Origin: Myxococcales bacterium | GTDB lineage: Bacteria > Myxococcota > UBA727 > VGSZ01 | Assembly (NCBI GenBank): GCA_023248635.1 | Contig: JAHFED010000015.1 | Location: 25,177 to 89,176, forward strand | Reading direction: 5' to 3' | Length of the DNA: 64,000 nucleotides | Shown: positions 1-64,000 of the stretch, in pieces | Position numbering within the stretch: position 1 is the stretch's first letter | How the letters are laid out: each line of letters starts with the position of its first letter | Program-made: the position numbers and the translations under genes | The notes under the pieces: model-generated | Told to the model about the DNA's origin: nothing | Databases searched by the model: none | The model's input: only the letters and a program-made list of their open reading frames with translations

Positions 1-2
1 GC

Positions 3-209
3 GTGCGCCACGCCGTCGCCACTCTTTCGGCCGAGCAGCGCGCCGTCGTCGACCTCGCCTATTTCGCCGGCCTCTCGACCCTCGAAATCGGCGAGCAACT
101 CGGCATCCCCCAAGGCACGGTGAAGTCCCGCCTCTTTGCCGCCCGCGAAAAGCTCGCGCCCGCGCTGCGCGACGTCGACACGCCCCTGAAACCGGGGGGG
201 GCGCCGTGA
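3..209 (+). CDS. ECF (sigma-70 family) RNA polymerase sigma factor, C-terminal region 4 only; 5' end lies outside the window
   Basis: The translation ...LSAEQRAVVDLAYFAGLSTLEIGEQLGIPQGTVKSRLFAAREKL is a typical sigma-70 region 4 helix-turn-helix. Its stop overlaps the next gene as GTGA, which indicates translational coupling. Confidence 0.8.
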   Translation: MRHAVATLSAEQRAVVDLAYFAGLSTLEIGEQLGIPQGTVKSRLFAAREKLAPALRDVDTPLKPGGAP

Positions 210-745
210 CCCAGGACCGCGACGACGTCGACGTCGACGTCGACCTGCTGGTGTTGCTGGTCGACCCGGTCGCTCCCCGGCCGCAGACGAAGCAGGCATT
301 GCTACAGGCCCTCGCAGGCCCCTGGTACGCCCCCTTCGTGCGCCGCGTGGCGGAGCTCTGTGAGATCCCGGCCGCCGCCGCCGAGCAGCTCCTGGCTGCC
401 GTCGACGACATCAGCCGGTGGGTGCCGGGTCCAGCCTCGGGCGTGCAAGCCTTCCACATCGACGCCGGAGCCGGGCTGGAGGACGCCGTCGTCGGCCTCA
501 TTCGCATCGCGCCCTTGGCTCTTTTCCCCGCCCACGAGCACATCGGCGCCGAAGACGCGTTGGTTTTGCAGGGGGGCTTCAGGGCCGGCGACGTCGACGT
601 GCGCGCGGGCTGCGAGCTGCTGATGCCAGCGGGATCGCAGCACGAGCTCCGGGCCCTCGCCGAAGGATGCCTCTATCTCGGCGTCGTCAGAGGAGGCCTG
701 CGCTTCGCCGACGTCGTCGTCGGCCCCGAGGATCCGCGCTTCTGA
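206..745 (+). CDS. Cupin-domain putative anti-sigma factor (ChrR-like)
   Basis: It is translationally coupled to the upstream ECF sigma gene by a GTGA overlap. A cupin motif LFPAHEHIGAEDALVLQGG...SQHEL is present. The N-terminal zinc-binding anti-sigma motif is not obvious. Confidence 0.5.
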   Translation: MTQDRDDVDVDVDLLVLLVDPVAPRPQTKQALLQALAGPWYAPFVRRVAELCEIPAAAAEQLLAAVDDISRWVPGPASGVQAFHIDAGAGLEDAVVGLIRIAPLALFPAHEHIGAEDALVLQGGFRAGDVDVRAGCELLMPAGSQHELRALAEGCLYLGVVRGGLRFADVVVGPEDPRF

Positions 746-800
746 TCCCGCATCCCCTTGATGTCCGATCGCGGCTGCGGCGTTGTCGCCACGATGGCGG

Positions 801-1085
801 CTACTTCTTCTCGGGGACGAAGTCGGGTGGCGCCTGGCTGCCGTCGCCGAAAAAGAACTGCTCGCACTGCTGCTTCAAGAGGGTGCGCGCCGACTTGTCG
901 CTGAGGTCGATGCGGTATTCATTCATCAGCATCTTCTGGTGCTCGAGCCAGAGGCCCCAGCCCTCTTCGGAGACCTGCTCAAACAAGCGCTTGCCGAGGT
1001 CGCCGGGGAAAGGCGCCTTCTCGAGGCCAGCGGCTTCCTTCTTCAGCTTCACACAAGAGACCAGGCGCGTCGTCGTCATGGCCAT
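801..1085 (-). CDS. yggX: Fe(2+)-trafficking protein YggX
   Basis: This 94-aa protein carries the YggX signature ...FPGDLGKRLFEQVSEEGWGLWLEHQKMLMNEYRIDLSDKSARTLLKQQCEQFFFGDG. Confidence 0.85.
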   Translation of the reverse strand: MAMTTTRLVSCVKLKKEAAGLEKAPFPGDLGKRLFEQVSEEGWGLWLEHQKMLMNEYRIDLSDKSARTLLKQQCEQFFFGDGSQAPPDFVPEKK

Positions 1086-1143
1086 GGTCTAGTGCACTCC
1101 CGGCGCGGAGCAAGTCCCTGCTGGCGTCGACGAATTCAACACT

Positions 1144-1170
1144 AAAAAGAGGGCCAAAGGCCCTCTTTTT
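1144..1170. terminator. Bidirectional Rho-independent terminator (AAAAAGAGGGCC-AAA-GGCCCTCTTTTT)
   Basis: A perfect 8-bp GC-rich stem with a 3-nt loop is flanked by A5 and T5 runs. It sits between the rpsD stop (1192) and the yggX start (1085) on the minus strand. Confidence 0.75.
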
Positions 1171-1191
1171 AGTGTCAAAGTGATGCCGAGA

Positions 1192-1806
1192 TCACTTGCC
1201 GGAGTAGTACTCAACGATCAACTGAGGATCAACATCAACAGGGACAGAATCTCGTTCGGGGATCATCTTGACGTTGACGACGCCGCCGTCGCTGACCTCG
1301 AGATAATCCGGAACTTTGAGATTGTTGGGATCCTTGATTGCCTCGGCAATCTTCGCCTTCATTTTGCTGGTTTCACGCAAGGTGATGACATTGCCGGCTC
1401 GCACCTGGAAGCTGGCAATGTCGACCTTCTTGCCGTTCACGGTGACGTGACCGTGCATCACGATCTGACGGGCCGCAGCCATCGAGGGCGCAAAGCCGGC
1501 GCGAAAGACGACGTTGTCGAGGCGGCGCTCGAGGAGCGAGAGGAGCATGTGGCCGGAGTTGCCCTTGCCGGCGAAGGCCTGGGCGACGTAGCGGCGCAGC
1601 TGGCGCTCGGAGAGGCCGTAGTGGAAGCGCAGCTTCTGCTTCTCCATCAGGCGCAGGGCGTAGTCCGAGAGCTTCTTGCGCTTGGTGGGGCCGTGCTGCC
1701 CGGGTGGGTAGGGGCGGCGCAGATCGGGATCGGTGCGCATCAAGCCCGGCAGGGGGGTGCCGAGGCGGCGGATGATTCTCAGTCGCGGACCAGTGTAGCG
1801 AGCCAT
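1192..1806 (-). CDS. rpsD: 30S ribosomal protein S4
   Basis: This 204-aa protein begins MARYTGPRLRIIRRLG and shows S4 conservation throughout (...LSERQLRRYV..., RLDNVVFRAGFA, S4 RNA-binding domain). The gene is monocistronic here. Confidence 0.95.
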   Translation of the reverse strand: MARYTGPRLRIIRRLGTPLPGLMRTDPDLRRPYPPGQHGPTKRKKLSDYALRLMEKQKLRFHYGLSERQLRRYVAQAFAGKGNSGHMLLSLLERRLDNVVFRAGFAPSMAAARQIVMHGHVTVNGKKVDIASFQVRAGNVITLRETSKMKAKIAEAIKDPNNLKVPDYLEVSDGGVVNVKMIPERDSVPVDVDPQLIVEYYSGK

Positions 1807-2006
1807 GAAACAGTTCCTTCGTCGTCGCTGTCGCCGTGGACCTTTGAAAAACTCGCTCCAACCGGAGCCAGCGGACCAGCGGCTTGTCTGGGGACAGCCA
1901 TCAAGACCCCGCAGCCGTAGCCAAACGTCGACGAGGGATCAACGCCTCATTGCTCAGGCGGCCAAATCCCAGTGACGTCGTCGCCCCCCCGTGTCATGCA
2001 GAAACG

Positions 2007-2732
2007 ATGAACGACGTCATCCACGTCCACGTCGCCGAGGCCGCCCAGGGTGTGGCGCCGTCGCTGTTTACGACCATCACCCACTCGGGGCCCGTCGCCT
2101 TCTTGGTCTTGCTGCTGCTGGTCGGCTTTTCCGTCGCCAGCTGGGCCATCATCATCGTGAAGTTCATGGCCATCCGCACCTCGCAGAACAGCTCCGTCGA
2201 GTTCCTCGAGCACTTCTGGCAGTCCAAGCGCCTCGACGAGATCTTCGCCCGCACCGAGCAGTCGCCGGCGTCGCCGCTCGCTCAGGTCTTTCGCGCGGGC
2301 TATCAGGAGCTCGTCAAGGTCAAGCAGCGAGAAGCCGCGGCGGCCGAAAAGGGCAAAGACCAGATCGGTGGCGGCGTCGAAAACGTCGAACGCGCCCTGC
2401 GCCGCGCTGCCCTCGCTGAGATGACCGAGCTTGAGCGCTTGATTCCCTTTTTGGCCACCGTCGGCAGCACCGCGCCCTTCATTGGCCTCTTTGGCACCGT
2501 CGTCGGCATCATGAAGAGCTTTGGCGAGATCGGCGCCAAAGGGTCGGCCAACCTCGCCACCGTCGCCCCCGGCATCGCCGAAGCCCTCATCGCCACCGCC
2601 GCCGGCCTGCTCGCCGCCATCCCCGCCGTCATCGCCTTCAACTCCTTTGGCAGTCGCATCAAGGTGCTGGGCGCCGAGATGGAGTCTTTCAGTAGTGACT
2701 TCATGAACATCGTACGACGCCACTTCTTTTAG
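2007..2732 (+). CDS. MotA/TolQ/ExbB family proton-channel protein
   Basis: Three TM segments and the conserved C-terminal ...LATVGSTAPFIGLFGTVVGIMKSFGEIG...VAPGIAEALIATAAGLLAAIPAVIAFN motif are present. I chose the start at MNDVIHV (ATG 2007) rather than the upstream ORF start. No ExbD/TolR-like partner follows. Confidence 0.8.
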   Translation: MNDVIHVHVAEAAQGVAPSLFTTITHSGPVAFLVLLLLVGFSVASWAIIIVKFMAIRTSQNSSVEFLEHFWQSKRLDEIFARTEQSPASPLAQVFRAGYQELVKVKQREAAAAEKGKDQIGGGVENVERALRRAALAEMTELERLIPFLATVGSTAPFIGLFGTVVGIMKSFGEIGAKGSANLATVAPGIAEALIATAAGLLAAIPAVIAFNSFGSRIKVLGAEMESFSSDFMNIVRRHFF

Positions 2733-2811
2733 AGCCTTACGCTCGTCTCAGCCGCCATCGAGACCAAAGCAAGAACGCATCAATCCATATAAACACCGCA
2801 TTGGTTGAGCG

Positions 2812-3231
2812 ATGAACCAGAAACTCATGTACGTTGAGCGCAAGAGTGGCGGCCATCGCGGCTGCGCATGGATCGGTTTGGTGTCCTTCTCGAGGACCGG
2901 CGCCACGCTCTTCTTCAACGGGCGCGCCCATCGAAGCCTCAAGGGGTCAGGAATCTCTGGAAACTACGCCGACATTGAGACTGGTGAAGAGTTCTGGATC
3001 TCGGGCGTGAAGAAGCGCGGCACGAACCGACACCAGTTTGGTGGCGGCGCCGTCTTCGTCGATCGCGCTGCGGTATCTGCGTTGCTCCAGAAGCTGGCAA
3101 CGTCGGCACTCGACCCTGCGTCGTTCGTCGTTTCCGATGCAGAGGATACCACCGCGAGACGGATTTCACTCCACCACAAGGAGAACGAGCCGATCACCCA
3201 GAAGCGCCGATCAAAACCCGTACAGCGCTAA
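2812..3231 (+). CDS. Hypothetical protein (139 aa) in a low-GC islet
   Basis: The ORF has diverse amino-acid composition (W, Y, F, K, N, H present) and lies in a region with clearly lower GC than its surroundings. It is followed by the AGTCTGT-CT-ACAGACT hairpin at 3261-3277. I found no recognisable domain. Confidence 0.45.
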   Translation: MNQKLMYVERKSGGHRGCAWIGLVSFSRTGATLFFNGRAHRSLKGSGISGNYADIETGEEFWISGVKKRGTNRHQFGGGAVFVDRAAVSALLQKLATSALDPASFVVSDAEDTTARRISLHHKENEPITQKRRSKPVQR

Positions 3232-3313
3232 GACTTTAGAACAAAAAGTCCATCGAAGACAGTCTGTCTACAGACTTATAATTATCACGTCGTCTCGACC
3301 TGAATCGCGAGAG

Positions 3314-5947
3314 TTACCGTGGACTCGAACTGACGATGGGCTGGGCATGCTTGTCGAAGCGCAGCATCCGATCGTCGAGCAGCAGGGTGATGACGTCGAC
3401 GCGATCCTTGGGAAAGGCCATGGTCGCGACGCGGGCGGCGATGGTGGCGTCGTCGAGCTGGTTGTAATGACCATTGTTGCGCAGGTCGAGGTGCACGATG
3501 CCCTTCATGCCCGCTGGCGCGCCGCTGACGGGTCCGCTCGAGCCGTCGAAGCCCTTGAGCTGTTCGGCTGCTTTCTTCAGCGCCGGCGCCAGGTGGCGCG
3601 AGAGCACGCGCTTGTGTTGGTAGACGACGCCCTCGCTCAGATCGATGAGGTCACCGAGGCCCTGGGCGTGCTCTTCGACGGCGATCTTGTGACCCGCCGA
3701 GACCAGGTCCCAAGCGTCGCCGAGCATTGTGCAGTAGCCGTCGCCGGGCCCGCCGGGGGCTGCGATGCCCTGCAGCCAGGACTTGAGCGCATCGGGATTC
3801 TGCAGGTGTTTCGACGTCGCCAGCTCCGTGAAGCGTTCGAACACGACCTCTTGTTTAGGAGCCCAGCGGGCGGCGATGGCCAAGGCGTGGGCGCCGATGT
3901 TCTGGTACGCCGCCACCGGCGCACAGGCCCACAAGAAGCGAAAGGCCTGCGGTCCGGCGCCGTCGCGGACGAGGGCGGCGACGACGTCGGCGCCCACGCC
4001 GTGATCGAGGGCCCAGGCCACGTGGCGCAGATCGATGCCCCGGCCCTCGAGGACGCCGACGAGAGAGGGGTGCGCGCTCTTCAGCTCTTGCACGACGAAG
4101 GCGCGCGAGAGGGCGGGGTCGTGATCGATGCCCTTGCCGACGACGTTGCCGCCGCGGGGCGCGCCCTGCAGCCAACCTGCGAGCTGCTGCCCGGGGGGAT
4201 TCAACATCGTCGTCTTGTCGCCCTCAAAGAGCACCGGAGCGACGCTGCCAGCAGGGGTGGGGTCGACGTCGACGTGCTGCTGCGACGACGGCTTCGACAG
4301 CGCGGGTTGCAGCGCCCGCAGCGCCTCGGCGGGGTCGTCGGTGATGACCACCAGGTCGAGGTCTTCGGGGCTGATGGTGCGGCGCTCGGGGGCGAGCATC
4401 TTTTCCTTCAGCGCCGCAAAGATGGGGCCCCAATAGTCCTTGCCGATGAGGACGACGGGGATCTTGGGCAGGTGCCCGGTCTGCATTTGCGTGAGCACGG
4501 AGAAGACTTCGCCCAGGGTGTTGAGGCCGCCGGGGAGGGCGACGAAGGCCTGGCTGCGACGTCCCACGATCTCTTTGTGGGTGATCAGCTCGTCGACGCA
4601 TTGGTGCGTCTGCAGGTTGGGCAGATCCCGGGTGCCCTGCACCGCGCCGTGCAGCACGCCTTGAACGAGAGTGTCTTTGTCGGCGGCGGCGGCTCCATCG
4701 CAGACGGCAGCGGCGACGACGCCGGCGGAGCCCACGCGCAGGGGGATGCCCGCCTTCACCAATGAGCTCGCGAGCTCCTGGGCCACGCCCAAGGTGGGAT
4801 CGGCGTCGTCGAGGCGGCGTCCTCCCAGGAAGGTCACCGCGGGCGGCAGCCGATCGAGCACGTTGATGGACTCTTCGATCTCCTTGGCGAGTCTCTTGGC
4901 GCGGTCCAGCGGCGGACGCTCGAAGGCCAGGGTGGCAGAGGCGGCGTCGAAGTGCTGCAGCAAGGCCTTGGGATCGTCGGTGACCTTGAGCTTCTTCCAC
5001 TCGGCGGCGGGGATGAGCGCTCGGCCGCGCACAGCGACCTGCTCGATGGGATCGAGGATGGCCCGCCAGAAGTCGACGCCGACGGCGGCCAGGGGTTTGT
5101 GGAAGCGCCCCCCTTCGCCCAGGGCCATCACCTCGAACAGCTCATCGAGGGTGCCGACGCCGCCGGGAAACACCGCCACGCCCGCGCAGTTTTCGTAGAG
5201 CGCGAGCTTGCGGTAGGGAAAGAGCTTGGCCTCGGCGCCGACGTCGATGACCTCGCTCCACTCCTGCTCGAAGGGCAGGCGCACGCGAAAGCCCTGCGTC
5301 TGCTGGGCACAGGCCATGCCGGCGACCAGGGGGTGCAACGCCAGCTTCGCCGCCAACGCCGTCGCCGGAGCTGGCGCAGCGCTGAGCGCTGGCGGGGTGC
5401 TCGGGGCTGGCGAAGCGCTCGTCGGCCGGGTCGGGAGGTGCTGAAGCGCCTTTTTGTAGCCCTCGGGGCCGGCGGTCATGATGCCGGGCCCCGCACCGGT
5501 GCGCAGGGACTTTCCCTGGGTCGCAAGCAGCGCGCCGATCTGTTGGCTGATGGTGAAGTAGGGATCGGTGGGCTGGATGCGCGCGCCGCCGAAGAAGGTC
5601 ACCGCCGGCGGCAACTTCACCAAGAGCTCGAAGACGATCTGAATGTCGCTCAGCAGGGCCTCGCGCAGTTGCGAGGACTGCCAGGTGCGCAAGTCGAGGG
5701 CCGCACGCTTGCCAGGCTGCGGCTGGTACGCCGTCGACGAGGGCGAGGTCAGGGCGTGGGCGTCGAAGCGTTTGCCACTTCCGCTCACCGCATCGAGGCC
5801 CCCGCCGCTCGTCGGAGCGGGCCCAACGCTCGTCGTCGTCGGCGCCGCCGAATCAGCCGCCGGAGGTGGCGACGCAATCGTCGCACTCTTAGCCGGCCCT
5901 GGAATCACGACCTCGGAGCGAATCTTCACCACCCAAGTATCCGCCAA
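3314..5947 (-). CDS. Tandem LOG-family (TIGR00730-like, SLOG/PpnN-related) protein with a ~300-aa C-terminal domain of unknown function
   Basis: LOG/Rossmann motifs are duplicated: PPAVTFFGGAR...PGIM...FPGGVGTLDELFEVMAL appears once and PPAVTFLGGRR...LPGGLNTLGEVFSVL...VVLIGKDYW appears a second time. The N-terminal ~100 aa are low-complexity, so the true start may lie downstream. The opposite-strand ORF 3038..4765 looks like an antisense artefact. Confidence 0.7.
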   Translation of the reverse strand: MADTWVVKIRSEVVIPGPAKSATIASPPPAADSAAPTTTSVGPAPTSGGGLDAVSGSGKRFDAHALTSPSSTAYQPQPGKRAALDLRTWQSSQLREALLSDIQIVFELLVKLPPAVTFFGGARIQPTDPYFTISQQIGALLATQGKSLRTGAGPGIMTAGPEGYKKALQHLPTRPTSASPAPSTPPALSAAPAPATALAAKLALHPLVAGMACAQQTQGFRVRLPFEQEWSEVIDVGAEAKLFPYRKLALYENCAGVAVFPGGVGTLDELFEVMALGEGGRFHKPLAAVGVDFWRAILDPIEQVAVRGRALIPAAEWKKLKVTDDPKALLQHFDAASATLAFERPPLDRAKRLAKEIEESINVLDRLPPAVTFLGGRRLDDADPTLGVAQELASSLVKAGIPLRVGSAGVVAAAVCDGAAAADKDTLVQGVLHGAVQGTRDLPNLQTHQCVDELITHKEIVGRRSQAFVALPGGLNTLGEVFSVLTQMQTGHLPKIPVVLIGKDYWGPIFAALKEKMLAPERRTISPEDLDLVVITDDPAEALRALQPALSKPSSQQHVDVDPTPAGSVAPVLFEGDKTTMLNPPGQQLAGWLQGAPRGGNVVGKGIDHDPALSRAFVVQELKSAHPSLVGVLEGRGIDLRHVAWALDHGVGADVVAALVRDGAGPQAFRFLWACAPVAAYQNIGAHALAIAARWAPKQEVVFERFTELATSKHLQNPDALKSWLQGIAAPGGPGDGYCTMLGDAWDLVSAGHKIAVEEHAQGLGDLIDLSEGVVYQHKRVLSRHLAPALKKAAEQLKGFDGSSGPVSGAPAGMKGIVHLDLRNNGHYNQLDDATIAARVATMAFPKDRVDVITLLLDDRMLRFDKHAQPIVSSSPR

Positions 5948-6030
5948 CTGGGCTCTTTGGCGCAGCGAAACCCCGACGCGGTCATCGCACAGGGCTGGGC
6001 GCTCGACGACGGACCCGCTACACCGCTGTC

Positions 6031-6561
6031 ATGCTCGCGCTCGTCGTCCTCGTTGTGGCCAATCTCGGGCTGCCGGCCGCGAGGCCCAACGTCGCCCTGC
6101 CCCACACCCGCCTCGACGTCGTCGCCTTCTCCGACGACGGCACCTTTGCGCTGCTCGAAGAGACAACGCGCATTGGTCCGACCCTGCAGCAGACCTTCCT
6201 GATCGTCGATCAAAACGGCACCTCCGAGCGCCTTCCCGTGTCTTTGCGCTTCGCGGGCCTCGGCCGCGACGGTGTCGACCATGAGGTATGCACAGCGAGC
6301 GCCGAACGTCTGGCGTCGATGGCCAAGGATCTGCGCGGGGTCTCGGTGCGCATTGGGCTGTGTGGGTCGATGCGGCGCGACATCGTCGACGTCATGGGTG
6401 CGCCGCGTCCAGCGCTCCTGTCGAAGAAGACGGCGGCCTTTCACCAGCAGGTTGGCTTCGCGGGACGGGTGTTTTTGGCGCCCACAGGGCCCTTGGTGCT
6501 GGTCGTCGGTGTCGACGAGCTCGGCAACGACCGCCTCGGAACCGCGGTGCAGGACGACTAG
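6031..6561 (+). CDS. Hypothetical exported protein
   Basis: It has an N-terminal hydrophobic signal-like segment MLALVVLVVANLGLPAA and a non-repetitive composition. It ends 5 nt before the DUF1178 gene. Confidence 0.45.
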   Translation: MLALVVLVVANLGLPAARPNVALPHTRLDVVAFSDDGTFALLEETTRIGPTLQQTFLIVDQNGTSERLPVSLRFAGLGRDGVDHEVCTASAERLASMAKDLRGVSVRIGLCGSMRRDIVDVMGAPRPALLSKKTAAFHQQVGFAGRVFLAPTGPLVLVVGVDELGNDRLGTAVQDD

Positions 6562-6565
6562 ACCC

Positions 6566-7021
6566 ATGTTCATCGTCGATCTTATCTGCGGTGCTGGCCA
6601 CCTCTTTGAGGGCTGGTACGACAACAAAGACGCCTTCGACGACGCTCGTGAGGCAGCAGCTCTCAGTTGTCCGCTTTGCAGCGACGCCAACGTCGAACAG
6701 CGCCCCAGTTTCCGCGGCATCGTCCGCCGCGCGCCCGCCCCGAAGCGCCCTGCAGACACGCCCAGCGCCGTGTCAGCGACGCCGACGCCGACGCCGTTGT
6801 CCCTGGAGCTGCAACGGAAACTGTCGGCGCTGCTGAAGCTGGTGAAAGCCCACACCCAAGACGCCGGCGACGCCTTCGCCACCCGCGCCCTCGCCATGCA
6901 CAAGGGCGACGCGGAGCCTGTCCCCATCCACGGCACCTCGACGCCGGAGGAGCAGCAGACCTTGCGCGACGAAGGTGTGCCCTTCGGGCTCATCCCGGTG
7001 CCCGACATCGATCAGAACTGA
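6566..7021 (+). CDS. DUF1178-family zinc-ribbon protein
   Basis: It starts MFIVDLICGAGHLFEGWY... with a CxxC pair (CPLC), which is typical of DUF1178. The upstream part of the six-frame ORF (6272-6565) is not coding. Confidence 0.6.
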   Translation: MFIVDLICGAGHLFEGWYDNKDAFDDAREAAALSCPLCSDANVEQRPSFRGIVRRAPAPKRPADTPSAVSATPTPTPLSLELQRKLSALLKLVKAHTQDAGDAFATRALAMHKGDAEPVPIHGTSTPEEQQTLRDEGVPFGLIPVPDIDQN

Positions 7022-7056
7022 TCGGGAGACGCGGCGGCGACGACGATCTCAAGGCG

Positions 7057-8514
7057 TCAGCTGCAGAGTTGCTCGTAGAGCTCGACGTAGCGGCCCACGC
7101 GGTGCTTCCATCCCAATGGCAGACCCATGCCGTTGCGCTGGATGGTGCGCCAACGCGCGCGATCGGCGCCCGTGCCGCTGCCCCAGACCTCGAGCGCGCG
7201 GCGCAGCGCCCAGCTCAGGCCAGCGTCGTCGAAGTGCTCAAAGACGAAGCCCGTGCCCTGCTGGGTCTTGGCGTCGAAATTCCACACGGTGTCGGCGAGG
7301 CCACCGGTCTTGTGCACCACCGGCACCGTGCCGTAGCGCAAGCTGTACATCTGGTTGAGACCGCAGGGCTCGTAGCGCGAGGGCATCAAGAACAAGTCGG
7401 CGCCGGCTTCGATGAGATGGGCGCGAGCCTCGTTGAAGGCCGAGTCGTAAGCGACCTTGTGGGGGAAGGCCATCGCGAGGGTGCGAAAGAACTCCTCGTA
7501 AGCAGGCTCGCCTTTGCCGAGGACAACGAGCTGGCAGCGCTGGTGCCGCAAGAGCGAGGGCAACACGCGCACGCAGAGGTCGAGGCCCTTTTGCCAGACC
7601 AAGCGCGACACCAATCCAAAGACGGGAACCTCGGGCCGGTAGGGCAGGCGCACCGACGCCATCAGCGCTTGCTTGCACACCTCTTTGCCGTCGAGGTCGT
7701 CGGCGGAGAAGGCCTGGGGGATGTGATGGTCGGCGGCGGGGTTCCACTCGTTTTCGTCGATGCCGTTGAGGATGCCCGTCAACACATCCCGGCGCGCGCG
7801 CAGCACGGGATCGAGGCGCAGTCCCTGCTCGGGGGTCTGGATTTCTTTGGCGTAGGTGGGGCTGACGGTGGTGATGGCGTCGGCGTGCAGCAGCCCCGTC
7901 AGCAGATAGCCGAGGCGGCCCGCGCGCAGCTCGTCTTGGTGAAAGAGATGGGCCGAATCCCCCAGGCCAGTCTCAGGCAACACCTCGGCCGGGAAGGTCC
8001 CCTGGTGTCCCAGGTTGTGCAGCGTGATCACGGTCTTGGTGCGCGCGAACAAGCGATCCCAGGCGAAGCGCGTCTTCAGCAGCAGCGGCACCAGCGCCGT
8101 CTGCCAATCGTTGACGTGCAGGATGTCTGGGGAAAAGCCGGTGTGCTGGCAGGCCTTGAACGCAGCCCAAGACAGAACCGCAAAGCGCAGATGTTCGTCG
8201 GGGGAAGAGCCGTAGAGCGAAGGTCGGTCAAAGAGAGGCGGACAACGCACGAAGTACACGGGCATGCGCGTGCCCGGCATAGGTGCGGTGTGCAGCGACA
8301 CGCGCACGGTGTGACGACCCAAGGACAGCGCGACGTCGTCGGCGACCTCGCTGAACACCACGCCGGGCAGCCGCACGCGCGGGTACATCGGCATCACCAC
8401 CCTGACGTCGTGACCCAAAGCACCGAGCTGACGGGGCAGGGCGGCGGAGACGTCACCGAGACCTCCGCTCTTGGCGAAGGGTGCGACTTCGGACGAGACA
8501 AAAAGCACGTTCAT
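7057..8514 (-). CDS. glgA: Glycogen synthase (ADP-glucose transglucosylase), GT5
   Basis: MNVLFVSSEVAPFAKSGGLGDV... contains the KxGGL motif. The 485-aa length and overall conservation fit GlgA. Confidence 0.95.
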   Translation of the reverse strand: MNVLFVSSEVAPFAKSGGLGDVSAALPRQLGALGHDVRVVMPMYPRVRLPGVVFSEVADDVALSLGRHTVRVSLHTAPMPGTRMPVYFVRCPPLFDRPSLYGSSPDEHLRFAVLSWAAFKACQHTGFSPDILHVNDWQTALVPLLLKTRFAWDRLFARTKTVITLHNLGHQGTFPAEVLPETGLGDSAHLFHQDELRAGRLGYLLTGLLHADAITTVSPTYAKEIQTPEQGLRLDPVLRARRDVLTGILNGIDENEWNPAADHHIPQAFSADDLDGKEVCKQALMASVRLPYRPEVPVFGLVSRLVWQKGLDLCVRVLPSLLRHQRCQLVVLGKGEPAYEEFFRTLAMAFPHKVAYDSAFNEARAHLIEAGADLFLMPSRYEPCGLNQMYSLRYGTVPVVHKTGGLADTVWNFDAKTQQGTGFVFEHFDDAGLSWALRRALEVWGSGTGADRARWRTIQRNGMGLPLGWKHRVGRYVELYEQLCS

Positions 8515-8576
8515 CGGTCCGCACGATAGCGGGGGAAAACGACAAGAGTGTGTCGATCGCGAACCAATGTTCGCCG

Positions 8577-9047
8577 TCAGACGATCGGCATGCAGTCCAA
8601 GATGGCCTCCTCGAGCTGGTCGACGTCGACGGGCTTGTCGAAGAAGCGGGTGCGTGGAACGCGGGCGATGCGGGCCCGCAGCGCCGGGTCTCCGAAGGCC
8701 GAGATCATGATGATCGGCGTCAGCATGCCGGCGTTGCGCAGGCCGACGACGACGTTGAGCGTGTTGAAGCCCGGCATGCGCACGTCAGTGACGATGACGT
8801 CGGGGGCGCTGCCCGGTTTGGCCACCATGCTGTCGGCGAGCACCTCGAGCAGCTCGAAGCCGTTGCGCACCGTCGAGACCACGAAGCCGTCGCGCTCAAA
8901 GAGGGCAGCCAAAGAAGAGCGCAGGTCGTCGTCGTCTTCGGCGAGCAAGACCCGCGGTCGGTGGCTGGGCCATGTGTCCAGATGGAGGCAGCCTTCGTCG
9001 TCGTCGACGGGGGGATCGAGGGGGATGGACGAGTGGTGGCGTTGCAT
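8577..9047 (-). CDS. Single-domain response regulator (receiver only)
   Basis: RVLLAEDDDDLR...VIVTDVRMPGF...IIMISAFGD...KPVDVDQL is a REC domain. It is paralogous to the RECs at 12339-12773 and at the C-terminus of the sigma-54 activator. Confidence 0.8.
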   Translation of the reverse strand: MQRHHSSIPLDPPVDDDEGCLHLDTWPSHRPRVLLAEDDDDLRSSLAALFERDGFVVSTVRNGFELLEVLADSMVAKPGSAPDVIVTDVRMPGFNTLNVVVGLRNAGMLTPIIMISAFGDPALRARIARVPRTRFFDKPVDVDQLEEAILDCMPIV

Positions 9048-9204
9048 GTTGACGCTCCTGTGGTGGTGGCGTCATCGTCGACTCAAGGCCCGTGCCGCGC
9101 TCAGCCCTCTTCGGGGTCGGCGCGCTGCTGTTGACGTCGATGGAGACGCAATCGGTGCGCGCAGGCCGCCGGAGAAGCGCAACATCTGCGGATCGTGGGG
9201 CCGC

Positions 9205-9582
9205 TCACGGCAGAGGGGTTGTGGGCGCCCATTGCCGCACCAGGGCGAGGAGGTCGTCGATGTCGACGGGCTTGCGCAACCAACCAGCAGCGCCCAGCCG
9301 CGGTGCCACCTGGGCGACGTCGGCGCCGGCGGACAAGATGATGACGGGGATCGACGCCCACGGCGAGGCGCGCAGCGCCTGCAGCAGCCGCGCACCGCCC
9401 ATCACCGGCATCACCAAGTCCACGACCAGCAAGGCGGGCAGGATCGCCGTCGTCGCCAACGTCGACAGCGCCTGCTCTCCATGGGCGGCCGTGATCGTTG
9501 GGTGACCGTGCTCCTCGAGCACCCAGGCCAGGCTTTCACGGCAGTCGCTGTCGTCTTCGACGATCATCACCGACGAGGGCAT
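9205..9582 (-). CDS. Single-domain response regulator (receiver only)
   Basis: MPSSVMIVEDDSDCRESLAWVLEEHGH...LVVDLVMPVMGG...VIILSAGAD...KPVDIDDL is a REC domain. I placed the start at the internal ATG (9582). Confidence 0.7.
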   Translation of the reverse strand: MPSSVMIVEDDSDCRESLAWVLEEHGHPTITAAHGEQALSTLATTAILPALLVVDLVMPVMGGARLLQALRASPWASIPVIILSAGADVAQVAPRLGAAGWLRKPVDIDDLLALVRQWAPTTPLP

Positions 9583-9777
9583 CTCATTCCCCGTCCTCGC
9601 TGTCATCGATGCCGAGGCCCAAGCGGCAGCAGCAACGCGCGCAGACATCCGGGCCAGGACCTCGCAGGCGTCGACGTCGTCGTCGGCAACGACGGCTCGG
9701 CGACGACGCGTCTTGGTGGGGACGATGTCGAGGTGTCGACGTCGGCGCACGATCCGGGACAACAGCATCCCGGGACA

Positions 9778-12057
9778 TCACGCTGTCGATGCTTGGGGCT
9801 GGGCGGTGGTGGCGGCGGTGATCGAGCGCAGGGTCAGCACGAGGATGTTGCCGACGGCAGTGCTCCGTGGCCCGAGCACGAGGTCGCCGCCGACGGCGCG
9901 GGCGATGTCTCGCACGACGTGAAGACCGATGCCAGATCCGCTCCCCGCTCGATCGGCCAGATCGGTGTGAAACTGAAAGGGCGAGAAGATCTCGGTGCGT
10001 TCGTCGTCGGCAACAGGATCGGCGCCGTCGCCCACCAGCACGCGCAGCACGTCGCCGTCTTGTTCGGCGCGCACGGTGATGGCGCCGGCCTCGGTGTTGC
10101 GCAGCGCATAGGCCAAGAGGTTGTGCACGATCAGGTGGATCAGCCGACGATCGCTCGTCAGAGGCGACATCCCCCGCAGGTCGACGTCGACGTCGACGCC
10201 CTTGTCGTCGGCCTGGCTCTGCAACTCGGCCACCACGGCGTCGAGCTCGCCGCGCACGTCGACGGTCTGGATCTCGAGCCGGCACCGGCCGCTCTCGACG
10301 CGGGCCCACTCGATCATGGTGTCGATCAGCTTGACCAGCCGCCCGCTCGCGCGGCGCATGCGGACCAGGCCGTCGGCCGGCGAGTGCGGTGTGCTGGAGT
10401 TGATACCGGGCGCCACCGCGAACTCCTTGCTGCGCTCGAGCATGTGGAGGTGCAGCAACATGGCAGCGAGGGGCGTCTTGAGCTCGTGCGACATCATGCG
10501 CAGGAAGTTGCTCTTCACCCGGTTGGCGCGCTCGGCGGCGTCGCGCTCGATGCTGAGCTCTTGCAGCGCCACCTCGAGGTCGCTCTGGCGTTGGGCGACG
10601 TCGTTGGCGAGCTGCACCAGGTTTTGTTCGTGACGTCCAAGGGCACAGTTGAGGATCGCGCGCGCGTGGTTGGCCGCCACCAGGGCCCGCACGCGCGCCC
10701 GCACTTCGAGGTCTTGAAAGGGCTTGCGCACCACGCCTTCGACGCCGGCCTCGAGCAGGCGCACGACCTGGGCACGATCCTCGGTGGCGGTGAGCACGAG
10801 GATCGGAACGTCGGCGAGCTCGTCATGCTTGCGGAGCTCGTGAATCATCGTCTCGCCATTCATGCGCGGCATCATGACGTCGGTGACGATGAGGTCGGGC
10901 TTGAGCGCGATAGCCTTGGTGAGCCCGTCGACGCCGTCGAAGGCCGAGGCGATGTTGTAGGTGGGACCCAGGCACACCGTGATGATGCGCTGGGTCGCTC
11001 GACTGTCGTCGACGATGAGCACCAGCGGCCGTTCATCGCGCACGACATCGGCGCCGAGCTTCTCCTCCGCTTGGAGCTCCTCGGCGGTGACCTGGGCGAC
11101 GACGTCGGCGAGGCCTGTCGGCCGCGCTTCCTCCTGGGCCACGGTCAGGGCTTCCGGCGCACGGGCGGGAAAGCTCGCATCGAAGACGCAGCCGCTTCGT
11201 CCGGGTGTGCTGCGCAGCAGCAGGGTGCCGCCGTGGAGGCGGCTGTAGTCCCGCGAGGCGCCGAGGTTGAACACCCGGCCGCCGATGTGCCGCCCGGCGC
11301 TGCGATCATGGTGCACGGCACGCCCGAACAGCGCCTCGCCCTGGGCAGTTGCGATGCGCAAGCCGCTGTCGGCGACGCTGAGGGTGACGGTGTTGGCGGG
11401 TTCGTCGCGCTGCAGGGTGCAGCGAATCACGCCCGCCCGGGGCGTGTGTTTGAACGCGTTCAGCAGCAGGTTCAAGAGCACCATCTCGAATTTGGCGGGA
11501 TCGACGTCGACGAAGGCCACGTTGCCAACGTCCTGGTGGAAGGCGATGCCTCGGCGCAGCGCCAAAGAAGCGAAGCTCGCGCAGGACGCGCGTGTGAGCG
11601 CCGAGAGGTCGGTCCGGTGCCGCACGATCGCAAGCTCGTCGCCGGGGAAGGGGTTGTCGCGGTCCGCCACGCGCTCCGACAGGCACTCCAGCGATGCGAG
11701 CAGGGTGCGCAGGTCCCGCTTGGCGCGATCGCTCAGCGACGATGATTTGGTTTCGACGATGAGATGCCGCAGCAGGGGCCGCCAGGCTGCGCTCGCGACC
11801 TCAAAGGCCCCAGCCCGATCGGGAGCGTCCCGGAGGCGACCAACGATGCCTTCGACGCTGACCTGCCACCAGCCCCGCCGGGAGCCCGGCGGTCGCGCTA
11901 CGCAGGCGGCCAAGGCCACGAGCTCCTCGATGCAAGAGGCTTCCAGGGGCAGGGCCAAGTCTGAGGAGAGCACGCGCCGTCCAACGCAAGGCGCGCGCCA
12001 CCAAACCCCGCAGAAAGCGGCAGGCAGCTCGCAAGGCGGGATCGTCGTCGACTGCAA
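9778..12057 (-). CDS. Hybrid sensor histidine kinase/response regulator with two HATPase_c modules (HATPase-REC-HisKA-HATPase)
   Basis: The N-terminal half has N/G boxes (LNLLLNAFKHT, SVADSGLRI) but no obvious H-box. A REC domain follows (LVLIVDDSRATQ...LIVTDVMMPRMNG...PILVLTA). A canonical HisKA is next (RVKSNFLRMMSHELKTPL), then HATPase (HNLLAYALRNT...GSGIGLHVV). The start is uncertain. Confidence 0.8.
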   Translation of the reverse strand: MQSTTIPPCELPAAFCGVWWRAPCVGRRVLSSDLALPLEASCIEELVALAACVARPPGSRRGWWQVSVEGIVGRLRDAPDRAGAFEVASAAWRPLLRHLIVETKSSSLSDRAKRDLRTLLASLECLSERVADRDNPFPGDELAIVRHRTDLSALTRASCASFASLALRRGIAFHQDVGNVAFVDVDPAKFEMVLLNLLLNAFKHTPRAGVIRCTLQRDEPANTVTLSVADSGLRIATAQGEALFGRAVHHDRSAGRHIGGRVFNLGASRDYSRLHGGTLLLRSTPGRSGCVFDASFPARAPEALTVAQEEARPTGLADVVAQVTAEELQAEEKLGADVVRDERPLVLIVDDSRATQRIITVCLGPTYNIASAFDGVDGLTKAIALKPDLIVTDVMMPRMNGETMIHELRKHDELADVPILVLTATEDRAQVVRLLEAGVEGVVRKPFQDLEVRARVRALVAANHARAILNCALGRHEQNLVQLANDVAQRQSDLEVALQELSIERDAAERANRVKSNFLRMMSHELKTPLAAMLLHLHMLERSKEFAVAPGINSSTPHSPADGLVRMRRASGRLVKLIDTMIEWARVESGRCRLEIQTVDVRGELDAVVAELQSQADDKGVDVDVDLRGMSPLTSDRRLIHLIVHNLLAYALRNTEAGAITVRAEQDGDVLRVLVGDGADPVADDERTEIFSPFQFHTDLADRAGSGSGIGLHVVRDIARAVGGDLVLGPRSTAVGNILVLTLRSITAATTAQPQASTA

Positions 12058-12338
12058 AGCGCGGTCGTTTCGCCCGCCGGCCCTGCAAAAGCTGCAGGCG
12101 GCAGGGCGAGCGTCCCGGATCGATCGTCCTTCCGTCGCCGTGGCGCATCGGTTGCTACGGTCTTTTGCCCGGGAGCGGCTTGCAGTGTCGGAGTCCAGAC
12201 GCTGCAGGCCGCTGCTCTGGGGGTTGCTGCAAGACGCTGGCGAAGTCGGCGTCGCTGGAATGTCGTTGCTCCACCGTCGAGCTCATCCGTCGACGTTTGA
12301 CGTTCGAACGCTGCGCGTCCGCTGCGCGAGGTCCGCCC

Positions 12339-12773
12339 ATGCAAGTACAAAGCGACCCTGGCTCTGGATTCCGAATCGCGCTCGCCGAAGACGATCACGA
12401 CCTGCGCACGGGTCTGGCGGCCTTGCTCGAGGCCGATGGCCATCAGGTGGATGCACTGGCTTCGGGAGCGGTGCTCATCGAACATCTGACGGCAGCCATC
12501 CTCGACGTCGATGCCGGTCGGCCTGATGCCATCGTCACCGACGTGCGCATGCCGGGGGTGAGCGGGCTCAGCATCGTCGAAGGCCTGCGGGCCAATGGCT
12601 GGGATGCCCCCATCATCATCATCTCGGCCTTCGCCGACCAAGAGCTGCGAGAGCGCGTGAACCGCCTCGGAGGCGCCGTACTCTTCGCCAAGCCCTTCGA
12701 CCCCGATGAGCTCGGACGCACGCTGAGCCAGATGCTGCGCGGCCACCGCGCTTGCGCCGCGGGAGCCGTGTGA
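12339..12773 (+). CDS. Single-domain response regulator (receiver only)
   Basis: RIALAEDDHDLRTGLAALLEADGH...AIVTDVRMPGVSG...IIIISAFADQ...KPFDPDEL is a REC domain. I placed the start at the internal ATG 12339 (MQVQSD). Confidence 0.75.
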   Translation: MQVQSDPGSGFRIALAEDDHDLRTGLAALLEADGHQVDALASGAVLIEHLTAAILDVDAGRPDAIVTDVRMPGVSGLSIVEGLRANGWDAPIIIISAFADQELRERVNRLGGAVLFAKPFDPDELGRTLSQMLRGHRACAAGAV

Positions 12774-14542
12774 AGAGCGACGAGCTTGGCGTGGCAGCTG
12801 CGCTCCCCCGGCGCATCCTCATGGTCACCAACAATGGGGCGCATGGCGAGCTCTGCAGCCGCATCGAGGCGGCTGGCTTCTCGGCCCGTGGCGTCCGCGA
12901 CGTCGCCGACGTGCCCCAGGTCGTGGCCCAATGGCGACCCACCGTGGTGCTCGTCGACGCCAACCTCAGCGGCGGAGCTGCTCAGGTCATCGACAGCGTC
13001 CGCGCTGTACATGCGGCTGCCGTCTGCGTGCTTCTCGTCGACGCCGCCTGTGGCAGAGCCGTCACCGATGCGCTGCTCTGCAAGGCCGACACCCTCTTGC
13101 CTTGGCCCGTAGACGTCGTCGCCTTGGGGCGCTTGCTGGCACTGACGGAAGCTCCGCGCACCGAGCCGGCAGCGACGTCCCAGCTGCCGACGTCTGTGAT
13201 TGGCAGAAGCGGGGCCATGGCCGAAGTGTGGCGACGGGTAATTCTTGCCGCGCAGACGCGGGCGTCGTTGCTCATCAGCGGCGAGACGGGGGTCGGCAAG
13301 GAGGTGATCGCGCGGGCCGTGCACCGCTTCTCTCCTCGACGACGCGGACCCTTCATCGCGGTCAACTGCGCCGCGCTGCCCGAGACGCTGCTGGAGGCGG
13401 AGCTCTTTGGCTACGAGGCCGGTGCCTTCACCGGCGCGAGCCGCCGTCACAAGGGCCGCTTCGAGCTGGCCCAGGGCGGCACCCTCTTTCTCGACGAGAT
13501 CGGCGATCTGCCGCTGGTGGTGCAGGTCAAGCTGCTCCGCGTCTTGCAGGAGCGCAGCTTCGAGCGGCTCGGCGGCACCGAGTCCATCCCCGTCGACGTC
13601 CGCGTCATCTCGGCGACGCACCGTGACCTCGACGCAGCGAGCAACGCCGGCAGCTTCCGCCTCGACCTCTTCTACCGCCTCAACGTCATCGCTCTCCAAG
13701 TGCCACCGCTGCGCGAACGTCCAGAGGACGTGCTCGAGCTTTGGGACAGCTTCTTGTCCCAGCAGGCGCGAGAAGAAGATCGGAAGCCGCCGCAGACGAC
13801 GCCGGCGGCCCGCAGCCGCTTGTTGCGCCACGATTGGCCGGGCAACGTGCGCGAGCTGCAGAACGCTGCTCAACACGCGCTGACGGTGGCCACCAGTGAC
13901 GTCGTCGACGAAGACAGCCTGCCTTCAACCCTGCTGGCGCCTCGCCGCACCCACGTGATGAGCCTGGTGGGATTGACCCTCAAGGAGATCGAAAGGCTCG
14001 CCATCTTGCAGACCTACGATGCGCTGGGTTCCATCGATGCGACGGCCCAAGCGCTGGGCATCTCCGCGCGCACCATTCACTACCGTCTCCGCGACTACCG
14101 CTCGCAGACGGCGGTCGTCGTCGCCGCCCGAGCCAAGGTGCCGTCGGCGCTGCGGGTGTTGCTGGCCGAAGACGACGACGACCTGCGCGGGGCCCTGACC
14201 GAATTCCTGCGCGGAGAAGGGCTCACCGTCGTCGCCGTCGCTGATGGCGACGCGGCCTTGGCCCACCTGCACGACGTCGGCGATGCCCCGCCGGATCTCT
14301 TGGTCACTGACGTGCGCATGCCCCGCGTCAATGGCATCGAGCTGCTCGAGGGCGTGCGGGCCCGCGGTCTCGGCCTGCCCGTCATCGTGATGAGCGCCTT
14401 CGGCGACGGCGACACCCGCGACCGCGCGCTGGCTCTGGGGGCCACTTCGTTCCTCGCCAAACCCGTCGACATCAACGACTTGCAGCGGGCGATCCGCGCC
14501 CTGTCCCCCGCGGCCTGGAACGACGACAGGAGGTTGACATGA
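12770..14542 (+). CDS. Sigma-54-dependent transcriptional activator (NtrC-like) with an additional C-terminal receiver domain
   Basis: An AAA+ sigma-54 interaction domain is present (LISGETGVGKEVIARAVH...GAFTGA...GNVRELQN), followed by a Fis-type HTH. A complete second REC follows (RVLLAEDDDDLRGAL...LLVTDVRMPRVNG...VIVMSAFGDGD...KPVDINDL). The start is ambiguous; a GTG at 12770 overlaps the upstream stop, and an ATG lies at 12752. Confidence 0.85.
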   Translation: MKSDELGVAAALPRRILMVTNNGAHGELCSRIEAAGFSARGVRDVADVPQVVAQWRPTVVLVDANLSGGAAQVIDSVRAVHAAAVCVLLVDAACGRAVTDALLCKADTLLPWPVDVVALGRLLALTEAPRTEPAATSQLPTSVIGRSGAMAEVWRRVILAAQTRASLLISGETGVGKEVIARAVHRFSPRRRGPFIAVNCAALPETLLEAELFGYEAGAFTGASRRHKGRFELAQGGTLFLDEIGDLPLVVQVKLLRVLQERSFERLGGTESIPVDVRVISATHRDLDAASNAGSFRLDLFYRLNVIALQVPPLRERPEDVLELWDSFLSQQAREEDRKPPQTTPAARSRLLRHDWPGNVRELQNAAQHALTVATSDVVDEDSLPSTLLAPRRTHVMSLVGLTLKEIERLAILQTYDALGSIDATAQALGISARTIHYRLRDYRSQTAVVVAARAKVPSALRVLLAEDDDDLRGALTEFLRGEGLTVVAVADGDAALAHLHDVGDAPPDLLVTDVRMPRVNGIELLEGVRARGLGLPVIVMSAFGDGDTRDRALALGATSFLAKPVDINDLQRAIRALSPAAWNDDRRLT

Positions 14543-15465
14543 CAAAGTTCTTTGCTCTCAGGCGGGGCGGGCAATTGAAGCGACTCGCCAGCATCACTGT
14601 GCTTTTCAGCGCTGCGTCGTCGGCGAGCGAATACCTGCCATTCACCGGATATTTGCCGCCGCTCTCTTTCTCGGCCGAGGAGTATGAAAGCGGCTACAAC
14701 GACTACTGCCGCGACGACGTCGGGCACATCAACACCTATCGGTGTGTCGACAAGGTTATTCGAGAAATGACTCATCGATACGATGACTTTCATGATACCT
14801 GTGATCATCGAGGAGTGTTCGGACTAGTTTACCTGATGACGACGCAGGAATATCAGCGCGCCTCCCTCGAGCCCGGCTTCTTCCAAGATCCCGAGTTCGT
14901 GAACCACGAGGACGTGATCTTCGCCAAGCTGTACAACAGCGCCGCCGACAACTGGTCGGGGGGCAGGCTCGAGTTCGTGCCGCCGGCGTGGCGCGTGGCC
15001 TTCGAGACCTCGCGCGATCGATCCGTCAGCACCACCGGCGACATGCTCTTGGGCATCTCGGCCCATATCAACCGCGACCTGCCCATCGCGCTCGCCACCA
15101 TCGGCCTCGTCGACCCCGCCACCGGCCTCAGCCGCAAGCCAGACCACGACAAGGTCAACACCTTCTTGGCACGCGTCGAGCCCGATCCCGCCATTCAGCA
15201 GTCTTGGGACGCCGACTACTCCAGCGGTTCGTCGACGCCGCACCTGTCGCTCGCAACCATGTCTCTCATCCAGACCTGGCGCGAGGCCGCCTGGCGCTGG
15301 GCCGAGCAGCTGGTGGCCGCCCCAACTGCCGCCGAGCAGGCCATCGTTTTGATGGGCATAGAACGCTACGCCTACGAGCAGGCGATGGCCATCAAGACAG
15401 CCACTCAATACACCGTTTTAGAAAACAGCGGAGATCGCGATGTCTACTGTGCAGTCAACAACTAG
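14539..15465 (+). CDS. Hypothetical exported protein
   Basis: It overlaps the upstream stop as ATGA. It has a signal-like N-terminus and Trp/Tyr/His-rich non-repetitive sequence. Its first ~300 nt are notably lower in GC than the surroundings. Confidence 0.55.
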   Translation: MTKFFALRRGGQLKRLASITVLFSAASSASEYLPFTGYLPPLSFSAEEYESGYNDYCRDDVGHINTYRCVDKVIREMTHRYDDFHDTCDHRGVFGLVYLMTTQEYQRASLEPGFFQDPEFVNHEDVIFAKLYNSAADNWSGGRLEFVPPAWRVAFETSRDRSVSTTGDMLLGISAHINRDLPIALATIGLVDPATGLSRKPDHDKVNTFLARVEPDPAIQQSWDADYSSGSSTPHLSLATMSLIQTWREAAWRWAEQLVAAPTAAEQAIVLMGIERYAYEQAMAIKTATQYTVLENSGDRDVYCAVNN

Positions 15466-16621
15466 CAGACGTGTCCCATCGTCTGAACACAAACCTCAAC
15501 CACGGCCCAACAATGCGGACCTTGCGGCCATCGTTCGTCTCCTCCCAGATGTTGTCTTCAAATGTGAGAAGCGCGCCGACGGAAAGATCTATTGGCTGCT
15601 CAACGAAGGGAAGCTCGCCGAGGAATTCGGCGTGAGCACCGAGCAGGTGCGGGGACGATGCCTCGAGGAGATCTTTCCTCCCGACGTCGTTAAACGCATC
15701 CTGCCCGAGTTCGAGCGCAGCTTCGCCGGCGAGGCCAATGAATTCGTGAACGAGATGCACGGACGATTTTTCTACCATTTTCCACAGCCGGTGTTCGGCG
15801 ACGACGGCGAAGTCACCGCCGTGGTTGGCTTCATTTCAGAGGTCACCAGCCTGAAAGAAGCGGAGGCACAAGTGCAATCGCTGAACGCGGCATTGAAGAC
15901 CCGCGTCGACGAGCTGGCCACCGCCAATCGACAACTTCAGATCGCCAACAAGCAGCTCGAAGCATTCAGTTACTCAGTGTCTCACGATCTGCGAAACCCG
16001 CTGGGAACGATGTCGTTGCTCGTGCAGCAAATGGCGGCGCACCCGGAGCGACTCGACGGCAGAACGCAGAAAGCCGTCGCGGCCCTCGGACGGACCACCA
16101 AGCGCATGGATCAGCTCATCGACGACGTCATGCGGGTGGCCAAGGCCACCGGCGGCGAATTGAAACGTGAGGACGTCGACCTGAGCCAGCTCGCCCGCCG
16201 CGTCGTCGGGGACTTGATCCGGCGGGAGCCAGGTCGGGATGTGCAGATCAGCATCGCCGACGACGCGCACGGTGACTGCGATCTGCGTTTGACCGAAATC
16301 GTGCTGGAGAATCTGTTGGGTAATGCGGTAAAATACACCAGAAAAAACACATCAACCGCCATTTCATTTGGTCAAGTGATGATCAACGGCGAGCTGGCGT
16401 TTTTCGTCGGCGACAACGGCGTCGGCTTTGACCCAAGGGAAGCGGGGCGGCTCTTCGTTCCCTTCGAGAGACTCCACGACGAAACGGACTTCGAAGGCAC
16501 CGGCGTCGGTCTTGCCACCGTACACCGGGTCATCGACGCCCACGGCGGCAAGATTTGGGCGGAGAGTGCCCCTGGGTGCGGCGCGACTTTCTATTTTACC
16601 CTTGGGGGGCAGTCGCGATAG
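15440..16621 (+). CDS. Cytoplasmic PAS-domain sensor histidine kinase
   Basis: A PAS-like N-terminal region is followed by HisKA (FSYSVSHDLRNPLGTM) and HATPase_c (NLLGNAVKYT...DNGVGFD...GTGVGLATV...GGKIWAES). Confidence 0.85.
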   Translation: MSTVQSTTSRRVPSSEHKPQPRPNNADLAAIVRLLPDVVFKCEKRADGKIYWLLNEGKLAEEFGVSTEQVRGRCLEEIFPPDVVKRILPEFERSFAGEANEFVNEMHGRFFYHFPQPVFGDDGEVTAVVGFISEVTSLKEAEAQVQSLNAALKTRVDELATANRQLQIANKQLEAFSYSVSHDLRNPLGTMSLLVQQMAAHPERLDGRTQKAVAALGRTTKRMDQLIDDVMRVAKATGGELKREDVDLSQLARRVVGDLIRREPGRDVQISIADDAHGDCDLRLTEIVLENLLGNAVKYTRKNTSTAISFGQVMINGELAFFVGDNGVGFDPREAGRLFVPFERLHDETDFEGTGVGLATVHRVIDAHGGKIWAESAPGCGATFYFTLGGQSR

Positions 16622-16631
16622 GCACCGGCGG

Positions 16632-17336
16632 ATGAAGAGCCTGTGGTTCACCCTCGTCGCGGCGTCGATCGGCGCTGGTTGCCACTCCGTCGACGGCGCC
16701 CCGCTCCCGCCTCCTGCCGTGCCGCTGGTCACCGAGCTCGACGTCGACGGCCTCCTGGGCTGGTTTGGTGCGCCCGTCCCCGGCCAACCGGCGCTGATGC
16801 CCATCGACGACGCCCGCCGGGTGGTCGAGGATTTCAAAAGCGGCACAGCGTTTCGCGCTTTCCCCGCCGGCAACGCCGAGGAAACGTGGTTCGGCAAGAG
16901 CTACCTCGTCTACGCCGACGGAACGAGCAGCGAGGCCTTCCAATTCCTGCGCTTCAAGAAAGGGCGCGGCCTCGCAGCCGGCGTCGACGCCGCCGCGGTC
17001 TTGCCCTGGCTCGCCTGCACCAACGGCCTTCAGACCGACGGGGGCAGCGAAGAGGCCGACGCCGACGACCTCTTCACGGCCGCCGAGAATGGCGCAGCGC
17101 CGCGGCCCGAGAGCGGGGCCCTGCGCTACGTCCGCGAAGCCGAATGCGTCGACGGCTACGGCGCCATCGTCGCGAGCGCCGGCGTGTCGCAGGTGGTGGT
17201 GCAGGCGGACCGGCGCTGGATGCGAATGAGCGGCAAGCGCTTGCTCCTCATCCAGCGAATCGTGCAGTTCTCGGGCTTGGCGAAGAACCCCAGTCACATC
17301 GCTGGGCGCTACTCGGAACTCTGGAAGCTGCCTTGA
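16632..17336 (+). CDS. Hypothetical lipoprotein
   Basis: MKSLWFTLVAASIGAGC gives a signal peptide plus lipobox Cys. I placed the start at the internal ATG 16632. Confidence 0.55.
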   Translation: MKSLWFTLVAASIGAGCHSVDGAPLPPPAVPLVTELDVDGLLGWFGAPVPGQPALMPIDDARRVVEDFKSGTAFRAFPAGNAEETWFGKSYLVYADGTSSEAFQFLRFKKGRGLAAGVDAAAVLPWLACTNGLQTDGGSEEADADDLFTAAENGAAPRPESGALRYVREAECVDGYGAIVASAGVSQVVVQADRRWMRMSGKRLLLIQRIVQFSGLAKNPSHIAGRYSELWKLP

Positions 17337-17363
17337 GCGCGGGCCCCGCTGGCAAGCAGAAGG

Positions 17364-17456
17364 GAATTCACCGACAGCGCTGCGCGTGTCGGTGAATTGT
17401 CTACAGGTTCATCGCCTGGCGGCGATGAATCGTCTACCGGTTCATCGCCGGTGGCG
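17364..17456. repeat. Double-hairpin palindromic repeat element, copy 1 (one unit plus a partial unit)
   Basis: The sequence GAATTCACCGACA-GCGCTGCGCG-TGTCGGTGAATT (hairpin A), GTCTACAGG, then TTCATCGCC-TGG-GGCGATGAA (hairpin B) is near-identical to copies at 22842, 30804 and 43087. Confidence 0.9.
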
Positions 17457-17473
17457 CAGCGAGATCGCCAGCG

Positions 17474-18676
17474 TCAGCCAAAGGGTCGCAGCACGCCGGT
17501 GGCGACGGCGACGGCGACGACGGCGACGAGGCCCAGCAGGGGGCCCACCGCGAGCACTGCGGCAGGAGCAGGCCGCGGCTGTTTGCCGAAAAGAAAGAGC
17601 GCCAAGCGAACGACGGGCAATGCCGACAACGCCACCCCCACCATCAGACCCACACTGAGCCAGGGCGTCTCGCACACCCTCGCCAGGCTTTGCCGCACCG
17701 CAAAACCCAGGGTGGGCGGCAAACCGCAGGCCTGGGCCGCAGCAAACACAAGCAGACCACAGCGCCAGGGATGACGACGACCCCAGCCCGAAGCGTCCTC
17801 CCACGTCGCCACCGAGCGCGAAAACACCGGAAGGGCTGCGGCGCCGACGGCCAGCCCCAAGGAACCAAGCGCCGCCGTAAAGCTCGCTGCCACGAGGTCG
17901 ACGCCGAGGCGCGCCGCCGCCAGGGGCAAGAGAGCCTGTTGCACCACCAGCACGCCGAGCAGCCGGCGCAAGGACACCTGACCCAGGGCCACCAAAGGCA
18001 AGCCAAAGAGGCCCAGAGCAAGGGCGACGTCGACGGCTCCGTGCTGCCGGCCGACCAGTGCCCCCAAAGGGGGCCCCAGCGCCACCAGGGCCAAGGGAGC
18101 GCTCACAGCCATCGCCGCCGGCGGAGCACCCTGAAAGAGGTCGACCCGGATCCCCTGCAGCGGCGGCAGACCAAGAACCAGGGCGAGGGCCGCCAACAGA
18201 CACGCTCCGCCGGCGGAGCCCTCGACCACCAGCCCCAAGCCCGCCAACAACACCGCCATCAGCCCCAGCAGGCACGCCTTGGCAGCGGCTTCGGCTTCGG
18301 CGCTGACAGGGGTCGGCGGCGACGTCGTCGGCACCCGCATGGCCAACCCCGCGCTCGCCACCGTCCACAGCGCGATCCAGGCCAGCAGGGCGGCCGGCGA
18401 TGGGGTGAGACCCAGCTTCAAGGTTCCCGATCCGAGCACCAGCGCCAGCGCGGCCCGTTCACCGAGCAGGCCCGGCCCCTCGATGAGAGCAAACACCACC
18501 AGTGCGCCAGCAACGGCCAGCGACGTCGGCGTCAAGGCCCACAGCGCCGCAGCGCAGGCGGCGACGACGACGACGACGACCTGGGGCAGGCGTGCGACCC
18601 GCTTGCGCCCGCCAAGGCCTGCACCAGTGGCCTCCAAGCCCAGCGCGACGAGGGCGGCCAGCAGCAGCACGCCCAT
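17474..18676 (-). CDS. Proton-pumping antiporter-like membrane subunit (NuoN/MrpD-like)
   Basis: It is polytopic (>10 predicted TM helices) and Ala/Leu/Gly-rich like the complex I antiporter subunits. I placed the start at ATG 18676, which lies 2 nt after the upstream gene's stop. The N-terminal 298 aa of the six-frame ORF overlap the upstream gene and look non-coding. Confidence 0.6.
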   Translation of the reverse strand: MGVLLLAALVALGLEATGAGLGGRKRVARLPQVVVVVVAACAAALWALTPTSLAVAGALVVFALIEGPGLLGERAALALVLGSGTLKLGLTPSPAALLAWIALWTVASAGLAMRVPTTSPPTPVSAEAEAAAKACLLGLMAVLLAGLGLVVEGSAGGACLLAALALVLGLPPLQGIRVDLFQGAPPAAMAVSAPLALVALGPPLGALVGRQHGAVDVALALGLFGLPLVALGQVSLRRLLGVLVVQQALLPLAAARLGVDLVAASFTAALGSLGLAVGAAALPVFSRSVATWEDASGWGRRHPWRCGLLVFAAAQACGLPPTLGFAVRQSLARVCETPWLSVGLMVGVALSALPVVRLALFLFGKQPRPAPAAVLAVGPLLGLVAVVAVAVATGVLRPFG

Positions 18677-18678
18677 GC

Positions 18679-20049
18679 TCACGACGCCACCCGCAACACC
18701 GCGTCGTGAGCCAGCGACGCCGCCACCAAGGCCGCCAGGGGCAGGAGCAGACGAATCCCCTGCTGCAACGACACACTGACGGTCTGTTTCAAGCTCGGTC
18801 GCGGCAGGCCGCCCACCCGCAACACCAAGCCGCTGATCCCCACCGCTGCCAACAAGAGGGAGGAAGCGCAGACGCCAGCGGCGACGCCGGTCTCGGGGCC
18901 TTTTCTCAGCAGGCCGGCGAGCGCAGGCCACAGGCCGGTGGCGGTGCCGGGCCCCGGCAGTCCGCACAGCGCCCAGAGGGACATTGGCAAGAGCAGGCCC
19001 AACGAGGGCGCGACCTGCAGCAAGCCCCTGAGCTCGGTGGTGCGCCGGGTCTCGAGGCGCCGCTCCACGGCCTCGACCAGCATCAAGGCCCAAGAAGCGC
19101 TGAATCCCGTCAGCGCCGCCAAGCCCACAGCGACCGGTCCAGCACCGCAGATGGCGACGAGGGCGGTCACCGATCCCAGGGCCCCCAACAGGTGCGCCAC
19201 CATGCGGCGGAGGTCGCGCTCGGCCATCACCAGCGCTCCGCCGATGGCACAACCCACCGCCAATACGCCGGCCAGGGAGGGGATGACCCGTGCCAGAGCT
19301 TCGGCGCCGCCGCCCACCCGCTCCAGGAGGGCAACGGATCGGCACAGCAACACAGCCCCCACCGGCGCCACCATCCCGCCCATCAGACAGGCTGCTGCCA
19401 CGGGGGACTGTTCGAGGGCCGGCAAGGCCCACAGCCCGTGGGGACCCGCCGCCAACCGGACCAGCCCCGGCCCCAGCAGCGCAACCACGACCCAGGCACC
19501 CCCTCCGGTCACCGGCCCCTGCTGGACCAGCACCAAAGCTCCAAGGGCTGCGCCGTCCAACAACAGCCACAGTGCGGCTGCCCTCAAGGTGACAGAGCCG
19601 CGCTCGGGCCCCCCAAAAAGGGCCACCAAGGCAAAGAAGGGAACAGCGGCCACCATCGCAACGGCCGTGGCGGCGACGACGTCGTCGACCAGCACGGCCA
19701 CCAGCGATCCGCTCTCGGCCAGCAAGATGGCGGCGACGTAGGCCTGGAGTCCGTGGCTCACCCGCGGTGCTCCCGCGCGCAGGGCCATCGGCGTCACCCC
19801 GAGGATCACCACCGCCGCCGGCAGGGCCACGCCGGAAAAGCGCAGCGAAGCCGCAACAGGCAGGACGAGCGTGGCGCCAGGAGCCTCAAAGAGCAGGGCC
19901 AGGCCGGGCACCAGGGCCAACAGGCCGCTGACGACGCCGACGGCGCGGAGGGTCAAGCGGTCGTCGGCGGGGACCACCAGCGCGAAGGCGCCCCCCAGCA
20001 GGGGCAGCAACACCATCAGCGCGATGAGCAGGTCAGGCGCCAGGCGCAT
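18679..20049 (-). CDS. NuoM/MrpD-like antiporter subunit
   Basis: The 456-aa polytopic membrane protein has the architecture of the NADH-quinone oxidoreductase chain M / Mrp D family. Confidence 0.65.
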   Translation of the reverse strand: MRLAPDLLIALMVLLPLLGGAFALVVPADDRLTLRAVGVVSGLLALVPGLALLFEAPGATLVLPVAASLRFSGVALPAAVVILGVTPMALRAGAPRVSHGLQAYVAAILLAESGSLVAVLVDDVVAATAVAMVAAVPFFALVALFGGPERGSVTLRAAALWLLLDGAALGALVLVQQGPVTGGGAWVVVALLGPGLVRLAAGPHGLWALPALEQSPVAAACLMGGMVAPVGAVLLCRSVALLERVGGGAEALARVIPSLAGVLAVGCAIGGALVMAERDLRRMVAHLLGALGSVTALVAICGAGPVAVGLAALTGFSASWALMLVEAVERRLETRRTTELRGLLQVAPSLGLLLPMSLWALCGLPGPGTATGLWPALAGLLRKGPETGVAAGVCASSLLLAAVGISGLVLRVGGLPRPSLKQTVSVSLQQGIRLLLPLAALVAASLAHDAVLRVAS

Positions 20050-20052
20050 GTC

Positions 20053-22095
20053 TTAGCCCGTCCCCGGCGTACGGCCGAGCCAGAGCAGGCCGGCGGCAGC
20101 CAACAAAGCGAGGAAGAAAGCCTGCTGAGCGCCACCGTTTTGCAGCAGCCGCAGCCCAAAGGCCGTGACCGCCGCAAAGGCAGCCGGCAGGCGGTGCAGC
20201 ACGACAGACAAGACCGCCGGCACGAGGTTGACCGCCAAGAGGCGCGACAGGCGCTCCACGCTTTCTTGGACGGACCGAGCCACGAGGCTGTCCTGCCCGG
20301 CGAGGCGCGCCAACCAGCGGGCCAGCGCAGCGACCGCGGTTTCGTCGGCGCCTTTTTCTCCCGCAAGCACGCGCCCCCGACCCCGGCGCCACCACAAGGC
20401 CGAGGTCAGCCAGGGCAGCAGCCCAAGCCCCAGCACGAGCAGCGCGAAGGTGGCCTGGCTCAGAGGCGGCGGCGCCTGGGCGGCGATAAAGAGCTCTCGC
20501 ACCGGCGTGCTTTGGACCAAGCTCGGCCGCACAAAGCTCGTCAGCACTGGGTCCAAGCTGAGCTCCCAAGGCAAGAGCTCCAAGAGCCCCTGGGGCACCG
20601 CCAGCAGCGTCAGCGCCGACGCCGCCAGAGCAACGACCCAGGGTGCCAACGTCGACGCCAGACCCGACTCGACGACGTCCGCAGTGGTTGCTTCGGGGCG
20701 CGCTCCAGTGAAGACCAGGTGCAGCGCGCGCCAGCCCGCCAGTCCCACCAGCACCACGCCGAGGACGACGGCGACGACGACGCCCGCGGGGATCCGGGTC
20801 GAAAAGACCGCGGCCTGCACAGCACGGTCGACGACGACGAAGCCGGCGAAGGGGGGGAGGGCGGCGATGCCGGCGGTGAGCAGCAGGCGCGCGGAGTGAG
20901 TGCGGGGGAGCAGGGGCTCGAGGCCTCCCAAGGCCCGGGGATCGCGGGACCCGCTGCGCTCGACCACTTCGGCGAAGGCCCACGGCAGGCCCAAGCCGGC
21001 GCTCATGAGGAAGAGGCCGGCGAAGGCGACACCGACGACGTCTTGGGTGCCGGCGCAGATGGCCATGAGGCCCGAAAAGGCCGCGAGCAGATGGGCGTCG
21101 AGGCGCAGCAGGTCACGCCCGGCCAGGGCGAGCACCCCAGCCCCCAGCAAGGTGAGGGCGCCAACGACGACCAGGCCGTCTTGCACTTCGGGAGACAGCG
21201 CGATGATGGGGTGCAGCCGCAGCAGGAGGATCGCCGCGCAGCCCTGCAGGCCGAGCCCGTGGACCAGGCCCAAGAGCGGGGCGGGGGTGTGGGGATCGGC
21301 GGTGGCGTCGCGCAGCCAGGGCCAGCACAACCAGCCGGCGCGGGAGGCAACGCCGGTCACCAGGCCGATGCCAGCGATGAACCACAGGGTGCGGTGGGCG
21401 AAGCCGTCGAAGGCGCCGCTGCTCAGGCGCTCCCAGGGGGACAGCGCGTCGGCTGCGAGGAGTTGGGTGAAGCTGAGATCCGCCGTCGACGACAACGACG
21501 CCGTCAACGCCGCCAGGGCGACCAGCAGCCCGGCGTCGCCGATGCGCTGGACGCCAAAGAGCTGGATCAGGCCTCCGCCGCCGCCGGCGAGCCCCAAGGC
21601 AAGCGCAACGACGGCCCCTGACAGCGCGGCCGCGGCGACGACGTGCGCGGGGTGGTCCGCCAAGACCACCACCAACACGCTGGCTTCCAGCAGCAGCCCC
21701 GCACCCACCGCCGACGGCGTCACACCGCTGTGGCGCCGCGCCCATCCCAGGGCCAGTCCGACGTTGCCTGCGGCGCCGATGAGGGCCGTGGCCAGCAGCA
21801 GGGGCGCGGTGAGGGGCTCCAGCACCAGCGGAAGGAAGGGGCCCAGGCCGGCGGGTGCGAGATCGGCGCACAAACGGGCACCGACGAAGCCGCCGACGCC
21901 GACATAGCGAAAGCCACCGACCTCGGCCAGAGTGAGCAGGCACGACCCAGCCAGCACGGCGACGACGACGACGACGACGACGACCCCCAGGCTCCGGGTC
22001 CACCTCGGTGCGCGGGCGCTCAAGAACAAGCCGGCTGCCGCCACCAGCAAGAGGGTGGGGAGCAGCGCCAGGGTGGGAAAGGGGAGCTCCTTCAC
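20053..22095 (-). CDS. NuoL/MrpA-like antiporter subunit
   Basis: It is about 680 aa from the GTG at 22095, which overlaps the upstream stop as GTGA. It is polytopic with a long C-terminal extension. The upstream 134 codons of the six-frame ORF are Arg-rich junk. Confidence 0.6.
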   Translation of the reverse strand: MKELPFPTLALLPTLLLVAAAGLFLSARAPRWTRSLGVVVVVVVVAVLAGSCLLTLAEVGGFRYVGVGGFVGARLCADLAPAGLGPFLPLVLEPLTAPLLLATALIGAAGNVGLALGWARRHSGVTPSAVGAGLLLEASVLVVVLADHPAHVVAAAALSGAVVALALGLAGGGGGLIQLFGVQRIGDAGLLVALAALTASLSSTADLSFTQLLAADALSPWERLSSGAFDGFAHRTLWFIAGIGLVTGVASRAGWLCWPWLRDATADPHTPAPLLGLVHGLGLQGCAAILLLRLHPIIALSPEVQDGLVVVGALTLLGAGVLALAGRDLLRLDAHLLAAFSGLMAICAGTQDVVGVAFAGLFLMSAGLGLPWAFAEVVERSGSRDPRALGGLEPLLPRTHSARLLLTAGIAALPPFAGFVVVDRAVQAAVFSTRIPAGVVVAVVLGVVLVGLAGWRALHLVFTGARPEATTADVVESGLASTLAPWVVALAASALTLLAVPQGLLELLPWELSLDPVLTSFVRPSLVQSTPVRELFIAAQAPPPLSQATFALLVLGLGLLPWLTSALWWRRGRGRVLAGEKGADETAVAALARWLARLAGQDSLVARSVQESVERLSRLLAVNLVPAVLSVVLHRLPAAFAAVTAFGLRLLQNGGAQQAFFLALLAAAGLLWLGRTPGTG

Positions 22096-22373
22096 CCGCG
22101 CAGCTCGCGCAACTCGTCGACATGGTCCGCACCCCGGCGGCGGTGAACAGCGACGGCTGCCCCCACGACGACCAGAGCAACGGCCGCGCCGGCAACCACC
22201 AACACGGCGGCGGCGGCGAGCTTGCCTTGGCTGCCCGCGGCGAGGGCCAGCCCCAAGGTGCCCAACTGCGCGCCCAGGGCCACAGCGAGGAGGGAACGCC
22301 GCAAGAGCAGCATGGCCAAGCCCAGGCCCAGCAAGAGCAGTCCGGTGCCGACGCCGACGCCGACGACGTTCAT
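22092..22373 (-). CDS. NuoK/MrpC-like small membrane subunit
   Basis: The 94-aa protein has three TM helices and an ...LLLRRSLLAVALGAQL... motif resembling NuoK/MnhC. It shows ATGA start-stop overlap with the upstream gene and GTGA overlap with the downstream gene. Confidence 0.55.
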   Translation of the reverse strand: MNVVGVGVGTGLLLLGLGLAMLLLRRSLLAVALGAQLGTLGLALAAGSQGKLAAAAVLVVAGAAVALVVVGAAVAVHRRRGADHVDELRELRG

Positions 22374-22825
22374 GCGGCCTCTCGTCGTCGAGCAAGCAGG
22401 AGCACCGCGGGTCCCGCCGACGCCAAGGCCAACAGGGCCAGCAGGGCCGCGTCGCTGGTCGGGCTGCTCGACGTCGTGCGGGACACGACGGCAAGAGGCA
22501 GCGGCCACAGGACGAAGCCCGTCAGGACCACGGGGAGCAGCATCAGCAAACGCCACGGCCGCAGCGTGCGCGGGGGGCGGCCATCGAGATCGACGACGAC
22601 GACACCGGCAGCGACGGGCAGCAGCAGGCCCATGCCTCCCACCAAGAGCAAGATCGCGAGCGCTGGGCCTTGGGTGGCGAGTCCCAACCCCGCACTGCCG
22701 ACGACGACGACCAACACCGAGACCACAGTGCTGCTCAGGCGCGAGGTGCACAGGGCGCCGATGCCCCCGAGGAGGGTGATGAGCGCGACGACGACGACGG
22801 CGGAGAGGGGCACGGCTTCGGGCAC
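22370..22825 (-). CDS. Small polytopic membrane subunit (NuoJ/MnhB-like)
   Basis: It is about 150 aa with 3-4 hydrophobic helices and is the first gene of the five-gene antiporter-like operon. I infer a GTG start, which is immediately downstream of repeat copy 2. Confidence 0.45.
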   Translation of the reverse strand: MPEAVPLSAVVVVALITLLGGIGALCTSRLSSTVVSVLVVVVGSAGLGLATQGPALAILLLVGGMGLLLPVAAGVVVVDLDGRPPRTLRPWRLLMLLPVVLTGFVLWPLPLAVVSRTTSSSPTSDAALLALLALASAGPAVLLLARRREAA

Positions 22826-22841
22826 CGAGCCTTGTACCGGA

Positions 22842-22908
22842 AATTCATCGCCGCCAGGCGATGAACGTGTAGACGATTCACCGACACGCGAAGCGTGTCG
22901 GTGAATTT
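22842..22908. repeat. Double-hairpin palindromic repeat element, copy 2 (inverted orientation)
   Basis: AATTCATCGCC-GCC-AGGCGATGAA CGTGTAGAC GATTCACCGACACGCGAAGCGTGTCGGTGAATT is the reverse complement of the unit at 17364 and sits 17 bp upstream of the antiporter-like operon. Confidence 0.9.
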
Positions 22909-23128
22909 CGCCCGTTGGAGGACATCGCCGGCGGCGCGGCCCTCCGGGGTCAACAATCGCTTGCTGTCGTCGCGACTCGAGCTTTTGCCCGAGCACCGTG
23001 CTTGAGGTTGGATGACGACGAAGAAGCACAGCCCGAGGTCGTTGGCGATCGGGTGTTCTGACGTCCGTCGTGCGTCCGGTGGCGGTGGCTTCGAGGCTGG
23101 GCTGATCTTGGGCTGCGTGGAGGACCTC

Positions 23129-24151
<1,023 letters not shown>

Positions 24152-24255
24152 CCTGCTGATGTTCCCGCCGCGTTGCCCAGCGAGGAGGGAGGAGCTTCGG
24201 ATCCACCGCGGCCCGGAGGTCGACGTGGTCCGAGGTTTTCGGGCATCTTCTTGCC

Positions 24256-25530
24256 ATGCTCGTCGCCGCCCTGACCCTCCTGCTTGCTGCTGCCGATTCG
24301 CCCGGCCTTCCCGCCGCCACGGGTGACGTCACCAGCTTGCCGGTCTTCGTCGACGAAGGGGTGCTGCTCGATGTGCTCAACACCCTGCTGCTGTCGGCGC
24401 AGGAGCCCGGACGTGTGGCCATCATCGTCGATGACACCGATGGCATTCGTCGGCTCTCCCTCGAGCGCAGCCTCGTGCGCACCATGCGCGATCGACGACG
24501 AGAGGAGGTCATCACGCCGGCTCTGGTCAAGGCCTCACTCGACGCCGCCGCCGAGGCCCAGCTCGTGGGGGGGCATGCCCAGGCGGCGACGTCGCTGGCC
24601 GCCGATCACGTGATCACGGCGAGCATCGTGGACCAGGGCGGCAAAGCCGTCTTGCGCCTGCAGTTGCTCTACACCGAGAGCGGTGCAGTGCTGGGCACCC
24701 AGTCCGTCGACGTCGATGGTGCGGCGCAGGCCTCGACGGCCCGCTCCCTCGACGTGCGCACCGCGGCCACCGACCTGGCCGATGTGATCGCCGAGGGGGT
24801 GGAGAACCGCGGTGTCGACGTCAGGACCCACCGCATCGCCGTGGCGCCAGCTCAAGCCACTGGAGCCGCCAAAGAAGCCCGCCTCGATCGCTTCGTGCAA
24901 AGCGAGCTCACGTCCGCCTTGCGCACGCGCGGCTTTCTCGTCGTCGAACGGGCCCGACTCTCGGCGGCGATGGAGCAACTCACCATCCAGGAGCTCACGG
25001 GCACCGAGCGCGTCGCCGAGCTGGGGGCGCTGCTGGGAGCGCAATCCATCGTGTTGGCGCAAGTGTCTGAGGCCGGGACGACCTTCATCATCAGCGCTCG
25101 CGCCGTGGCCATCGACACCAGCGAGGTCCTCGGCGCCGCTTCGGCCACCATCGTTCGTGACGACGTCGTCTCTCTGGCGGCAGTGGAGACGCGCACGCCC
25201 GGAGAGGCCGCGGTGCGCTCCGCCGTCGCGCCGGGCTGGGGACAAGCATTCAATGGCGACGGCGTCAAAGCCGTGCTCTTTGGCATCTCGACCTATGGGG
25301 CGTTGGCGACCACGGTGGGCCTCGGCGTCGGAGCGGGGGCGTCTTTGGCGGGCTACAACGGCATCACCGTCGGCGAAGGCCTCACGGCGGAGGAAGCGGG
25401 CCAAAAAGCCGTCGACCTGCGCAACCAGACCAACGCCCTGCTGACGGCAACAGCGGTGGCGGGAGCGGTGACGGCGTCGGTGTGGTCGCTGAACGTCATC
25501 GACGCGCTCTTGTCGTCGCCCCCCGACTGA
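24256..25530 (+). CDS. Hypothetical exported protein with two internally repeated alpha/beta modules
   Basis: It has a signal-like N-terminus. The modules ...VITASIVDQGGKAVLRLQLLYTESGAVLGTQSV... and ...IVLAQVSEAGTTFIISARAVAIDTSEVLGAAS... resemble each other. The C-terminal segment is hydrophobic and Gly-rich. Confidence 0.5.
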   Translation: MLVAALTLLLAAADSPGLPAATGDVTSLPVFVDEGVLLDVLNTLLLSAQEPGRVAIIVDDTDGIRRLSLERSLVRTMRDRRREEVITPALVKASLDAAAEAQLVGGHAQAATSLAADHVITASIVDQGGKAVLRLQLLYTESGAVLGTQSVDVDGAAQASTARSLDVRTAATDLADVIAEGVENRGVDVRTHRIAVAPAQATGAAKEARLDRFVQSELTSALRTRGFLVVERARLSAAMEQLTIQELTGTERVAELGALLGAQSIVLAQVSEAGTTFIISARAVAIDTSEVLGAASATIVRDDVVSLAAVETRTPGEAAVRSAVAPGWGQAFNGDGVKAVLFGISTYGALATTVGLGVGAGASLAGYNGITVGEGLTAEEAGQKAVDLRNQTNALLTATAVAGAVTASVWSLNVIDALLSSPPD

Positions 25531-25576
25531 GGTTCTTGGGTTGTCGTCTCGTTCACACTGACGTCTGCTGTGCCGC

Positions 25577-27055
25577 GTGAACCCCGAGAAACTGCTCGAA
25601 GCCCTGCTCTTGCTCGACGCCATCGTTGCCGATCGCCGCCTGCTCGCTGACGTCGACGCCGCCGCCCGAGAGCGACTCCAGCGGGTCTGCGGCGAGATCG
25701 CCCGTCCCGATCTGAAGCAAAGGAAGAGACTCCAGAAGGAGCTTCTTCGACGAACGAATGACGAAAAAAGAGCCCAAGACGAGCAACTCCGACAGTTGAC
25801 TGCGATTCGTCAATTGCGCGCGAAGCCGGTCTATTCGACGCCGCCGCCCACCTCTGATCAGGTGAACCCCACCTTGGAAACGGAGGTCCGGCCTGGACCC
25901 GGACTGCACACGGACCGCGTCTGCTACGTCTGCAAGAAGTCGTATCAGAATCTTCATTTCTTCTACGATCAACTTTGCCAATCCTGTGGAGATATTAGTT
26001 ATCAAAAACGAGCGCCGAGCGGCGATTTGACCGGCCGCACGGCGGTGATCACCGGGGCGCGGGTGAAGATCGGCTACCACGCGGCGATCTTGCTGCTGCG
26101 CAATGGCTGCGACGTCGTCGTCACCACCCGTTTTCCCCGGGACGGCGCTGCTCGTTTCGCGCGGGAGCCCGACTTCGACGTCTGGAAGGACCGCCTCAGC
26201 CTCTACGGCCTCGACCTGCGCCACACGCCCTCGGTCGACGCCTTGGCCCGCCACTTGTCGACGACGCTCCCGCGCTTGGACTTCCTGCTGCACAACGCCT
26301 GTCAGACCGTGCGCCGGCCCCCGGGCTTCTATGCCCATCTGCTCGAACAGGAGCTCAAGCCCCTGGCCTCCCTCCCTGCTGCACAGCGCCGCATCGTCGA
26401 AGCCGACGACGCCTTTCGGGCCCATGATCCGGCTCTGCCCCTGCCAGCACAGATGAGCCAGCTGGAAAGCGAGCAGCCCGCGCTGCCGTCGTCGACGTCG
26501 TCGCTGGCCTCGATTTTCCCGGCCGGGGCTCTCGATCAAGACCTGCAGCAGATCGACCTGCGCGCCCACAATTCCTGGCGTGCCGCCCTCGGCGAGGTGC
26601 CCACGCTCGAGCTGCTCGAAGTGTTGCTGGTGAATGCTGCCGCCCCTTTCGTGCTCACCTCAAAGCTGCGGCCCCTGCTGGCCCGCGACAATGTCGGCCG
26701 CGACCGCCACGTCGTCAACGTCAGCGCCATGGAGGGCCAGTTCTACCGGGCCAACAAGACCAGCAAGCATCCCCACACCAACATGGCCAAGGCCGCGCTC
26801 AACATGTTGACGCGCACCTCGGCCCAAGACCTGGCCCAAGACGGTGTGTGGATGAACGCCGTCGACACCGGCTGGGTCACCGACGAAGATCCGACCCATC
26901 TCGCGGCCCTCAAGGTCAAAGAGCACCGCTTCAGCCCGCCTCTCGACGTCGTCGACGGCGCAGCCCGCATCGTCGATCCCATCTTTGCGGGGCTGCACAC
27001 CGGCAAGCACGCCTGCGGCGTCTTTTTCAAGGACTACCTGCCCGCGCGCTGGTGA
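25577..27055 (+). CDS. SDR-family oxidoreductase with an N-terminal zinc-ribbon (CxxC...CxxC) extension
   Basis: Rossmann TAVITGARVKIGYHAA and the catalytic region ...NVSAMEG...Y..NK..KAAL are present, preceded by a VCYVCKK...CQSCGD zinc ribbon. The zinc-ribbon part of the gene is low-GC. Confidence 0.7.
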   Translation: MNPEKLLEALLLLDAIVADRRLLADVDAAARERLQRVCGEIARPDLKQRKRLQKELLRRTNDEKRAQDEQLRQLTAIRQLRAKPVYSTPPPTSDQVNPTLETEVRPGPGLHTDRVCYVCKKSYQNLHFFYDQLCQSCGDISYQKRAPSGDLTGRTAVITGARVKIGYHAAILLLRNGCDVVVTTRFPRDGAARFAREPDFDVWKDRLSLYGLDLRHTPSVDALARHLSTTLPRLDFLLHNACQTVRRPPGFYAHLLEQELKPLASLPAAQRRIVEADDAFRAHDPALPLPAQMSQLESEQPALPSSTSSLASIFPAGALDQDLQQIDLRAHNSWRAALGEVPTLELLEVLLVNAAAPFVLTSKLRPLLARDNVGRDRHVVNVSAMEGQFYRANKTSKHPHTNMAKAALNMLTRTSAQDLAQDGVWMNAVDTGWVTDEDPTHLAALKVKEHRFSPPLDVVDGAARIVDPIFAGLHTGKHACGVFFKDYLPARW

Positions 27056-27102
27056 AGGCGACGGCTCCCAGCGGCGAGCGAGCCTGAAAAAAGCGGTGTA
27101 GC

Positions 27103-29121
27103 GTGCGCCTTCAGCGAAGGACCTACGTGAGCGGTGGCCGTCCCAATCAGGTGTTGCTCGTCGGCGACGCGTGTGCGCGCCTGGACATCGATTTCATCCC
27201 CTACGGATTGACGTGTGATTGGGTTGGCGGCGCCACCGACGCTGTGAGCAGGCTGCAGGCCACCCCCTACGCTTTCGTCGTCGTGGCCGCCGCGCTGCCA
27301 GACATGCACGGCGTCGCCTTCGTCGAAGGCTTGCTGCGGCACTTCGATCCCACCCTCGCGGTGCTCTACGGTGACGTCGACGCCGCCCAGGCCCAGGCGC
27401 TGGCGCGCTCGCCCAAGGTGGCGTTTTTTCCCGCAGCCGTCGAAGGCGTGGTCATCGGCCACCACCTCTTTCAACGCGTGAGTAGCAGCGCCCCGCCACC
27501 GCCCATGCACCAGCCGCCGCCGCCGCCGTTTTCTGCTGCGTTTTCGTCCTTGAGCCCCAATTTCGTCTCCGTCCCCAATTTCGGCACCCCTGCCAGCAAC
27601 TTCGCTGCGCCCGTGCTGGGGCCGCCGGCCGGCCTGCCGCTCTCCCAAACGCCGGGTGCCTGGCCCCAGACGGCGCCGCTCGGACCTCGCCCCAACACGA
27701 CGATGCCTTTCTTCGCCGCTTTCGGCGGGCAACCGGTCCCGCCCAGCCCCATGCCCGCGTCGATGTTCCCGGCGCCAGCCGCCGAAGACCGCGGATTGAT
27801 GGCGAAGCTCGAGACCATCGCCGAGGAGCTGGGTCGCGCCCACGGCGAAATCGGCTCCCTGCGGGCTCGGGTGGAGCTTGCCGAGGGGGAGCGCGACAAC
27901 GCCCAGGTGGAGCTCCAGTTGGTGCGGCGCGAGTGCTCTCAGCTCGGCGTCGACCTGAGGGCACTGCGCGAGCAGGAGCAGCGGCTTCGGCAGCAACTGG
28001 TGGACGCCCATGCCGATGGCGAGCAGCACGAGGCCGACGTCGGCGTTGCCCAGCGCGCCATGGCCGAGCTGGCGGCGAGCCTGGTAGAGATCGACGCGCT
28101 TCGGAGCCGCCTCGCGATCCAGGAGGCGGCGCACGAGAGCAAGCTGCGCGACGAAGACACGCTGCGAGCAAAGATGGAGGCCGCGCACGAACAGACCCTG
28201 CGGGACCGCCTGGCCGCCCAGCAGGCCGAGCACGAACAGCAACGCGCTGCCGACGCCGAACGTGCAGCCGGCAACGCCCTGGCCCTGCAGGCCGCCCAGC
28301 GGGCTGCCGAGCTGGTGCGCGGTGCCGAGCAGGAGAGCCACGCCGCTCTCGGCGCTGAGCAGGGCCGCCTGGCGGGGCTGCGCCTCGAGCTCGCCGCTGA
28401 ACGTGAACGCGCCGCGCGGCAGACCGCGAGCCTGAACGCTGCGCTGGCGGCCGGTCTGGTCGGCCGGGAGCTCGCGCCCGGCGACGAAGACCTGGTGCTG
28501 CACGAAGACGAAGCGAAGCTGCAGTTCGACATCGAGATCGATGGCCCCCCCGAAGGCGGCGACGACGTCGGCGTCGAAACCCGCCTGGCCTCTTTGATTG
28601 CCGCGGTGGACGGCGAGAAGGCCCGTCTCCAGGCTTTGATTGCCTCGCTGCGCGCCGAGATGGGCGAGGTGCAGGCCAGGCTCGACGACGAGCACGTGTC
28701 CCGTCGCGACACCGAGAGCGCCCTCCGCAACGACCTCAAGGAAGCTCTCGAGCGGCTGCACGAGCAGACCCTGGCGACGGAGGCGCAGGCCTTGCGCGCC
28801 GCTGATGCTGCCGCTGCCGTCGCCACCCTGCAGGCCGAGCACACGCATCTGGTGCACGAGCTCTCGAACATCCCTCCGCCCAACCAGCCCGACGTCGACG
28901 ACGCTGTCCGGGCCCGGACCCGCAACCTCCTCGAGCTCGTCAATGCGCTCGAGCCCTTCACCTGGGGATTGCAGCGGGCCTCGGTGTTCTTCGCCGAAAG
29001 AGACGTCGACGGCGGCACCGAGCACGTGCACGCCCTCCGCCTCTTGTTGATGACCCTCGAGCGGCTGCGCAGCGAGCTCGATCGCATCCACGGCGCCGCC
29101 GAACCTGGACTGGACGCGTGA
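27103..29121 (+). CDS. FrzS/AglZ-like protein: N-terminal (pseudo)receiver domain, Pro-rich linker, long coiled-coil
   Basis: REC-like VLLVGDACARLDIDFIPYGLTCDWVGGATDAV...FVVVAAALPDMHG is followed by a PPPP-rich segment and ~400 aa of heptad-rich E/A/R/L/Q coiled-coil. The opposite-strand ORF 27034..29241 looks antisense. Confidence 0.65.
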   Translation: MRLQRRTYVSGGRPNQVLLVGDACARLDIDFIPYGLTCDWVGGATDAVSRLQATPYAFVVVAAALPDMHGVAFVEGLLRHFDPTLAVLYGDVDAAQAQALARSPKVAFFPAAVEGVVIGHHLFQRVSSSAPPPPMHQPPPPPFSAAFSSLSPNFVSVPNFGTPASNFAAPVLGPPAGLPLSQTPGAWPQTAPLGPRPNTTMPFFAAFGGQPVPPSPMPASMFPAPAAEDRGLMAKLETIAEELGRAHGEIGSLRARVELAEGERDNAQVELQLVRRECSQLGVDLRALREQEQRLRQQLVDAHADGEQHEADVGVAQRAMAELAASLVEIDALRSRLAIQEAAHESKLRDEDTLRAKMEAAHEQTLRDRLAAQQAEHEQQRAADAERAAGNALALQAAQRAAELVRGAEQESHAALGAEQGRLAGLRLELAAERERAARQTASLNAALAAGLVGRELAPGDEDLVLHEDEAKLQFDIEIDGPPEGGDDVGVETRLASLIAAVDGEKARLQALIASLRAEMGEVQARLDDEHVSRRDTESALRNDLKEALERLHEQTLATEAQALRAADAAAAVATLQAEHTHLVHELSNIPPPNQPDVDDAVRARTRNLLELVNALEPFTWGLQRASVFFAERDVDGGTEHVHALRLLLMTLERLRSELDRIHGAAEPGLDA

Positions 29122-30089
29122 CGCTGCCCGTTGGCTTGGCCCTGGGGGGCCACACCCTGGCGAGCCCCTTCTTGTTGGCGCCCCTCGAGGGCGTCTCGGA
29201 TGCGGGATTTCGTCGTCTGTGTTTCGAGCAGGGTGCTGCACTTACTTTTACTGAAATGATCCGCGCTCGAAGTCTCGCAAAGCGCAACAAGGCAACGCTC
29301 GATCTCATCGACACCTTCGACGACGACGTCTTAACTGGAATACAGTTGTTGGCGACATCTCCGCAGGAGTTGTGCGATGCTGTTTCAACAGTCGAAGAGC
29401 TCTCGAAAACGTCGCACCCCCACTGGCAACGCATCGCCGCCGTCGACCTGAACTTCGGCTGTCCCTCCAAGGACGTCATTCAGCACGGGGCGGGGCCGGC
29501 CATGCTGAAGAGGCGCGGGCGCATGGAGGCGATCTTCCAAGCGCTCGCGAGCTGGAAGAAGACGACGTCGCTGCCGGTGAAGAGCGTGTCGGCCAAGATC
29601 CGGCTCGGGCTCAACCAGCGCGAACAGGAGCACCGCGTTTTTCTGCCGGTGGTCGAGCTGGCATCGGCGCACCTCGATTACGTCGTCGTTCATGCTCGGC
29701 ATGCAGGCCAGCGCAGCCGCGATCCACCGACCTGGGCCGCCATCGCCGAAGCGAAAAAGGTCGCCAGGGTGCCGGTGATCGGCAACGGCGACGTCGTCAC
29801 CCGCGCCGATGCCCTGCGCTTGTACGAGCTGAGCGGCTGCGACGGCTTCTTGATCGCTCGCGCGGCCATTGCGTCGCCCTGGGTGTTTGGGGCGCTGCTC
29901 GGCAGGGGGTACGTGCCCACCGTCGACGACGTCGAGCGTGAACGCCTGCGCTACCTGGACACGCCGCACACCAAGCCGAAATACCGCGAGTTCCACGCGC
30001 AGAATTTTGCGCGCTTGCTGCGACAGGCGCGCGGCGAGATGACGACGATGGTGATTCCGCAAAACGCCCATATGGGACCGAGCCGATGA
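29118..30089 (+). CDS. dus: tRNA-dihydrouridine synthase
   Basis: The FMN/TIM-barrel Dus signature ...DLNFGCPSKDVIQHGAGPAMLK... is present. It overlaps the upstream stop as ATGA. Confidence 0.85.
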   Translation: MTLPVGLALGGHTLASPFLLAPLEGVSDAGFRRLCFEQGAALTFTEMIRARSLAKRNKATLDLIDTFDDDVLTGIQLLATSPQELCDAVSTVEELSKTSHPHWQRIAAVDLNFGCPSKDVIQHGAGPAMLKRRGRMEAIFQALASWKKTTSLPVKSVSAKIRLGLNQREQEHRVFLPVVELASAHLDYVVVHARHAGQRSRDPPTWAAIAEAKKVARVPVIGNGDVVTRADALRLYELSGCDGFLIARAAIASPWVFGALLGRGYVPTVDDVERERLRYLDTPHTKPKYREFHAQNFARLLRQARGEMTTMVIPQNAHMGPSR

Positions 30090-30793
30090 CCGTCAACGTC
30101 GCCCGCGCGCTCTTTGCTTTCGACGTCGACGGCACCCTCATCGACACCCGGCCGAGCTTCACGCGCATCATCAAGGAGCTCTCTGGCGCCAGCGACGACG
30201 AGGTCCGACGTTTTCGCGACACCGGCGGCTTCAACGACGACTGGGAGCTCTCCCGTGCTTTGGTGTGTTGGACGCGCGCGGGGCGGCCCAAGATCGTCGA
30301 ACGCTGCGAAAACGTGCGCGACGTCGTCGCCTGGTGCGGCCACGATCCCGGCGACCTCGCCGCGCAATGCATCGCGCTGTACCGCGGCGGCTATTGGCGC
30401 GATGAGCGTCCCCTCATCGACGGCGCGCGTCTGGCTGCCTTGGAGTCCTTCATCGACGTCGTCGCCTGCACCGGCCGCGACGTCTGGGAGCTCGACAAGG
30501 GCCAGCTCATGATCGGGCATCGTTTTGCAGCGTCGACGACGATGGAGATCGCCAAGAAGCCCGATCCCCAGGCGCTGCTGCGCTTGTTGCCGCCGTCGAC
30601 GTCGCCTTCGCTGGTTGTGCTCCTCGGCGACACCCACGCCGATCGCAAGACCATCGCGAATGCTCGCGCCGCACGACCTGATCTGCATTTCGCCTTCGTG
30701 CTCATCGACGAAGAACACCCCTGCGCCGCCGTCGTCGACGCCGTGCTGCAGGCCCGGGATCCCCGCCGCGCCCTGGACTTCGCCGAGCGTTAG
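30086..30793 (+). CDS. HAD-superfamily hydrolase
   Basis: Motif I FAFDVDGTLIDT is present. It overlaps dus as ATGA. Its stop TAG lies inside the left terminal inverted repeat of the MITE-like element. Confidence 0.7.
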   Translation: MTVNVARALFAFDVDGTLIDTRPSFTRIIKELSGASDDEVRRFRDTGGFNDDWELSRALVCWTRAGRPKIVERCENVRDVVAWCGHDPGDLAAQCIALYRGGYWRDERPLIDGARLAALESFIDVVACTGRDVWELDKGQLMIGHRFAASTTMEIAKKPDPQALLRLLPPSTSPSLVVLLGDTHADRKTIANARAARPDLHFAFVLIDEEHPCAAVVDAVLQARDPRRALDFAER

Positions 30794-31016
30794 GGCGGTT
30801 TCCGAATTCACCGACAGCGCTTCGCGTGTCGGTGAATTGTCTACAGGTTCATCGCCTGGCGGCGATGAATTGATTGACCTTCGCCAGGCTTGGTCCTTTC
30901 CTCGATGCCTTCGTTGCGTGCTCGGTGAAGCCGGAGAGGCTGCCCCTGCGCCGCGCCTCGGCCTCGAGGAAATTCCCGGCGTCGGGCTCGATCAATCAAC
31001 AAGGAAACCGCCCTAG
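30790..31016. mobile_element. MITE-like element: 13-bp terminal inverted repeats (TAGGGCGGTTTCC ... GGAAACCGCCCTA) around a 226-bp segment that contains one double-hairpin repeat unit (30804-30872)
   Basis: A perfect 13-bp inverted repeat is read directly from the sequence. It exactly fills the gap between two convergent genes. Both gene stop codons (TAG) are supplied by the repeat termini. Confidence 0.55.
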
Positions 31017-31795
31017 CCAGAAAGAGGCTCCCCGATGAGCGCGGTGATGCGCACCGGGAACCAGGCCACCTCGATGCGCTCCACGCGAAATCGGTAGCCG
31101 TCGTCGTCGAGGCCAGCGGTGAGCTCCTTCAATTCGTCGACGGAGTAGGCCCGCAGACAGCTGCACAGGCCGTCCCAGAGCACGCCCATCGGAATGAGCG
31201 GCACCAGATAGGTGAAGAAGACGCGAGCGAAGGTCAGGGGGCGCGACCAGGGGGTGAGCCCCCAGACGGCGAAGGGCGTTCCTGTCAGAAACACGATGGT
31301 GGCCAGACGACGCTCGACGACCTCGAGGGAAACGAAGGGCTGCCGCTTGCGGGCGGCGTCTTCGACGATGCGCCGGGCCAGCTCTGGTCGGAAGTGGTGG
31401 AAGGCATTGAAGATGGTGCGCACCCCCTGCAGCGACGTCGGTACGTCGCCGGCGTCGACGGATTCTCGCACCGTGGTGATGCGACCGCGGCCCCGGGCCA
31501 CCGCTTCATCAAAGGCAGAGAGATTGGGGTAGAGATCGGTCAATACTGCGACGACGTCGACGTTGTGGTGCTTCTGCAGGGCCTCGCGCAGCCGCAACAA
31601 GGGTCCGCCGCCGCCGCTGCACAGATCGACCAGCTGCTGACTGCGGTGACGTTGCAGGATGCCGGCGACGACGGGGGCGGCGTTGTCGTAGATGCGAAAA
31701 CGTTCGGCCGCGACTTGGAGAAAGGCCGTGAGCCCATCGCGCAGAAAGCCGGGACACCAGGCCTCGTCCTCGAGCTCGGGAGCATGAACGCGCAT
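31013..31795 (-). CDS. Class I SAM-dependent methyltransferase
   Basis: Motif I LVDLCSGGGGP is present with a following acidic post-I region. I placed the start at the internal ATG (MRVHAPE..., 31795) because the longer ORF would overlap the divergent CorC gene start. The start is uncertain. Confidence 0.6.
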   Translation of the reverse strand: MRVHAPELEDEAWCPGFLRDGLTAFLQVAAERFRIYDNAAPVVAGILQRHRSQQLVDLCSGGGGPLLRLREALQKHHNVDVVAVLTDLYPNLSAFDEAVARGRGRITTVRESVDAGDVPTSLQGVRTIFNAFHHFRPELARRIVEDAARKRQPFVSLEVVERRLATIVFLTGTPFAVWGLTPWSRPLTFARVFFTYLVPLIPMGVLWDGLCSCLRAYSVDELKELTAGLDDDGYRFRVERIEVAWFPVRITALIGEPLSG

Positions 31796-31879
31796 GGGTT
31801 GAGATACGCCATCGGCGTGGAGCGCGCTGACTGCGGGCTCCTTCGGCTCAAAGGCTCGGAGCACTGGTAGGGTCCGGCC

Positions 31880-33190
31880 ATGACGTCCGAGGTCCTCATC
31901 ATCGTCGCTCTCTTGCTGCTGCACGGCTTTCTGGCGGGTGCCGAGATCGCCGTGGTGACGCTGCGCAAGACGCGGCTGCGGCAGCTGGTCGATCTCGGCA
32001 AAGCCAGCGCGCGCGCCGTCGAAGCCCTGCGAAAGACGCCCGAGCGTTTCCTCGCCACCGTGCAGATCTTCATGACGGTCACGGGCATGATCATCGGCAC
32101 CCGATCAAAGACCTTCGAGCATCTGCTGGGGCCGGTCTTTGAATCCGTCGGCATTCCGGCTTCGTACGCCGCCGCCATCGGCTTCGGCATCGCCATCATT
32201 TTCTTGTCCTACTCCGAGCTCGTCGTCGGCGAGCTGGTGCCCAAGTCCCTCGCGCTGCGGGCCAGCGAGCCCTACGCCTTGCTCGTGGGTCGGCCCCTCT
32301 TGTTGCTCTCGTCGGTCATGCGGCCGGCCGTGTGGTTGCTCGAAGGCACCTCGAATCTCTTTCTGCGCATCTTCGGCGACAAGACCAGCTTCATCGAGTC
32401 GCGCCTTTCGCCCGAAGAGATCACGCAGCTCCTCGAAGAAGCTGGCCGCACGGGCTCCCTCGACGCGCGCGCCGCCGACATCGCGGTGCGGGCCATCGAG
32501 CTCGATGGTTTGACCGGCGGCGACGTCATGGTGCCGCGCAACCGGGTCGTCGCCGTCGAAAAAGGCGCCGATCCCGCGCACCTGCAGCGCGTGCTGCTGA
32601 GCAAGGGACACCAGCGCTTGCCGGTCTACGAAGAAGGCGCTGCCGACGAAGTCGTTGGCTACGTCGCTGCCAAAGATGTGTTCGCCGCCCTGATCGAGGG
32701 CAGCTCGCTGTCGATCGATGAGCTCATTCGCCCGGCGACGTTTTTTCCCGAGTCCATGAGGGCGACGGCCATCCTCAAAGAAATGCAGAGCGCCCGGGTG
32801 CAATTGGCCATCATCGTCGATGAGCGCGGCAGCATGGCAGGCTTGTTGACGATGGAAGATCTGCTCGAAGAGCTCGTCGGCGACATCTGGTCCGAAGACG
32901 ACAGGGCCGTGCCCACCGCCATCCGCACCACCAAAGACGGCGCCGCCATCGTCTTGGGCAGCGTGCCCTTGCGCGAGGTCAACCGGGCTCTCGACCTGGC
33001 CCTGCCCGAAGGCGACAACTGGACCACCATCGCCGGCTACTGCATTTCGCTCGCCGGGCGCATTCCCGAAAGCGGCGCGCGCTTGGAGACCGACGACGGC
33101 ACCGTGCTCGAGATCCTGGAGTCGACGCCGCGCCGCATTCGCAGCGTGCGCATCGTGAAAAAGAAAGATGAGCCAGCGTCGTCGCCGTAG
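31880..33190 (+). CDS. CNNM/DUF21-CBS-CorC_HlyC family transporter (TlyC/CorC-like hemolysin-family protein)
   Basis: An N-terminal DUF21 with 4 TM helices (MTSEVLIIVALLLLHGFLAGAEIAVV) is followed by a tandem CBS pair and a C-terminal CorC/HlyC transporter-associated domain. Confidence 0.85.
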   Translation: MTSEVLIIVALLLLHGFLAGAEIAVVTLRKTRLRQLVDLGKASARAVEALRKTPERFLATVQIFMTVTGMIIGTRSKTFEHLLGPVFESVGIPASYAAAIGFGIAIIFLSYSELVVGELVPKSLALRASEPYALLVGRPLLLLSSVMRPAVWLLEGTSNLFLRIFGDKTSFIESRLSPEEITQLLEEAGRTGSLDARAADIAVRAIELDGLTGGDVMVPRNRVVAVEKGADPAHLQRVLLSKGHQRLPVYEEGAADEVVGYVAAKDVFAALIEGSSLSIDELIRPATFFPESMRATAILKEMQSARVQLAIIVDERGSMAGLLTMEDLLEELVGDIWSEDDRAVPTAIRTTKDGAAIVLGSVPLREVNRALDLALPEGDNWTTIAGYCISLAGRIPESGARLETDDGTVLEILESTPRRIRSVRIVKKKDEPASSP

Positions 33191-33213
33191 TCGCAGCCGC
33201 GTATCCTCGGCGC

Positions 33214-34434
33214 ATGACCACCCGCCGCGCTTTTCTGCAGAGCACTCGCGTCGTCGCTGGCGGTTTGGTGGTGGCCCCGCTGGGGTGTGCCGGTCTGCCC
33301 ATCATCGATCCCCTCGACGCCCACCGCGATCGCGTCGTGCTCGGGCTCTTCCCCTCGTCAAGACTGTCGACGCCCGAAGAAGCCGTGCACCGCACCCTCG
33401 AACAGGTCGATCTGGATTGGCTGCGGGCCGGCGACAGCGTGTTCATCAAGGTGGCCAGCAACTCGGCCAACACGCATCCAGCCACGACGTCGCCGACGGC
33501 GGTGCGAGCGATGTGCAAGGCACTGTTCGATCGAGGCGCCGGCCGCGTCGTCGTGGGTGATCAGTGCGGCGTGATGAGCGCGCGTCTGGCCAGAGGCGAG
33601 ACCCAGGACCAGCGCTGGCGCTCGACCCAGAGCGTGATGGAGAGCAACGGGCTGCTGCGGGCCATCGTCGACGGCGGCGCCGAACCCCACTTCTTCGACG
33701 ACCACGGCTTCGACGCCGGCTATTTCCCGGCGACGCTGCCCAGCGGTTCATCGTGGCGTCGTCCTCCGCACATTCCGCGCATCGTCAAAGAGGTGGACCA
33801 CATCGTCTACCTGCCGCGTCTCTCGTCGCATGTGCTCACGGGCTATACCCACGGCCACAAGATCGCGGTGGGTTGGATGCGCGACGACACGCGCCACGAG
33901 ATGCACAGCGACGCCGGCAACATCTACGAGAAATACACCGAGCTGAACTACTGCGACGAAATCGCCTCGCGCCTGCGCCTCGTCGTCACCCTCGCCGAGG
34001 AGGTGTTGTGCGAGGGCGGTCCCGATGGCGGCAGCATTGCCTGCGCCGATCCGCGCATCGTGCTGGCGTCGTCGCACCTCGCCAACCACGACGCCGTCTC
34101 CGTCGGCCTTTTAACCTGGGTGCAGCAGAACCTGCCCCGGACCAGAGACACGGGCGGCGTGCCCTATGGCGCGTGGGCGACGGCGTCGAACACGGTCTTT
34201 CTTGGCATCGTCGAGGCGCAGACGGGCATCCCCTGGACCTCCGACGGCGCCGGCCTCCCGCTCCCCTACTGGGCCCACGACTACGGCGGCGGCATCGAAT
34301 CCGATCGGGCCTTGAGCCGCGCCTACGAGCTCCTGGGGGGCGTGCCCCGCGGCATCGACGTCGTCCTCGCTGGCGATGAGCCCCCGCCCTCGTTGCGCGG
34401 CCACCTCGAGCAGCTGCTGCCCGTCGACCTCTGA
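33214..34434 (+). CDS. Tat-signal DUF362-like protein
   Basis: A twin-arginine leader TTRRAFLQSTRVVAGG is present. ...GDSVFIKVASNSANTHPATTSP... resembles the DUF362 core. Confidence 0.5.
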   Translation: MTTRRAFLQSTRVVAGGLVVAPLGCAGLPIIDPLDAHRDRVVLGLFPSSRLSTPEEAVHRTLEQVDLDWLRAGDSVFIKVASNSANTHPATTSPTAVRAMCKALFDRGAGRVVVGDQCGVMSARLARGETQDQRWRSTQSVMESNGLLRAIVDGGAEPHFFDDHGFDAGYFPATLPSGSSWRRPPHIPRIVKEVDHIVYLPRLSSHVLTGYTHGHKIAVGWMRDDTRHEMHSDAGNIYEKYTELNYCDEIASRLRLVVTLAEEVLCEGGPDGGSIACADPRIVLASSHLANHDAVSVGLLTWVQQNLPRTRDTGGVPYGAWATASNTVFLGIVEAQTGIPWTSDGAGLPLPYWAHDYGGGIESDRALSRAYELLGGVPRGIDVVLAGDEPPPSLRGHLEQLLPVDL

Positions 34435-34440
34435 GCAACC

Positions 34441-35385
34441 TCAGGGCTTCTGCAGACCCGCGAGCAGCTCGTCGACGGCGGCCAGATCGAGCTTCTTGCG
34501 CCGGCCCACCGGGGCCTCGTTCGTACCGCCCTGCCGCGCCTGCGTTGTCGACGCCGCTTCCTGGGCGGCCGACAGGGTGACGCCGAGGTTGTCGCCGACG
34601 CGTTTCATCATCGCGGTGTCGACGTCGCGCTGGCGCGCCAGAAAAGCCTCGAACAAGGCGTTGTCACACAGGGTGTTGATGACGCGGGGAATGCCCTGAC
34701 TGGCATCGTGGACGACGTCGAGAGCGCCGGATCGAAAGAGCATGCGACCCGCGCCGGCGAGGCGCAGCCGGTGTTTCACATAGGCCTCCGTGGCATCTCG
34801 GTCGAAGGACGAGAGCCGCACGCGCAAGGCCACACGTTGGGCCAACGGCGGATCCAGCATCAGGTTCTGCTCGATCTCTGGGAGGCCGAAGAAGACGAAG
34901 GTGACGAGCTTGCGCTCGGGGACCTCGAGGTTCAGCAGCCCGCGAAACTCCTCCATGATCTCTCGGGTCTGCAGCATCTGGGCTTCATCGATGAGGACGA
35001 CGGCTTTCTTGCCCGCCTCGTAGACCTGGACGAGGCGTTGATACAATTGGCCCAGCAGTGCGAGCTTTTCATGTGCAGGATCTGCCACACCGAGTTGCAG
35101 TGCAATACGCCTTAATAACCAGCTCGCTGTGATGCCAGAGTGAATAATAACGAGCAGGGCCGCTTCATAGCGATCATCGGGCAGGGCGTCGAGCATGCGG
35201 CGGGCGAGGGTGGTCTTGCCGGCGCCGATGTTGCCGACGAGCAGGGCGAGCCCCTTCATGGAGTCGACGGCATAAGTGAGGCGAGTCAGAGCCTCGGCGT
35301 GCTGGGAAGAGTTGTAGTAAAAACGACTCACCGGAGCGTTTGAAAACGGCTCCTGTCTCATCCCGAAGTAGTCAACATAATTCAT
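34441..35385 (-). CDS. ExeA/MshM-like AAA+ ATPase
   Basis: Walker A GNIGAGKTT and Walker B VVLIDEAQ are present within an ExeA-family architecture. It is co-oriented with, and immediately downstream of, the TPR protein, in the manner of an MshN/MshM pair. Confidence 0.8.
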   Translation of the reverse strand: MNYVDYFGMRQEPFSNAPVSRFYYNSSQHAEALTRLTYAVDSMKGLALLVGNIGAGKTTLARRMLDALPDDRYEAALLVIIHSGITASWLLRRIALQLGVADPAHEKLALLGQLYQRLVQVYEAGKKAVVLIDEAQMLQTREIMEEFRGLLNLEVPERKLVTFVFFGLPEIEQNLMLDPPLAQRVALRVRLSSFDRDATEAYVKHRLRLAGAGRMLFRSGALDVVHDASQGIPRVINTLCDNALFEAFLARQRDVDTAMMKRVGDNLGVTLSAAQEAASTTQARQGGTNEAPVGRRKKLDLAAVDELLAGLQKP

Positions 35386-35394
35386 TAGTAATGA

Positions 35395-38300
35395 CTATAC
35401 GTAGTCGATGTTCTTTGGCCGACCTGGCGCGCCCGCGACGTTGGGCTTGTGCGCGCCATTGCCGTTGATGCCCTTGCCCCGCGCTGCAGCGACGTCGACC
35501 AGATCGGGCACGTCGACGTCGCCGTAGACGGCCTGCAGCGCAGCGATGCGCCGATCGAGATCGGGGGCGTTACCGCCCAGGTGTTTGCTGCGTTTCAAGC
35601 ACACGAGGCCTTCGCGACCGCTCATCTTGCGCTCGTCGAAGATGACCCCGCGTTCGTACTCGGCGGCGGCCTTCTGACCCCGAGAGGCCGAGGGCGAAAA
35701 GAAGGCCCGCTCGAGGGCGGCCAGAGCGTCGTCGACGCGCCCCTGCTCGAGCTGCACCAAGGCGATGACGTAGAACGAGTCGGCCGAACGGCCGGGGGCC
35801 CGCGCTGCGATCTCGAACTCGGAGATGGCGTCGTCGAGCAGCCCCATCTCCCGATAGGCGATGCCCAGATCGTAGTGGGTCGCGGCGTCGTCTTCGGGGA
35901 CGGTCTCGGCCACACCCTTTTTGAACTGGGAGAGCACCTCGGCCACCGAGACCTGGTGCGGGCCGGAGGTTTCGACGTTGGGCGACAACGCGGCCATGTC
36001 GTCGAGCTGGGCGCCGACCTCGTCGATGAGCTTCTGCTCCCACGGTGCTGGCGGTTCAGGCTCGCCTGCTTCTTTGGCCGCAACGCGCGCGAGCATGTGT
36101 TGCACACGCAGCGAGTCCTCTATGTCCTCGAGGATCGGCGTCAAGATCTCCCGGGCTTCGTCGAGCAGGTCTTGCTGGATGAAGAACTCTGCCTCGGCCA
36201 GCTCGTCGCCGAAGAAGGTGTTGGCGGGGTCGTCTTCGAAGCCCCGAGCGACCTGGAACAGACTGCGGGACTGCGACGGCAGATCGAGGCCCGCGTCTTC
36301 GAAGTCGGCCAAAGGCGCGCTGCTGGCGCCCAGCTGCAACGACGGCGGCGGCGCCGTTTCGATGAGGGCCTCGGCGTCCATCGACGCCAGCGAGGGAATC
36401 TGGTCGTAGCGACCAGTCTCGATCACAGCGAAAGAGCCGGTGACGTCAGAGGCGCCGGCGTCGTCCGACAGGGGCGGCGCGGCAGCCGCGGGACGGGCCG
36501 CCAATATCGCTTTGACGTCGCTGGGCAGGTCGAACTCGTTGGGATCGAACTCGCTGGTGCCCGAGGGCGGCTCATGTTCCGAGCTCGCACGGGGGGCGAC
36601 GAGCGCAGCGCCAAGGCCCACTGCCGGGGTGGCAAAGGAGGGCAGGACCGGGCGCTTCGAGCTCGGCGGCAGCTCGGTTCGAGGCAGGGGCCCAGGCGCC
36701 GACACGGCCTTGCGCTCGCCGGTCTCGATGTTGTCCTCGTCGTCGAAGCCGTGGGGCGACATGGCCGGCGCAGCGACGCCGGCATCGCCGCTGCCGTAGG
36801 CCACGGTGCGCTCATCGAAGCCGTCGTCGTCGGCGCTGAATTCGGCGGGCAGCCGCGGGGGCGGGGGCGGGGTCCAGGCGGGTGCCGGGAGGTCGTCGTC
36901 GACGAAGGCCGCGGCGGGTTCGCTGGGGCTGCGGTCGCCCAGGATGCCCGGTGTGCCGCCAGCGCTCGGCGCCGAGATCGGTCGGGGTCGCGCGGGGGTG
37001 GAGCCGATGGGCAGGGCGTCCTGCACGGCCTGGGCGGCCAAGGCGTCGATTTCGTCGTCGTCAAAGGAACCCGGCGCAGAGCCAAAGGGCGGAGGTGCGG
37101 TCACGGCTGGGAGCGCGAGGCTGACCGTGGCTTGGTCGAAATCGGCGTCTTCTTGTTCGAGCACCAGCTCGTCCGCCGGGAGGCCCTCCGACGACGACGA
37201 CAGCGGCGGTCGCCACCCAGCGGTGTGCATGGCCTCGGGAAGACCGGGAAGACCGGGGTCGTCGGGCATCCCCAGCGCTTCGCGCACCAAGGCATCAGCG
37301 TCAGCGTCGAAGGCGCCGGCTGCGGCGGGCGGCGATGAGGTGGTCGCGGCGCGAGGCGCTCCGGCGGGTTGGCGCGGCAGCTGCGGCATCGGCAAGGCCA
37401 AAGTTTGGACCATGCCTTCGTCGGGGGGCAGCTCGTCGTTGTAAGGCTCGGAGCCGTGGCCGTTGAGCGCGGCACCAGAAGCGTCCAGGGGCGAGGCCAT
37501 CGAAAAGGACGGCGACGCCGACCGCGTTTGGGGTCGGGTGGCGGGTTCGAGGGGCTCGTCGAGGCTCGCGAGCATGTTGGGCATCGCCCCGGGGCGTGCC
37601 TGCAGCATGGTGCGCGGATCGATTCCGTTGTCGGCCGGGCGGCCTCGGATGAGATCGGGACGTCCAGCGGGAGGCGCCGCAAAGGTCGGCAGCGTCGGGG
37701 GCACAGGCTGCGCTACGGGTGAGGAGCGGAGGGCCACCGCCGGAGGAGCCGGGGGTGCCTCTTCGTCGACGACGAAGACCTCACCTTCGCTGGAGAAATC
37801 CCGGCGGGCCGCGGGAGGGACCTGCTTCGTCGCCGCCGTCACCTCGCGGCCACGTGGAGCGTCGCCGCGGGCCAGCTCCGCCCTCCATTCGGCGACCTTG
37901 GGATGGCCCAGCTCTTCACCGCGCAGAATCAGTCGCTTCAGCGTTTCGACGACGGCGGCGGGCTGCTTGGTCTGGGTTTGCAGCTGCTTGAGCTTCTCGA
38001 GCCCCGGGATGTGATCGGGGCGAATGCTGAAGATCTTGTCGAGGTGCTCGATGGCTTTTTCGCGCAGCCCGTACTTCACATAGACGTCGGTCTCGGTGAG
38101 CAGCCGCGCCAACTGATCGTCCTCGGGGCTGGCTTTGGCCACCGTCGTCGCCCGCGGCACCACCACCGCCAACGACGCCGACCGCAGCCCTAGCGCAGTC
38201 TCGGCGTCGTCGTCGCCGGGGCTGAGCTCCAACACGCGCTCCCACGCCGTACGGGCGTTGAACGAGTCGTTGTTGCCCTCGTAGATGCGGGCCATTTCTT

Positions 38301-39078
38301 TGTAGACCGAGATGGTCTTGGGCGTCTGCTCGAGCGCGAGAAAAGCCTTGGCGATGAGGTCGAGCACCTCGAGGTTGCGCGGGTCGAGGCGGAAGCACAT
38401 TTGCAGCTTGGGCAGGGCTTGCTTGGCGTCGCCGCGGGCCATGTAGACATTGGCCAGCTCGCGGGCGACGTCGGTGGCGTTTGGATCCCAGGCGAGGACC
38501 TTTTCGCCTACGCGCAATGCGTCGTCGTGTCTCTGCTGGATCTTCAGGAAGTCGTAGGCCGAGCGAATCTCGGTGTTGGCCTCGAGCATCTGTCCGCTTT
38601 GGGCGAAGAGCTCGGCAACCTTGATGCGGGACTGCAGGTTCTCGGGGTCGAGGTCGACCATCCTCTTGAGGATCCCGAGAGTGTCGCTGCTGCGATCCTG
38701 CTGCTCATAGAGCTGCACGACGTGCTGGTAATGAAGCAGGCACTGCGATCCGTGGTTGAGCTGCTGGTAGAGCTCGGCGAGGCGCAGGTGGATGTCGGGG
38801 TTGGTGCCGTCGATGGTGAGCATCTGCTTGAAGACCGCCACGGCCCTCATGAAGAAGCCCTGCTCTGTGTAGATGTTCGCCGCCCGGTCGTAGTGCTCGA
38901 GCGCTTCCTTGCGCTTGCCCATCTTGACGTGGAGGGTCTCGGCGATCTTGAGCAGCGTCCGGACGTCTTTGCCGTCCTCGGCAATCAGCTTTTGGAACTC
39001 AACGATCGCCTTGTCGTACTTCGAAGCCTGCAGGAGCTTGATCGCGCCGTCATAAACCTTGTCGCGATTGATGGCCAA
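35395..39078 (-). CDS. Large TPR-repeat protein (TPR, ~600-aa Pro/Ala-rich disordered region, TPR); possibly MshN-like
   Basis: N-terminal TPR units (AIVEFQKLIAED...HYDRAANIYTEQG...) and a C-terminal TPR block flank a long low-complexity region. Confidence 0.75.
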   Translation of the reverse strand: MAINRDKVYDGAIKLLQASKYDKAIVEFQKLIAEDGKDVRTLLKIAETLHVKMGKRKEALEHYDRAANIYTEQGFFMRAVAVFKQMLTIDGTNPDIHLRLAELYQQLNHGSQCLLHYQHVVQLYEQQDRSSDTLGILKRMVDLDPENLQSRIKVAELFAQSGQMLEANTEIRSAYDFLKIQQRHDDALRVGEKVLAWDPNATDVARELANVYMARGDAKQALPKLQMCFRLDPRNLEVLDLIAKAFLALEQTPKTISVYKEMARIYEGNNDSFNARTAWERVLELSPGDDDAETALGLRSASLAVVVPRATTVAKASPEDDQLARLLTETDVYVKYGLREKAIEHLDKIFSIRPDHIPGLEKLKQLQTQTKQPAAVVETLKRLILRGEELGHPKVAEWRAELARGDAPRGREVTAATKQVPPAARRDFSSEGEVFVVDEEAPPAPPAVALRSSPVAQPVPPTLPTFAAPPAGRPDLIRGRPADNGIDPRTMLQARPGAMPNMLASLDEPLEPATRPQTRSASPSFSMASPLDASGAALNGHGSEPYNDELPPDEGMVQTLALPMPQLPRQPAGAPRAATTSSPPAAAGAFDADADALVREALGMPDDPGLPGLPEAMHTAGWRPPLSSSSEGLPADELVLEQEDADFDQATVSLALPAVTAPPPFGSAPGSFDDDEIDALAAQAVQDALPIGSTPARPRPISAPSAGGTPGILGDRSPSEPAAAFVDDDLPAPAWTPPPPPRLPAEFSADDDGFDERTVAYGSGDAGVAAPAMSPHGFDDEDNIETGERKAVSAPGPLPRTELPPSSKRPVLPSFATPAVGLGAALVAPRASSEHEPPSGTSEFDPNEFDLPSDVKAILAARPAAAAPPLSDDAGASDVTGSFAVIETGRYDQIPSLASMDAEALIETAPPPSLQLGASSAPLADFEDAGLDLPSQSRSLFQVARGFEDDPANTFFGDELAEAEFFIQQDLLDEAREILTPILEDIEDSLRVQHMLARVAAKEAGEPEPPAPWEQKLIDEVGAQLDDMAALSPNVETSGPHQVSVAEVLSQFKKGVAETVPEDDAATHYDLGIAYREMGLLDDAISEFEIAARAPGRSADSFYVIALVQLEQGRVDDALAALERAFFSPSASRGQKAAAEYERGVIFDERKMSGREGLVCLKRSKHLGGNAPDLDRRIAALQAVYGDVDVPDLVDVAAARGKGINGNGAHKPNVAGAPGRPKNIDYV

Positions 39079-39367
39079 GGCGCGCTCCGAACCTTTCTTC
39101 CAGCCGTCCCGCCGCGTTCGCGGGAAGCACTGAGCAGGATGCTCTGATGTTCAAGAAGCTGGGGTCTTGAAGAATGGGTTTGCGAACGACGGCGACGACG
39201 ACGGCTTCGACGATAGGGGGGGCCTCGGAGCCGGTCAAGCTTGCCACCGCTGGCGGGCGCAGACACGTGTCCGCTTCGGGCGCAAAGCAGGAAGCACTTG
39301 CGCCTGGCCCAAGGGCGCCGGCCCAAGGGCGCAAGGGGCGGAGGTTGCACCGCTCGCACGCCAACCC

Positions 39368-40867
39368 TCAGGGCCCGACGCCTGCCAAGACGACGACGTA
39401 GAAGACGCCTTCTTCGGGGTGCAGGGCCAGGCCGACGCCCAGGGCCGTCGTGTCGATGTCGACCAGGGGTTCGAAGGGGCCCAGCAGCAGGGGATCGTCG
39501 ATGCGGGCCACCAGGGGCAACACCTTGGTGAGGGAGGCGTCGGCTTCGAGGGCGACTTCGCCGATGGGCCCCCCCAGCAGGGTGTCGTCGACGCGCCGAA
39601 TCTCCATCATGCGGCGGGCGAGACGCCGCGCGGCCTCTTGCAGGGTGTCAGAGACCACCAAGGGCGCAAAGCCGCGGCTGGTGCGCAGGGCGTTGGCGTC
39701 GTCGAGCAGCTTTTTCTGCAGCGTGGCGACGTCGCGGGTGGGCGGACGACGTCCCAGCAAGGTGACCAGGGTGATGGTGGGACGACCCAGCGCGTCCTGG
39801 CCGCGGACGACGGCGACGCCCATGTGGGTGACGCCCAGGGACACCAGCTCGAAGCGGTGGGCGGGGCTGTCGGTGAGCGCGCTCCAGGCGTCTTGGAGCG
39901 TGCTGCCGCGGGCCTGCACCTCGCCGAGCCGGATGAAGAGAGCGCGGGGATCGCCGGGGAAGCGCTCATCCAGCAGTTCGCGCGGGCTCTTGCCGTCGAC
40001 GCGGTGGCCCAGGACCCCTCCGAGGCTGCGGGCCCTCTCCGTGGCGGCATCGGTGAGCACCGGTGAGATCTTCAGCGTCTCGAGCAGCTGCTCGTTGCGC
40101 AGGCGTTGCACCAGCGCCTCGGCACGGTGGGACAAAGCGAGGTCATCGTGGCCGGCGTCGGGGAAGAGCACCGCCGGACTCGGGGGCAGGGTCGGTGTGC
40201 CGCGCACATAGGGCCACAGCAGGGCGACTTCGGGGTTGCCGCGCGGTGTGCCATCGCCGCCCACTTCGTCGACGATGACCTCGACGACGTGGCGGCCGAC
40301 TTTGCGCAGGGGCAGGCGGCGGGCCTCGCTTCCTTGCAAGACCCATCGATCGACGAAGCCATCGGGCGAGAGCACGAAGAGCTGAGCGACCCGCGACGCC
40401 GGCACCGTCAAAGCGATGGCCGGCGGCTCTTGTCCAGGACCCGACCACGCCGGCGGCAGCTGGGTGACGCTGATGACGCGCCGCGAGGCCACCACCGCCA
40501 CGCAGGGCCTACCCCCGGGGTGTTCAGCGACGACGAAGCCGACGTGCGAGAGGCCCGCACCCCCAAACAGGGCCGAGACCTGTCGGGCGGCGTCGTCGGG
40601 GGAGGAGGCCAGCACGCCCAACACGCGTCCATCGAAGACGCGGGCGGCGGCGCGTACGTCGTCGTCGATGACAGCATCGGTGTCCCGGGCACACAAGAGC
40701 GCAGCCGCTTCGTCGAGGGCGGGGTCTCGCACCAGCTCGGCGGGGATCCAGGGCGGCAACTCCGCCGACGTCGCCAGCTCCGGCGCCGTCACGCACGACG
40801 AGAGCCCGAGCAGGAGCAGGAAACGTCGCACCAGCCGCAGCATCGGGGCTGCCATCGAGCAACGCAA
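39368..40867 (-). CDS. Hypothetical lipoprotein
   Basis: It carries the signal/lipobox RFLLLLGLSSC. The rest is non-repetitive with no domain assigned. Confidence 0.5.
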   Translation of the reverse strand: MRCSMAAPMLRLVRRFLLLLGLSSCVTAPELATSAELPPWIPAELVRDPALDEAAALLCARDTDAVIDDDVRAAARVFDGRVLGVLASSPDDAARQVSALFGGAGLSHVGFVVAEHPGGRPCVAVVASRRVISVTQLPPAWSGPGQEPPAIALTVPASRVAQLFVLSPDGFVDRWVLQGSEARRLPLRKVGRHVVEVIVDEVGGDGTPRGNPEVALLWPYVRGTPTLPPSPAVLFPDAGHDDLALSHRAEALVQRLRNEQLLETLKISPVLTDAATERARSLGGVLGHRVDGKSPRELLDERFPGDPRALFIRLGEVQARGSTLQDAWSALTDSPAHRFELVSLGVTHMGVAVVRGQDALGRPTITLVTLLGRRPPTRDVATLQKKLLDDANALRTSRGFAPLVVSDTLQEAARRLARRMMEIRRVDDTLLGGPIGEVALEADASLTKVLPLVARIDDPLLLGPFEPLVDIDTTALGVGLALHPEEGVFYVVVLAGVGP

Positions 40868-40942
40868 GAATGCTCAGCGCACGACGAGAGCATTGGGAAA
40901 CCCAGCCCAGACGTCGACGTCGGTGTTCCTCCAGCGCTGCGG

Positions 40943-41593
40943 TCACCGCACCGTCAACGAAGGCAGCAAGCGCGGACCGCCGAGGTCGTCGACCAGGCGC
41001 GCGAGGGTGCGAGCTTCGGCCAGCAGCGCACCCACCTGCCGCAAGCGCACGGCCTCGGCAGAGGGGTTGCCATAGCCGCCGACGACGTCGTCGACGATGC
41101 GCAGCTCCGCCTCGACCTTGGCCATCAGCGCCTCGAAACGGGCGACGCCATCGGCGACGACGGCAGCCTTGTGGGCCGGGGAGCTTTCTGCTTCTTCGCG
41201 GGCTTCGATGAAGGCCACCAACAGGGCCTGGCGCAGGGGAGGCTCGGGGACACCCGCCGTCGTCAGCAGCAGGGCGGCGCGATCAAAGGGGATGCGCACA
41301 AGGCGCCAGGCGTCGTTCAAGGCGGCCGTCTGCTCGACGGCGAAACGTCTTTCGGCGTCGCTCTTGCGCACCGCGCGATCGGGATGCACCACGCGCGTGC
41401 GCTGCAACCACGAGGCCTCGAGGGCTTTTTCGTCGACGACAAAGCGGGGACGATCGAGACCCAACCGGACAAAGGACGACGCTGAGGGGTGGGGTGGCAC
41501 CAGGGCCTTGCAGGAGGGACAAGTCAGCGGCGCCAGGGCGGCGTCGAAGGGAGCCCCGCAGGACCGGCACAGGAGCTCGAGGGACGCGCTCAC
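40943..41593 (-). CDS. J-domain co-chaperone (HscB-like) with an N-terminal Cys4 zinc ribbon
   Basis: CRSCGAPF...CPSC is followed by the J-domain HPD tripeptide (RTRVVHPDRAV) and a C-terminal helical bundle. The inferred GTG start overlaps the upstream stop as GTGA. Confidence 0.5.
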   Translation of the reverse strand: MSASLELLCRSCGAPFDAALAPLTCPSCKALVPPHPSASSFVRLGLDRPRFVVDEKALEASWLQRTRVVHPDRAVRKSDAERRFAVEQTAALNDAWRLVRIPFDRAALLLTTAGVPEPPLRQALLVAFIEAREEAESSPAHKAAVVADGVARFEALMAKVEAELRIVDDVVGGYGNPSAEAVRLRQVGALLAEARTLARLVDDLGGPRLLPSLTVR

Positions 41594-42054
41594 GCCGTAT
41601 CGGGTTCGCGCACGGCCGACAGCAAGGCGTCGATCTTCTGTTCCTCGGGTTTCCACGGGGCCAAGAAGCGCGCTTTGCGTTCGGCGCGGGTGAGGATCAA
41701 AACCGCGGCGCTCGTCGACAAACCCTGCCGGCGGGCCTCCTTCAAAAAGAGGCGGCGCACCGAGAGGCTGCCGATGGCGAACACCGGCATCCCGACCGTC
41801 GCCGCCAGCACCCCATAGATGAGGACCGCATACAGGCCACGCACGTCGAGCAGACCGAAGATGGCGACGCCGGCGGCGCAGCAGGCCAGGGCCACTAGGT
41901 TGCGCAGGCGTCGCAACATCACGAGCTGCTGCAGCAGGCCGGCCACGGTGTCGTCGTCGACCTCGCGCACGCGGCGGTGCCAAGGCTCCACGAACTGATC
42001 CTGCGACTGCGGGGCGAAGGGTGTGGCTTCCAGGAGCGCGTGCTCGTCGGACAT
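41590..42054 (-). CDS. Small membrane protein (2 TM helices)
   Basis: The C-terminal half is hydrophobic (LVALACCAAGVAIFGLL...VLIYGVLAATVGMPVFAIGSL). The start is uncertain; the ATG at 42054 overlaps head-to-head with the ATG of the divergent gene. Confidence 0.4.
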   Translation of the reverse strand: MSDEHALLEATPFAPQSQDQFVEPWHRRVREVDDDTVAGLLQQLVMLRRLRNLVALACCAAGVAIFGLLDVRGLYAVLIYGVLAATVGMPVFAIGSLSVRRLFLKEARRQGLSTSAAVLILTRAERKARFLAPWKPEEQKIDALLSAVREPDTA

Positions 42055-42103
42055 GACGCAGCCTACCTCGCTCTCGCCGACGACGTCGTGCCACACTGGC
42101 TGC

Positions 42104-43078
42104 GTGCGGATCCATCCGGGCGGATTTCGACTGGTGCTCGCGGGGCCGAGGGTGTCGAGGTTGCTGCCCTTTCTGCAGGAGAAGGGCTTCGTCGGCGATG
42201 CCTTCGCCAACGGCAAGCAGGCCCTCGAGCACCTGCGAGGCTCGCCCTGCCACGTGCTGTGCATCGAGATCGAGGTCGGCGACATGATGGGCGTCGACCT
42301 GGCCCGCATCGGCAAAGACGAAGGTCTCGTCGGCGCCACCTTGCTCCTGGAAGATCCGATCAAGTCGGGCATGGTGATTTCGGCGTTGGCGCGCGGCATC
42401 GAGGCCTTCGTGCCGGTCCCGCCCGACGAAAAGCTGCTGCTCGACCGGCTCGAGGCCCTGCTGCTGGCCCAATGGGGGCTCGTCGTCAGCCAGCAGCAAG
42501 AGCAGCAGACGCAGGAGCTGGCGCGCGCCCGTCTCGAGCTCGATCAGGCGGGAAAAAAAGCCCAGCAGGCAGAGGAGGTCTTTCGAGAGCTCACCCAGAG
42601 CGCCAGCCGAGACCTCGCCGACGAACGGCGCAAAGTTGCAGAGTTGGAGAGTGAGATCGCGTCGTTGCGCGACCAGCTGGCGACCATGCACCTGCTGGTG
42701 GGGGCAAAGACCGGCAACACCGACGAAGGCCTCTCAACCCGCTCTGGCGAAGGGAGGAGGGTCAGCGGCAGCAACATCCCCGCAGGCGACTTCGACGACG
42801 AGATCACGCTGAAACGGCAGGCCGTGGTGCGAAACGAGCCCACCACCCGGCCCCAGCAGGCTCTCCCCGACGTCGACGACGCGCCGACGCCTCACCTTCC
42901 TCGGGCAGCGGCCCGTCCGGTGAAAAAAGATGGCAGCCCCGGCCAGTCCGCGGAAGCACTTCCAAAGGCACGCAAGAGCCCAGCGACGACGGCCAAGCTC
43001 GATGTGGGCATGTTGAGAGAGCTGGCCGGCATCCCCAAGTCTGGCGAAGAAGAGATCATCTTCGTCGAGGATGACTGA
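42104..43078 (+). CDS. FrzS-like (pseudo)receiver plus coiled-coil protein
   Basis: REC-like FRLVLAGPRVSRLLPFLQEKGF...VLCIEIEVGDMMG is followed by a coiled-coil (QQQEQQTQELARARLELDQAGKKAQQAEE...). The start is ambiguous between 42023, 42053 and 42104. Confidence 0.55.
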   Translation: MRIHPGGFRLVLAGPRVSRLLPFLQEKGFVGDAFANGKQALEHLRGSPCHVLCIEIEVGDMMGVDLARIGKDEGLVGATLLLEDPIKSGMVISALARGIEAFVPVPPDEKLLLDRLEALLLAQWGLVVSQQQEQQTQELARARLELDQAGKKAQQAEEVFRELTQSASRDLADERRKVAELESEIASLRDQLATMHLLVGAKTGNTDEGLSTRSGEGRRVSGSNIPAGDFDDEITLKRQAVVRNEPTTRPQQALPDVDDAPTPHLPRAAARPVKKDGSPGQSAEALPKARKSPATTAKLDVGMLRELAGIPKSGEEEIIFVEDD

Positions 43079-43086
43079 CAACAGCG

Positions 43087-43344
43087 GAATTCACCGACAG
43101 CGCTTCGCGTGTCGGTGAATTGTCTACACGTTCATCGCCTGGCGGCGATGAATTCACCGACGGCTTCGCGTGTCGGTGAATTGTCTACGGGTTCATCGCC
43201 TGGCGGCGATGAATTCACCGACAGCGCTTCGCGTGTCGGTGAATTGTCTACACGTTCATCGCCTGGCGGCGATGAATTCACCGACGGCGCTTCGCGTGTC
43301 GGTGAATTGTCTACGGGTTCATCGCCTGGCGGCGATGAATTCTC
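43087..43344. repeat. Tandem array of four double-hairpin palindromic repeat units (63/61/63/63 bp), copy 4
   Basis: (GAATTCACCGACAGCGCTTCGCGTGTCGGTGAATTGTCTACACGTTCATCGCCTGGCGGCGAT) repeats four times head-to-tail with no unique spacers. Alternating unit variants indicate duplication of a 2-unit block. Confidence 0.95.
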
Positions 43345-43358
43345 ATAGCGTCGCAGCC

Positions 43359-44582
43359 ATGGACGTCGTCTTCATCGAGCCCTGCTTTCCCCAAAACCAG
43401 CGGGAGTTCGTGCGCGCGCTGCACGCTGTCGGCGCTCGCGTCAGTGGCATCGGCGAACGTCCCAAGGAGTCCCTCGACGGCGAACTGAGGCACTGGCTCT
43501 CGCACTATGAGCAAATTCGAAACGTCACAGACATCGGCGATGTCGAACGCGCGGTTCGCTTCATCCAATCCAAGGTGAGGGTGCAAAGGCTCGAGGCCGT
43601 CGTCGAGGCCCACGTCATGACCGCGGCCAAAGTACGGGAGCGCTGCGGGATCCCAGGCACCAGCGTGAACTCCACCTGGCTCTGCCGCGACAAGCCGGCC
43701 ATGAAGGACGCCCTGCGCGAGGCTGGCGTCGCCTGCGCCCAATCCATCGGCTCCAGCGACGCCGCCGAAATCCGGGCCTTCGCCGCCCAGGTTGGCTTCC
43801 CCATGATCATCAAGCCCCGCGATGCGGCCGGAGCCTCAGGCACCGTCCGCGTCGACGACGTCGCCAGCTTGGAGCGGGCGCTGGTCGAGTTCGACGTTGT
43901 CAAAGGCAAGAGTGTCGCCGTCGAAGAATTCATCGAGGGACATGAGGGCTTCTACGACACCCTCACCGTCTCCGGCCGCGTCGTCGCCGACTTCGCCACC
44001 CACTATTTTCCCAACGTGCTCGAGGCCATGCGCACCCGCTGGATCTCGCCGCAGTTCATCACGACCAACCGCCTCGATCACGCCTCGGCCTACGGCGAGG
44101 TCAGGGCCATGGGCCAGCAGGTGATCAGCGCGCTGGGCATCGAGACCTCGGCCACGCACATGGAGTGGTTCTTTGGTCCCAAGGGGCTCAAGTTCAGCGA
44201 GATCGGCTGCCGGCCTCCCGGCGTGCGCACCTGGGACCTCTACTGCGCCGCCAACGACGTCGACGTCTACCAGGAATGGGCGATGGCGGTGGTGCACGGC
44301 AAGCGCGGCCAGGCTCTGTCGCGCCGCTTTTCGGCGGGCATGATCGCGCTGCGGCCCGAATGCGACGGCACCATCGTCGGCTACGAGGGCGTCGACGAGG
44401 TGCACCGGCGCTTCGGCGAGTGGTTCATCGACGAGCACCTGCCCCCCCGCGGACACCCGACCCAGCCCGTCGACGCCGGCTTCATGGCCAACGCCTGGAT
44501 GAGGCTCAAACACCCCGACTACGACACGCTGCGCGGCATGCTCGATGTGATCGGCCAGACCGTGAAGGTGCGCGCGCGCTGA
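43359..44582 (+). CDS. ATP-grasp family ligase (RimK/D-Ala-D-Ala-ligase-like fold)
   Basis: The central ATP-grasp region ...CRDKPAMKDALREAGVACAQS...GFPMIIKPRDAAGASGTVRV... is present. I placed the start at ATG 43359 (MDVVFIEP), immediately after the repeat array. Confidence 0.7.
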   Translation: MDVVFIEPCFPQNQREFVRALHAVGARVSGIGERPKESLDGELRHWLSHYEQIRNVTDIGDVERAVRFIQSKVRVQRLEAVVEAHVMTAAKVRERCGIPGTSVNSTWLCRDKPAMKDALREAGVACAQSIGSSDAAEIRAFAAQVGFPMIIKPRDAAGASGTVRVDDVASLERALVEFDVVKGKSVAVEEFIEGHEGFYDTLTVSGRVVADFATHYFPNVLEAMRTRWISPQFITTNRLDHASAYGEVRAMGQQVISALGIETSATHMEWFFGPKGLKFSEIGCRPPGVRTWDLYCAANDVDVYQEWAMAVVHGKRGQALSRRFSAGMIALRPECDGTIVGYEGVDEVHRRFGEWFIDEHLPPRGHPTQPVDAGFMANAWMRLKHPDYDTLRGMLDVIGQTVKVRAR

Positions 44583-44592
44583 GCGACGTGTA

Positions 44593-45666
44593 TTGACCCT
44601 TGCTGTGAGCACCGTGCCGGAAGAACAGAGCCAGCCCCCCCAAGCAGCGAGGCCGTCGGCGGCGGCGAACAACACCTCGCGCACCGCCGTGCTCTTGGGA
44701 GCCCAGCGCTTCAACCCCACCCTCGGCAGCGTCGTCGCCTCCCTCGGCCTGCAGGGACGGGTCGCGCTCATCACCGCGGGTTGGCAGGAACGGGAGCGCG
44801 AAGACGACGAGCTCTCGACCCACCTCGGCAGCAACACCATCAACCTGGGCCTGCATGCTCGCGGCGGCGCCGTGTTCCACGAGGACAAGGAGCTGGCCGT
44901 TGCCCACCGCGAACGCCAGGACTTGCTGCGGCATCTGCAAGAAATCTATCGCATTCGGCTCGAGGCCGCCTTCGAGGCCGAGCGCGACGTTCGTGCCTAC
45001 GACACGCCACCGGCCCTTCGTGACGAGGTGGCAGAGGCGTCGATCGAGGCCATCCGCGGCCTCGACGCCTGGCACCTCGATCAGTGCGCCCGCGTGCGCG
45101 CCGACTTCGAAGGGCGCTTTCATGTCGCCCAGCGGCCGGCGGTCGCTCGCCAGCGCGAGGAGCTGCGAAAGCTCCTGCAGGACTGCAGCGCCGTCGCCAT
45201 CGCCGGCGGCCACGTCGCCGTCCTTGTCAACCGCTTGGTGCTCTTTGGCCTCGACGAGCTCATCGGCGATCGGCCGATCTTCGCCTGGTCGGCGGGGGCC
45301 ATGGCCGTGAGCGATCGCATCGTGCTCTTTCACGACGATCCGCCTCAGGGACGCATTGCTCGTCAGGTGCTCGACGTCGGCCTGGGCTTCGTCCCAAAGA
45401 CCGTGGTGCTGCCCGAGCCGGAGCGGCGGCTCCACCTCGAGGCCCAGGATCGCATCTCGCTGGTGGCGCGCCGTTTTGCGCCGGCGACCTGCCTGGCCTT
45501 TCCGGCTTGCTCCTACGTCGTCTGGCGAGCTGGTCACATCGAGCGCGCCGAAGGGGTCATCGAGCTCAGCGCTGGCGGCGAGCACCGGCCCTTTCTCCCC
45601 GAGGAGCACGATCGCCGGGCCCGGCCCGATCGACGCGCGAGCAGCCGCGACCGGCGGGCCCGATGA
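44593..45666 (+). CDS. Peptidase S51 family protein (cyanophycinase / dipeptidase-E-like)
   Basis: The nucleophile motif GxSAG is seen as AWSAGAMAV, inside a class-I glutamine-amidotransferase-like fold (AVAIAGGHVAVLVNRL...). It is 10 nt downstream of the ATP-grasp gene. Confidence 0.55.
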   Translation: MTLAVSTVPEEQSQPPQAARPSAAANNTSRTAVLLGAQRFNPTLGSVVASLGLQGRVALITAGWQEREREDDELSTHLGSNTINLGLHARGGAVFHEDKELAVAHRERQDLLRHLQEIYRIRLEAAFEAERDVRAYDTPPALRDEVAEASIEAIRGLDAWHLDQCARVRADFEGRFHVAQRPAVARQREELRKLLQDCSAVAIAGGHVAVLVNRLVLFGLDELIGDRPIFAWSAGAMAVSDRIVLFHDDPPQGRIARQVLDVGLGFVPKTVVLPEPERRLHLEAQDRISLVARRFAPATCLAFPACSYVVWRAGHIERAEGVIELSAGGEHRPFLPEEHDRRARPDRRASSRDRRAR

Positions 45667-45754
45667 TGCTCTCCGCGCCACAGACCTGGCTCAGGGGATC
45701 GTTCAACGACGTTGAGACAAAGATCGGGACCATCGGGACGATGGCGAGGCCACG

Positions 45755-46906
45755 ATGGTGACCCCTCCCACCACCACCGCCGTCGAAGAGCTCATCGAGG
45801 CTTGGTCCGATCCGGCCAAGGTGCGGGGCTTCCTGTCGACGCACAAGTTCCCGCTGGTGCACGGCTCGCTGGTCACCTTCGTCTGGCTCGGTCACGCCGA
45901 CGGCGTCAGCCTCCGCCATTGGGTCTACGGCCTCGAGTCGTCGACGACGCTGACGCGGGCGCCCAACACCGACATCTGGCACCTCACCCTCGAGATCCCG
46001 TCGAACTCGCGCGTCGAATACAAATTCGAGCTCCACCGCGGCGGCCACAACGAGTGGATCGAAGACCCCCTCAACCCCGCCCGGGCCCGCGACCCCTTCG
46101 GCGCCAACTCGGTGCTGCAAGGCGAGGGCTACGTCATCCCCGAGTGGACCAACCCCGACGCCGTCACCCGCCGCGGCACCCTCGAGCCCCTCATCGTCGA
46201 CAGCAAAGCCCTGGGCAACCGTCGCTTCGGCCATCTCTATCTGCCGGCCCGCTTTCGCCGTTCGCGTCAATATCCTCTGTTGGTGGTGCACGACGGCGAC
46301 GACTACATTCGCTATGCCAACATGGTCACGGTGTTGGACAATCTCATTCACCGCCTCGAGATTCCGGACTTGATTGTAGCGTTTACGGGTTCGCCGGATC
46401 GCCTGCGCGAATACGCCGACAACGAGGCCCACGCCCGCTTTGTCACCGAAGAGATGCTGCCCCAGATCGCCTCGCGCTTTCCCCTCGTCGACCAGCCTCA
46501 AGGCCGCTGCTTGATGGGAGCCAGCTTCGGCGCCGTCGCCGCTTTTTCCACCGCCTGCCGCTACCCGAGCGTGTGGGGACGCCTGCTGCTGCAATCGGGG
46601 AGCTTCGCGTTCACAGACATCGGCCGCCGCAACCGCCGCGGACCCCTCTTTGACCGCGTCGTCGAATTCGTGAACGCCTACCGCGCCGAGCCCAAGGCCA
46701 TCAGCCAGCGCGTGTTCATCAGCTGCGGCGTCTACGAGTCCTTGATCTACGAGAACCGCTCGCTGGCTCCCTTGCTCGACGCCACCGGCATGCAGGTGCG
46801 CTTCGTCGAAGCCAGAGACGGCCACAATTGGCAGAATTGGCGCGACCGCCTGCGCGAAGGCCTGTCCTGGCTCTTCCCTGGCCCGCTGCTCTTCGTTTAT
46901 GAATAA
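45755..46906 (+). CDS. Enterochelin-esterase-like alpha/beta hydrolase (N-terminal Ig-like domain plus esterase domain)
   Basis: The GxSxG nucleophile CLMGASFGAVAAF is present, preceded by ...YPLLVVHDGDDY.... The N-terminal beta-sandwich is like that of Fes/IroE-type esterases. Confidence 0.65.
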   Translation: MVTPPTTTAVEELIEAWSDPAKVRGFLSTHKFPLVHGSLVTFVWLGHADGVSLRHWVYGLESSTTLTRAPNTDIWHLTLEIPSNSRVEYKFELHRGGHNEWIEDPLNPARARDPFGANSVLQGEGYVIPEWTNPDAVTRRGTLEPLIVDSKALGNRRFGHLYLPARFRRSRQYPLLVVHDGDDYIRYANMVTVLDNLIHRLEIPDLIVAFTGSPDRLREYADNEAHARFVTEEMLPQIASRFPLVDQPQGRCLMGASFGAVAAFSTACRYPSVWGRLLLQSGSFAFTDIGRRNRRGPLFDRVVEFVNAYRAEPKAISQRVFISCGVYESLIYENRSLAPLLDATGMQVRFVEARDGHNWQNWRDRLREGLSWLFPGPLLFVYE

Positions 46907-46920
46907 GTGCGCTTGGGCGA

Positions 46921-48198
46921 TTGCCGGCGCCGAGGTCCACCATGGCTGAGGTCACGCGACGCATCGGGCTCTCCTTGGGCGCCGACATCTGCTGGCCCGC
47001 CTGCTTCGAGCACATGCTCAGAGAGCTCGATCTCAAGATCCCCGTCGACGGCGACACCGTGCGCTTCGAGTGCGAGCGGGTCACCATCGAGCCCTTCGAC
47101 CTGCAGCAACCCTGCAAATACGACGTCGTCATCGATCGATTGACCCACTGGTATCACACCAGCCGTGAGTGGATCAAAAAGTCCATCATCATGGACGACC
47201 TTTATGTATTCAACAACCCCTGGAGCGTGCAGTCCAACGAGAAGCACACCAGCTACTGCGCGATGATGCACCTGGGCATGCCCATCCCCACGACGTGGAT
47301 GATCCCCCCGCGCAGCTACGAAAAAGAGCTCCCCGACGTCAAAGTCACACTCAACAAATACGCGCGCCTCTTCGACCTCGGCAAGCTCGGCGACAAGGTC
47401 GGCTGGCCCCTGTACCTCAAGCCCTACGACGGCGGCGGCTGGCGCGCGGTCACCCGCGTCTCTGACGTCAAAGCCGCCTGGAAGGCCTACGACGACAGCG
47501 GCAAGGCGGTCATGCACGCCCAGGCCTCCGTCGAGGGCTTTGACCGCTTCGTGCGCTGCATCGGCTTTGGACCCCAGACCAAGTGCGTGCTCTACGACCC
47601 CTCGGCCCCCCTGCACGACCGCTACACCCTGCAGACCAACTTCATCTCCGACGCCGACGCCGAACACCTGCGCAAGGTCACGGTCACCATCAACGCCTTC
47701 TTCGGCTGGGACTTCAACTCCTGCGAAGCCCTGCGCAAGCCCTCTGCTGGCGGCGCCGGCGGCGTCTGGCATCCCATCGACTTCGCGAACCCCTGCCCCG
47801 ACTCGCAGGTGACCTCGCTGCACGGCCATTTTCCCTGGCTGGTGAAGGCCTACCTGCGCTGGGCCCTCTTTTGCGCCGCCACCAAAAGAAAGATGCGCCG
47901 CACCCTGGACTGGCAGCCCTTCTACGACGTCGCCGCCCTCGATCTCTCCTACGAAGAAAAACTCGATCGCTACGCCGCCATCGCCGACGAGCGCATGGGC
48001 CGCGCGCAATTTGAAGAGTTCTGCGCCAGGCACCTGAGCCACCTCGACGACGTCGCCTTCGCCTTCTTCGGCACCCAAGAGGCCAAAGACGCCGTGCGCC
48101 AGAAGACCGCGGCTTTGTTTCCGGCTCATGAGGTCGAAAAGTTCACCGAGCTCTTCTGGCAGCGCATTCAAGCCTGGCGGGCGGCCGGCGTCCCGTGA
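46921..48198 (+). CDS. Second ATP-grasp family ligase (RimK/GspS-like)
   Basis: ...VQSNEKHTSYCAMMHLGMPIPTTWMIP...GWPLYLKPYDGGGWRAVTRV... matches the S-N-K and K-P-x-D-G-x-G-x-G-V ATP-grasp motifs. The start may be 46921 or 46942. Confidence 0.6.
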   Translation: MPAPRSTMAEVTRRIGLSLGADICWPACFEHMLRELDLKIPVDGDTVRFECERVTIEPFDLQQPCKYDVVIDRLTHWYHTSREWIKKSIIMDDLYVFNNPWSVQSNEKHTSYCAMMHLGMPIPTTWMIPPRSYEKELPDVKVTLNKYARLFDLGKLGDKVGWPLYLKPYDGGGWRAVTRVSDVKAAWKAYDDSGKAVMHAQASVEGFDRFVRCIGFGPQTKCVLYDPSAPLHDRYTLQTNFISDADAEHLRKVTVTINAFFGWDFNSCEALRKPSAGGAGGVWHPIDFANPCPDSQVTSLHGHFPWLVKAYLRWALFCAATKRKMRRTLDWQPFYDVAALDLSYEEKLDRYAAIADERMGRAQFEEFCARHLSHLDDVAFAFFGTQEAKDAVRQKTAALFPAHEVEKFTELFWQRIQAWRAAGVP

Positions 48199-48659
48199 GC
48201 GAGTTTTGGTTCGGCTCGCTTTATGAGGAGATGAGAGAACCACAGGGCGATCTTTTTGACGACGTTCTCGCTCCTCGCCTCGATGACGCCCATCGGGCAC
48301 TTCAGGAGATGGACTATGTCTTTCGAGATGAAGGGGCGTTGCTCCTCGATAAAGACGTCGAAAATGAGCGCGATTTATACGCTTTCTCTCGAGTTGCCGA
48401 TCAGTTGATCTCACGGGTCGCTTCCAAAGAAGAGCGGGTTCGATGGCTGATGGATGATGAGGTGTTGCACTTGATTGGTGACAACAAAATCCTTGATAAA
48501 AACCACTTTGAACGCCTCGATTTGGGCGATCTCACCCACGCCGATCGGGTGGAGCTGCTCCGTCATCGCTGTTTCGTCACCGGTCGTCACGACGTAGGGC
48601 GTGAGCATCCCGACCGCTCCACGGACTTTCGCTACGAGGAACCGAATTCGACGGCGTAG
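48195..48659 (+). CDS. Small acidic protein (154 aa) of unknown function in a sharply low-GC (~50%) segment
   Basis: It overlaps the upstream ATP-grasp gene as ATGA. It is rich in D/E, and the codon usage and GC are atypical for the replicon. Confidence 0.45.
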   Translation: MSEFWFGSLYEEMREPQGDLFDDVLAPRLDDAHRALQEMDYVFRDEGALLLDKDVENERDLYAFSRVADQLISRVASKEERVRWLMDDEVLHLIGDNKILDKNHFERLDLGDLTHADRVELLRHRCFVTGRHDVGREHPDRSTDFRYEEPNSTA

Positions 48660-48673
48660 CCCTCGGCGCTTGA

Positions 48674-49459
48674 ATGCTCTCGTGCGAGCGTGCTGGCGTT
48701 CCCGTCATTGGAGGCCCCGTGTTCCTGAAGTCCCGCTGGTATTCGTCGCGCATGGGCGCCCAGTCCACCCTCGCGCGCTGGGGCGAGACCGGCCAACCCG
48801 TGCTGCTGCTGCCCACCGCCGGCGGCGACGCCGAAGAGATCGAGCGCTTTCACCTCATCACCGCGCTCAAAGACCTGCTGACGGCGGGGAAGATCAAGAT
48901 CTACTCCTGCGACAGCGTCGCCGGCCGCGCTTGGTTCAACCGCGAAGGCTCGCCCCAGCACCGCATGTGGATGCAGGACGCCTTTCACCACTACATCCGC
49001 GAAGAAGTGGTCCCCGCCATCCGCATGGATTGCAAGAAGCATCACGGCGACGACCTCCCGATCTGGAGCGCCGGCGCCTCCATCGGGGCCTTTCACGCCG
49101 CTGCCCTGGTGTGCCGCTTCCCCGACATCTTCACGCGCGCCCTGGCCATGAGCGGCACCTACAACCTCATGCGCTTCATCGAGACCGACACGCCGACGGC
49201 GGAGTACTGGCGGGCCTCTCCCCTGCAGTTCGTGCCCCACCTGCAGGGGCGCCACCTCGAGATCTTGCAGACCCGCTACATCCACATCGCCACCGGCGAA
49301 GGACGCTGGGAGTCCCTGCCGGAGAGCTGGGGATTGGCCAATGTGCTGGGCGCCAGGGGCATTCCCAACCGGGTCGAGAACTGGGGCCCGGACTGGCACC
49401 ACGATTGGGTGACCTGGCGCGAGATGCTGCCCAAGTACCTCGGCGCGTGGACCGCCTGA
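48674..49459 (+). CDS. Esterase-family alpha/beta hydrolase (esterase D / S-formylglutathione-hydrolase-like)
   Basis: The nucleophile motif is GASIGAFHAA, preceded by ...PVLLLPTAGGDAEE.... The start may be the internal ATG 48749. Confidence 0.6.
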   Translation: MLSCERAGVPVIGGPVFLKSRWYSSRMGAQSTLARWGETGQPVLLLPTAGGDAEEIERFHLITALKDLLTAGKIKIYSCDSVAGRAWFNREGSPQHRMWMQDAFHHYIREEVVPAIRMDCKKHHGDDLPIWSAGASIGAFHAAALVCRFPDIFTRALAMSGTYNLMRFIETDTPTAEYWRASPLQFVPHLQGRHLEILQTRYIHIATGEGRWESLPESWGLANVLGARGIPNRVENWGPDWHHDWVTWREMLPKYLGAWTA

Positions 49460-49546
49460 GGCCGCAAGCGTCCACCCGGTCGGTGCACGCCGGGACAGAG
49501 GGCGACGTGCTTTGACGTGCCTCTCGGTGGCGCGAGACCCTGGATC

Positions 49547-52165
49547 ATGATCAGGTCCTTCGTCGTCGTCCTCGCGTTGACGTTCATCGGTCTCGCTGGC
49601 TGTTCGGCTGCCGAGCTGGCAGGGGAGGGCGAAGAAGGCGAAGGCGAAGGCGAAGGAGAAGGCGAAGGCGAAGGTGAGGGAGAAGGCGAAGGCGAAGGCG
49701 AAGGCGAAGGTGAGGGAGAAGGCGAAGGAGAAGGCGAAGGCGAAGGCGAAGGCGAGGGCGAAGGCGAAGGCGAGGGCGAGGGCGAAGGAGAAGGAGAAGG
49801 AGAAGGTGAGGGAGAAGGTGAGGGAGAAGGTGAGGGAGAAGGAGAAGGAGAAGGAGAAGGAGAAGGAGAAGGGGAAGGCGCATCGCAGCAAGAGGACTGC
49901 GACAACGGGGACGACGACGACGGCGATGGCAACGTCGACTGTGAGGACCCAGACTGCCTCCCCACAGCACCCTGCAATGCCTGCGGCAACGGCATCCTCA
50001 ACGCTGGGGAGCAGTGTGACGACGGCAACCTCCTCGGCGGGGACAATTGCTCCCCCACCTGCTCGCTGTGCGGCAACGGCCACACCGATCCCGATGAGGA
50101 GTGCGACGACGGCAACGGCATCAACGGCGACGGGTGCGACGTCGACTGTGTCATCAACTTTTGCGGAAACAACATCGTCGATCAGGGCGAGGAGTGCGAC
50201 GACGGCGGCGCCAACTCCGACGTCCTCGCCGACGCCTGCCGCTCCTCCTGCGTCTTGGCGTTCTGCGGCGACGGCACCATCGACGCGGCTGAGCTCTGCG
50301 ACGTTGGGCAGGGCGACGGCGGCATCCCCTGCGAAAACGACTGCACCTTCACCTTCTGTGGCAACCACATCATCGACCCCGGCGAAGAATGCGACGACGG
50401 CGACAACGTCGACGGCGACGACTGCCGCTTCAACTGCTTGTTCGAGGTCTGCGGCGACGGCTTTCAAAACACCGGGGAGGCGTGTGACGACGGCGACACC
50501 CTGAGCGAGGATGGCTGCTCCTCTGGCTGCCTGGTGGAATTCTGCAGCGACGGGATCACGCAAGCGGGCCTGGGTGAGGAGTGCGACGACGGCGACATCA
50601 ACAGCGGCGACGGCTGCCGCAGCGATTGCACGGCCGAGGTCTGCGGCGACGGGATCACAGACGCCGACGAGGAGTGCGACGACGGCAACGACCAGAGCCA
50701 GGATGGCTGCTCGTCGATCTGCCTGGTGGAGAGCTGCGGTGACGGCGTCGTGCAACCCGGCCGGGGCGAGGAGTGCGACGACGGGAACTCGAACTCCAAC
50801 CTCGGAGCGTGCCTCATCAATTGCAAGCAGGCTGCGTGCGGCGACGACTTCGTTCACCTCGGTGTCGAAGGGTGCGACGACGGCAACACCGACAACGGCG
50901 ACGGCTGCGATGACGACTGCGTCAGCTCGCGCGTCCTCGCCATCGAAGCCGGCTTCGAGCATACCTGCGCGCTGCTGCCCCCGTCGCCGACGGTTCCGTC
51001 GATCCAGCGGGTGCGCTGCTGGGGACGCGGCACCAGCGGACGACTCGGCTATCCAGCCAATGGAACCAACGCCATCGGCGCCACGAACACGGTCGCAAGC
51101 TTTGGGGACGTCAATCTAGGGGGGGACGCCGTACAGGTCGCCACCGGCCGCGACCACACCTGCGCGCTCTTGGCCGATCACACCGTCCGCTGCTGGGGCT
51201 TGGGGGCAGGAGGTCAATTGGGCTACGGCGCCACCGACAACCTCGGCGACAACGAGCTCCCGGCCCTTGCGGGGGCGGTGCCCATCGGCGGACCCGTCGT
51301 GCAAATCGCCGCTGGTGCCCAGCACACCTGCGCCGTGCTCGAGAACCAAAAGGTGCGCTGCTGGGGACAGTCGGTCGAAGGCGAGCTCGGCTACGGCAAC
51401 CAAAACCCCGTGGGCAACACTGCGCAGTCGCGGCTGACAGAGCTCCCGGCGCCCGACGTCAACGTCGGCGGCGACGTCGTGCAAATCGCCGCCGGTGACT
51501 TTCACACCTGCGCCATCCGCGACACCGGCACGGTGGTTTGCTGGGGCTTCGGCGGCGACGGTCAGCTGGGCTATGGAAACACGTCTACCGTTGGCGCTCT
51601 CGATGTCCCCGCCGCTCGCGAGGTCAACCTCGGGCCCGGCGCGGCAGCCATCCAGATTGTGGCCGGCTCCCGACACACCTGCGCGCTGCTCTTGGGGGGG
51701 GCGGTGCACTGTTGGGGATTGGGCGACAGCGGCCAGCTCGGCTACGGCAGCAACCTCGAGGTCGGCGACAACGAGACCCCTGCCGCCGCCGGCCCCGTCT
51801 CCATCTCCGCCACCGGGGCAAAGACGGTGCAAATCGCGGCCGGCGCTTCCCATACCTGCGCGCTCCTCGACACCGGCGAGGTGCGTTGCTGGGGTTTCGG
51901 AGCCAATGGACAACTGGGCAACTCGAGCAACGCCACCGTCAGCCTCGGTGGCCAACCACCCTCGGCGTTCGCTGTGGTCCCGCTCGGCGCCGACGTCGCG
52001 CAGATCACGGCCGGTGGTTTTCACACGTGCGCGCTCCTGGTGACCGGCAGGGTCGTCTGCTGGGGGAGCAGCAGCCAAGGTCAGCGCGGCTACGGCAACA
52101 CCACGACCATCGGCGACAACGTGAACCGCCCGCCCCAACTGGATGGCTTCGTGCCGGTGTACTGA
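49547..52165 (+). CDS. Lipoprotein: (Gly-Glu)n linker, multiple Myxococcus-type cysteine-rich (myxo-disulfide, TIGR02232-like) repeats, C-terminal RCC1/beta-propeller repeats
   Basis: [19 protein letters not shown] (lipobox) is followed by ~85 aa of (EG)n. About 12 repeats of ...CGNG/CGDG...EECDDGN...DGC...C... follow, then 7 or more repeats of HTCALL..G.VRCWG.G..GQLGYG (RCC1). Confidence 0.85.
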
Positions 52166-52326
52166 CGAGAGCCCGGGGGGTGGCACCCAGCCGCCCAGAC
52201 GCAGCACCCTCGAGGCTCGCTCGTTGGAGCCGGCGCAGACGACGACGTGCACGTTTGGGGCGTGACTTGTTGTATTCCTGGCGGCCGCTCACGAACCTCA
52301 GGACGCCGCCGCCCGGGCAACGAGAA

Positions 52327-54318
52327 ATGACGATGGACGAGAACCGGACCCACAAAGCTGTCGACGGCGAGCTCGAAGGCGAGGGTCGGCGCGCCTACAT
52401 GCACGCGCTGCTGCGCGATCTGCACGCCCTCGACGCCATGGTCGAGCAGGACGCCTTCGAACGCGGCGTCAGTCGCATCGGCGCCGAACAAGAGATGTTC
52501 CTCGTCGACGACGCCTTCCACCCCACCAAGGGTGCGCTCAAGGTGCTCGAGCAGCTCGACGATCCCCGCTTCACCACCGAGCTTGGGCTCTTCAACCTCG
52601 AAGCCAACGCCGGCGCCCAACCCTTCTCGGGCACGGGCCTGTCGGACATGGAAAAGGAGATGCACCTGCTCTTTGAGAAGGTGCGCACGGCGGGGTCGTC
52701 CATCGGCGTCAAACCGATCATGGCCGGCATTCTCCCCACCATCGGCAAGACCGATCTCGGCCTCGACAACATGGTGCCCAAGCCGCGCTACCAGGCGCTG
52801 AACCGGGCCATGAACGCCGCCCGCGGCGAGGCCTTCGACTTCTCCATCCGCGGCATCGACGAGCTGGTGGTGCGCCACGACTCCGTCATGGTCGAAGCCT
52901 GCAACGCCAGCTTTCAGGTGCACCTGCAACTCGCCGAGCCCGAGCGCTTCGCCCACCACTACAACATCGCCCAACTGCTGCTCGGACCGGTACTGGCGGC
53001 GGGTCCCAACTCGCCCCTGCTCTTCAACCGCCGCCTGTGGGCAGAGACCCGCATCGCTCTCTTCGAGCAGTCCTGCGACGTGCGCACGCCGGGACTTCAC
53101 TTGCGCGACTCCATGGGCCGCGTCTCCTTCGGCCGCCAATGGCTCAAAGGCGGCGTCGCCGATCTCTACAAAGAAAACGTCTCCCGCTTCCGCGCCCTCG
53201 TCGGCACCCCCCTCGACGCTGGCGACGACGGCCCCGATGCCCTTGCTGCGGGCCGTGTGCCCACCATGAAGGCCCTGCGCCTGCACAATGGCACCGTCTA
53301 CCGCTGGAACCGTCCCTGCTACGGCGTCTCCGAAAACGGCAAACCCCACCTGCGCATCGAGCTGCGCGTGTTGCCCTCAGGACCCACCGTCGCCGACGAA
53401 ATCGCCAACGCCGCTCTGTGGCTCGGCCTGATGAGCGAGCTGGGAGCCACCGTCGACGACGTCGCCTCACGGGTCGGCTTCGAAGACGCGCGGGCCAACC
53501 TCTACGCCGCCGCTCGGGATGGCTTGCGCGCCAGGCTCACTTGGCTCGACGGCGAAGAGGTCGCCGTCGACACCCTCTTGCTCGATCGCTTGTTGCCCCT
53601 GGCCAAGGCCGGCTTGAACCGAGCAAAGATCGCCGGCGCCGACAGCGATCGCTACCTGGGCATCCTCGAGAAGCGCTGGCGCACCCAGCGCACGGGGTCG
53701 TCGTGGATGCTGCAGTCCCTCGCCGGCATGAAGGGCCGGGGCACACCGGGAGCGCGCTTGACGGCGTTGACGGCGGCCATCCATGCCCGGCAACAGTCGA
53801 CGCAGCCGGTGACGGAGTGGGAGCTGGCCCAGCTCGACGAGCACGAGAGCGCCAGCGCGCACTTTCAGAAGGTCTCTCAGTTCATGCTGACCGACATCTA
53901 CACGGTGCGTCCCGACGACCCCATCGAGTTGGTGTGGGACCTGATGACCTGGGAGCGAGCCCGCTACGTGCCCGTCGAGGACGAGCGCGGCCGCTTGGTG
54001 GGCCTGGTCTCTTACCGCGGTGTCATGCGCCACCTGGGCAGCGTTGCCCGCGGCAGCGTCGACAGCGCGTCGATGGCCCCCGTTTCGCAGATCATGAGGC
54101 GCGAGCTGATCACCGTGACCCCCGATACGCCGACGCGTGAAGCCATCGGCTTGATGAAGACGCACAAGATCGGCGCGCTGCCCGTGGTGCAGGGCGAGCA
54201 CATCGTGGCCATCGTGACCGAAGCCGAATTCGTCGGATTGGCCGCCAAGCTGCTCGAGGGCTTCGTCACCGAGCTGCCGTCGTCGTCGTCGTTGCCCTCT
54301 CCCGCTGAGAGGGGCTGA
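52327..54318 (+). CDS. GCS2-family carboxylate-amine ligase (YbdK-like glutamate-cysteine-ligase family 2) fused to a C-terminal CBS-domain pair
   Basis: The N-terminal ~400 aa is GCS2-like (...RIGAEQEMFLVD..., ...FQVHLQL...). The C-terminal ~150 aa has two CBS motifs (MLTDIYTVRPDDPI...; IMRRELITVTPDTPTREAIGLMKTHKIGALPVV). The start is ATG 52327 (MTMDENRTH). Confidence 0.7.
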   Translation: MTMDENRTHKAVDGELEGEGRRAYMHALLRDLHALDAMVEQDAFERGVSRIGAEQEMFLVDDAFHPTKGALKVLEQLDDPRFTTELGLFNLEANAGAQPFSGTGLSDMEKEMHLLFEKVRTAGSSIGVKPIMAGILPTIGKTDLGLDNMVPKPRYQALNRAMNAARGEAFDFSIRGIDELVVRHDSVMVEACNASFQVHLQLAEPERFAHHYNIAQLLLGPVLAAGPNSPLLFNRRLWAETRIALFEQSCDVRTPGLHLRDSMGRVSFGRQWLKGGVADLYKENVSRFRALVGTPLDAGDDGPDALAAGRVPTMKALRLHNGTVYRWNRPCYGVSENGKPHLRIELRVLPSGPTVADEIANAALWLGLMSELGATVDDVASRVGFEDARANLYAAARDGLRARLTWLDGEEVAVDTLLLDRLLPLAKAGLNRAKIAGADSDRYLGILEKRWRTQRTGSSWMLQSLAGMKGRGTPGARLTALTAAIHARQQSTQPVTEWELAQLDEHESASAHFQKVSQFMLTDIYTVRPDDPIELVWDLMTWERARYVPVEDERGRLVGLVSYRGVMRHLGSVARGSVDSASMAPVSQIMRRELITVTPDTPTREAIGLMKTHKIGALPVVQGEHIVAIVTEAEFVGLAAKLLEGFVTELPSSSSLPSPAERG

Positions 54319-54322
54319 GCCC

Positions 54323-55570
54323 ATGCAGCTCCAACCCAGCGTTGGCGCCGACCGCCAGGCGAAGTCGTCCTCGTCCGCTCCCACTGGGGCACCCTCTCCC
54401 AAAACTGTGGGCGGCCGGGCGTCGACACCTGGCGAGGCCACTACCGGAGTCGCTTGCGAGCGCGTGATGGGGCGGGTGCGGGGACAAGAGGCGGGACCCT
54501 CCCTCGTCGTCGTCGCTGGCATCCATGGCAACGAGCCCGCGGGGGTCGAGGCCGCCCGGCGGGTGCTCTTGCGGCTGGCCCAGGGCGACATCGCCTTGCG
54601 CGGTGAGCTGGTGATCTTGGGCGGCAACGTCGCGGCCTTGCGTACCGGTGCCCGCTACCTTCAGCGCGACCTCAACCGCGGTTGGACCGACGACGACGCC
54701 TTGCGCTTGCAGACCGCAACGCCGGGGAGCTTGCAGGCCGAAGATCGCGAGCAGGCCGAGCTTCTGGCGGCCATCGAGGTCGTGCGCTCGACGGCGCGGG
54801 GGGCGGTGCACCTCGCCGATCTCCACACCTCGAGCGCGCCCGGCGTTCCCTTCGTCATCTTTGGCGACACGTTGGTGCAACGGCGTTTCGTGCGGGTCTT
54901 TCCCATTCCGGTGATCATCGGCCTGGTCGAGCACGTCGACGGCGTCCTCTCGGAATTCTGGAGCCGCCGCGGCCTGGTGACCTTCTCCGTCGAAGGCGGC
55001 CAGCACGAAGACCCGCGCTCTCGCGATGGGCTCGAGGCCATCCTCTGGCTGGCGCTTTCCCAGGCCGGGATGATTGCGACGTCGACGCCGCCGGAGGTGG
55101 CAGCAGCGACCCGCTTGCTCGACCAGAGGCGGGGAGACCTGCCCCGCGTCCTCGATGTGGTGTCGCGCCATTCGATCACCGCCGCCGACGCCTTCGTCAT
55201 GGAGCCGGGTTTTCGCAACGTGCACCGCATCCCCAAGGGCTGCCTGCTGGCCCACGATCGCCGGGGGGAGATCCGCGCCAGCAGCGCCGGCGTCGTCGTG
55301 CTGCCGCTGTATCAAAAGCTCGGCAGCGACGGCTTCTTCTGGGCTCTCGAGGTCAGCGATGGCCAGCTGAGAATTTCTGAGCTGCTGCGTCGCCTCCCCG
55401 TCGATGCCCTCGTCACCTTGTTGCCAGGCGTGAAGCGCGACGCAGCCCAGCCGCGCCGCCTCGAGGTCTCGACCACCACCGGTCGCGCAAAGATCTTGTC
55501 GCTGCTGCGCCTGCTCGGCTACCGGCGAGAGAAAACCACGGGAACGACGTCGACGGTGGAGCGCGCGTAG
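54323..55570 (+). CDS. Succinylglutamate desuccinylase/aspartoacylase (AstE/AspA, M14-like) family deacylase
   Basis: Zn-binding motifs VVAGIHGNEPAG and ...LHTSS... are present. It begins 5 nt after the GCS2-CBS gene. Confidence 0.7.
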   Translation: MQLQPSVGADRQAKSSSSAPTGAPSPKTVGGRASTPGEATTGVACERVMGRVRGQEAGPSLVVVAGIHGNEPAGVEAARRVLLRLAQGDIALRGELVILGGNVAALRTGARYLQRDLNRGWTDDDALRLQTATPGSLQAEDREQAELLAAIEVVRSTARGAVHLADLHTSSAPGVPFVIFGDTLVQRRFVRVFPIPVIIGLVEHVDGVLSEFWSRRGLVTFSVEGGQHEDPRSRDGLEAILWLALSQAGMIATSTPPEVAAATRLLDQRRGDLPRVLDVVSRHSITAADAFVMEPGFRNVHRIPKGCLLAHDRRGEIRASSAGVVVLPLYQKLGSDGFFWALEVSDGQLRISELLRRLPVDALVTLLPGVKRDAAQPRRLEVSTTTGRAKILSLLRLLGYRREKTTGTTSTVERA

Positions 55571-55702
55571 TCGCGACGGACGTTTCTTGTTCAAAACGCT
55601 GGCGTGTCTTCCGCGCCAAATCTTCAAGTCGCTGGCGCGCGCGATGATGCGATGGAGATGGAGATCCCTTTGTCGACGTCGATGACGCGCTACAATTCAA
55701 CC

Positions 55703-56500
55703 ATGCGCTCGTTGTTCGTCGTCGTCGTCGTCTTGCTTCTCGCCGCCTGTCCCCAACATCCCGACGAAGGAGGCTTTCCCGCCGAAGGGGAGCTCGGTGG
55801 CGAAGGCGAAGAGGGGGAAGGCGAAGAGGGGGAAGGCGAAGGCGAAGGCGAGGGCGAGGGCGAGGGCGAAGGCGAGGGCGAAGGACCGCAGCCGGGCTTC
55901 GGTGCGATCTCAGGTCCTTGTGGGGTGCTCGATGACGAGCTCAGCAGCCCGCTGCCCTTCTATCTCGATGAGACCAGCATCGACTTCGGCACCGATCCCT
56001 ACGACGACGCCGACCTGCTGCTGCTCACCGCTGGAGGCCAAGAGATGGTCTCTGACGACAACGCCGGCGGGAACTCTTTGCTCTCGGAGGTGTTTAGCTT
56101 CGAGTTCTTGGCGCGCTGTGAAGGTGCAACCTTGTTCAAGACCGAGACCGAAGTCGAATATACGGTGAAACAGACGAAGATCACCGATCTCGTGGTGCTC
56201 ATCGAAGGCGTACGCTACGGTGTCAGTGTGGTGCGCACTTTCGTGTTTCCCGAGGGCACGCCCTTGTCGTCCGAAGAAGCCACCCGCCGTCTCGAGGGAA
56301 AGCTCGACGACATCTTGGTCAGCAGCGCCAACGTCGCCGCCTCCGATGCCTGGGACAAGCAGATCCTGGCCGTCATCGCCAACGAACCGGAACACCTCGC
56401 GGTCTGGCGCGCTGCCTACGATGATCTCGATGATGAAACCCGCGCTGATACCATCGTTTATGTGATTCTGACCAACGGCGACGACGCCTTCCTTCACTGA
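55703..56500 (+). CDS. Lipoprotein with a (Gly-Glu)n linker
   Basis: MRSLFVVVVVLLLAAC (lipobox) is followed by [27 protein letters not shown] and a ~200-aa globular domain of unknown function. Confidence 0.6.
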   Translation: MRSLFVVVVVLLLAACPQHPDEGGFPAEGELGGEGEEGEGEEGEGEGEGEGEGEGEGEGEGPQPGFGAISGPCGVLDDELSSPLPFYLDETSIDFGTDPYDDADLLLLTAGGQEMVSDDNAGGNSLLSEVFSFEFLARCEGATLFKTETEVEYTVKQTKITDLVVLIEGVRYGVSVVRTFVFPEGTPLSSEEATRRLEGKLDDILVSSANVAASDAWDKQILAVIANEPEHLAVWRAAYDDLDDETRADTIVYVILTNGDDAFLH

Positions 56501-56630
56501 TCCCCGCGCCGGCGGAGCCGGACGCGGGGCCCCCCACCAACTCCGCGTTCCGCGGGCGCCCTCCACGCGCATCATCCCGCGTCTTTCCCATCTCAGAACG
56601 TGGTCGAACATCAATCGGACGCGGGATGAC

Positions 56631-57134
56631 CTATCCGGGCGGCGGCTGCGGCGACTGCGGGGGCGGCGGCGGGGCAGGGTCTTTGACCTCCAAGCGCACC
56701 GACGACGACAGGGTGGCGCTCAGGTCCTTCTCTTCGGGCCAGAGCTCCACCAGCCAGCGGATGCGCCCGACGCGCCCGGGATCAATGTCGCTGGCTTGAA
56801 AGACCACGGGCCTGCGCACAGGACGGCCGGCCGGCACCGCGAGGCGCACCACGGGCGGGGGCTCCTTTTCGACGCTGCGGTTGGTGACGAAGACCGAGAC
56901 CAGCGCCGCCCGACAGCCCGGGTCTGGACAAGACCCAGGCGGCAGCAAGAGGGTGCCGTCGACGTCTTTGCGGGCTTTGATGGCTGCCAATTGCGCCGGC
57001 GTCTGGGGGCCGAGGTTCTGGAGCTCGAAGCGCACGTTCTCGGGCTGAAAGCCATCGACCCACAGCTGGATGGGCGTCTGCTCCGAACAAGCAGGCAAAA
57101 ACAAGGCGACGACGACGGGGAGGAGCAGGCGCAT
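56631..57134 (-). CDS. Hypothetical lipoprotein
   Basis: MRLLLPVVVALFLPAC (lipobox) with a Pro-rich C-terminus. The start is at the internal ATG 57134. Confidence 0.5.
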   Translation of the reverse strand: MRLLLPVVVALFLPACSEQTPIQLWVDGFQPENVRFELQNLGPQTPAQLAAIKARKDVDGTLLLPPGSCPDPGCRAALVSVFVTNRSVEKEPPPVVRLAVPAGRPVRRPVVFQASDIDPGRVGRIRWLVELWPEEKDLSATLSSSVRLEVKDPAPPPPPQSPQPPPG

Positions 57135-57222
57135 GCGATCTGCATAGCCAATTTTTGGCCGTGCCAACGGCCAAAACATCAGCACTTTGTGTCCCAAGCG
57201 CCAGTCGTGCGAACACAGCTTC

Positions 57223-58770
57223 ATGACGACGATGACGAACTACGGAAAACCCGCGAAGAAGGCGAAGAAGGTCACAGCCTTCCCCCGCTCGGCCGGGGTC
57301 TTGTTGCACCCGACCTCGCTCCCTTCACCTCATGGCATTGGCGACGTCGGCGCTGGCGCCCGGGCTTTTGTGGATTGGCTGGCCCATGCCGGCTGTCAAC
57401 GCTGGCAAATCTTGCCCCTGGTGCCCGTGGGCGAGAGCTGGTCGCCCTATGCGTCTTTGTCGGCGTTGGCCGGCAATCCGCTGCTCATCGACCTCGACAA
57501 CCTTGTCGTCCGCGGGCTGCTCACCAAAGAAGAGGTCGAGCCCAAGATCGCCTTCAACCGCGACAACGTCGACTGGGCCAGGGTGCCCGCCTTCAAGCAG
57601 TCGCGCATCGACACCGCTTGCGATCGCTTCGGCCAAACCAAGGCAGGCCAAGAGACGCTGGCGCGCTACCGCCACGAACAGCCTTGGGTCGACGACGACG
57701 CGCTCTTCATCGCCATCAGAAACGCCCACCAGGGCAAAGCGTGGTGGCAGTGGGAGGAGGGGCTTCAGGAGCGGGCGCCGGCGGCCATTGCCAAGGCCAG
57801 AAACGATCTCCGCACGCAAATCGAGAGACGAGTGCTCGAGCAGGCCCTCTTCGAAGAGCAGTGGCAAGGCCTGCGCACCTACGCTCGCAGCAAGGGCGTG
57901 AGCGTCATTGGCGATGCTCCCATCTATGTGGCCGACGACTCCGCCGACGTCTGGGCCCACCGCCAATTCTTCGAGCTCGACGACGAGGGGCAGCCGACGC
58001 ACGTCGCGGGTTGTCCGCCGGATGCCTTCTCCGAGACGGGCCAATGGTGGGGCTCGCCCCTGTACCGCTGGGACAAGATGAAGGCCGATGGCCACAAGTG
58101 GTGGATCGAGCGCATTCGCCGCAACCTGGCTCTCACCGACGTCGTGCGCATCGATCACTTCCGCGGCTTCGCTGGCTATTGGTCCATCCCAAAAAAGGCC
58201 AAAGACGCCCGCAGCGGATCCTGGCGCGAAGGACCAGGACAAGCCCTCTTCGACGACGTGCAAAAGGCCCTGGGCCCGAACTTGCCGATCATCGCCGAAG
58301 ACCTCGGCGTCATCACCGACGACGTCATCGCCCTGCGGGATCGGGTGGGCCTGCCGGGCATGAAGATCTTGCAGTTCGCTTTCGGCGCCGGCCACGACAA
58401 CGCCTACTTGCCCCACCACCACGTCGAAAACTGCGTGGTCTACACGGGCACCCACGACAACGACACGACACTGGGCTGGTGGAAGAACGAAGCCGATCAC
58501 GTGCGCGATCATGTGCGTCATTACTTGGGCCGCGACGGCAGCGACGTCGTCTGGGACTTCATCCGCTTGGCCCTGCTCTCGGTGGCCCACACCGCTGTCG
58601 TCCCTTTTCAAGACGTGCTCACCCTCGACTCAGGAGCCCGCTTGAACACGCCGGGCCTGGCCACCGGCAACTGGTCGTGGCGCGTGCGCCTCGATGCCTT
58701 CCATCCCAACCTGTCGATGCGCCTGCGCGGGCTGGTCGAGCTCGGTTACCGCCTGCCCCACGCGGGGTGA
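57223..58770 (+). CDS. malQ: 4-alpha-glucanotransferase (amylomaltase, GH77)
   Basis: ...[14 protein letters not shown]..., [20 protein letters not shown] and HDNDT are MalQ/GH77 hallmarks. The start may be 57187, 57223 or 57232. Confidence 0.9.
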
Positions 58771-58949
58771 GGCGTGCGCATCGATTTTCGACGGCTGCTG
58801 GCCTGCGCCGAGGCGGCGTTTCTGACCGTGCGGTCGGAGCCTGCCCGACGGCGTTGGGCCTTTCCCGAGACACGAGGGCTGGCGACGTTGGTGGGGGGCC
58901 ACTTGCCGGCCATAGATTCAAGGGCCCGTCACGAGCCCCTTGAGGTCCC

Positions 58950-61900
58950 ATGAAGCGTCTTCTTGTCGTCGCCCTGCCCCTGCTCGCCCTCGCCTGCGGC
59001 CGCGCCACCGACTCTGCCGCAGAAGGAGAAGGAGAAGGAGAAGGAACAGGAGAAGGAGAAGGAGAAGGAGAAGGAACAGGAGAAGGAGAAGGAGAAGGAA
59101 CAGGAGAAGGAACAGGAGAAGGGGAAGGAGAAGGAGAAGGAGAAGGAGAAGGAACAGGAGAAGGGGAAGGAGAAGGAGAAGGAACAGGAGAAGGAGAAGG
59201 AGAAGGAGAAGGAACAGGAGAAGGAGAAGGAACAGGAGAAGGAGAAGGAGAAGGAGAAGGAGAAGGAGAAGGCGGGGGTGGCTCACAAGGTGAGGGTGAG
59301 GGTGAGGGCGATCCGGAGCCTGCCGCTTGTGAGGGGGTCCTGGATTTCTGTGCCAACGGATTGTTCTGTGACGGCTTCGAGACCTGCGACCCCCTCAGCA
59401 TCGCCGCCGACGTTGACGGCTGTGTCTCTGGCCAGCCGCCGGATGCCCTGGACGCCGTCGGCTGTACGGTAGACATCTGCGACGAGGGCGCGGACGTCGG
59501 GGACAACGTCGGCTCGTTCACGCATCAACCCGACAGTGGCTTCTGCAGCGATGGCGTGTTCTGCAACGGCGATGAACAGTGTGCGCCGGGCGCGCCGGGG
59601 GCTGATGCTGTGACCGGCTGTCGTGCCGTTCCCCGCAACCTCGACGATGGCTCGGTGTGCACCACCGACGGTTGCAATGAGGGCGACCATCAGATCACCC
59701 ACGTCGCCGTCGACGTCGACGATGCCGACGCCTGCACCAACGACTTCTGCGACGAGGCAACCGGCGAGTTCCATGAAGACGCCGGGATCGAAGACGACGG
59801 CAACGTGTGCACCCTCGACGGCTGCGACAGCGTCACCGGCCCCACGCACGATCCGATCGATTTCGACGACGACATCGGCTGCACCGTGGACACTTGCGAT
59901 CCCATCACCGGCCTGCGGCACGACCACAACAACGTCGTCTGCGACGACGGTCAATTCTGCAACGGTGATGAGCAGTGTGCACCCGGGTCTTCTGGTGCCA
60001 ACGCGACCACAGGCTGCAAGAGCGTCGGCCGCGCCTTGGACGACGGCTCGGTCTGCACGACGGATGGGTGCGATGAAGAAAACGACCAGATCACCCACGT
60101 CGCTGTCGACGTAGACGATGCCGATGCTTGCACCAACGACTTCTGCGACGATGCGACGGGCGAGTTCCACGAGGTCAGCAGCATCCAAGACGATGACAAT
60201 GTCTGCACCCTCGACGGCTGCGACAGCGTCACCGGCCCCACGCACGATCCCATCGACTTCGACGACGACATCGGTTGCACCGTGGATCATTGCAATCCAA
60301 TCACTGGCCCGAGTCACGACAGCAACAATGGTTTCTGCGACGATGGTCAATTTTGCAACGGTGATGAGCAGTGCGCACCGGGGGCCTCAGGTGCCAATGC
60401 GCTCACCGGTTGCAAGGCCGTCGCCCGCGACCTCAGCGATGGCAGCCTCTGTACAAGCGATGGCTGCGATGAGGAGACCAATCAGATCACGCACACCGCC
60501 GTCGGCACCAACGACAACAACGCCTGCACCGTCGACTCCTGTGATCCGATCGCGGGCGTGTCCCACGTTGGCGTCGATCCCAACGACGGCATCGGCTGCA
60601 CCAACGACAGCTGCGATCCCAGCGCCGGGGTCTCCCATACCCCCAACAACGGCTTCTGCGACGACGCCCTGTTCTGCACTGGTGTCGAGCAATGCTCTCC
60701 CGGCGCGCCCCAAGCCGACGGCGCCTCGGGCTGCTTGGCGGTGCCGCTGCAAACCAACGACAACAACGCCTGCACCACCGACTCCTGCAACGAGGGAGCC
60801 GATCAGGTCACCCACGATCCCATCAACGCCAGCGACGGCGACTCGTGCACTGCCGACTCTTGCGACCCGTCCTCGGGCCCAATTCACGATCCCGGCCCGT
60901 TCACCCACGTCGGGGACTTCACCATCGACGAAGCCAGCGACGTCACCGGGCTGAGCACCAAGTGCTTGGTGACGGGCAGTCTCGTTGTGACAGCGAATGA
61001 TCTCGCCAACCTCTCGCTGCCAGACTTAAGGGCCATCAGCGGGGAGCTCAACGTCGATGGCAACACCACCCTCGAGAGCGTCGAGCTCACGGCACTGCAG
61101 GGCGTTGGCGGCCGGGTCCGCGTCTCCAACAACGCCGCCCTGGAGCAGCTCTCGCTGCCGCTGCTGACGGGGGTTGGGGGAAGCGTCGAGGTCGTCGGCA
61201 ACCCTGTCTTGACCAGCTTCTCGTTCGACGCGCTCTCTGGCCTCGGCGGCGCCATCGACATTTCCAACAACGCGGCGCTGACAACCTTCACGATGGCCGG
61301 GGTGCCGAACGCCGACCGCGTCGACATTCGGACCAATGCGGCGTTGACCAACTTCTCCCTGCCGGCGCTCGCCGACTGCGGCAATTCCATCATTGATTCG
61401 AATGCCGTGCTGACGATCATCGACCTCCCCGAGCTGCAAGGCATCGACAACTTCCAGATCCTCAACAACGCGGGTCTCGCGACCCTGTCGCTGCCGGCCC
61501 TGGAGACGGCGGGCGGCATCTTGGAAGTCTTCAACTGTGACGCCTTGACGACCGCCAGCCTGCCGCTCTTGGCCGCCGTCAACGGGCTCGACCTCCAGGG
61601 CAACCTCGGTCTGACCACCATTTCGCTGCCGGTGCTCGCCACGGCCGCTGGCAACGTCCAGATCGTCGCCAACGACACCCTGCCGAGCGTCTCCCTGCCC
61701 GCGCTCACCAACGTCAACGGCAATCTTCAAATCGATTCCAATGCTGCGCTGACCAGCCTCTCGCTCCCCGTGTTCAACAGCGGCGGGTTCAACGTCTCCG
61801 TCGTCAACGACGACCTCCTGACCAGCATTTCCTTGCCGGTCCTGACCGTCATTTCTCAATCGCTCTTCATCCAAGATGACTCTTCCCTGTCGAACATTTC

Positions 61901-62009
61901 GCTCCCACAGCTCAGCAGCGTCGGCGGTGCCGTGCTCATCTCCCAGGACGACGCCTTGACGAGCTGCACCGGAGCGCTGATCGTGAACGTGGGGGACTGC
62001 GTGCAATAG
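58950..62009 (+). CDS. Large repetitive lipoprotein: (GEGEGEGT)n linker, ~5 Cys-rich ~130-aa modules, C-terminal ~24-aa leucine-rich/receptor-L-domain-like repeats
   Basis: [16 protein letters not shown] (lipobox) is followed by ~110 aa of [11 protein letters not shown].... Repeated ...[15 protein letters not shown]...GCK.V.R.LDDGS.CT.DGC.E...[19 protein letters not shown]... modules follow, then ~20 L..L.LP.L..V.G.L.I..N..L repeats. Confidence 0.8.
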
Positions 62010-62058
62010 CTGCGGGCTGCGCGGCCGTCGTCGGCGCTGGTGACTGCGGTCGAAGCCC

Positions 62059-63126
62059 TCAGCGGATCGAAGTGCGACAGGACCCCACGTGCACACCGAC
62101 GGCGTCGACGTCGACGACGCGGGCGTTGGATTGCACGACGCTTTGCTGCACCTGCACGCCGCTCCTCACCGTGATGCCGGGGCCGATGACGGCAAAGGGT
62201 CCCAGGCGGGCGTTGGCTTCGACGACGCAGCCGGCATCGAGGAGCAGAGGGCCTCGCAGGGTCGCCTTCGCATGCACTCGCGCGCTGGGATGAACAAAGA
62301 CGCGCCCAGGACCTTCAACGAAGCGGGCAAAGGGCCGCAGATGGGCCAAGACGACGTCGCCGGAGAGCAGGAGCCGGTTGGCCTCCCACAGGCGTTCGGC
62401 AGTGCCTGTGTCGAAGAAGAAGCCGGCGTGATCGAAGGCCTGCAAGTGGGCGCCCTCGTTCAACCAGTGGGGATAGCCCTCCTTGTTGATGCAGCTCTCG
62501 GCACCGCGCACCGTCGGGAGCAGCGTGGCGTCGTCGACGTCGACGGCGGGGAGCACATCGAGGGCCCGGGGCTGCACGCAGTGCCAGCCACAGAACATGC
62601 GCTCGCGCGCCACCGCACCGCGCGCTTTGATGCGGCCAGCGAAGGTCAGGATGCGGTCGTCGACGTCGGTGCCGATGGCCCCGTAGGTCGCAGCATCGGG
62701 CACGGACTTGAGCACCAAGGTCGACAGGGGCGCGGGGTCGGTGCCCATCAAGCCAGCAACGTCGAGATCGATGAGGGCGTCGGCGTTGGCGATGAGCGCG
62801 CGTCCTCGGGCGGGCAGCACGTGGCGCAATCCCAGCAAGCCGCCGCCGGTGCCGAGTGCGGTGGGCTCATAGGTGTAGTGCAGGCGCAGCGGGGTGCCGT
62901 CAACGTCGACGGCGCTGCCGAGTGCTTGGGGAATCTGGGGATGCAGCCAGTGGGAATTGACGGCGACGTCGACGACGCCGGCATCTTTCAGCAGCTGCAG
63001 CGCGTGCACGATGAGCGGACGACCGCAGACCTCGAGCAGGGGCTTGGGCCTCTCGGCGGTCAAGGGCCGCAGGCGGGTGCCGAGACCAGCAGCGAGGATC
63101 CAGGCGACCGTGCCGTCGGAAGACAT
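62059..63126 (-). CDS. Sugar-phosphate nucleotidyltransferase (N-terminal NTP-transferase domain plus C-terminal left-handed beta-helix)
   Basis: The G-x-G-T-R-L motif WILAAGLGTRLRPLT is present, and the C-terminal hexapeptide-repeat region is Val/Gly-rich. I placed the start at the internal ATG 63126. Confidence 0.75.
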   Translation of the reverse strand: MSSDGTVAWILAAGLGTRLRPLTAERPKPLLEVCGRPLIVHALQLLKDAGVVDVAVNSHWLHPQIPQALGSAVDVDGTPLRLHYTYEPTALGTGGGLLGLRHVLPARGRALIANADALIDLDVAGLMGTDPAPLSTLVLKSVPDAATYGAIGTDVDDRILTFAGRIKARGAVARERMFCGWHCVQPRALDVLPAVDVDDATLLPTVRGAESCINKEGYPHWLNEGAHLQAFDHAGFFFDTGTAERLWEANRLLLSGDVVLAHLRPFARFVEGPGRVFVHPSARVHAKATLRGPLLLDAGCVVEANARLGPFAVIGPGITVRSGVQVQQSVVQSNARVVDVDAVGVHVGSCRTSIR

Positions 63127-63190
63127 GGACGGGATGTAGCCGACGTCGTCGTCGACGTCTCGCTCTTGTGCGCGCCGCGCCACCCTTTTT

Positions 63191-63840
63191 TCAGGCCGCG
63201 ACGAAGGCATCGAGGCGCAGCGGCGGTCGGGAGAGCAAGAGATAGGCGCGGGTCTCGGCACCAGGGTTCTTGAGCTTCGACGACGGCGCCTTTTCAAGAC
63301 GCGCCAGCGTCTTGGACATCAACTCTGAGATCTCCCCCTGCCGTCCCGCGGACACATCGAAGATCACGACCTGCTTGGGCAGCTGCACCGAGGCGCCACC
63401 GCGCAGGCGCAACCGATAGATGCCAAGTCCGCGCACATTCCAGATGACGTCGACGACGCCGAAGTTGAAGGTCCACAGGGCCGAAGGCGCATCCCGGCCG
63501 CGGCGCACGGTCAGGGCGGGCAGGCCGTTGCCGCCGAGGGCCCGCGGTTTCTGCAGGGTGAGCTCCATCTCGGAGGGTTGGTCGAGACCCGAGAGCACGG
63601 TGGCGCAGACCACTTCGGCCGCGGTCTCGAGGAGGTGAAATGCACCGTGCTGCAGGACGAAGGCGACTTCGCCGACGACGCGGGCGTAGTCGACGGTGTG
63701 GGCCAGGCTCTCTTCTTGGGCAGCGCGCCGGGTGTCGAGCTCGAAGGCGAGGCCCACGCGCAGGGGCTGGGGGTGGCGGCGCTCTTCGGGATAGACGCCG
63801 ATGATGCACTCGACCTCGACGTCGCTGACCCGCAACACCG
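63191..63840 (-). CDS. folB: Dihydroneopterin aldolase (FolB) with a ~100-aa C-terminal extension
   Basis: ...VLRVSDVEVECIIGVYPEERRHPQPLRVGLAFELD...LAHTVDYARV... is the FolB core. It is followed in-frame by an extra domain of unknown function. The GTG start at ~63837 is inferred. Confidence 0.6.
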
Positions 63841-63860
63841 TGCTCACAGCGCAGCGCCCA

Positions 63861-64000
63861 TCAGTAGAGCACGGCGCCGACGGCCCAACGCAGGCCGAGG
63901 CGGGCGGTGGCGAGGTCGAGTTCGGCGCGCAAGGCATCGGTTTCAGCGACGAAGACCGCGAGATTCGCATCGCTGAGATCGAGCGCGGTGCCGACGCCGG
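63861..64000 (-). CDS. 3' end of a gene continuing beyond the window (C-terminus ...ATARLGLRWAVGAVLY)
   Basis: An open frame runs to the window edge and ends in an aromatic residue. It could be the C-terminus of an outer-membrane protein, but that is not determinable from the sequence here. Confidence 0.3.
   Translation of the reverse strand, partial: GVGTALDLSDANLAVFVAETDALRAELDLATARLGLRWAVGAVLY

Follow-up and report, generated by a model that had tools for sequence, protein, structure and literature searches.

A five-gene operon resembling the distal membrane arm of complex I, in which nearly all the canonical proton-relay residues are replaced, was found in a Myxococcales bacterium (GCA_023248635.1, JAHFED010000015.1:25177-89176). 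The whole stretch of DNA analyzed, 64,000 nucleotides long, is called the window. We consider it probable (roughly 0.6) that the operon encodes a non-pumping or altered-substrate complex built on the distal complex I arm scaffold, and that it is a member of an old paralogous family passed on by vertical inheritance. The original prediction had described the operon but overlooked the loss of the canonical proton relay, which by the evidence of the protein sequences is the main feature of these extremely divergent proteins. The genes are as follows.

22370 to 22825, minus strand: g1, NuoJ-like by position, polytopic protein of 151 aa with a GTG start
22092 to 22373, minus strand: g2, NuoK-like subunit, 93 aa
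20053 to 22095, minus strand: g3, NuoL-like subunit, 680 aa
18679 to 20049, minus strand: g4, NuoM-like subunit, 456 aa
17474 to 18682, minus strand: g5, NuoN-like subunit, 402 aa from a GTG start at 18682 or 400 aa from an ATG start at 18676

The five membrane-protein genes are co-oriented and translationally coupled, as had been claimed; they run on the minus strand from 22825 to 17474 in a J-K-L-M-N-like order, and their starts match gene calls made independently for this contig. The junctions were read from the sequence. The predicted ATGA and GTGA overlaps are present at g1/g2 and g2/g3 respectively, and the spacer at g3/g4 (TAA-GAC-ATG) is 3 nt and not 2 nt as predicted; g4/g5 are joined by a GTGA overlap, or by a 2-nt spacer with the ATG start of g5. 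Overlaps of 4 nt between module genes are also present in eight related loci. Pfam and PDB profile matches agree with the predicted three large antiporter-like subunits and NuoK-like subunit in complex I order, next to a small polytopic subunit. No gene for NuoA, NuoH, the peripheral arm or MrpE/F/G was found in the 64-kb window by Pfam scans of 36 ORF translations and in the precomputed contig annotation, and the expected absence of these genes nearby extends to 12 whole-module related loci. Genes for the Q-module (NuoB, C, D and I) are likewise absent from the window and from the available flanks of the 12 related loci.

The large subunits were assigned by profile and structure comparison. 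Both g3 and g4 match Pfam Proton_antipo_M (g4 at 42.7 bits), and their NCBIfam scores lie far below the curated cutoffs, being 88 bits against 556 for g3 as NuoL and 31.7 against 263.8 for g4 as NuoM. The family profile of g3 matches the PDB NuoL chain 8qby_L at 7e-28. The AF2 model of g3 (pLDDT 84.7) keeps the NuoL fold, with a long C-terminal helix at residues 604-650 followed by a terminal anchor helix at 656-674, the local pLDDT of the lateral-helix segment being only about 50-56; its best Foldseek matches are full-length NuoL chains (8e-19, TM-score 0.70-0.78, about 680 columns). The MrpA C-terminal extension domains PF13244 and PF20501 were not matched by g3. For g4 the best PDB matches of the family profile are ND4/NuoM (1e-16). 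As a single sequence g5 has no Pfam match and no NCBIfam match, NuoN included; its family profile matches NdhB, ND2 and, at 2e-13, NuoN 8e9g_N.

The small subunits are more degenerate. The g2 protein is assigned to Pfam Oxidored_q2 at 28.2 bits and its family profile matches E. coli NuoK 3rko_K at 4e-6, with an NCBIfam NuoK score of 13 against cutoffs of 57-101. The assignment of g1 as NuoJ is weak, and is based on its position, the prediction of five helices and the first gene of distant relatives (loci L004, L020 and L021), where the positional homologues match Pfam Oxidored_q3. The g1 protein itself gave no Pfam match and no PDB sequence match, its five-helix AF2 model is of low confidence (pLDDT 61), and the core-family g1 HMM scores the distant J-like proteins at only about 14 bits. 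Its Foldseek search returned nothing significant, about 20 of 50 sub-threshold matches being NuoJ/ND6/NdhG chains.

The original prediction had left two origins side by side, NuoJ/K/L/M/N-like or MrpB/C/A/D/D-like. The complex I side holds and the Mrp side does not: because the family profiles score far better on complex I chains than on Mrp chains, the module is, on the present sequence comparisons, derived from complex I and not from Mrp. The L-like profile scores 7e-28 on NuoL against 5e-9 on MrpA, the M-like profile 1e-16 on NuoM against 2.5e-8 (6cfw_H) and 1.9e-6 (7qru_D) on MrpD, and the K-like profile 4e-6 on NuoK against 0.03 on MrpC. The chain 6cfw_H is deposited as "Monovalent cation/H+ antiporter subunit D".

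The key sites of proton transfer are the GluTM5/LysTM7 ion pair, the central Lys/HisTM8 and the Lys/GluTM12 in each antiporter-like subunit (PMC10212512). GluTM5 is lost in the L-, M- and N-like subunits alike. For the L-like subunit, LysTM7 is Arg in 26 of 26 family sequences (Arg252 in g3) versus Lys in 16 of 16 canonical NuoL sequences; the Glu of the WEGVG motif is missing from all 26, the HAFFKA lysine is missing, the LysTM12 site is apolar, and HisTM8 is kept in 24 of 26. The M-like subunit has Arg for LysTM7 in 11/11 sequences (Arg198 in g4) and Pro for LysTM8, and its GluTM12 is lost to an apolar residue. The N-like subunit has Arg at LysTM12 in 11/11 sequences (Arg330 in g5), with apolar residues at LysTM7 and LysTM8. 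In the second half-channel, formed by the TM12 sites, no protonatable residue is left in L, M or N save the Arg in N. The NuoK glutamates E36 and E72 are also gone: TM2 and TM3 carry no acidic residue in 10 of 11 g2 family members, and the TM2 Glu (E36) is kept in L020 alone (n=11). Some protonatable residues remain or are new, namely D187 and H279 together with the family-specific D333 in the L-like subunit and the invariant E326 and E329 in the M-like subunit.

A simple GC-driven drift from Lys to Arg was also considered as the cause of the replacement and was ruled out, because the NuoL proteins of the high-GC genera Mycobacterium and Nocardia retain their lysines.

The module belongs to a family that appears not to have been described before and that forms about 25 clusters at 50% identity. 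When 1.84 billion representatives were searched exhaustively with the profile, about 25 full-length members were returned, with scores between 921 and about 105 bits; canonical NuoL proteins scored about 133-90 bits, mostly aligned only up to around position 500. All the members with an organism named in the source record derive from MAGs of uncultured Myxococcota or "Deltaproteobacteria". Thirteen genomic contexts were examined (the window and L004, L005, L006, L008/L010, L011, L012, L013, L014, L019, L020 and L021), and in all thirteen the JKLMN genes form a stand-alone unit; wherever a flank is present, neither a further nuo or mrp gene nor a hydrogenase or DabA gene was found in it, the short loci L008, L010, L013 and L014 having less than 300 nt upstream of g1. 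The module genes are under purifying selection, with dN/dS of 0.14-0.49 in three genome pairs. They evolve much faster than their surroundings, with 46-65% identity for the module versus 77-93% for adjoining genes in the same genome pairs. The closest relative, L005, is 71% identical, and its operon flanks are unlike those in the window genome. In deep-branching relatives the module is located at a conserved housekeeping locus, which indicates vertical descent, and the conserved neighbour there is an OmpA-family envelope protein.

From these data a course of events may be proposed. The five genes would be expressed as one operon and give a membrane complex whose framework is that of the distal complex I arm (NuoJ/K, followed by N, M and L). 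Its subunits would assemble as a linear arm of fixed stoichiometry, as suggested by the tight translational coupling and by the NuoL-type long C-terminal helix and anchor. The operon would represent an old paralogous family, inherited vertically and always without NuoA, NuoH and a redox module, in which the protonatable residues of the central axis were systematically replaced, three key lysines by invariant arginines and the remaining Lys/Glu sites and NuoK glutamates by apolar residues. Arginine is not a proton carrier and cannot shuttle protons. The homology, the gene order, the stand-alone setting, the residue replacements and the purifying selection are observations. We infer that the module no longer translocates protons via the Lys/Glu relay, and the complex may then be either a non-pumping scaffold, a "pseudo-antiporter", or a carrier whose substrate has changed. 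Since protonatable residues are kept or new in the L- and M-like subunits (L D187, H279 and D333; M E326 and E329), an alternative ion path may exist.

A more far-reaching form of this proposal is offered tentatively. It supposes that uncultured Myxococcota have kept a "proton-relay-dead" distal arm in about 25 lineages diverged by more than 50%, with every key lysine fixed as Arg or lost, for a new role: an alternative uncoupled arm might tune the H+/e- stoichiometry of complex I, or the arm might be a free-standing non-proton membrane complex, whose function in the deep-branching members is perhaps linked to the OmpA-family neighbour.

Two further readings are both considered unlikely. By the first, it would be an alternative non-pumping distal arm that docks on NuoA/H and on Q and N modules encoded elsewhere, giving an uncoupled or low-stoichiometry isoform of NADH:quinone oxidoreductase for redox balancing. 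The subunits J, K, N, M and L are the exact set needed to replace the canonical distal arm, the gene order and the long C-terminal helix of NuoL are kept and NuoJ and NuoK are still recognisable in distant members; but nuoA/H or the Q-module adjoins the module in none of the 13 contexts, and the J- and K-like proteins, which would form the interface and the E-channel, are the most degenerate subunits. By the second, the module would be a working, redox-independent Mrp-type ion transporter for cation/proton exchange or for some new substrate, an anion for instance, acting through rewired charged residues. Stand-alone multisubunit antiporter-like complexes do exist, Mrp among them, and the three conserved buried arginines are under selection together with L-D187, H279, L-D333 and M-E326/E329; against this, MrpE/F/G genes are absent, the module resembles Mrp far less than it does complex I, and the TM12 half-channel has no protonatable residue but the arginine in N, arginine not being a proton carrier.

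It is very unlikely that the operon is the split half of a canonical complex I, that is, the only nuoJKLMN of the organism, functioning normally with nuoA-I encoded elsewhere. The gene order is indeed canonical, but GluTM5, LysTM7, LysTM8, Lys/GluTM12 and NuoK E36/E72 are missing or replaced, the scores fall 6- to 8-fold under the NCBIfam cutoffs with no match for g5, and the module has evolved much faster than its neighbours; the divergence and the loss of relay residues therefore weaken this scenario.

The operon is also bordered by palindromic repeats, and these were searched for in the whole window. The sites found, for which no strand is assigned, are given below.

17364 to 17456: REP-like double hairpin in the convergent intergenic region 3' of g5, fold -55 kcal/mol, z = -5.0
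22842 to 22908: REP-like element, inverted, ending 17 nt upstream of the g1 start in a divergent intergenic region, fold -46.6 kcal/mol, z = -5.7
30804 to 30881: another REP-like copy, without relation to the operon
43087 to 43351: REP-like element as an array of four tandem units, each about 63 nt long, likewise without relation to the operon

The claim that inverted repeats bracket the operon is correct, the first two sites being of opposite orientation with arms 94% complementary. Over the four intergenic sites of the window hairpin 2 has seven copies and hairpin 1 at least five, where zero are expected by chance, and the folds range from -43 to -55 kcal/mol with z of -4 to -5.7. As two more repeat sites lie in the window, the bracketing of the operon is not special. 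The repeat gave no Rfam match, it is absent from the loci of the relatives, and no RAYT-type transposase was found in the 64-kb window. The palindromes on either side are REP-like hairpins of an ordinary, genome-wide kind that lie outside the module, and most likely they have a role as transcript-end or insulating structure; a function as terminator or insulator is plausible. That these repeats mobilise the operon as a unit, as had also been suggested, is highly improbable and was not sustained: oppositely oriented copies at both borders and operon flanks unlike those of L005 speak for it, but the repeat is interspersed at unrelated intergenic sites including the tandem array and is not seen in any relative's locus, no transposase or integrase domain was found either by the scan of 36 window ORFs or in the overlapping contig annotation, and the housekeeping locus of the deep-branching relatives points to vertical descent.

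To our knowledge the Lys/Glu chain along complex I's membrane arm is central to all present models of long-range proton pumping, and we know of no probe of its necessity so far other than engineered point mutants. The family may serve as a natural experiment on the antiporter-like fold without proton hopping, in which the relay is removed, Arg is fixed at three Lys sites and purifying selection persists. It suggests, too, that complex I-like modules have uses outside energy conversion, scaffolding, uncoupled isoforms and new substrates being examples. Public records label the module genes "NADH:ubiquinone oxidoreductase subunit L/MnhA" or "proton-conducting transporter", and because of these labels metabolic reconstructions from MAGs could wrongly credit the organisms with complex I or Mrp function.

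Among known systems, the flanking repeats are comparable to REP/BIME elements, being short, GC-rich, imperfect and very stable palindromes that are confined to intergenic DNA, number several per 64 kb, lie in both orientations and are partly in tandem; they differ in that the repeat unit here is a 63-nt double hairpin of its own sequence. DabB with DabA, and NdhD3/F3 with CupA in the cyanobacterial NDH-1MS complex, likewise reuse an antiporter-like scaffold beyond redox-driven proton pumping. In those systems, as far as we know, the canonical charged residues are kept and a dedicated soluble partner gene is always present. For the module a search of relatives for a partner such as DUF2309/DabA, a hydrogenase or a carbonic-anhydrase-like subunit had been advised, and none came to light in the available flanks of the 13 contexts; the locus tables of these contexts and the window Pfam scans list no DabA (DUF2309), CupA/B or carbonic-anhydrase-like partner beside it.

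Mrp (Mnh/Pha; 6Z16, 7QRU) is alike in being a redox-independent, stand-alone complex of antiporter-like subunits and a NuoK-like small subunit. The module differs from it by lacking MrpE/F/G, with five genes, and no further small membrane gene, both here and in the 12 whole-module relatives, by an L-like subunit without the MrpA C-terminal extension, and by the loss of the Lys/Glu sites that Mrp and complex I have in common. From complex I it differs in having no adjoining NuoA, NuoH or redox modules in any relative, in its replaced relay residues, in scores far under the curated family cutoffs and in its fast evolution. It nevertheless shares with the complex I membrane arm (structures 3RKO/7P61 from E. 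coli, 8E9G from M. smegmatis and 8QBY from P. denitrificans) the best matches of g2-g5 to NuoK, NuoL, NuoM and NuoN, the identical gene order J-K-L-M-N, the long C-terminal helix and final anchor helix of NuoL in its L-like subunit, and the loop motifs NRxGD, D-x-K/R-R and GGL, which are retained.

The five genes of the module are read contiguously on the minus strand, and independent gene calling on the metagenomic contig gave the same five, in agreement with the original prediction of five co-oriented, coupled membrane-protein genes:

22825 to 22370, minus strand: g1, 151 aa, GTG start
22373 to 22092, minus strand: g2, 93 aa
22095 to 20053, minus strand: g3, 680 aa
20049 to 18679, minus strand: g4, 456 aa
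18682 (or 18676) to 17474, minus strand: g5, 402 (or 400) aa

The tight junctions proposed earlier were found as ATGA at g1/g2 and GTGA at g2/g3, except that the spacer between g3 and g4 is 3 nt (TAA-GAC-ATG) and not 2 nt; the g4/g5 junction is GTGA, or a 2-nt spacer given the ATG start at 18676. The GC content of the window is ~66%, and Ala, Leu, Gly and Val make up 60-75% of the g1-g5 proteins, which together have 9 Lys versus 98 Arg in 1,782 residues. The strong positive AT skew of the plus strand (+0.4) across 18-22 kb is expected from minus-strand genes rich in hydrophobic codons. No further nuo-related gene was found in the 64-kb window by Pfam on 36 ORF translations along with the precomputed annotation of an overlapping contig. 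A MotA/TolQ/ExbB-family proton-channel gene (1848-2729), which adjoins the ribosomal protein S4 gene (1195-1938, minus strand), has no apparent tie to the module. Scanning of 17200-23200, which covers the divergent intergenic region (22826-23128, 303 nt) except for its last ~50 nt, gave no sigma-70 promoter match, and terminator-like sites were no commoner than background in the same scan. Rfam gave zero matches across the entire window.

As single sequences the five proteins are barely recognisable in Pfam and NCBIfam. Alone, g2 matched Oxidored_q2 of Pfam (28 bits), g3 and g4 matched Proton_antipo_M (~43 bits each), g3 reached 88 bits against the NuoL equivalog of NCBIfam (cutoff 556), and g1 and g5 matched nothing in either collection. 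Family profiles made from relatives identify g2-g5 unambiguously. Against PDB chains, the best matches of the g3 profile were NuoL/ND5 (7e-28) with MrpA at just 5e-9, those of g4 were ND4/NuoM (1e-16) with MrpD-type chains at 2.5e-8 (6cfw_H) and 1.9e-6 (7qru_D), those of g5 were NuoN/NdhB/ND2 (2e-13), and g2 gave NuoK at 4e-6 and MrpC at 0.03. In the AlphaFold2 model of g3 (pLDDT 84.7, pTM 0.84), residues 604-650 form a 47-residue helix and residues 656-674 a terminal one, both of low local confidence, and the top Foldseek matches of the model were full-length NuoL chains (E = 8e-19, TM-score 0.70-0.78). The J-K-L-M-N order and the pattern of best hits show descent of the module from complex I; of the two origins first proposed, NuoJ/K/L/M/N-like or Mrp-like, gene order and profile scores uphold the former and count against the latter.

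The weakest assignment of the module is g1, which is taken as NuoJ-like from its position and from the Oxidored_q3 matches in Pfam given by the first gene of distant relatives. The g1 protein itself has neither a Pfam nor a PDB match, and the J-like family profile found nothing in the PDB even at E = 10. With the HMM of the core J-like family, the distant Pfam-positive J-like proteins ranked top at only ~14 bits. The g1 structure, modelled from seven homologues only, has five helices at low confidence (pLDDT 61); its Foldseek matches were not significant, and about 20 of the 50 weak matches listed were NuoJ/ND6/NdhG chains.

The central finding is the loss of the canonical proton-relay residues from the module. 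Four sites define a canonical antiporter-like subunit, namely the GluTM5/LysTM7 ion pair, LysTM8 at the centre (which in NuoL is His) and LysTM12 (which in NuoM is Glu), to which the E-channel adds E36 and E72 of NuoK (PMC10212512). In the alignment of 26 L-like family members with 16 canonical NuoL, the glutamate of the WEGVG motif is missing from all 26, the lysine of GKSAQ is Arg in 26/26 and Lys in 16/16 canonical sequences, and the AYSTxSQLGYM and HAFFKALLF motifs (LysTM12 included) are erased, with the TM8 histidine retained in 24/26. There are no intermediates, each sequence having every canonical motif or none. Among the 11 M-like sequences, LysTM7 is replaced by Arg and LysTM8 by Pro throughout, and the GluTM5 and GluTM12 positions are apolar. 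LysTM12 of the N-like subunit is Arg in 11/11, the GluTM5, LysTM7 and LysTM8 positions being apolar in these sequences, and the K-like subunit has lost E72 in 11/11 and E36 in 10/11. The structural motifs NRxGD, D-x-K/R-R loop and GGL are preserved, and new family-specific charged residues are conserved (D333, R403, H459 and R570 in L-like; E326 and E329 in M-like). GC-driven drift from Lys to Arg was ruled out, since the high-GC NuoL of Mycobacterium and Nocardia keep their lysines and base composition alone is therefore insufficient to explain the replacements.

Pseudogene decay was likewise rejected. The frames stay intact and the overlaps are kept in relatives down to 35% identity, and in three genome pairs dN/dS by the Nei-Gojobori method ranges over 0.14-0.49 across all five genes, values which are probably overestimated because extreme GC3 constrains synonymous sites. 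By these measures g1-g5 are real genes under selection, though less constrained than their neighbours. Between the related loci L006 and L012 the neighbouring Hsp70, DnaJ and response-regulator-EAL genes are 93%, 88% and 87% identical whereas L, M and N reach only 63-77%, and between L005 and L006 the neighbours show 86% and 77% versus 48-54% for L, M and N.

A word-indexed search with g3 gave just 22 close homologues, all of those with a named organism coming from 'Deltaproteobacteria' or Myxococcota MAGs, after which the score dropped from 231 to 46 bits and canonical NuoL and MrpA followed. Run exhaustively against 1.84 billion representatives, the g3 profile recovered ~25 full-length clusters (50% identity; positions 1-672) that score 921 down to ~105 bits; canonical NuoL rank below the family and their alignments mostly stop at about position 500. 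Members with an annotated source are metagenomic or MAG-derived, and public records label the proteins NuoL/MnhA or 'proton-conducting transporter'. Full-text literature searching turned up neither an account of an orphan nuoJKLMN family nor one of relay lysines naturally replaced by arginine in antiporter-like subunits, and nothing relevant on myxobacterial nuoL/M/N.

Scans of genomes and metagenomes with very family-specific peptide patterns found 4 and 6 loci. All five genes, overlapping by 4 nt at most junctions, are present together in each of 13 contexts (the window, L004, L005, L006, L008/L010, L011, L012, L013, L014, L019, L020, L021). Wherever flank was available in these contexts, with almost zero upstream flank in the short loci L008, L010, L013 and L014, no NuoA/H, Q-module, hydrogenase, MrpEFG or DabA gene adjoins the module. 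In the deep-branching L004, L020 and L021 the module lies between rpsP-rimM-trmD and rpoZ-rsmA-fpg, and the downstream rsmA-fpg pair is also present in L019; such a conserved housekeeping neighbourhood in distant members points to vertical inheritance. An upstream response-regulator-EAL gene is common to L005, L006, L011 and L012. Two further neighbours recur:

L004, 6535-7557; L019, 8032-9102; L020, 7832-8866; L021, 7933-9036: OmpA-family gene, 340-367 aa, upstream and divergent from JKLMN
L005, 14612-16771; L006, 14860-17109; L012, 12505-14813: Hsp70-like gene (Pfam HSP70 and MreB_Mbl) with DnaJ, directly 3' of the N-like gene

The OmpA-family gene directly adjoins the module in L019, L020 and L021 and is one gene away in L004; the proteins of L004, L019 and L020 are 43-51% mutually identical, and that of L021 is known by its Pfam OmpA match only. 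It could be a functional partner or merely conserved synteny. As a universal partner it was rejected, the upstream 340-aa lipoprotein gene of the window being unrelated to it. The Hsp70-like/DnaJ pair, found in three core-family relatives, runs in the same direction as the module in L006 and L012 and converges on it in L005; neither this pair nor the response-regulator-EAL gene is near the operon of the window, whose flanks match no other locus examined.

The surroundings in the window have features of their own. Periodic DNA repeats of 12 nt (also 18 nt) lie at 23192-23322, 49537-49995, 55754-55926 and 58937-59329. The 340-aa protein (23129-24151) owes to the repeat an acidic stretch rich in Gly, Glu and Asp (EGEGDGDEGDAEGEGEG...), right after an N-terminal hydrophobic segment and Cys. 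Comparable linkers are probably encoded by the repeats of similar type at 49.5 kb and 58.9 kb, which lie close to the 5' ends of two further large ORFs. The ORF at 49460-52162 has ~10 cysteine-rich repeats (C-G-N/D-G...E-x-C-D-D-G-N; 49981-50933) and then six repeats of ~170-180 nt ending '...HTCAL...V.CWG' (51117-52065), which look like the cysteine-rich repeat of Myxococcus and RCC1-like blades, fitting a myxobacterial origin. The 1,021-aa ORF at 58944-62006 has four ~396-nt repeats (59522-60934; Pfam Dicty_CTDC repeat, 4.6e-24). Just downstream of the operon, in a two-component and sigma-54 activator cluster, a long imperfect inverted repeat (8612-8946 versus 12380-12714; 72-79% complementary over three segments) is accounted for by paralogous receiver-domain response-regulator genes in opposite orientation (8580-9071, minus strand; 12339-12773, plus strand), which flank a hybrid histidine kinase. 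Glycogen/alpha-glucan genes are scattered at 7060-8784, 57148-58767 and 62062-63318 (a starch-synthase-like glycosyltransferase, a 4-alpha-glucanotransferase with 549 bits and a GlgC-like NTP-transferase with hexapeptide domain).

The inverted repeats noticed at both operon borders are present in opposite orientation, as copies of a REP-like unit of ~63 nt with two hairpins, ATTCACCGACA-(9-10 nt)-TGTCGGTGAAT and TTCATCGCC-(4 nt)-GGCGATGAA:

17364-17456: REP-like element 3' of g5, between convergent genes
22842-22908: REP-like element in inverted orientation, its end lying 17 nt 5' of the g1 start
30804-30881: REP-like element
43087-43351: REP-like element, four tandem units

Each hairpin pattern is expected zero times by chance, and the predicted RNA folds of the copies are very stable (-43 to -55 kcal/mol, z -4 to -5.7). 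The element is confined to contigs of the same organism (L001, L002), absent at all loci of relatives and without an Rfam match, and so it behaves like a REP/BIME-type element specific to the strain. As the element occupies four of a few dozen intergenic regions, it is unremarkable that two copies bracket one transcription unit (a rough estimate, assuming ~25 inter-operon gaps, puts the probability of one or more adjacent pairs at ~0.4). Mobilisation of the operon as a unit is unsupported and a mobile cassette unlikely, the element occurring also at the two other sites and at none of the relatives' loci. A role as terminator or insulator is plausible. Within 22826-22865, the second hairpin of the upstream copy ends 17 nt ahead of the g1 GTG, beside a possible AAGG ribosome-binding site, so that it could lie within the 5' leader and affect operon expression.

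The g1-g5 products may assemble as a linear J/K-N-M-L membrane complex, which would be unable to relay protons along a Lys/Glu chain, as the residues of that chain are missing and arginine is no proton shuttle. The conserved buried arginines probably maintain structural charge at the helix breaks of TM7 and TM12. On these grounds we favour a non-pumping 'pseudo-antiporter' complex, whose role may be structural or whose substrate may have changed. Its rivals are an uncoupled alternative arm, docking onto NuoA/H encoded elsewhere, and a rewired ion transporter; a plain split canonical complex I operon is unlikely, as the residue evidence counts against it. What the sequence analysis shows is a five-subunit operon with homology to the distal arm of complex I in the same order, with tight coupling of the genes and a long C-terminal helix of NuoL type.

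Follow-up and report, generated by a model that had tools for sequence, protein, structure and literature searches.

Directly in front of a conserved ATP-grasp gene cluster, the bacterium analysed here carries four tandem copies of a strongly palindromic sequence, and this raises the question of whether the array exists to control the cluster or belongs to a family of dispersed repeats. We addressed this question in a window of 64,000 nt, that is, the whole stretch of DNA analysed (contig JAHFED010000015.1 of the Myxococcales assembly GCA_023248635.1, positions 25,177 to 89,176). We conclude, with a probability of roughly 0.75, that the array represents one BIME-like cluster within a new, lineage-specific family of REP-like repeats. 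We found no description of a REP family in Myxococcota in the literature, and the present case would add a REP/BIME-like family in an uncultured Myxococcota-like lineage.

The array occupies positions 43087-43344 on the forward strand, as delineated by Tandem Repeats Finder, a repeat search, comparison of the units and a second sample. When run on the window, Tandem Repeats Finder reports 43087-43342 with a period of 63, 4.1 copies, 94% matches and a score of 463, and the repeat search finds four copies starting 61, 63 and 63 nt apart. The units follow each other head-to-tail at 43087-43149, 43150-43210, 43211-43273 and 43274-43336 (63, 61, 63 and 63 nt, respectively), with no unique sequence or spacers between them and with a closing GAATTC after unit 4. 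CRISPR is ruled out, there being no spacers and no cas domain in the genes of the window, which bears out the original prediction of a spacer-less tandem array of a palindromic element. Unit 1 is identical to unit 3, while unit 2 can be distinguished from unit 4 by a single 2-nt GC indel. These alternating variants fit the further proposal that a two-unit block was duplicated, and such a duplication is probably behind the array, as judged from its letters.

As defined by GC3 frame analysis, gene calls and Pfam, the array fills most of a 280-nt gap separating two co-directional genes. It begins 8 nt past the stop codon (TGA, 43076-43078) of a REC-like hypothetical gene (42134-43078, forward strand), which was called on the source contig, L001. 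At the other end, 14 nt separate the last position of the array (43344) from the ATG (43359) of the ATP-grasp gene (43359-44582, forward strand, identified by Pfam), exactly the distance that had been predicted, and the unique sequence left before this ATG amounts to 14-17 nt.

The DNA comes from a short-read metagenome assembly, the 63-nt period falls short of the k-mer used in assembly (141), and unit 3 repeats unit 1 exactly, all of which could be expected if the array were an assembly artefact or a mis-collapsed repeat. However, a second ENA sample (ERZ27280021), which was independently assembled, contains the identical 258-nt array in a contig with 99.96% identity to the window (2 SNPs over 4722 bp), and comparable arrays are present at other loci. 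Because two different samples agree, we consider the structure reproducible and an artefact extremely unlikely. Since repeats of this kind can be collapsed by short-read assemblers, four units are nevertheless a lower bound, and the true copy number could exceed four.

Each unit is composed of two strong hairpins joined by a linker of 8-10 nt. In unit 1, hairpin 1 (43088-43121, forward strand) consists of AATTCACCGACA, a 10-nt loop and TGTCGGTGAATT, with arms of 11-12 nt that are 100% complementary, and corresponding inverted repeats are found on the same strand in the other units (43151-43182, 43212-43245 and 43275-43308). Hairpin 1 is 34 nt long and, in a single copy folded as DNA, displays a 12+3 bp stem with a one-base bulge and a loop of ~10 nt. 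Hairpin 2 (43131-43152 in unit 1, forward strand) is a 22-nt self-complementary block, TTCATCGCC/TGGC/GGCGATGAA, with a 4-nt loop and a 9-bp stem whose first two pairs are A/T. The equivalent 22-nt blocks of the other units lie at 43192-43213, 43255-43276 and 43318-43339, again on the forward strand. The half-sites of the hairpins, AATTCACCGAC and AATTCATCGCC, are identical at 9 of 11 positions. The basic element, ~68 nt long, can be described as two related palindromes with a variable linker of 8-10 nt and AATT at both bounds.

The linker, GTCTACACG in unit 1 (43122-43130, forward strand), has the general form GTCTACNN(G) and varies more than any other part of the unit, as judged from the segmentation of all loci and from column variability. 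Along the array, it alternates between ACACG and ACGGG, and it reads YGTC on the top strand and GTAG on the bottom strand. Adjacent units overlap by GAATT, and every junction is a GAATTC. With two palindromes per unit, the array contains eight in total, and its predicted folding is correspondingly strong: one unit folded as DNA reaches -25.1 kcal/mol (z = -6.4), and the array with its flanks folded as RNA reaches -152.7 kcal/mol (z = -7.5).

The element is not restricted to this gap. In the window, the hairpin-2 palindrome is matched 14 times and hairpin 1 is matched 5 times, where 0.01 and 0.00 matches, respectively, would be expected. Altogether, four element loci (the array included) lie in the window, which is an unselected 64-kb stretch, and two further contigs of this metagenome assembly contribute another five. 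Within the window, the copy at 17364-17456 (forward strand) comprises hairpin 1, linker and hairpin 2, followed by a second, degenerate linker and hairpin 2, for which Tandem Repeats Finder reports a period of 33 at 17393-17456. This copy lies between convergent genes, 27 nt past the stop of the gene at 16383-17336. Two single copies are found at 22842-22908 (reverse strand), upstream of a minus-strand membrane-protein gene, and at 30804-30871 (forward strand), starting 11 nt past the stop (30793) of a HAD-hydrolase gene.

The loci on other contigs were found by searching a protein collection with the translated array, whose period of 63 is a multiple of three and which is open in three frames. 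This yielded two products, both from the same ENA assembly, and the contigs encoding them, L006 and L007, add the five loci. Contig L006 bears a five-unit array (10028-10369, reverse strand), a two-unit array (5076-5206), a mosaic that has a linker at both its start and its end (1468-1601) and an inverted composite in which one hairpin 1 is common to both halves (2907-3006). The predicted protein P0121 of public collections (187 aa, L006 10001-10564) is a reverse-strand translation of the five-unit array and consequently an annotation artefact. On L007 (contig k141_3344185, ERZ27276474), a copy composed of a truncated α, an α and a β module (as defined below) lies at 4599-4690, in frame within a gene encoding an Hpt-domain protein, to which it adds ~28 residues (SASRVGEFTDTASRVGELSTGSSPGGDEF). 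An exhaustive HMMER search with this protein showed that the closest homologue, P0123 (69% identity), lacks the ~28-aa segment while its C terminus is still homologous, which identifies this copy as an in-frame insertion.

A further case from this search is the histidine kinase P0153 (446 aa, on a 37-kb contig), whose C-terminal tail spells the modules α-α-β-β-α-β. This protein probably belongs to the same organism as the window, as it has the same NCBI and ENA provenance, and in its gene the repeat has apparently overrun the stop codon, with the two modules apparently shuffling independently. Another protein, P0126 (3239 aa), which gave 29 weak matches to the element-encoded peptide, was discarded as the translation of an unrelated long tandem repeat. 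Overall, the element occurs after stop codons, between convergent genes, upstream of a gene and inside coding sequence, and the genes beside its copies include a HAD hydrolase, Mrp-antiporter-like genes, ClpS/Hsp70 and an aldehyde dehydrogenase. For annotation, this means that such elements create false ORFs (P0121 being one) and lengthen genuine proteins by in-frame segments or C-terminal tails, as for the Hpt protein and the histidine kinase.

Segmentation of all loci resolves the element into two modules, α of 30 nt, which corresponds to the remainder of hairpin 1 after the preceding AATT, and β of 33 nt, which corresponds to the linker plus hairpin 2. Every module is preceded by AAT(T/C), and most end in TGAAT(T/C). 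The element takes the form of singles, dimers, four- and five-unit head-to-tail arrays, mosaics and chimeras, and beyond plain alternation the modules are ordered as β-α-β-α, α-α-β-β-α-β or α-β-β′, or occur separately. Strict AATT bounds together with free shuffling of two modules make this family a tractable case for studying how head-to-tail hairpin repeats multiply.

Differences among the 16 full units fall mainly in the hairpin-1 loop and the linker. In hairpin 1, the right arm shows no change and the left arm varies solely in the chimeric unit, while hairpin 2 is invariant but for one A-to-G change, which still permits a G-T pair. Private variants are common to neighbouring units, CTTGGCG being found in both units of L006-5076 and CTGCAT in three adjacent units of L006-10369. 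Together with the A-B-A-B′ pattern of the present array, they point to local duplication. Units differ at 4.0 positions within a locus and at 4.2 between loci, which is not a significant difference (permutation p = 0.43), so the case for local amplification rests on a few private variants.

Does the array nevertheless serve the cluster behind it? This cluster, which extends over 43359-55570 in the window, comprises in order genes for ATP-grasp, hypothetical, esterase, hypothetical, esterase, GCS2/CBS and AstE/AspA-like proteins, an order kept in L001, L002 and L005 (related MAGs). The homologues of the flanking genes are labelled as Myxococcota or Deltaproteobacteria MAGs. An N-terminal extension of the ATP-grasp protein through the array, in an ORF that begins at 43170, was ruled out because all three orthologous loci read share the N terminus MDVVFIE, encoded here from 43359. 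It was also ruled out by the 120 homologues listed, which are 73-91% identical, 394-422 aa long and, in all 120 cases, cover 100% of the 407-aa query. On the other side, the C terminus of the REC-like protein (...EEEIIFVEDD*) is native, homologues ending at the same residues.

The original prediction held that the array could be a promoter, operator or attenuator for the ATP-grasp cluster. It does take up nearly all of the space in front of the first cluster gene, where no more than 14-17 nt are unique, and eight palindromes could bind a dimeric protein. A dedicated control element evolved for these ATP-grasp, esterase and peptidase genes is nonetheless very unlikely, and several observations speak against it. 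The same sequence is present at unrelated loci in several contexts, one of them inside a gene. The cluster is conserved in relatives without the array, which is absent upstream of the orthologous ATP-grasp gene in the closest available relatives, L004 (91% aa identity), L005 (87%) and L002 (87%, GCA_030685175.1). Moreover, the array contains no promoter-like or terminator-like consensus: between 42600 and 43700, we found no sigma-70 promoter (-35 and -10 hexamers spaced by 16-18 nt) and no intrinsic terminator (a GC hairpin followed by a T-run). Ordinary terminators are used elsewhere by this organism, since a canonical GC hairpin with a T-run lies behind a gene at ~1378-1412 of L006, just before the element mosaic, and the element is consequently not needed for such a role. 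With only 14-17 nt of unique sequence before the ATG, the promoter of the cluster is expected either further upstream or within the repeat. A striking palindromic array in front of a conserved gene cluster, in short, need not be a regulator.

The closest relatives are also informative about the site itself. To the right of the array, the flanking AATTCTCATAGCGTCGCAGCCATG can be aligned with AAATTCCAATACCGTCGGCGAATG of L004 and AAATTCCAGTACATCGCGGCCATG of L005, which indicates that the array abuts an ancestral AATT. The left flank, CTGACAAC, was considered as a homologue of the upstream sequence of the relatives, which would have defined a precise empty site, but this is weakened by its CTGA, within which the REC-like gene has its native stop codon. 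Secure homology is limited to the right flank (AATTC..ATA.CGTCG..ATG). A separate observation concerns L004, where an unrelated palindrome pair (CCCTCTCC-N9-GGAGAGGG) occurs twice, at 124-209, upstream of the orthologous ATP-grasp gene. This palindrome family is absent from the window, which suggests that the hairpin repeats in such gaps are particular to each lineage.

Searches of reference collections are consistent with a family restricted to this lineage. The whole window has no match in Rfam 15 at the gathering score, and ranking by E-value yields only chance-level matches to the array (E ≥ 0.085, at most 19 bits). Neither in 185,579 reference genomes, a collection that does not include the host organism, nor in JGI metagenomes is there a match to the exact junction pattern GAATNGTCTACNNGTTCATCGCC. 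Looser patterns for a single hairpin gave 7 matches each in unrelated taxa and were set aside after nhmmer comparison, as they are isolated palindromes or coding sequence and none has the full element.

While its sequence appears new, the architecture of the element is a familiar one. REPs are small dispersed hairpins found mostly between co-directional or convergent genes and near the preceding stop codon, are sometimes intragenic and are often reiterated in tandem (PMC3733652). The window copies that follow a stop codon start 8, 11 and 27 nt past it, and this match to the published distribution counts for the REP-like reading. REPs are imperfect hairpin-forming palindromes of 20-40 nt, and here the two hairpins measure 34 nt (with a bulge) and 22 nt (with a 9-bp stem). 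It is likewise typical that copies are numerous, scattered and mostly extragenic, with a preference for positions behind genes, and we count four loci in the window and five outside it. In E. coli, BIME-2 consists of tandem copies of two related REPs with short linkers, in numbers that vary by locus and strain (PMC3333891). Two hairpin types with linkers in tandem are also what we observe, with half-sites identical at 9 of 11 positions, a 0-nt junction, an 8-10 nt linker, one to at least five units and chimeras, although the relative orientation of the hairpins is not definable.

The likeness to E. coli BIME-2 and REP arrays, such as REP325 between yjdM and yjdN, extends to several details. 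Both consist of short GC-rich imperfect palindromes of two related types with two short kinds of linker, arranged in tandem between genes (PMC3333891), and both show a copy number that differs by locus, chimeric "atypical" arrangements and a position close behind stop codons (PMC3333891; PMC3733652). However, there is no sequence similarity between them. The hairpins of the element are 34 and 22 nt long, are arranged strictly head-to-tail and have a GAATT in common. Each unit has one tag-like motif, no RAYT was seen in the ~93 kb covered, and the host is an uncultured Myxococcota-like lineage. Classical BIMEs also differ in that a single REP type occurs in alternating, inverted copies. Here, two distinct hairpins follow each other head-to-tail, which is reportedly rare for REPs.

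The tag-like motifs deserve closer inspection. On the complementary strand, GTAG followed by AC precedes hairpin 1 in most units, with GTAG two bases from the foot of the hairpin. The motif is intact in about three-quarters of the linkers and replaced by GCAG, GTCG, ATAG or GTGG in the remaining quarter, while hairpin 2 has no GTAG of its own. YGTC is found 5′ of hairpin 2 in all linkers but one, at 5-6 nt from the stem. As these motifs are insufficiently placed or conserved, we assign the family to neither the GTAG nor the CGTC superfamily. CGTC-tagged REPs, which include dRS3 of Neisseria and RPE-4 and RPE-6 of Rickettsia and have CGTC (or TGTC/CCTC) as their terminal motif, resemble the element in several features (Di Nocera et al. 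2013). Their stem of 8-9 bp with two leading A/T pairs and a loop of 4-5 nt has its counterpart in TTCATCGCC-TGGC-GGCGATGAA, the 9-bp stem and 4-nt loop of hairpin 2, with CGTC or TGTC on the 5′ side. In-frame insertion into genes is also possible for these REPs, and no dedicated transposase is known. In contrast to their short CCA-like unpaired tail and their mostly head-to-head dimers, the element has a TT(C/G) tail, its YGTC lies 5-6 nt from the stem, and its arrays are head-to-tail and include a larger second hairpin.

Similarities to REPIN/RAYT systems and to IS200/IS605 ends include the bulged hairpin 1, the GTAG two bases from its foot on the complementary strand and insertion beside a fixed tetranucleotide, AATT, with no obvious longer target duplication. 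The inverted composite at 2907-3006 of L006 even resembles a REPIN. However, GTAG is not strictly conserved in the element, most arrays are direct rather than inverted doublets, and no RAYT or other transposase gene was seen by Pfam in the ~93 kb of this organism covered (the window, L001, L006 and L007). Mycobacterial MIRU-type repeats and pneumococcal BOX, like the element, form tandem units of 40-100 bp between co-directional genes and are modular with a variable number of modules. To our knowledge, these families are not built of two strong hairpins with a palindromic junction, and we know of no sequence relationship to the element.

Two other accounts of the origin of the array merit consideration. 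According to one, the element is MITE-like, with short terminal inverted repeats (AATTCAYCG) and a duplicated 4-bp AATT target, and arrays form as each insertion makes new AATT targets. Consistent with this, AATT is found on both sides at most loci, neighbouring units have one AATT in common, the two ends match as an imperfect inverted repeat of 9 nt, and in relatives one (A)AATTC is present at the matching place upstream of the ATP-grasp start. However, modules that occur separately or in the orders β-α-β-α, α-α-β-β-α-β and α-β-β′ would be unexpected for a MITE with two fixed ends, and the inverted repeat is merely the outer arm of each hairpin. Since, in addition, no parent insertion sequence was seen in the same ~93 kb and the left flank, just 8 nt past a native stop codon, makes for a weak empty-site comparison on that side, we regard a MITE origin as decidedly improbable.

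According to the other, which we find somewhat unlikely, the array is the scar, and possibly the agent, of a rearrangement in which copies at two loci recombined, bringing together the 3′ side of the REC-like gene and the 5′ side of the ATP-grasp cluster and merging two short arrays. Two relatives share a conserved block made up of the REC-like gene and the two genes to its left, and in both the REC-like gene is followed by a convergent Pyr_redox gene. In one of these relatives, a DAO/Rieske gene precedes the ATP-grasp cluster, which is on a different contig. The array sits at the exact joint of these two synteny blocks (43078-43359 in the window, compared with L024, L026 and L002), 8 nt from one and 17 nt from the other, and the joining of two dimers could also give A-B-A-B′. 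Such distant relatives (the REC-like proteins are ~55% identical) are expected to differ by many breakpoints, all falling in intergenic gaps anyway, and the upstream neighbour of the cluster is different in each relative examined. The position of the array is thus compatible with repeat-mediated rearrangement and constitutes weak evidence for it, which makes the junction a candidate example. The idea of a recombination hotspot, also put forward in the original prediction, fares accordingly: the location at the joint of blocks that are apart in relatives lends it circumstantial support, but copy number is the same in two near-identical samples.

Returning to the preferred reading of a BIME-like cluster of REP-like repeats, the events could have been as follows. 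An element would have entered, or been brought to, the gap between the REC-like and ATP-grasp genes at an AATT, and a diverged dimer would then have been duplicated once by local amplification, resulting in A-B-A-B′. Primary spread to new AATT sites would require a mobilizing activity, most likely a single-strand transposase (HUH/Y1, RAYT-type) acting on the hairpins, or else recombination between copies. Transcription from the upstream gene through the gap would produce an RNA with eight stable hairpins, which might shield the upstream mRNA at its 3′ end and lower read-through into the ATP-grasp cluster. There is a precedent in E. coli, where an intercistronic REP array acts as a partial terminator and stabilizes the upstream mRNA (bioRxiv 10.64898/2026.03.23.713779). 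By analogy, any effect on neighbouring genes is probably of the generic REP-hairpin type and not dedicated to this locus.

A bolder version, which we consider rather improbable, would have α and β as the minimal mobile units, each integrating just 3′ of an AATT on single-stranded DNA and itself ending in AATT, with the array also having mediated the fusion of the REC-like and ATP-grasp loci and replaced the native upstream region of the cluster. As insertion would recreate its own AATT target, arrays would extend head-to-tail. If true, this would represent a self-seeding variant of HUH/Y1-type transposition, which has not been described for REPs.

Other repeats in the window are of a different kind. 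Long hexanucleotide tandem repeats are found at 49634-49880 ((GAAGGC)x41), at 55802-55884 (runs of (GAAGGC)/(GAGGGCGAAGGC)) and at 59021-59272 ((AGAAGG)x42), the first of them within a large ORF by which the conserved ATP-grasp cluster is interrupted in comparison with L002. Two tandem duplications of coding type, at 50381-50784 (192 nt x2.1) and 59643-60429 (396 nt x2.0), are rich in Cys, Asp and Gly codons and lie in genes for large repeat proteins.

Follow-up and report, generated by a model that had tools for sequence, protein, structure and literature searches.

The window, a 64,000-nucleotide stretch of Myxococcales DNA, carries on its forward strand a set of genes for ATP-dependent ligases and hydrolases. 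Gene A (43359-44582) encodes a 407-aa ligase of the ATP-grasp superfamily, L-amino-acid-ligase type (assigned from Pfam and PDB relatives), B (44614-45666) a 350-aa S51-fold protein of the cyanophycinase/dipeptidase-E-like kind (fold search), C (45755-46906) a 383-aa Fes-like serine esterase whose N-terminal domain is Ig-like (Pfam, PDB) and D (46942-48198) an unclassified 418-aa ATP-grasp ligase that ends in a helical domain; D is the set's signature gene. Further downstream lie F (48719-49459), a small serine esterase of the alpha/beta hydrolase type (246 aa; Pfam Esterase), G (52333-54318), a 661-aa protein in which a ligase-like domain of about 500 residues precedes a C-terminal CBS pair, and H (54323-55570), a zinc deacylase of the AstE/AspA family (415 aa; Pfam). 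An earlier sequence-only reading had proposed an amide-ligase/hydrolase system at 43359-49459; its genes are present at those positions, but its span left out the conserved G and H (52333-55570). In the window the conserved unit comprises A-D and F-H (43359-55570). Two strain-specific insertions break it up, and the gaps separating conserved genes measure 4-90 bp.

The set is real, widely and vertically conserved and previously unstudied: we found no paper or named family describing it. No signal peptide was seen in the N-terminal sequences of A-H, and no transporter occurs among the conserved genes in the annotation of the window cluster and related loci. An Rfam scan of 42900-56000 gave two matches, both at chance level. 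Promoter and terminator scans stayed at background level and are therefore uninformative on an operon.

Both insertions carry a gene on the forward strand that does not belong to the set. The 154-aa acidic ORF E (48195-48659; pI 4.7) lies inside a low-GC insertion of about 450 bp (48199-48708), at whose place the closest relative has a 62-bp spacer. The low GC content (54%, open over 154 codons) and the start overlapping the stop codon of D, both pointed out before, hold, but membership in the system does not. None of the 84 + 80 related loci carries E, which forms a singleton cluster, is preceded by no Shine-Dalgarno sequence and found no match when compared with Pfam, NCBIfam, PHROGs, PDB, plasmids, phages and viral contigs; on a longer public contig the gene caller predicts a 65-aa antisense ORF instead. 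E is a strain-specific orphan insertion outside the conserved system, and its suggested part as a substrate, precursor or carrier protein is rejected, which removes a misleading lead. The second insertion holds an RCC1 lipoprotein gene (49517-52165; (EG)n linker, DUF4215 and RCC1 repeats by Pfam); in the closest relative and other loci F and G have no such gene between them.

The ligases and the S51-fold protein

D was matched by no Pfam or NCBIfam model. It has the three-domain ATP-grasp fold with the ATP-binding Lys, the Gly-rich loop and the acidic/Asn metal ligands that define the superfamily, and its profile matches the ATP loops of ATP-grasp proteins. In homologues down to 28% identity the Lys in KPxDGGGW, Q194, E262, D280, N283 and three Arg are invariant. 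The best structural neighbours are RimK, synapsin and ArgX/LysX; unlike RimK and LysX-ArgX, D carries an extra C-terminal helical domain of about 120 residues, and it remains far below the cut-offs of the RimK family TIGR00768 (12.2 against 143.4 bits) and of the LysX model (16 against 276 bits). Among the names inspected, nearly all homologues are called "hypothetical protein", and a plasmid search returned none. D is a previously unclassified RimK/LysX-like ATP-grasp enzyme.

A belongs to the ATP-grasp superfamily, with 29.1 bits on Pfam ATP-grasp PF02222 (cut-off 27) and the motifs IIKPRDAAGASG and EIGCRPPG. Its best solved relatives are the L-amino-acid ligases RizA (4wd3, 7e-11), BacD and BL00235 (7e-11 to 6e-7), with which it shares a single-domain layout of about 410 aa. 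In contrast to these enzymes, A reaches no equivalog model and its context is not a known antibiotic cluster; on TIGR00768 it scores 29.1 bits against a cut-off of 143.4. Neither ligase is a housekeeping enzyme of the Ddl or PurK kind, and the earlier notion of a coherent amide-ligase/hydrolase system gains support from A being near RizA and BacD, from D being RimK/LysX-like and from synteny kept across hundreds of genomes. In many loci the set is joined by additional LAL-like ATP-grasp paralogs, which is consistent with stepwise assembly of a small peptide.

G is a putative GCS2-like ligase by precomputed annotation only: PF04107 (GCS2) is recorded for its near-identical counterpart on contig L004 and for its orthologs, while our own hmmscan of G found no PF04107 match even at E <= 10 and the hhalign comparison with E. 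coli YbdK was not significant. The motifs IGAEQEMFLVD and RIELRVLP in its sequence resemble the GCS2 family. The CBS pair is clear (82 bits), and CBS matches dominate the comparison of G against PDB.

The S51 fold of B was recovered by fold search, with a helical hairpin insert of about 80 residues, and the bona fide S51 protein of locus L086 served as a bridge for aligning it. B had been read as an S51 peptidase; the fold stands, but PF03575 (Peptidase_S51) gives 18 bits against a cut-off of 23.9 and is recorded in the precomputed annotation for a minority of orthologs. The nucleophile Ser226 is kept in an AWSAGA elbow (Thr in 2 of 36 sequences). In the alignment the canonical His falls on position 268, which varies (E/Q/T/N/S), and the acid on Pro-Ala, so the Ser-His-Glu/Asp triad is incomplete at its canonical positions; an alternative pair, H240-D241, is invariant, and B-like proteins at 30-46% identity retain LPH... 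and L(D/E)xG. Of the refuting condition named in the sequence-only reading, housekeeping ligases plus an S51 protein lacking the triad, half applies. The B profile against PDB sequences gave coiled-coil noise only, and a global-mode hhalign comparison with E. coli PepE was not significant. Because the canonical His and acid are missing in this lineage, B may not be a hydrolase.

The hydrolases and the conserved core

C and F both belong to the Pfam Esterase family by domain, GxSxG Ser and C-terminal His. C reaches 68 bits on PF00756 (cut-off 22), with G255-x-S257-x-G259 and H357 conserved at >=95% among 40 homologues, and F 27 bits, with G119-x-S121-x-G123 and H228-D229 equally conserved (>=95%) among 48. 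F is a distant paralog of C (26% identical) and starts at a GTG codon with GGAGG 5 nt before it. The N-terminal domain of C matches Enterochelin_N above cut-off (29.5 bits) and CBM_48 below it (20.4 bits). Its nearest solved relative is the enterochelin esterase Fes (PDB 2b20, 2e-14), and it also resembles ferulic-acid esterases. Like Fes and CE1-type feruloyl esterases, C consists of two domains and has the catalytic Ser and His, F being a minimal version. It differs from Fes in falling below the enterochelin esterase equivalog cut-off (NF007758, 114.8 against 222 bits) and in its context, where iron uptake is absent and C and F are always linked to an ATP-grasp gene. H scores 64 bits on AstE_AspA_cat PF24827 (cut-off 25) and has the HGNE zinc motif at residue 68, which places it in the AstE/AspA family; it stays below the cut-offs of the NCBIfam succinylglutamate desuccinylase and aspartoacylase equivalogs.

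Is this neighbourhood a common arrangement? Indeed, the co-occurrence in other genomes that the sequence-only reading had suggested to look for was found, with the set recurring in 582 or more species-level genomes and on several hundred metagenome contigs. In essentially all of the ~77 Myxococcota loci B, C and D adjoin one another; A sits just upstream of them or a few kb off, and F-G-H just downstream or 4-7 kb off; G follows F in ~40 of these loci, and H follows G. D is 70-79% identical across Myxococcota loci labelled Myxococcaceae, Polyangiaceae, Labilithrix and Sandaracinaceae, and the A orthologs upstream of B-C-D are 70-78% identical. In the cultured Labilithrix luteola DSM 27648 the D gene is AKJ09_10735. 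The genome scan used alignment A1, the divergent alignment A3 being too variable, which is why Myxococcota supply every one of the best 80 genome loci.

Where D is more divergent (below 50% identity), 21 of the 31 loci with enough upstream sequence have C-like and F-like genes directly before it, in the different order C-F-D (e.g. on contigs L149 and L125) and with unrelated flanks. In locus L085, C and F are fused into a single 546-aa protein adjoining D; in L086, the bona fide S51 peptidase lies 6 bp upstream of the D homologue. Not the ligase/S51 pair but D with the two esterases C and F is the evolutionary core; these three also occur together in distant soil bacteria.

A proposed make-and-break cycle and its alternatives

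Cyanophycin, glutathionylspermidine, protein polyglutamylation and several antibiotics all depend on the pairing of an ATP-grasp ligase with a hydrolase. For the present set, the comparisons above establish gene identities, folds, retained catalytic residues, conserved linkage and the exclusion of E; substrate class, direction of each step and physiological role are inferred. The most likely role is the making and breaking of a small acidic peptide or depsipeptide in the cytoplasm. We speculate, with a probability of roughly 0.4, that the genes form a cytoplasmic ligase-hydrolase set with D, C and F as its core, which would cyclically make and break a peptide-like metabolite or reserve. D would use ATP to convert a carboxylate, most likely from an amino acid of the Asp/Glu type or from the C-terminus of a peptide, to an acyl-phosphate and join it to an amine or hydroxyl, yielding an intracellular small acidic peptide, depsipeptide or short oligomer, which C and F, with their catalytic Ser and His kept, would cleave or trim. 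Myxococcota would have added two further ligases that use ATP, A of the L-amino-acid-ligase type and the GCS2-like G (its CBS pair a candidate sensor of an adenosyl ligand), and the hydrolases H (zinc deacylase) and B (S51-fold, canonical His and acid lost), and the whole cycle may be gated by energy status.

Known systems match this set in part. Cyanophycin metabolism combines the synthetase CphA with the S51 enzyme CphB, whereas here no CphA architecture and no Mur-ligase-like domain occur, the CphA equivalog models, with cut-offs of 850-877, give 33.5-37.5 bits, the canonical His and acid are missing from B, and the constant partners of D are esterases rather than an S51 protein. The LysW/LysX pathway differs by its carrier, since no LysW-like protein is encoded here and the only small ORF, E, is strain-specific, and graspetide/microviridin RiPP clusters differ by a precursor gene that has no conserved counterpart here across 160 loci. 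A RiPP/graspetide or LysW-type pathway with E as precursor or carrier, which would accord with the acidity of E, its start at the stop codon of D and a frame that stays open, is refuted as a general property and has next to no probability left, since E is an orphan without a Shine-Dalgarno sequence, missing from the closest relative and all other loci. The short precursor-like ORFs anticipated earlier did not turn up either: no conserved small ORF was found across the 160 loci and none fits the 4-90 bp gaps, which leaves such a pathway without a precursor.

Could the substrate be a protein? D would then attach amino acids to a conserved cellular protein, at its C-terminus or on a side chain, as RimK does on ribosomal protein S6 and TTLL enzymes on tubulin, and H, B, C and F would trim or remove the tag. 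The neighbours RimK and ArgX/LysX modify protein C-termini, pairings of a RimK-type ligase with an AstE-like deacylase have been noted before, the set contains neither a transporter nor a precursor gene, and a macromolecular substrate, e.g. a protein, would account for the very high conservation of D across the retrieved Myxococcota loci no less well than a small one. We nevertheless consider protein tagging unlikely, given that no candidate target is encoded nearby, that D recurs with esterases and not peptidases and reaches 12 bits on a RimK model with a cut-off of 143, and that A resembles ligases of free amino acids. A link to glycogen is quite improbable. Here the set would modify and demodify an alpha-glucan, or co-regulate a second reserve compound with glycogen, and C would act as a CE1-type carbohydrate-esterase-like enzyme with a CBM48-like N-domain. 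In 22 of the 37 Myxococcota loci with enough upstream sequence a divergent glgA (glycogen synthase) gene starts off no more than 600 bp from A, malQ (57187-58770) and glgA (7063-8514) occur in the window, and the energy-sensing CBS pair of G, the weak CBM_48 match of C and its likeness to ferulic-acid esterases would fit. However, it is Enterochelin_N and not CBM_48 that passes its cut-off in C, the adjacency to glgA occurs in a single phylum and may reflect inherited synteny, the flanks of C-F-D operons in other bacteria are unrelated, and we know of no ATP-grasp chemistry on glucans. Siderophore salvage, in which the Fes-like esterases would hydrolyse an enterobactin-type ester-linked siderophore in the cytoplasm, draws on the closeness of C to enterochelin esterase (2e-14; 115 bits on the NCBIfam model). 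It is highly improbable, because those 115 bits fall far short of the equivalog cut-off (222), the presence of three ATP-dependent ligases would be left unexplained, and no Pfam match to a TonB-dependent receptor, an uptake transporter or an NRPS occurs among the scanned or annotated genes around the cluster in the window, L001, L003 or L004.

Returning to the make-and-break cycle, the pairing of the ligase core with esterases rather than peptidases would remain unexplained by a product with amide bonds only. In a bolder version, to which we give rather long odds, D would found a new ATP-grasp family and, with the two Fes-like esterases, make and break an ester- and amide-linked amino-acid oligomer or polymer. 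If true, this would be a new cytoplasmic reserve or protective compound, analogous to cyanophycin, in most sampled Myxococcota lineages and many high-GC soil bacteria. With just three genes (esterase, esterase, ATP-grasp), the minimal form lends itself to direct expression and assay, and thus opens a concrete way towards what may be a new metabolite or modification.

Gene content and catalytic residues of the locus

Nine ORFs, all on the + strand, run from 43359 to 55570, in a window of ~68% GC where real genes have a GC3 of 0.8-0.9. We found all six genes listed by the sequence-only reading; however, the extent proposed there, 43359-49459, is too short, since the conserved genes G and H lie beyond F, past an insertion (49517-52165) that stands between F and G. 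In the closest relative, GCA_030685175.1, A-B-C-D-F-G-H are contiguous. Gene A (43359-44582, +) encodes an ATP-grasp protein, with a PF02222 score of 29.1 bits (cut-off 27); of its solved relatives, RizA and BacD, both L-amino-acid ligases, come closest. C (45755-46906, +) encodes a Fes-like esterase, of which the small esterase F (48719-49459, +) is a paralog at 26% identity. H (54323-55570, +) encodes a zinc deacylase of the AstE/AspA type that carries an HGNE motif. G (52333-54318, +) joins a CBS pair to a ligase-like domain of ~500 aa. The precomputed annotation assigns PF04107 GCS2 to this N-terminal domain (52333-53850), also in orthologs and with no weak-hit mark, whereas hmmscan against current Pfam-A gave no GCS2 match there, even at E <= 10; the discrepancy reflects either a difference between model versions or a fragile precomputed hit.

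The S51-fold protein B retains the AWSAGA nucleophile elbow. Its other S51 positions were assigned by alignment via the S51 protein of locus L086 (hhalign probability 97.7%): the canonical His aligns to position 268, which is E/Q/T/N/S in the window's lineage, and the canonical acid to Pro-Ala. Of the triad raised earlier for this protein, Ser is thus present in the window, but His and Glu are not. Invariant in this lineage, and particular to it, is the pair H240-D241, 14 residues past Ser. Intermediate-type B-like proteins retain LPH... and L(D/E)xG, and the ancestor of B was probably a normal S51 hydrolase.

The profile of the ATP-grasp protein D matches the ATP loop of Ddl and biotin carboxylases, and its invariants persist down to 28% identity (the Lys of KPxDGGGW, Q194, E262, D280, N283 and three Arg). 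In both esterases the catalytic residues are at least 95% conserved in all classes, namely GxSxG (S257) and H357 in C, and GxSxG (S121) and H228-D229 in F.

Upstream of A, the listed ORFs 40943-42691 (-), a 582-aa protein with an HscB-like J-domain region at its C-terminus, and 42023-43078 (+), with a weak response-regulator receiver match, overlap each other; neither family occurs upstream of A in the gene tables of loci L001 and L003.

Distribution and the conserved core

How widely is this gene set kept together? Homologues of D number more than 5,400, the best 120 being 74-91% identical, and a GTDB scan placed D in at least 582 species genomes. Of these genomes, the best 80 nearly all carry the label of a Myxococcota lineage; among them, B-C-D is contiguous in all of ~77 loci, with A adjacent or a few kb upstream and F-G-H adjacent or 4-7 kb downstream. 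When metagenomes were scanned with divergent D homologues as seeds, three locus patterns emerged. Besides the Myxococcota type, there is an intermediate type, arranged (A)-B-C-D-F(-A), whose D is 56-65% identical, and a distant type whose D is 39-46% identical, with C-like and F-like genes directly upstream. The order C-F-D was found in 21 of the 31 distant-type loci with sufficient sequence, with unrelated flanks. In L085 (8348-9988), the C-like (residues 1-285) and F-like (309-542) esterases are fused into one 546-aa protein immediately upstream of the D homologue, and in L086 D is preceded, at a distance of 6 bp, by a bona fide S51 peptidase (48.9 bits). From these arrangements, the conserved core of the system is D with two esterases, often accompanied by B and A as accessories; G and H were seen almost exclusively beside Myxococcota-type D (at least 70% identity).

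Every part of the system falls in known superfamilies. D, the system's signature enzyme, represents an unclassified family: no family model covers it, and the names of the cluster members examined are all absent or "hypothetical protein". The papers searched contain no description of the gene set, and the partnership of D with two esterases is previously undescribed.

Possible role of the system

Three proteins of the system (A, D, G) are of an ATP-dependent ligase type and four (B, C, F, H) of a hydrolase type. No signal peptides were seen at their N-termini, and the conserved genes include neither a transporter nor a precursor gene. Together with the CBS sensor on G, this composition argues for an intracellular cycle that would make and turn over a small acidic peptide-like compound. 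The esterases are constant partners of D, which hints that an ester bond is part of the chemistry.

Stepwise assembly would fit the one or two extra ATP-grasp genes, LAL-like (L-amino-acid-ligase-like) paralogs 30-36% identical to A, that accompany the system in many loci (L003 1-2785; upstream regions of L015, L021-L023, L041, L062, L067, L069 and L084; L101, L136 and L139). These often form a divergent pair, in L003 beside a 445-aa protein without a family match; the window has none.

Two alternatives to the synthesis and turnover cycle are kept alive. D could tag proteins, for which its unusually high conservation speaks, or the system could be linked to reserve metabolism, as the glycogen synthase gene glgA is A's divergent neighbour in 22 of 37 Myxococcota loci. 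Siderophore salvage and a RiPP pathway are poorly supported. In these 22 loci, among them L003 with glgA at 5128-6591, the glgA-A spacing is below 600 bp, and glgA stays with A even where A has parted from B-C-D. In the window, glgA (7063-8514, -) lies 35 kb upstream; malQ (57187-58770, +) lies 1.6 kb downstream of H.

The 154-aa ORF and repeats

The acidic ORF E (48195-48659, +; 154 aa, pI 4.7, GC 0.54, GC3 0.60) had been proposed as a substrate or carrier, or as a recently acquired gene. Its start does overlap the stop of D, as GTGA rather than the ATGA reported. Against GCA_030685175.1, whose D is 91% identical, blastn aligned 43353-48198 and 48709-49457, so that 48199-48708, the insertion that carries E, faces a spacer of 62 bp. 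By tblastn, E was found in none of 84 genome-derived and 80 metagenome-derived related loci, the contig of the same DNA excepted; it has no match in Pfam, NCBIfam, PHROGs, PDB, plasmids, phages or viral contigs, and is a singleton in a collection of 15 billion proteins. E is not a conserved component, and a role as substrate or carrier is not supported. It may still be a genuine gene of recent acquisition, because 154 open codons at 54% GC are unlikely by chance. An imperfect 22-nt inverted repeat (48161-48182 and 48659-48680, 77% complementary), whose left arm falls within the 3' end of D, flanks the low-GC insertion and could be chance or the remnant of an insertion event.

A 63-bp element of two hairpins, GAATTCACCGAC...GTCGGTGAATT and TTCATCGCC...GGCGATGAA, is repeated 4.1 times in tandem between A and the gene upstream of it (43087-43342), and two further genes each have a single copy just past the stop codon (17364-17426 and 30804-30866). 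The array folds with z = -7.9 and has no Rfam match; the element resembles a dispersed intergenic repeat of the REP kind.

The second insertion, 49517-52165 (+), encodes a lipoprotein with DUF4215/RCC1 repeats, in which a (GAAGGC)x41 repeat (49634-49880) directly follows the lipoprotein signal (LAGC) and encodes a linker of ~40 Glu-Gly dipeptides. This repeat accounts for the spike in GC- and AT-skew at 49550-50000. The public contig of the same DNA is identical to the window over 21 kb except for a single 36-bp gap, and its copy of the lipoprotein gene is 36 bp shorter.
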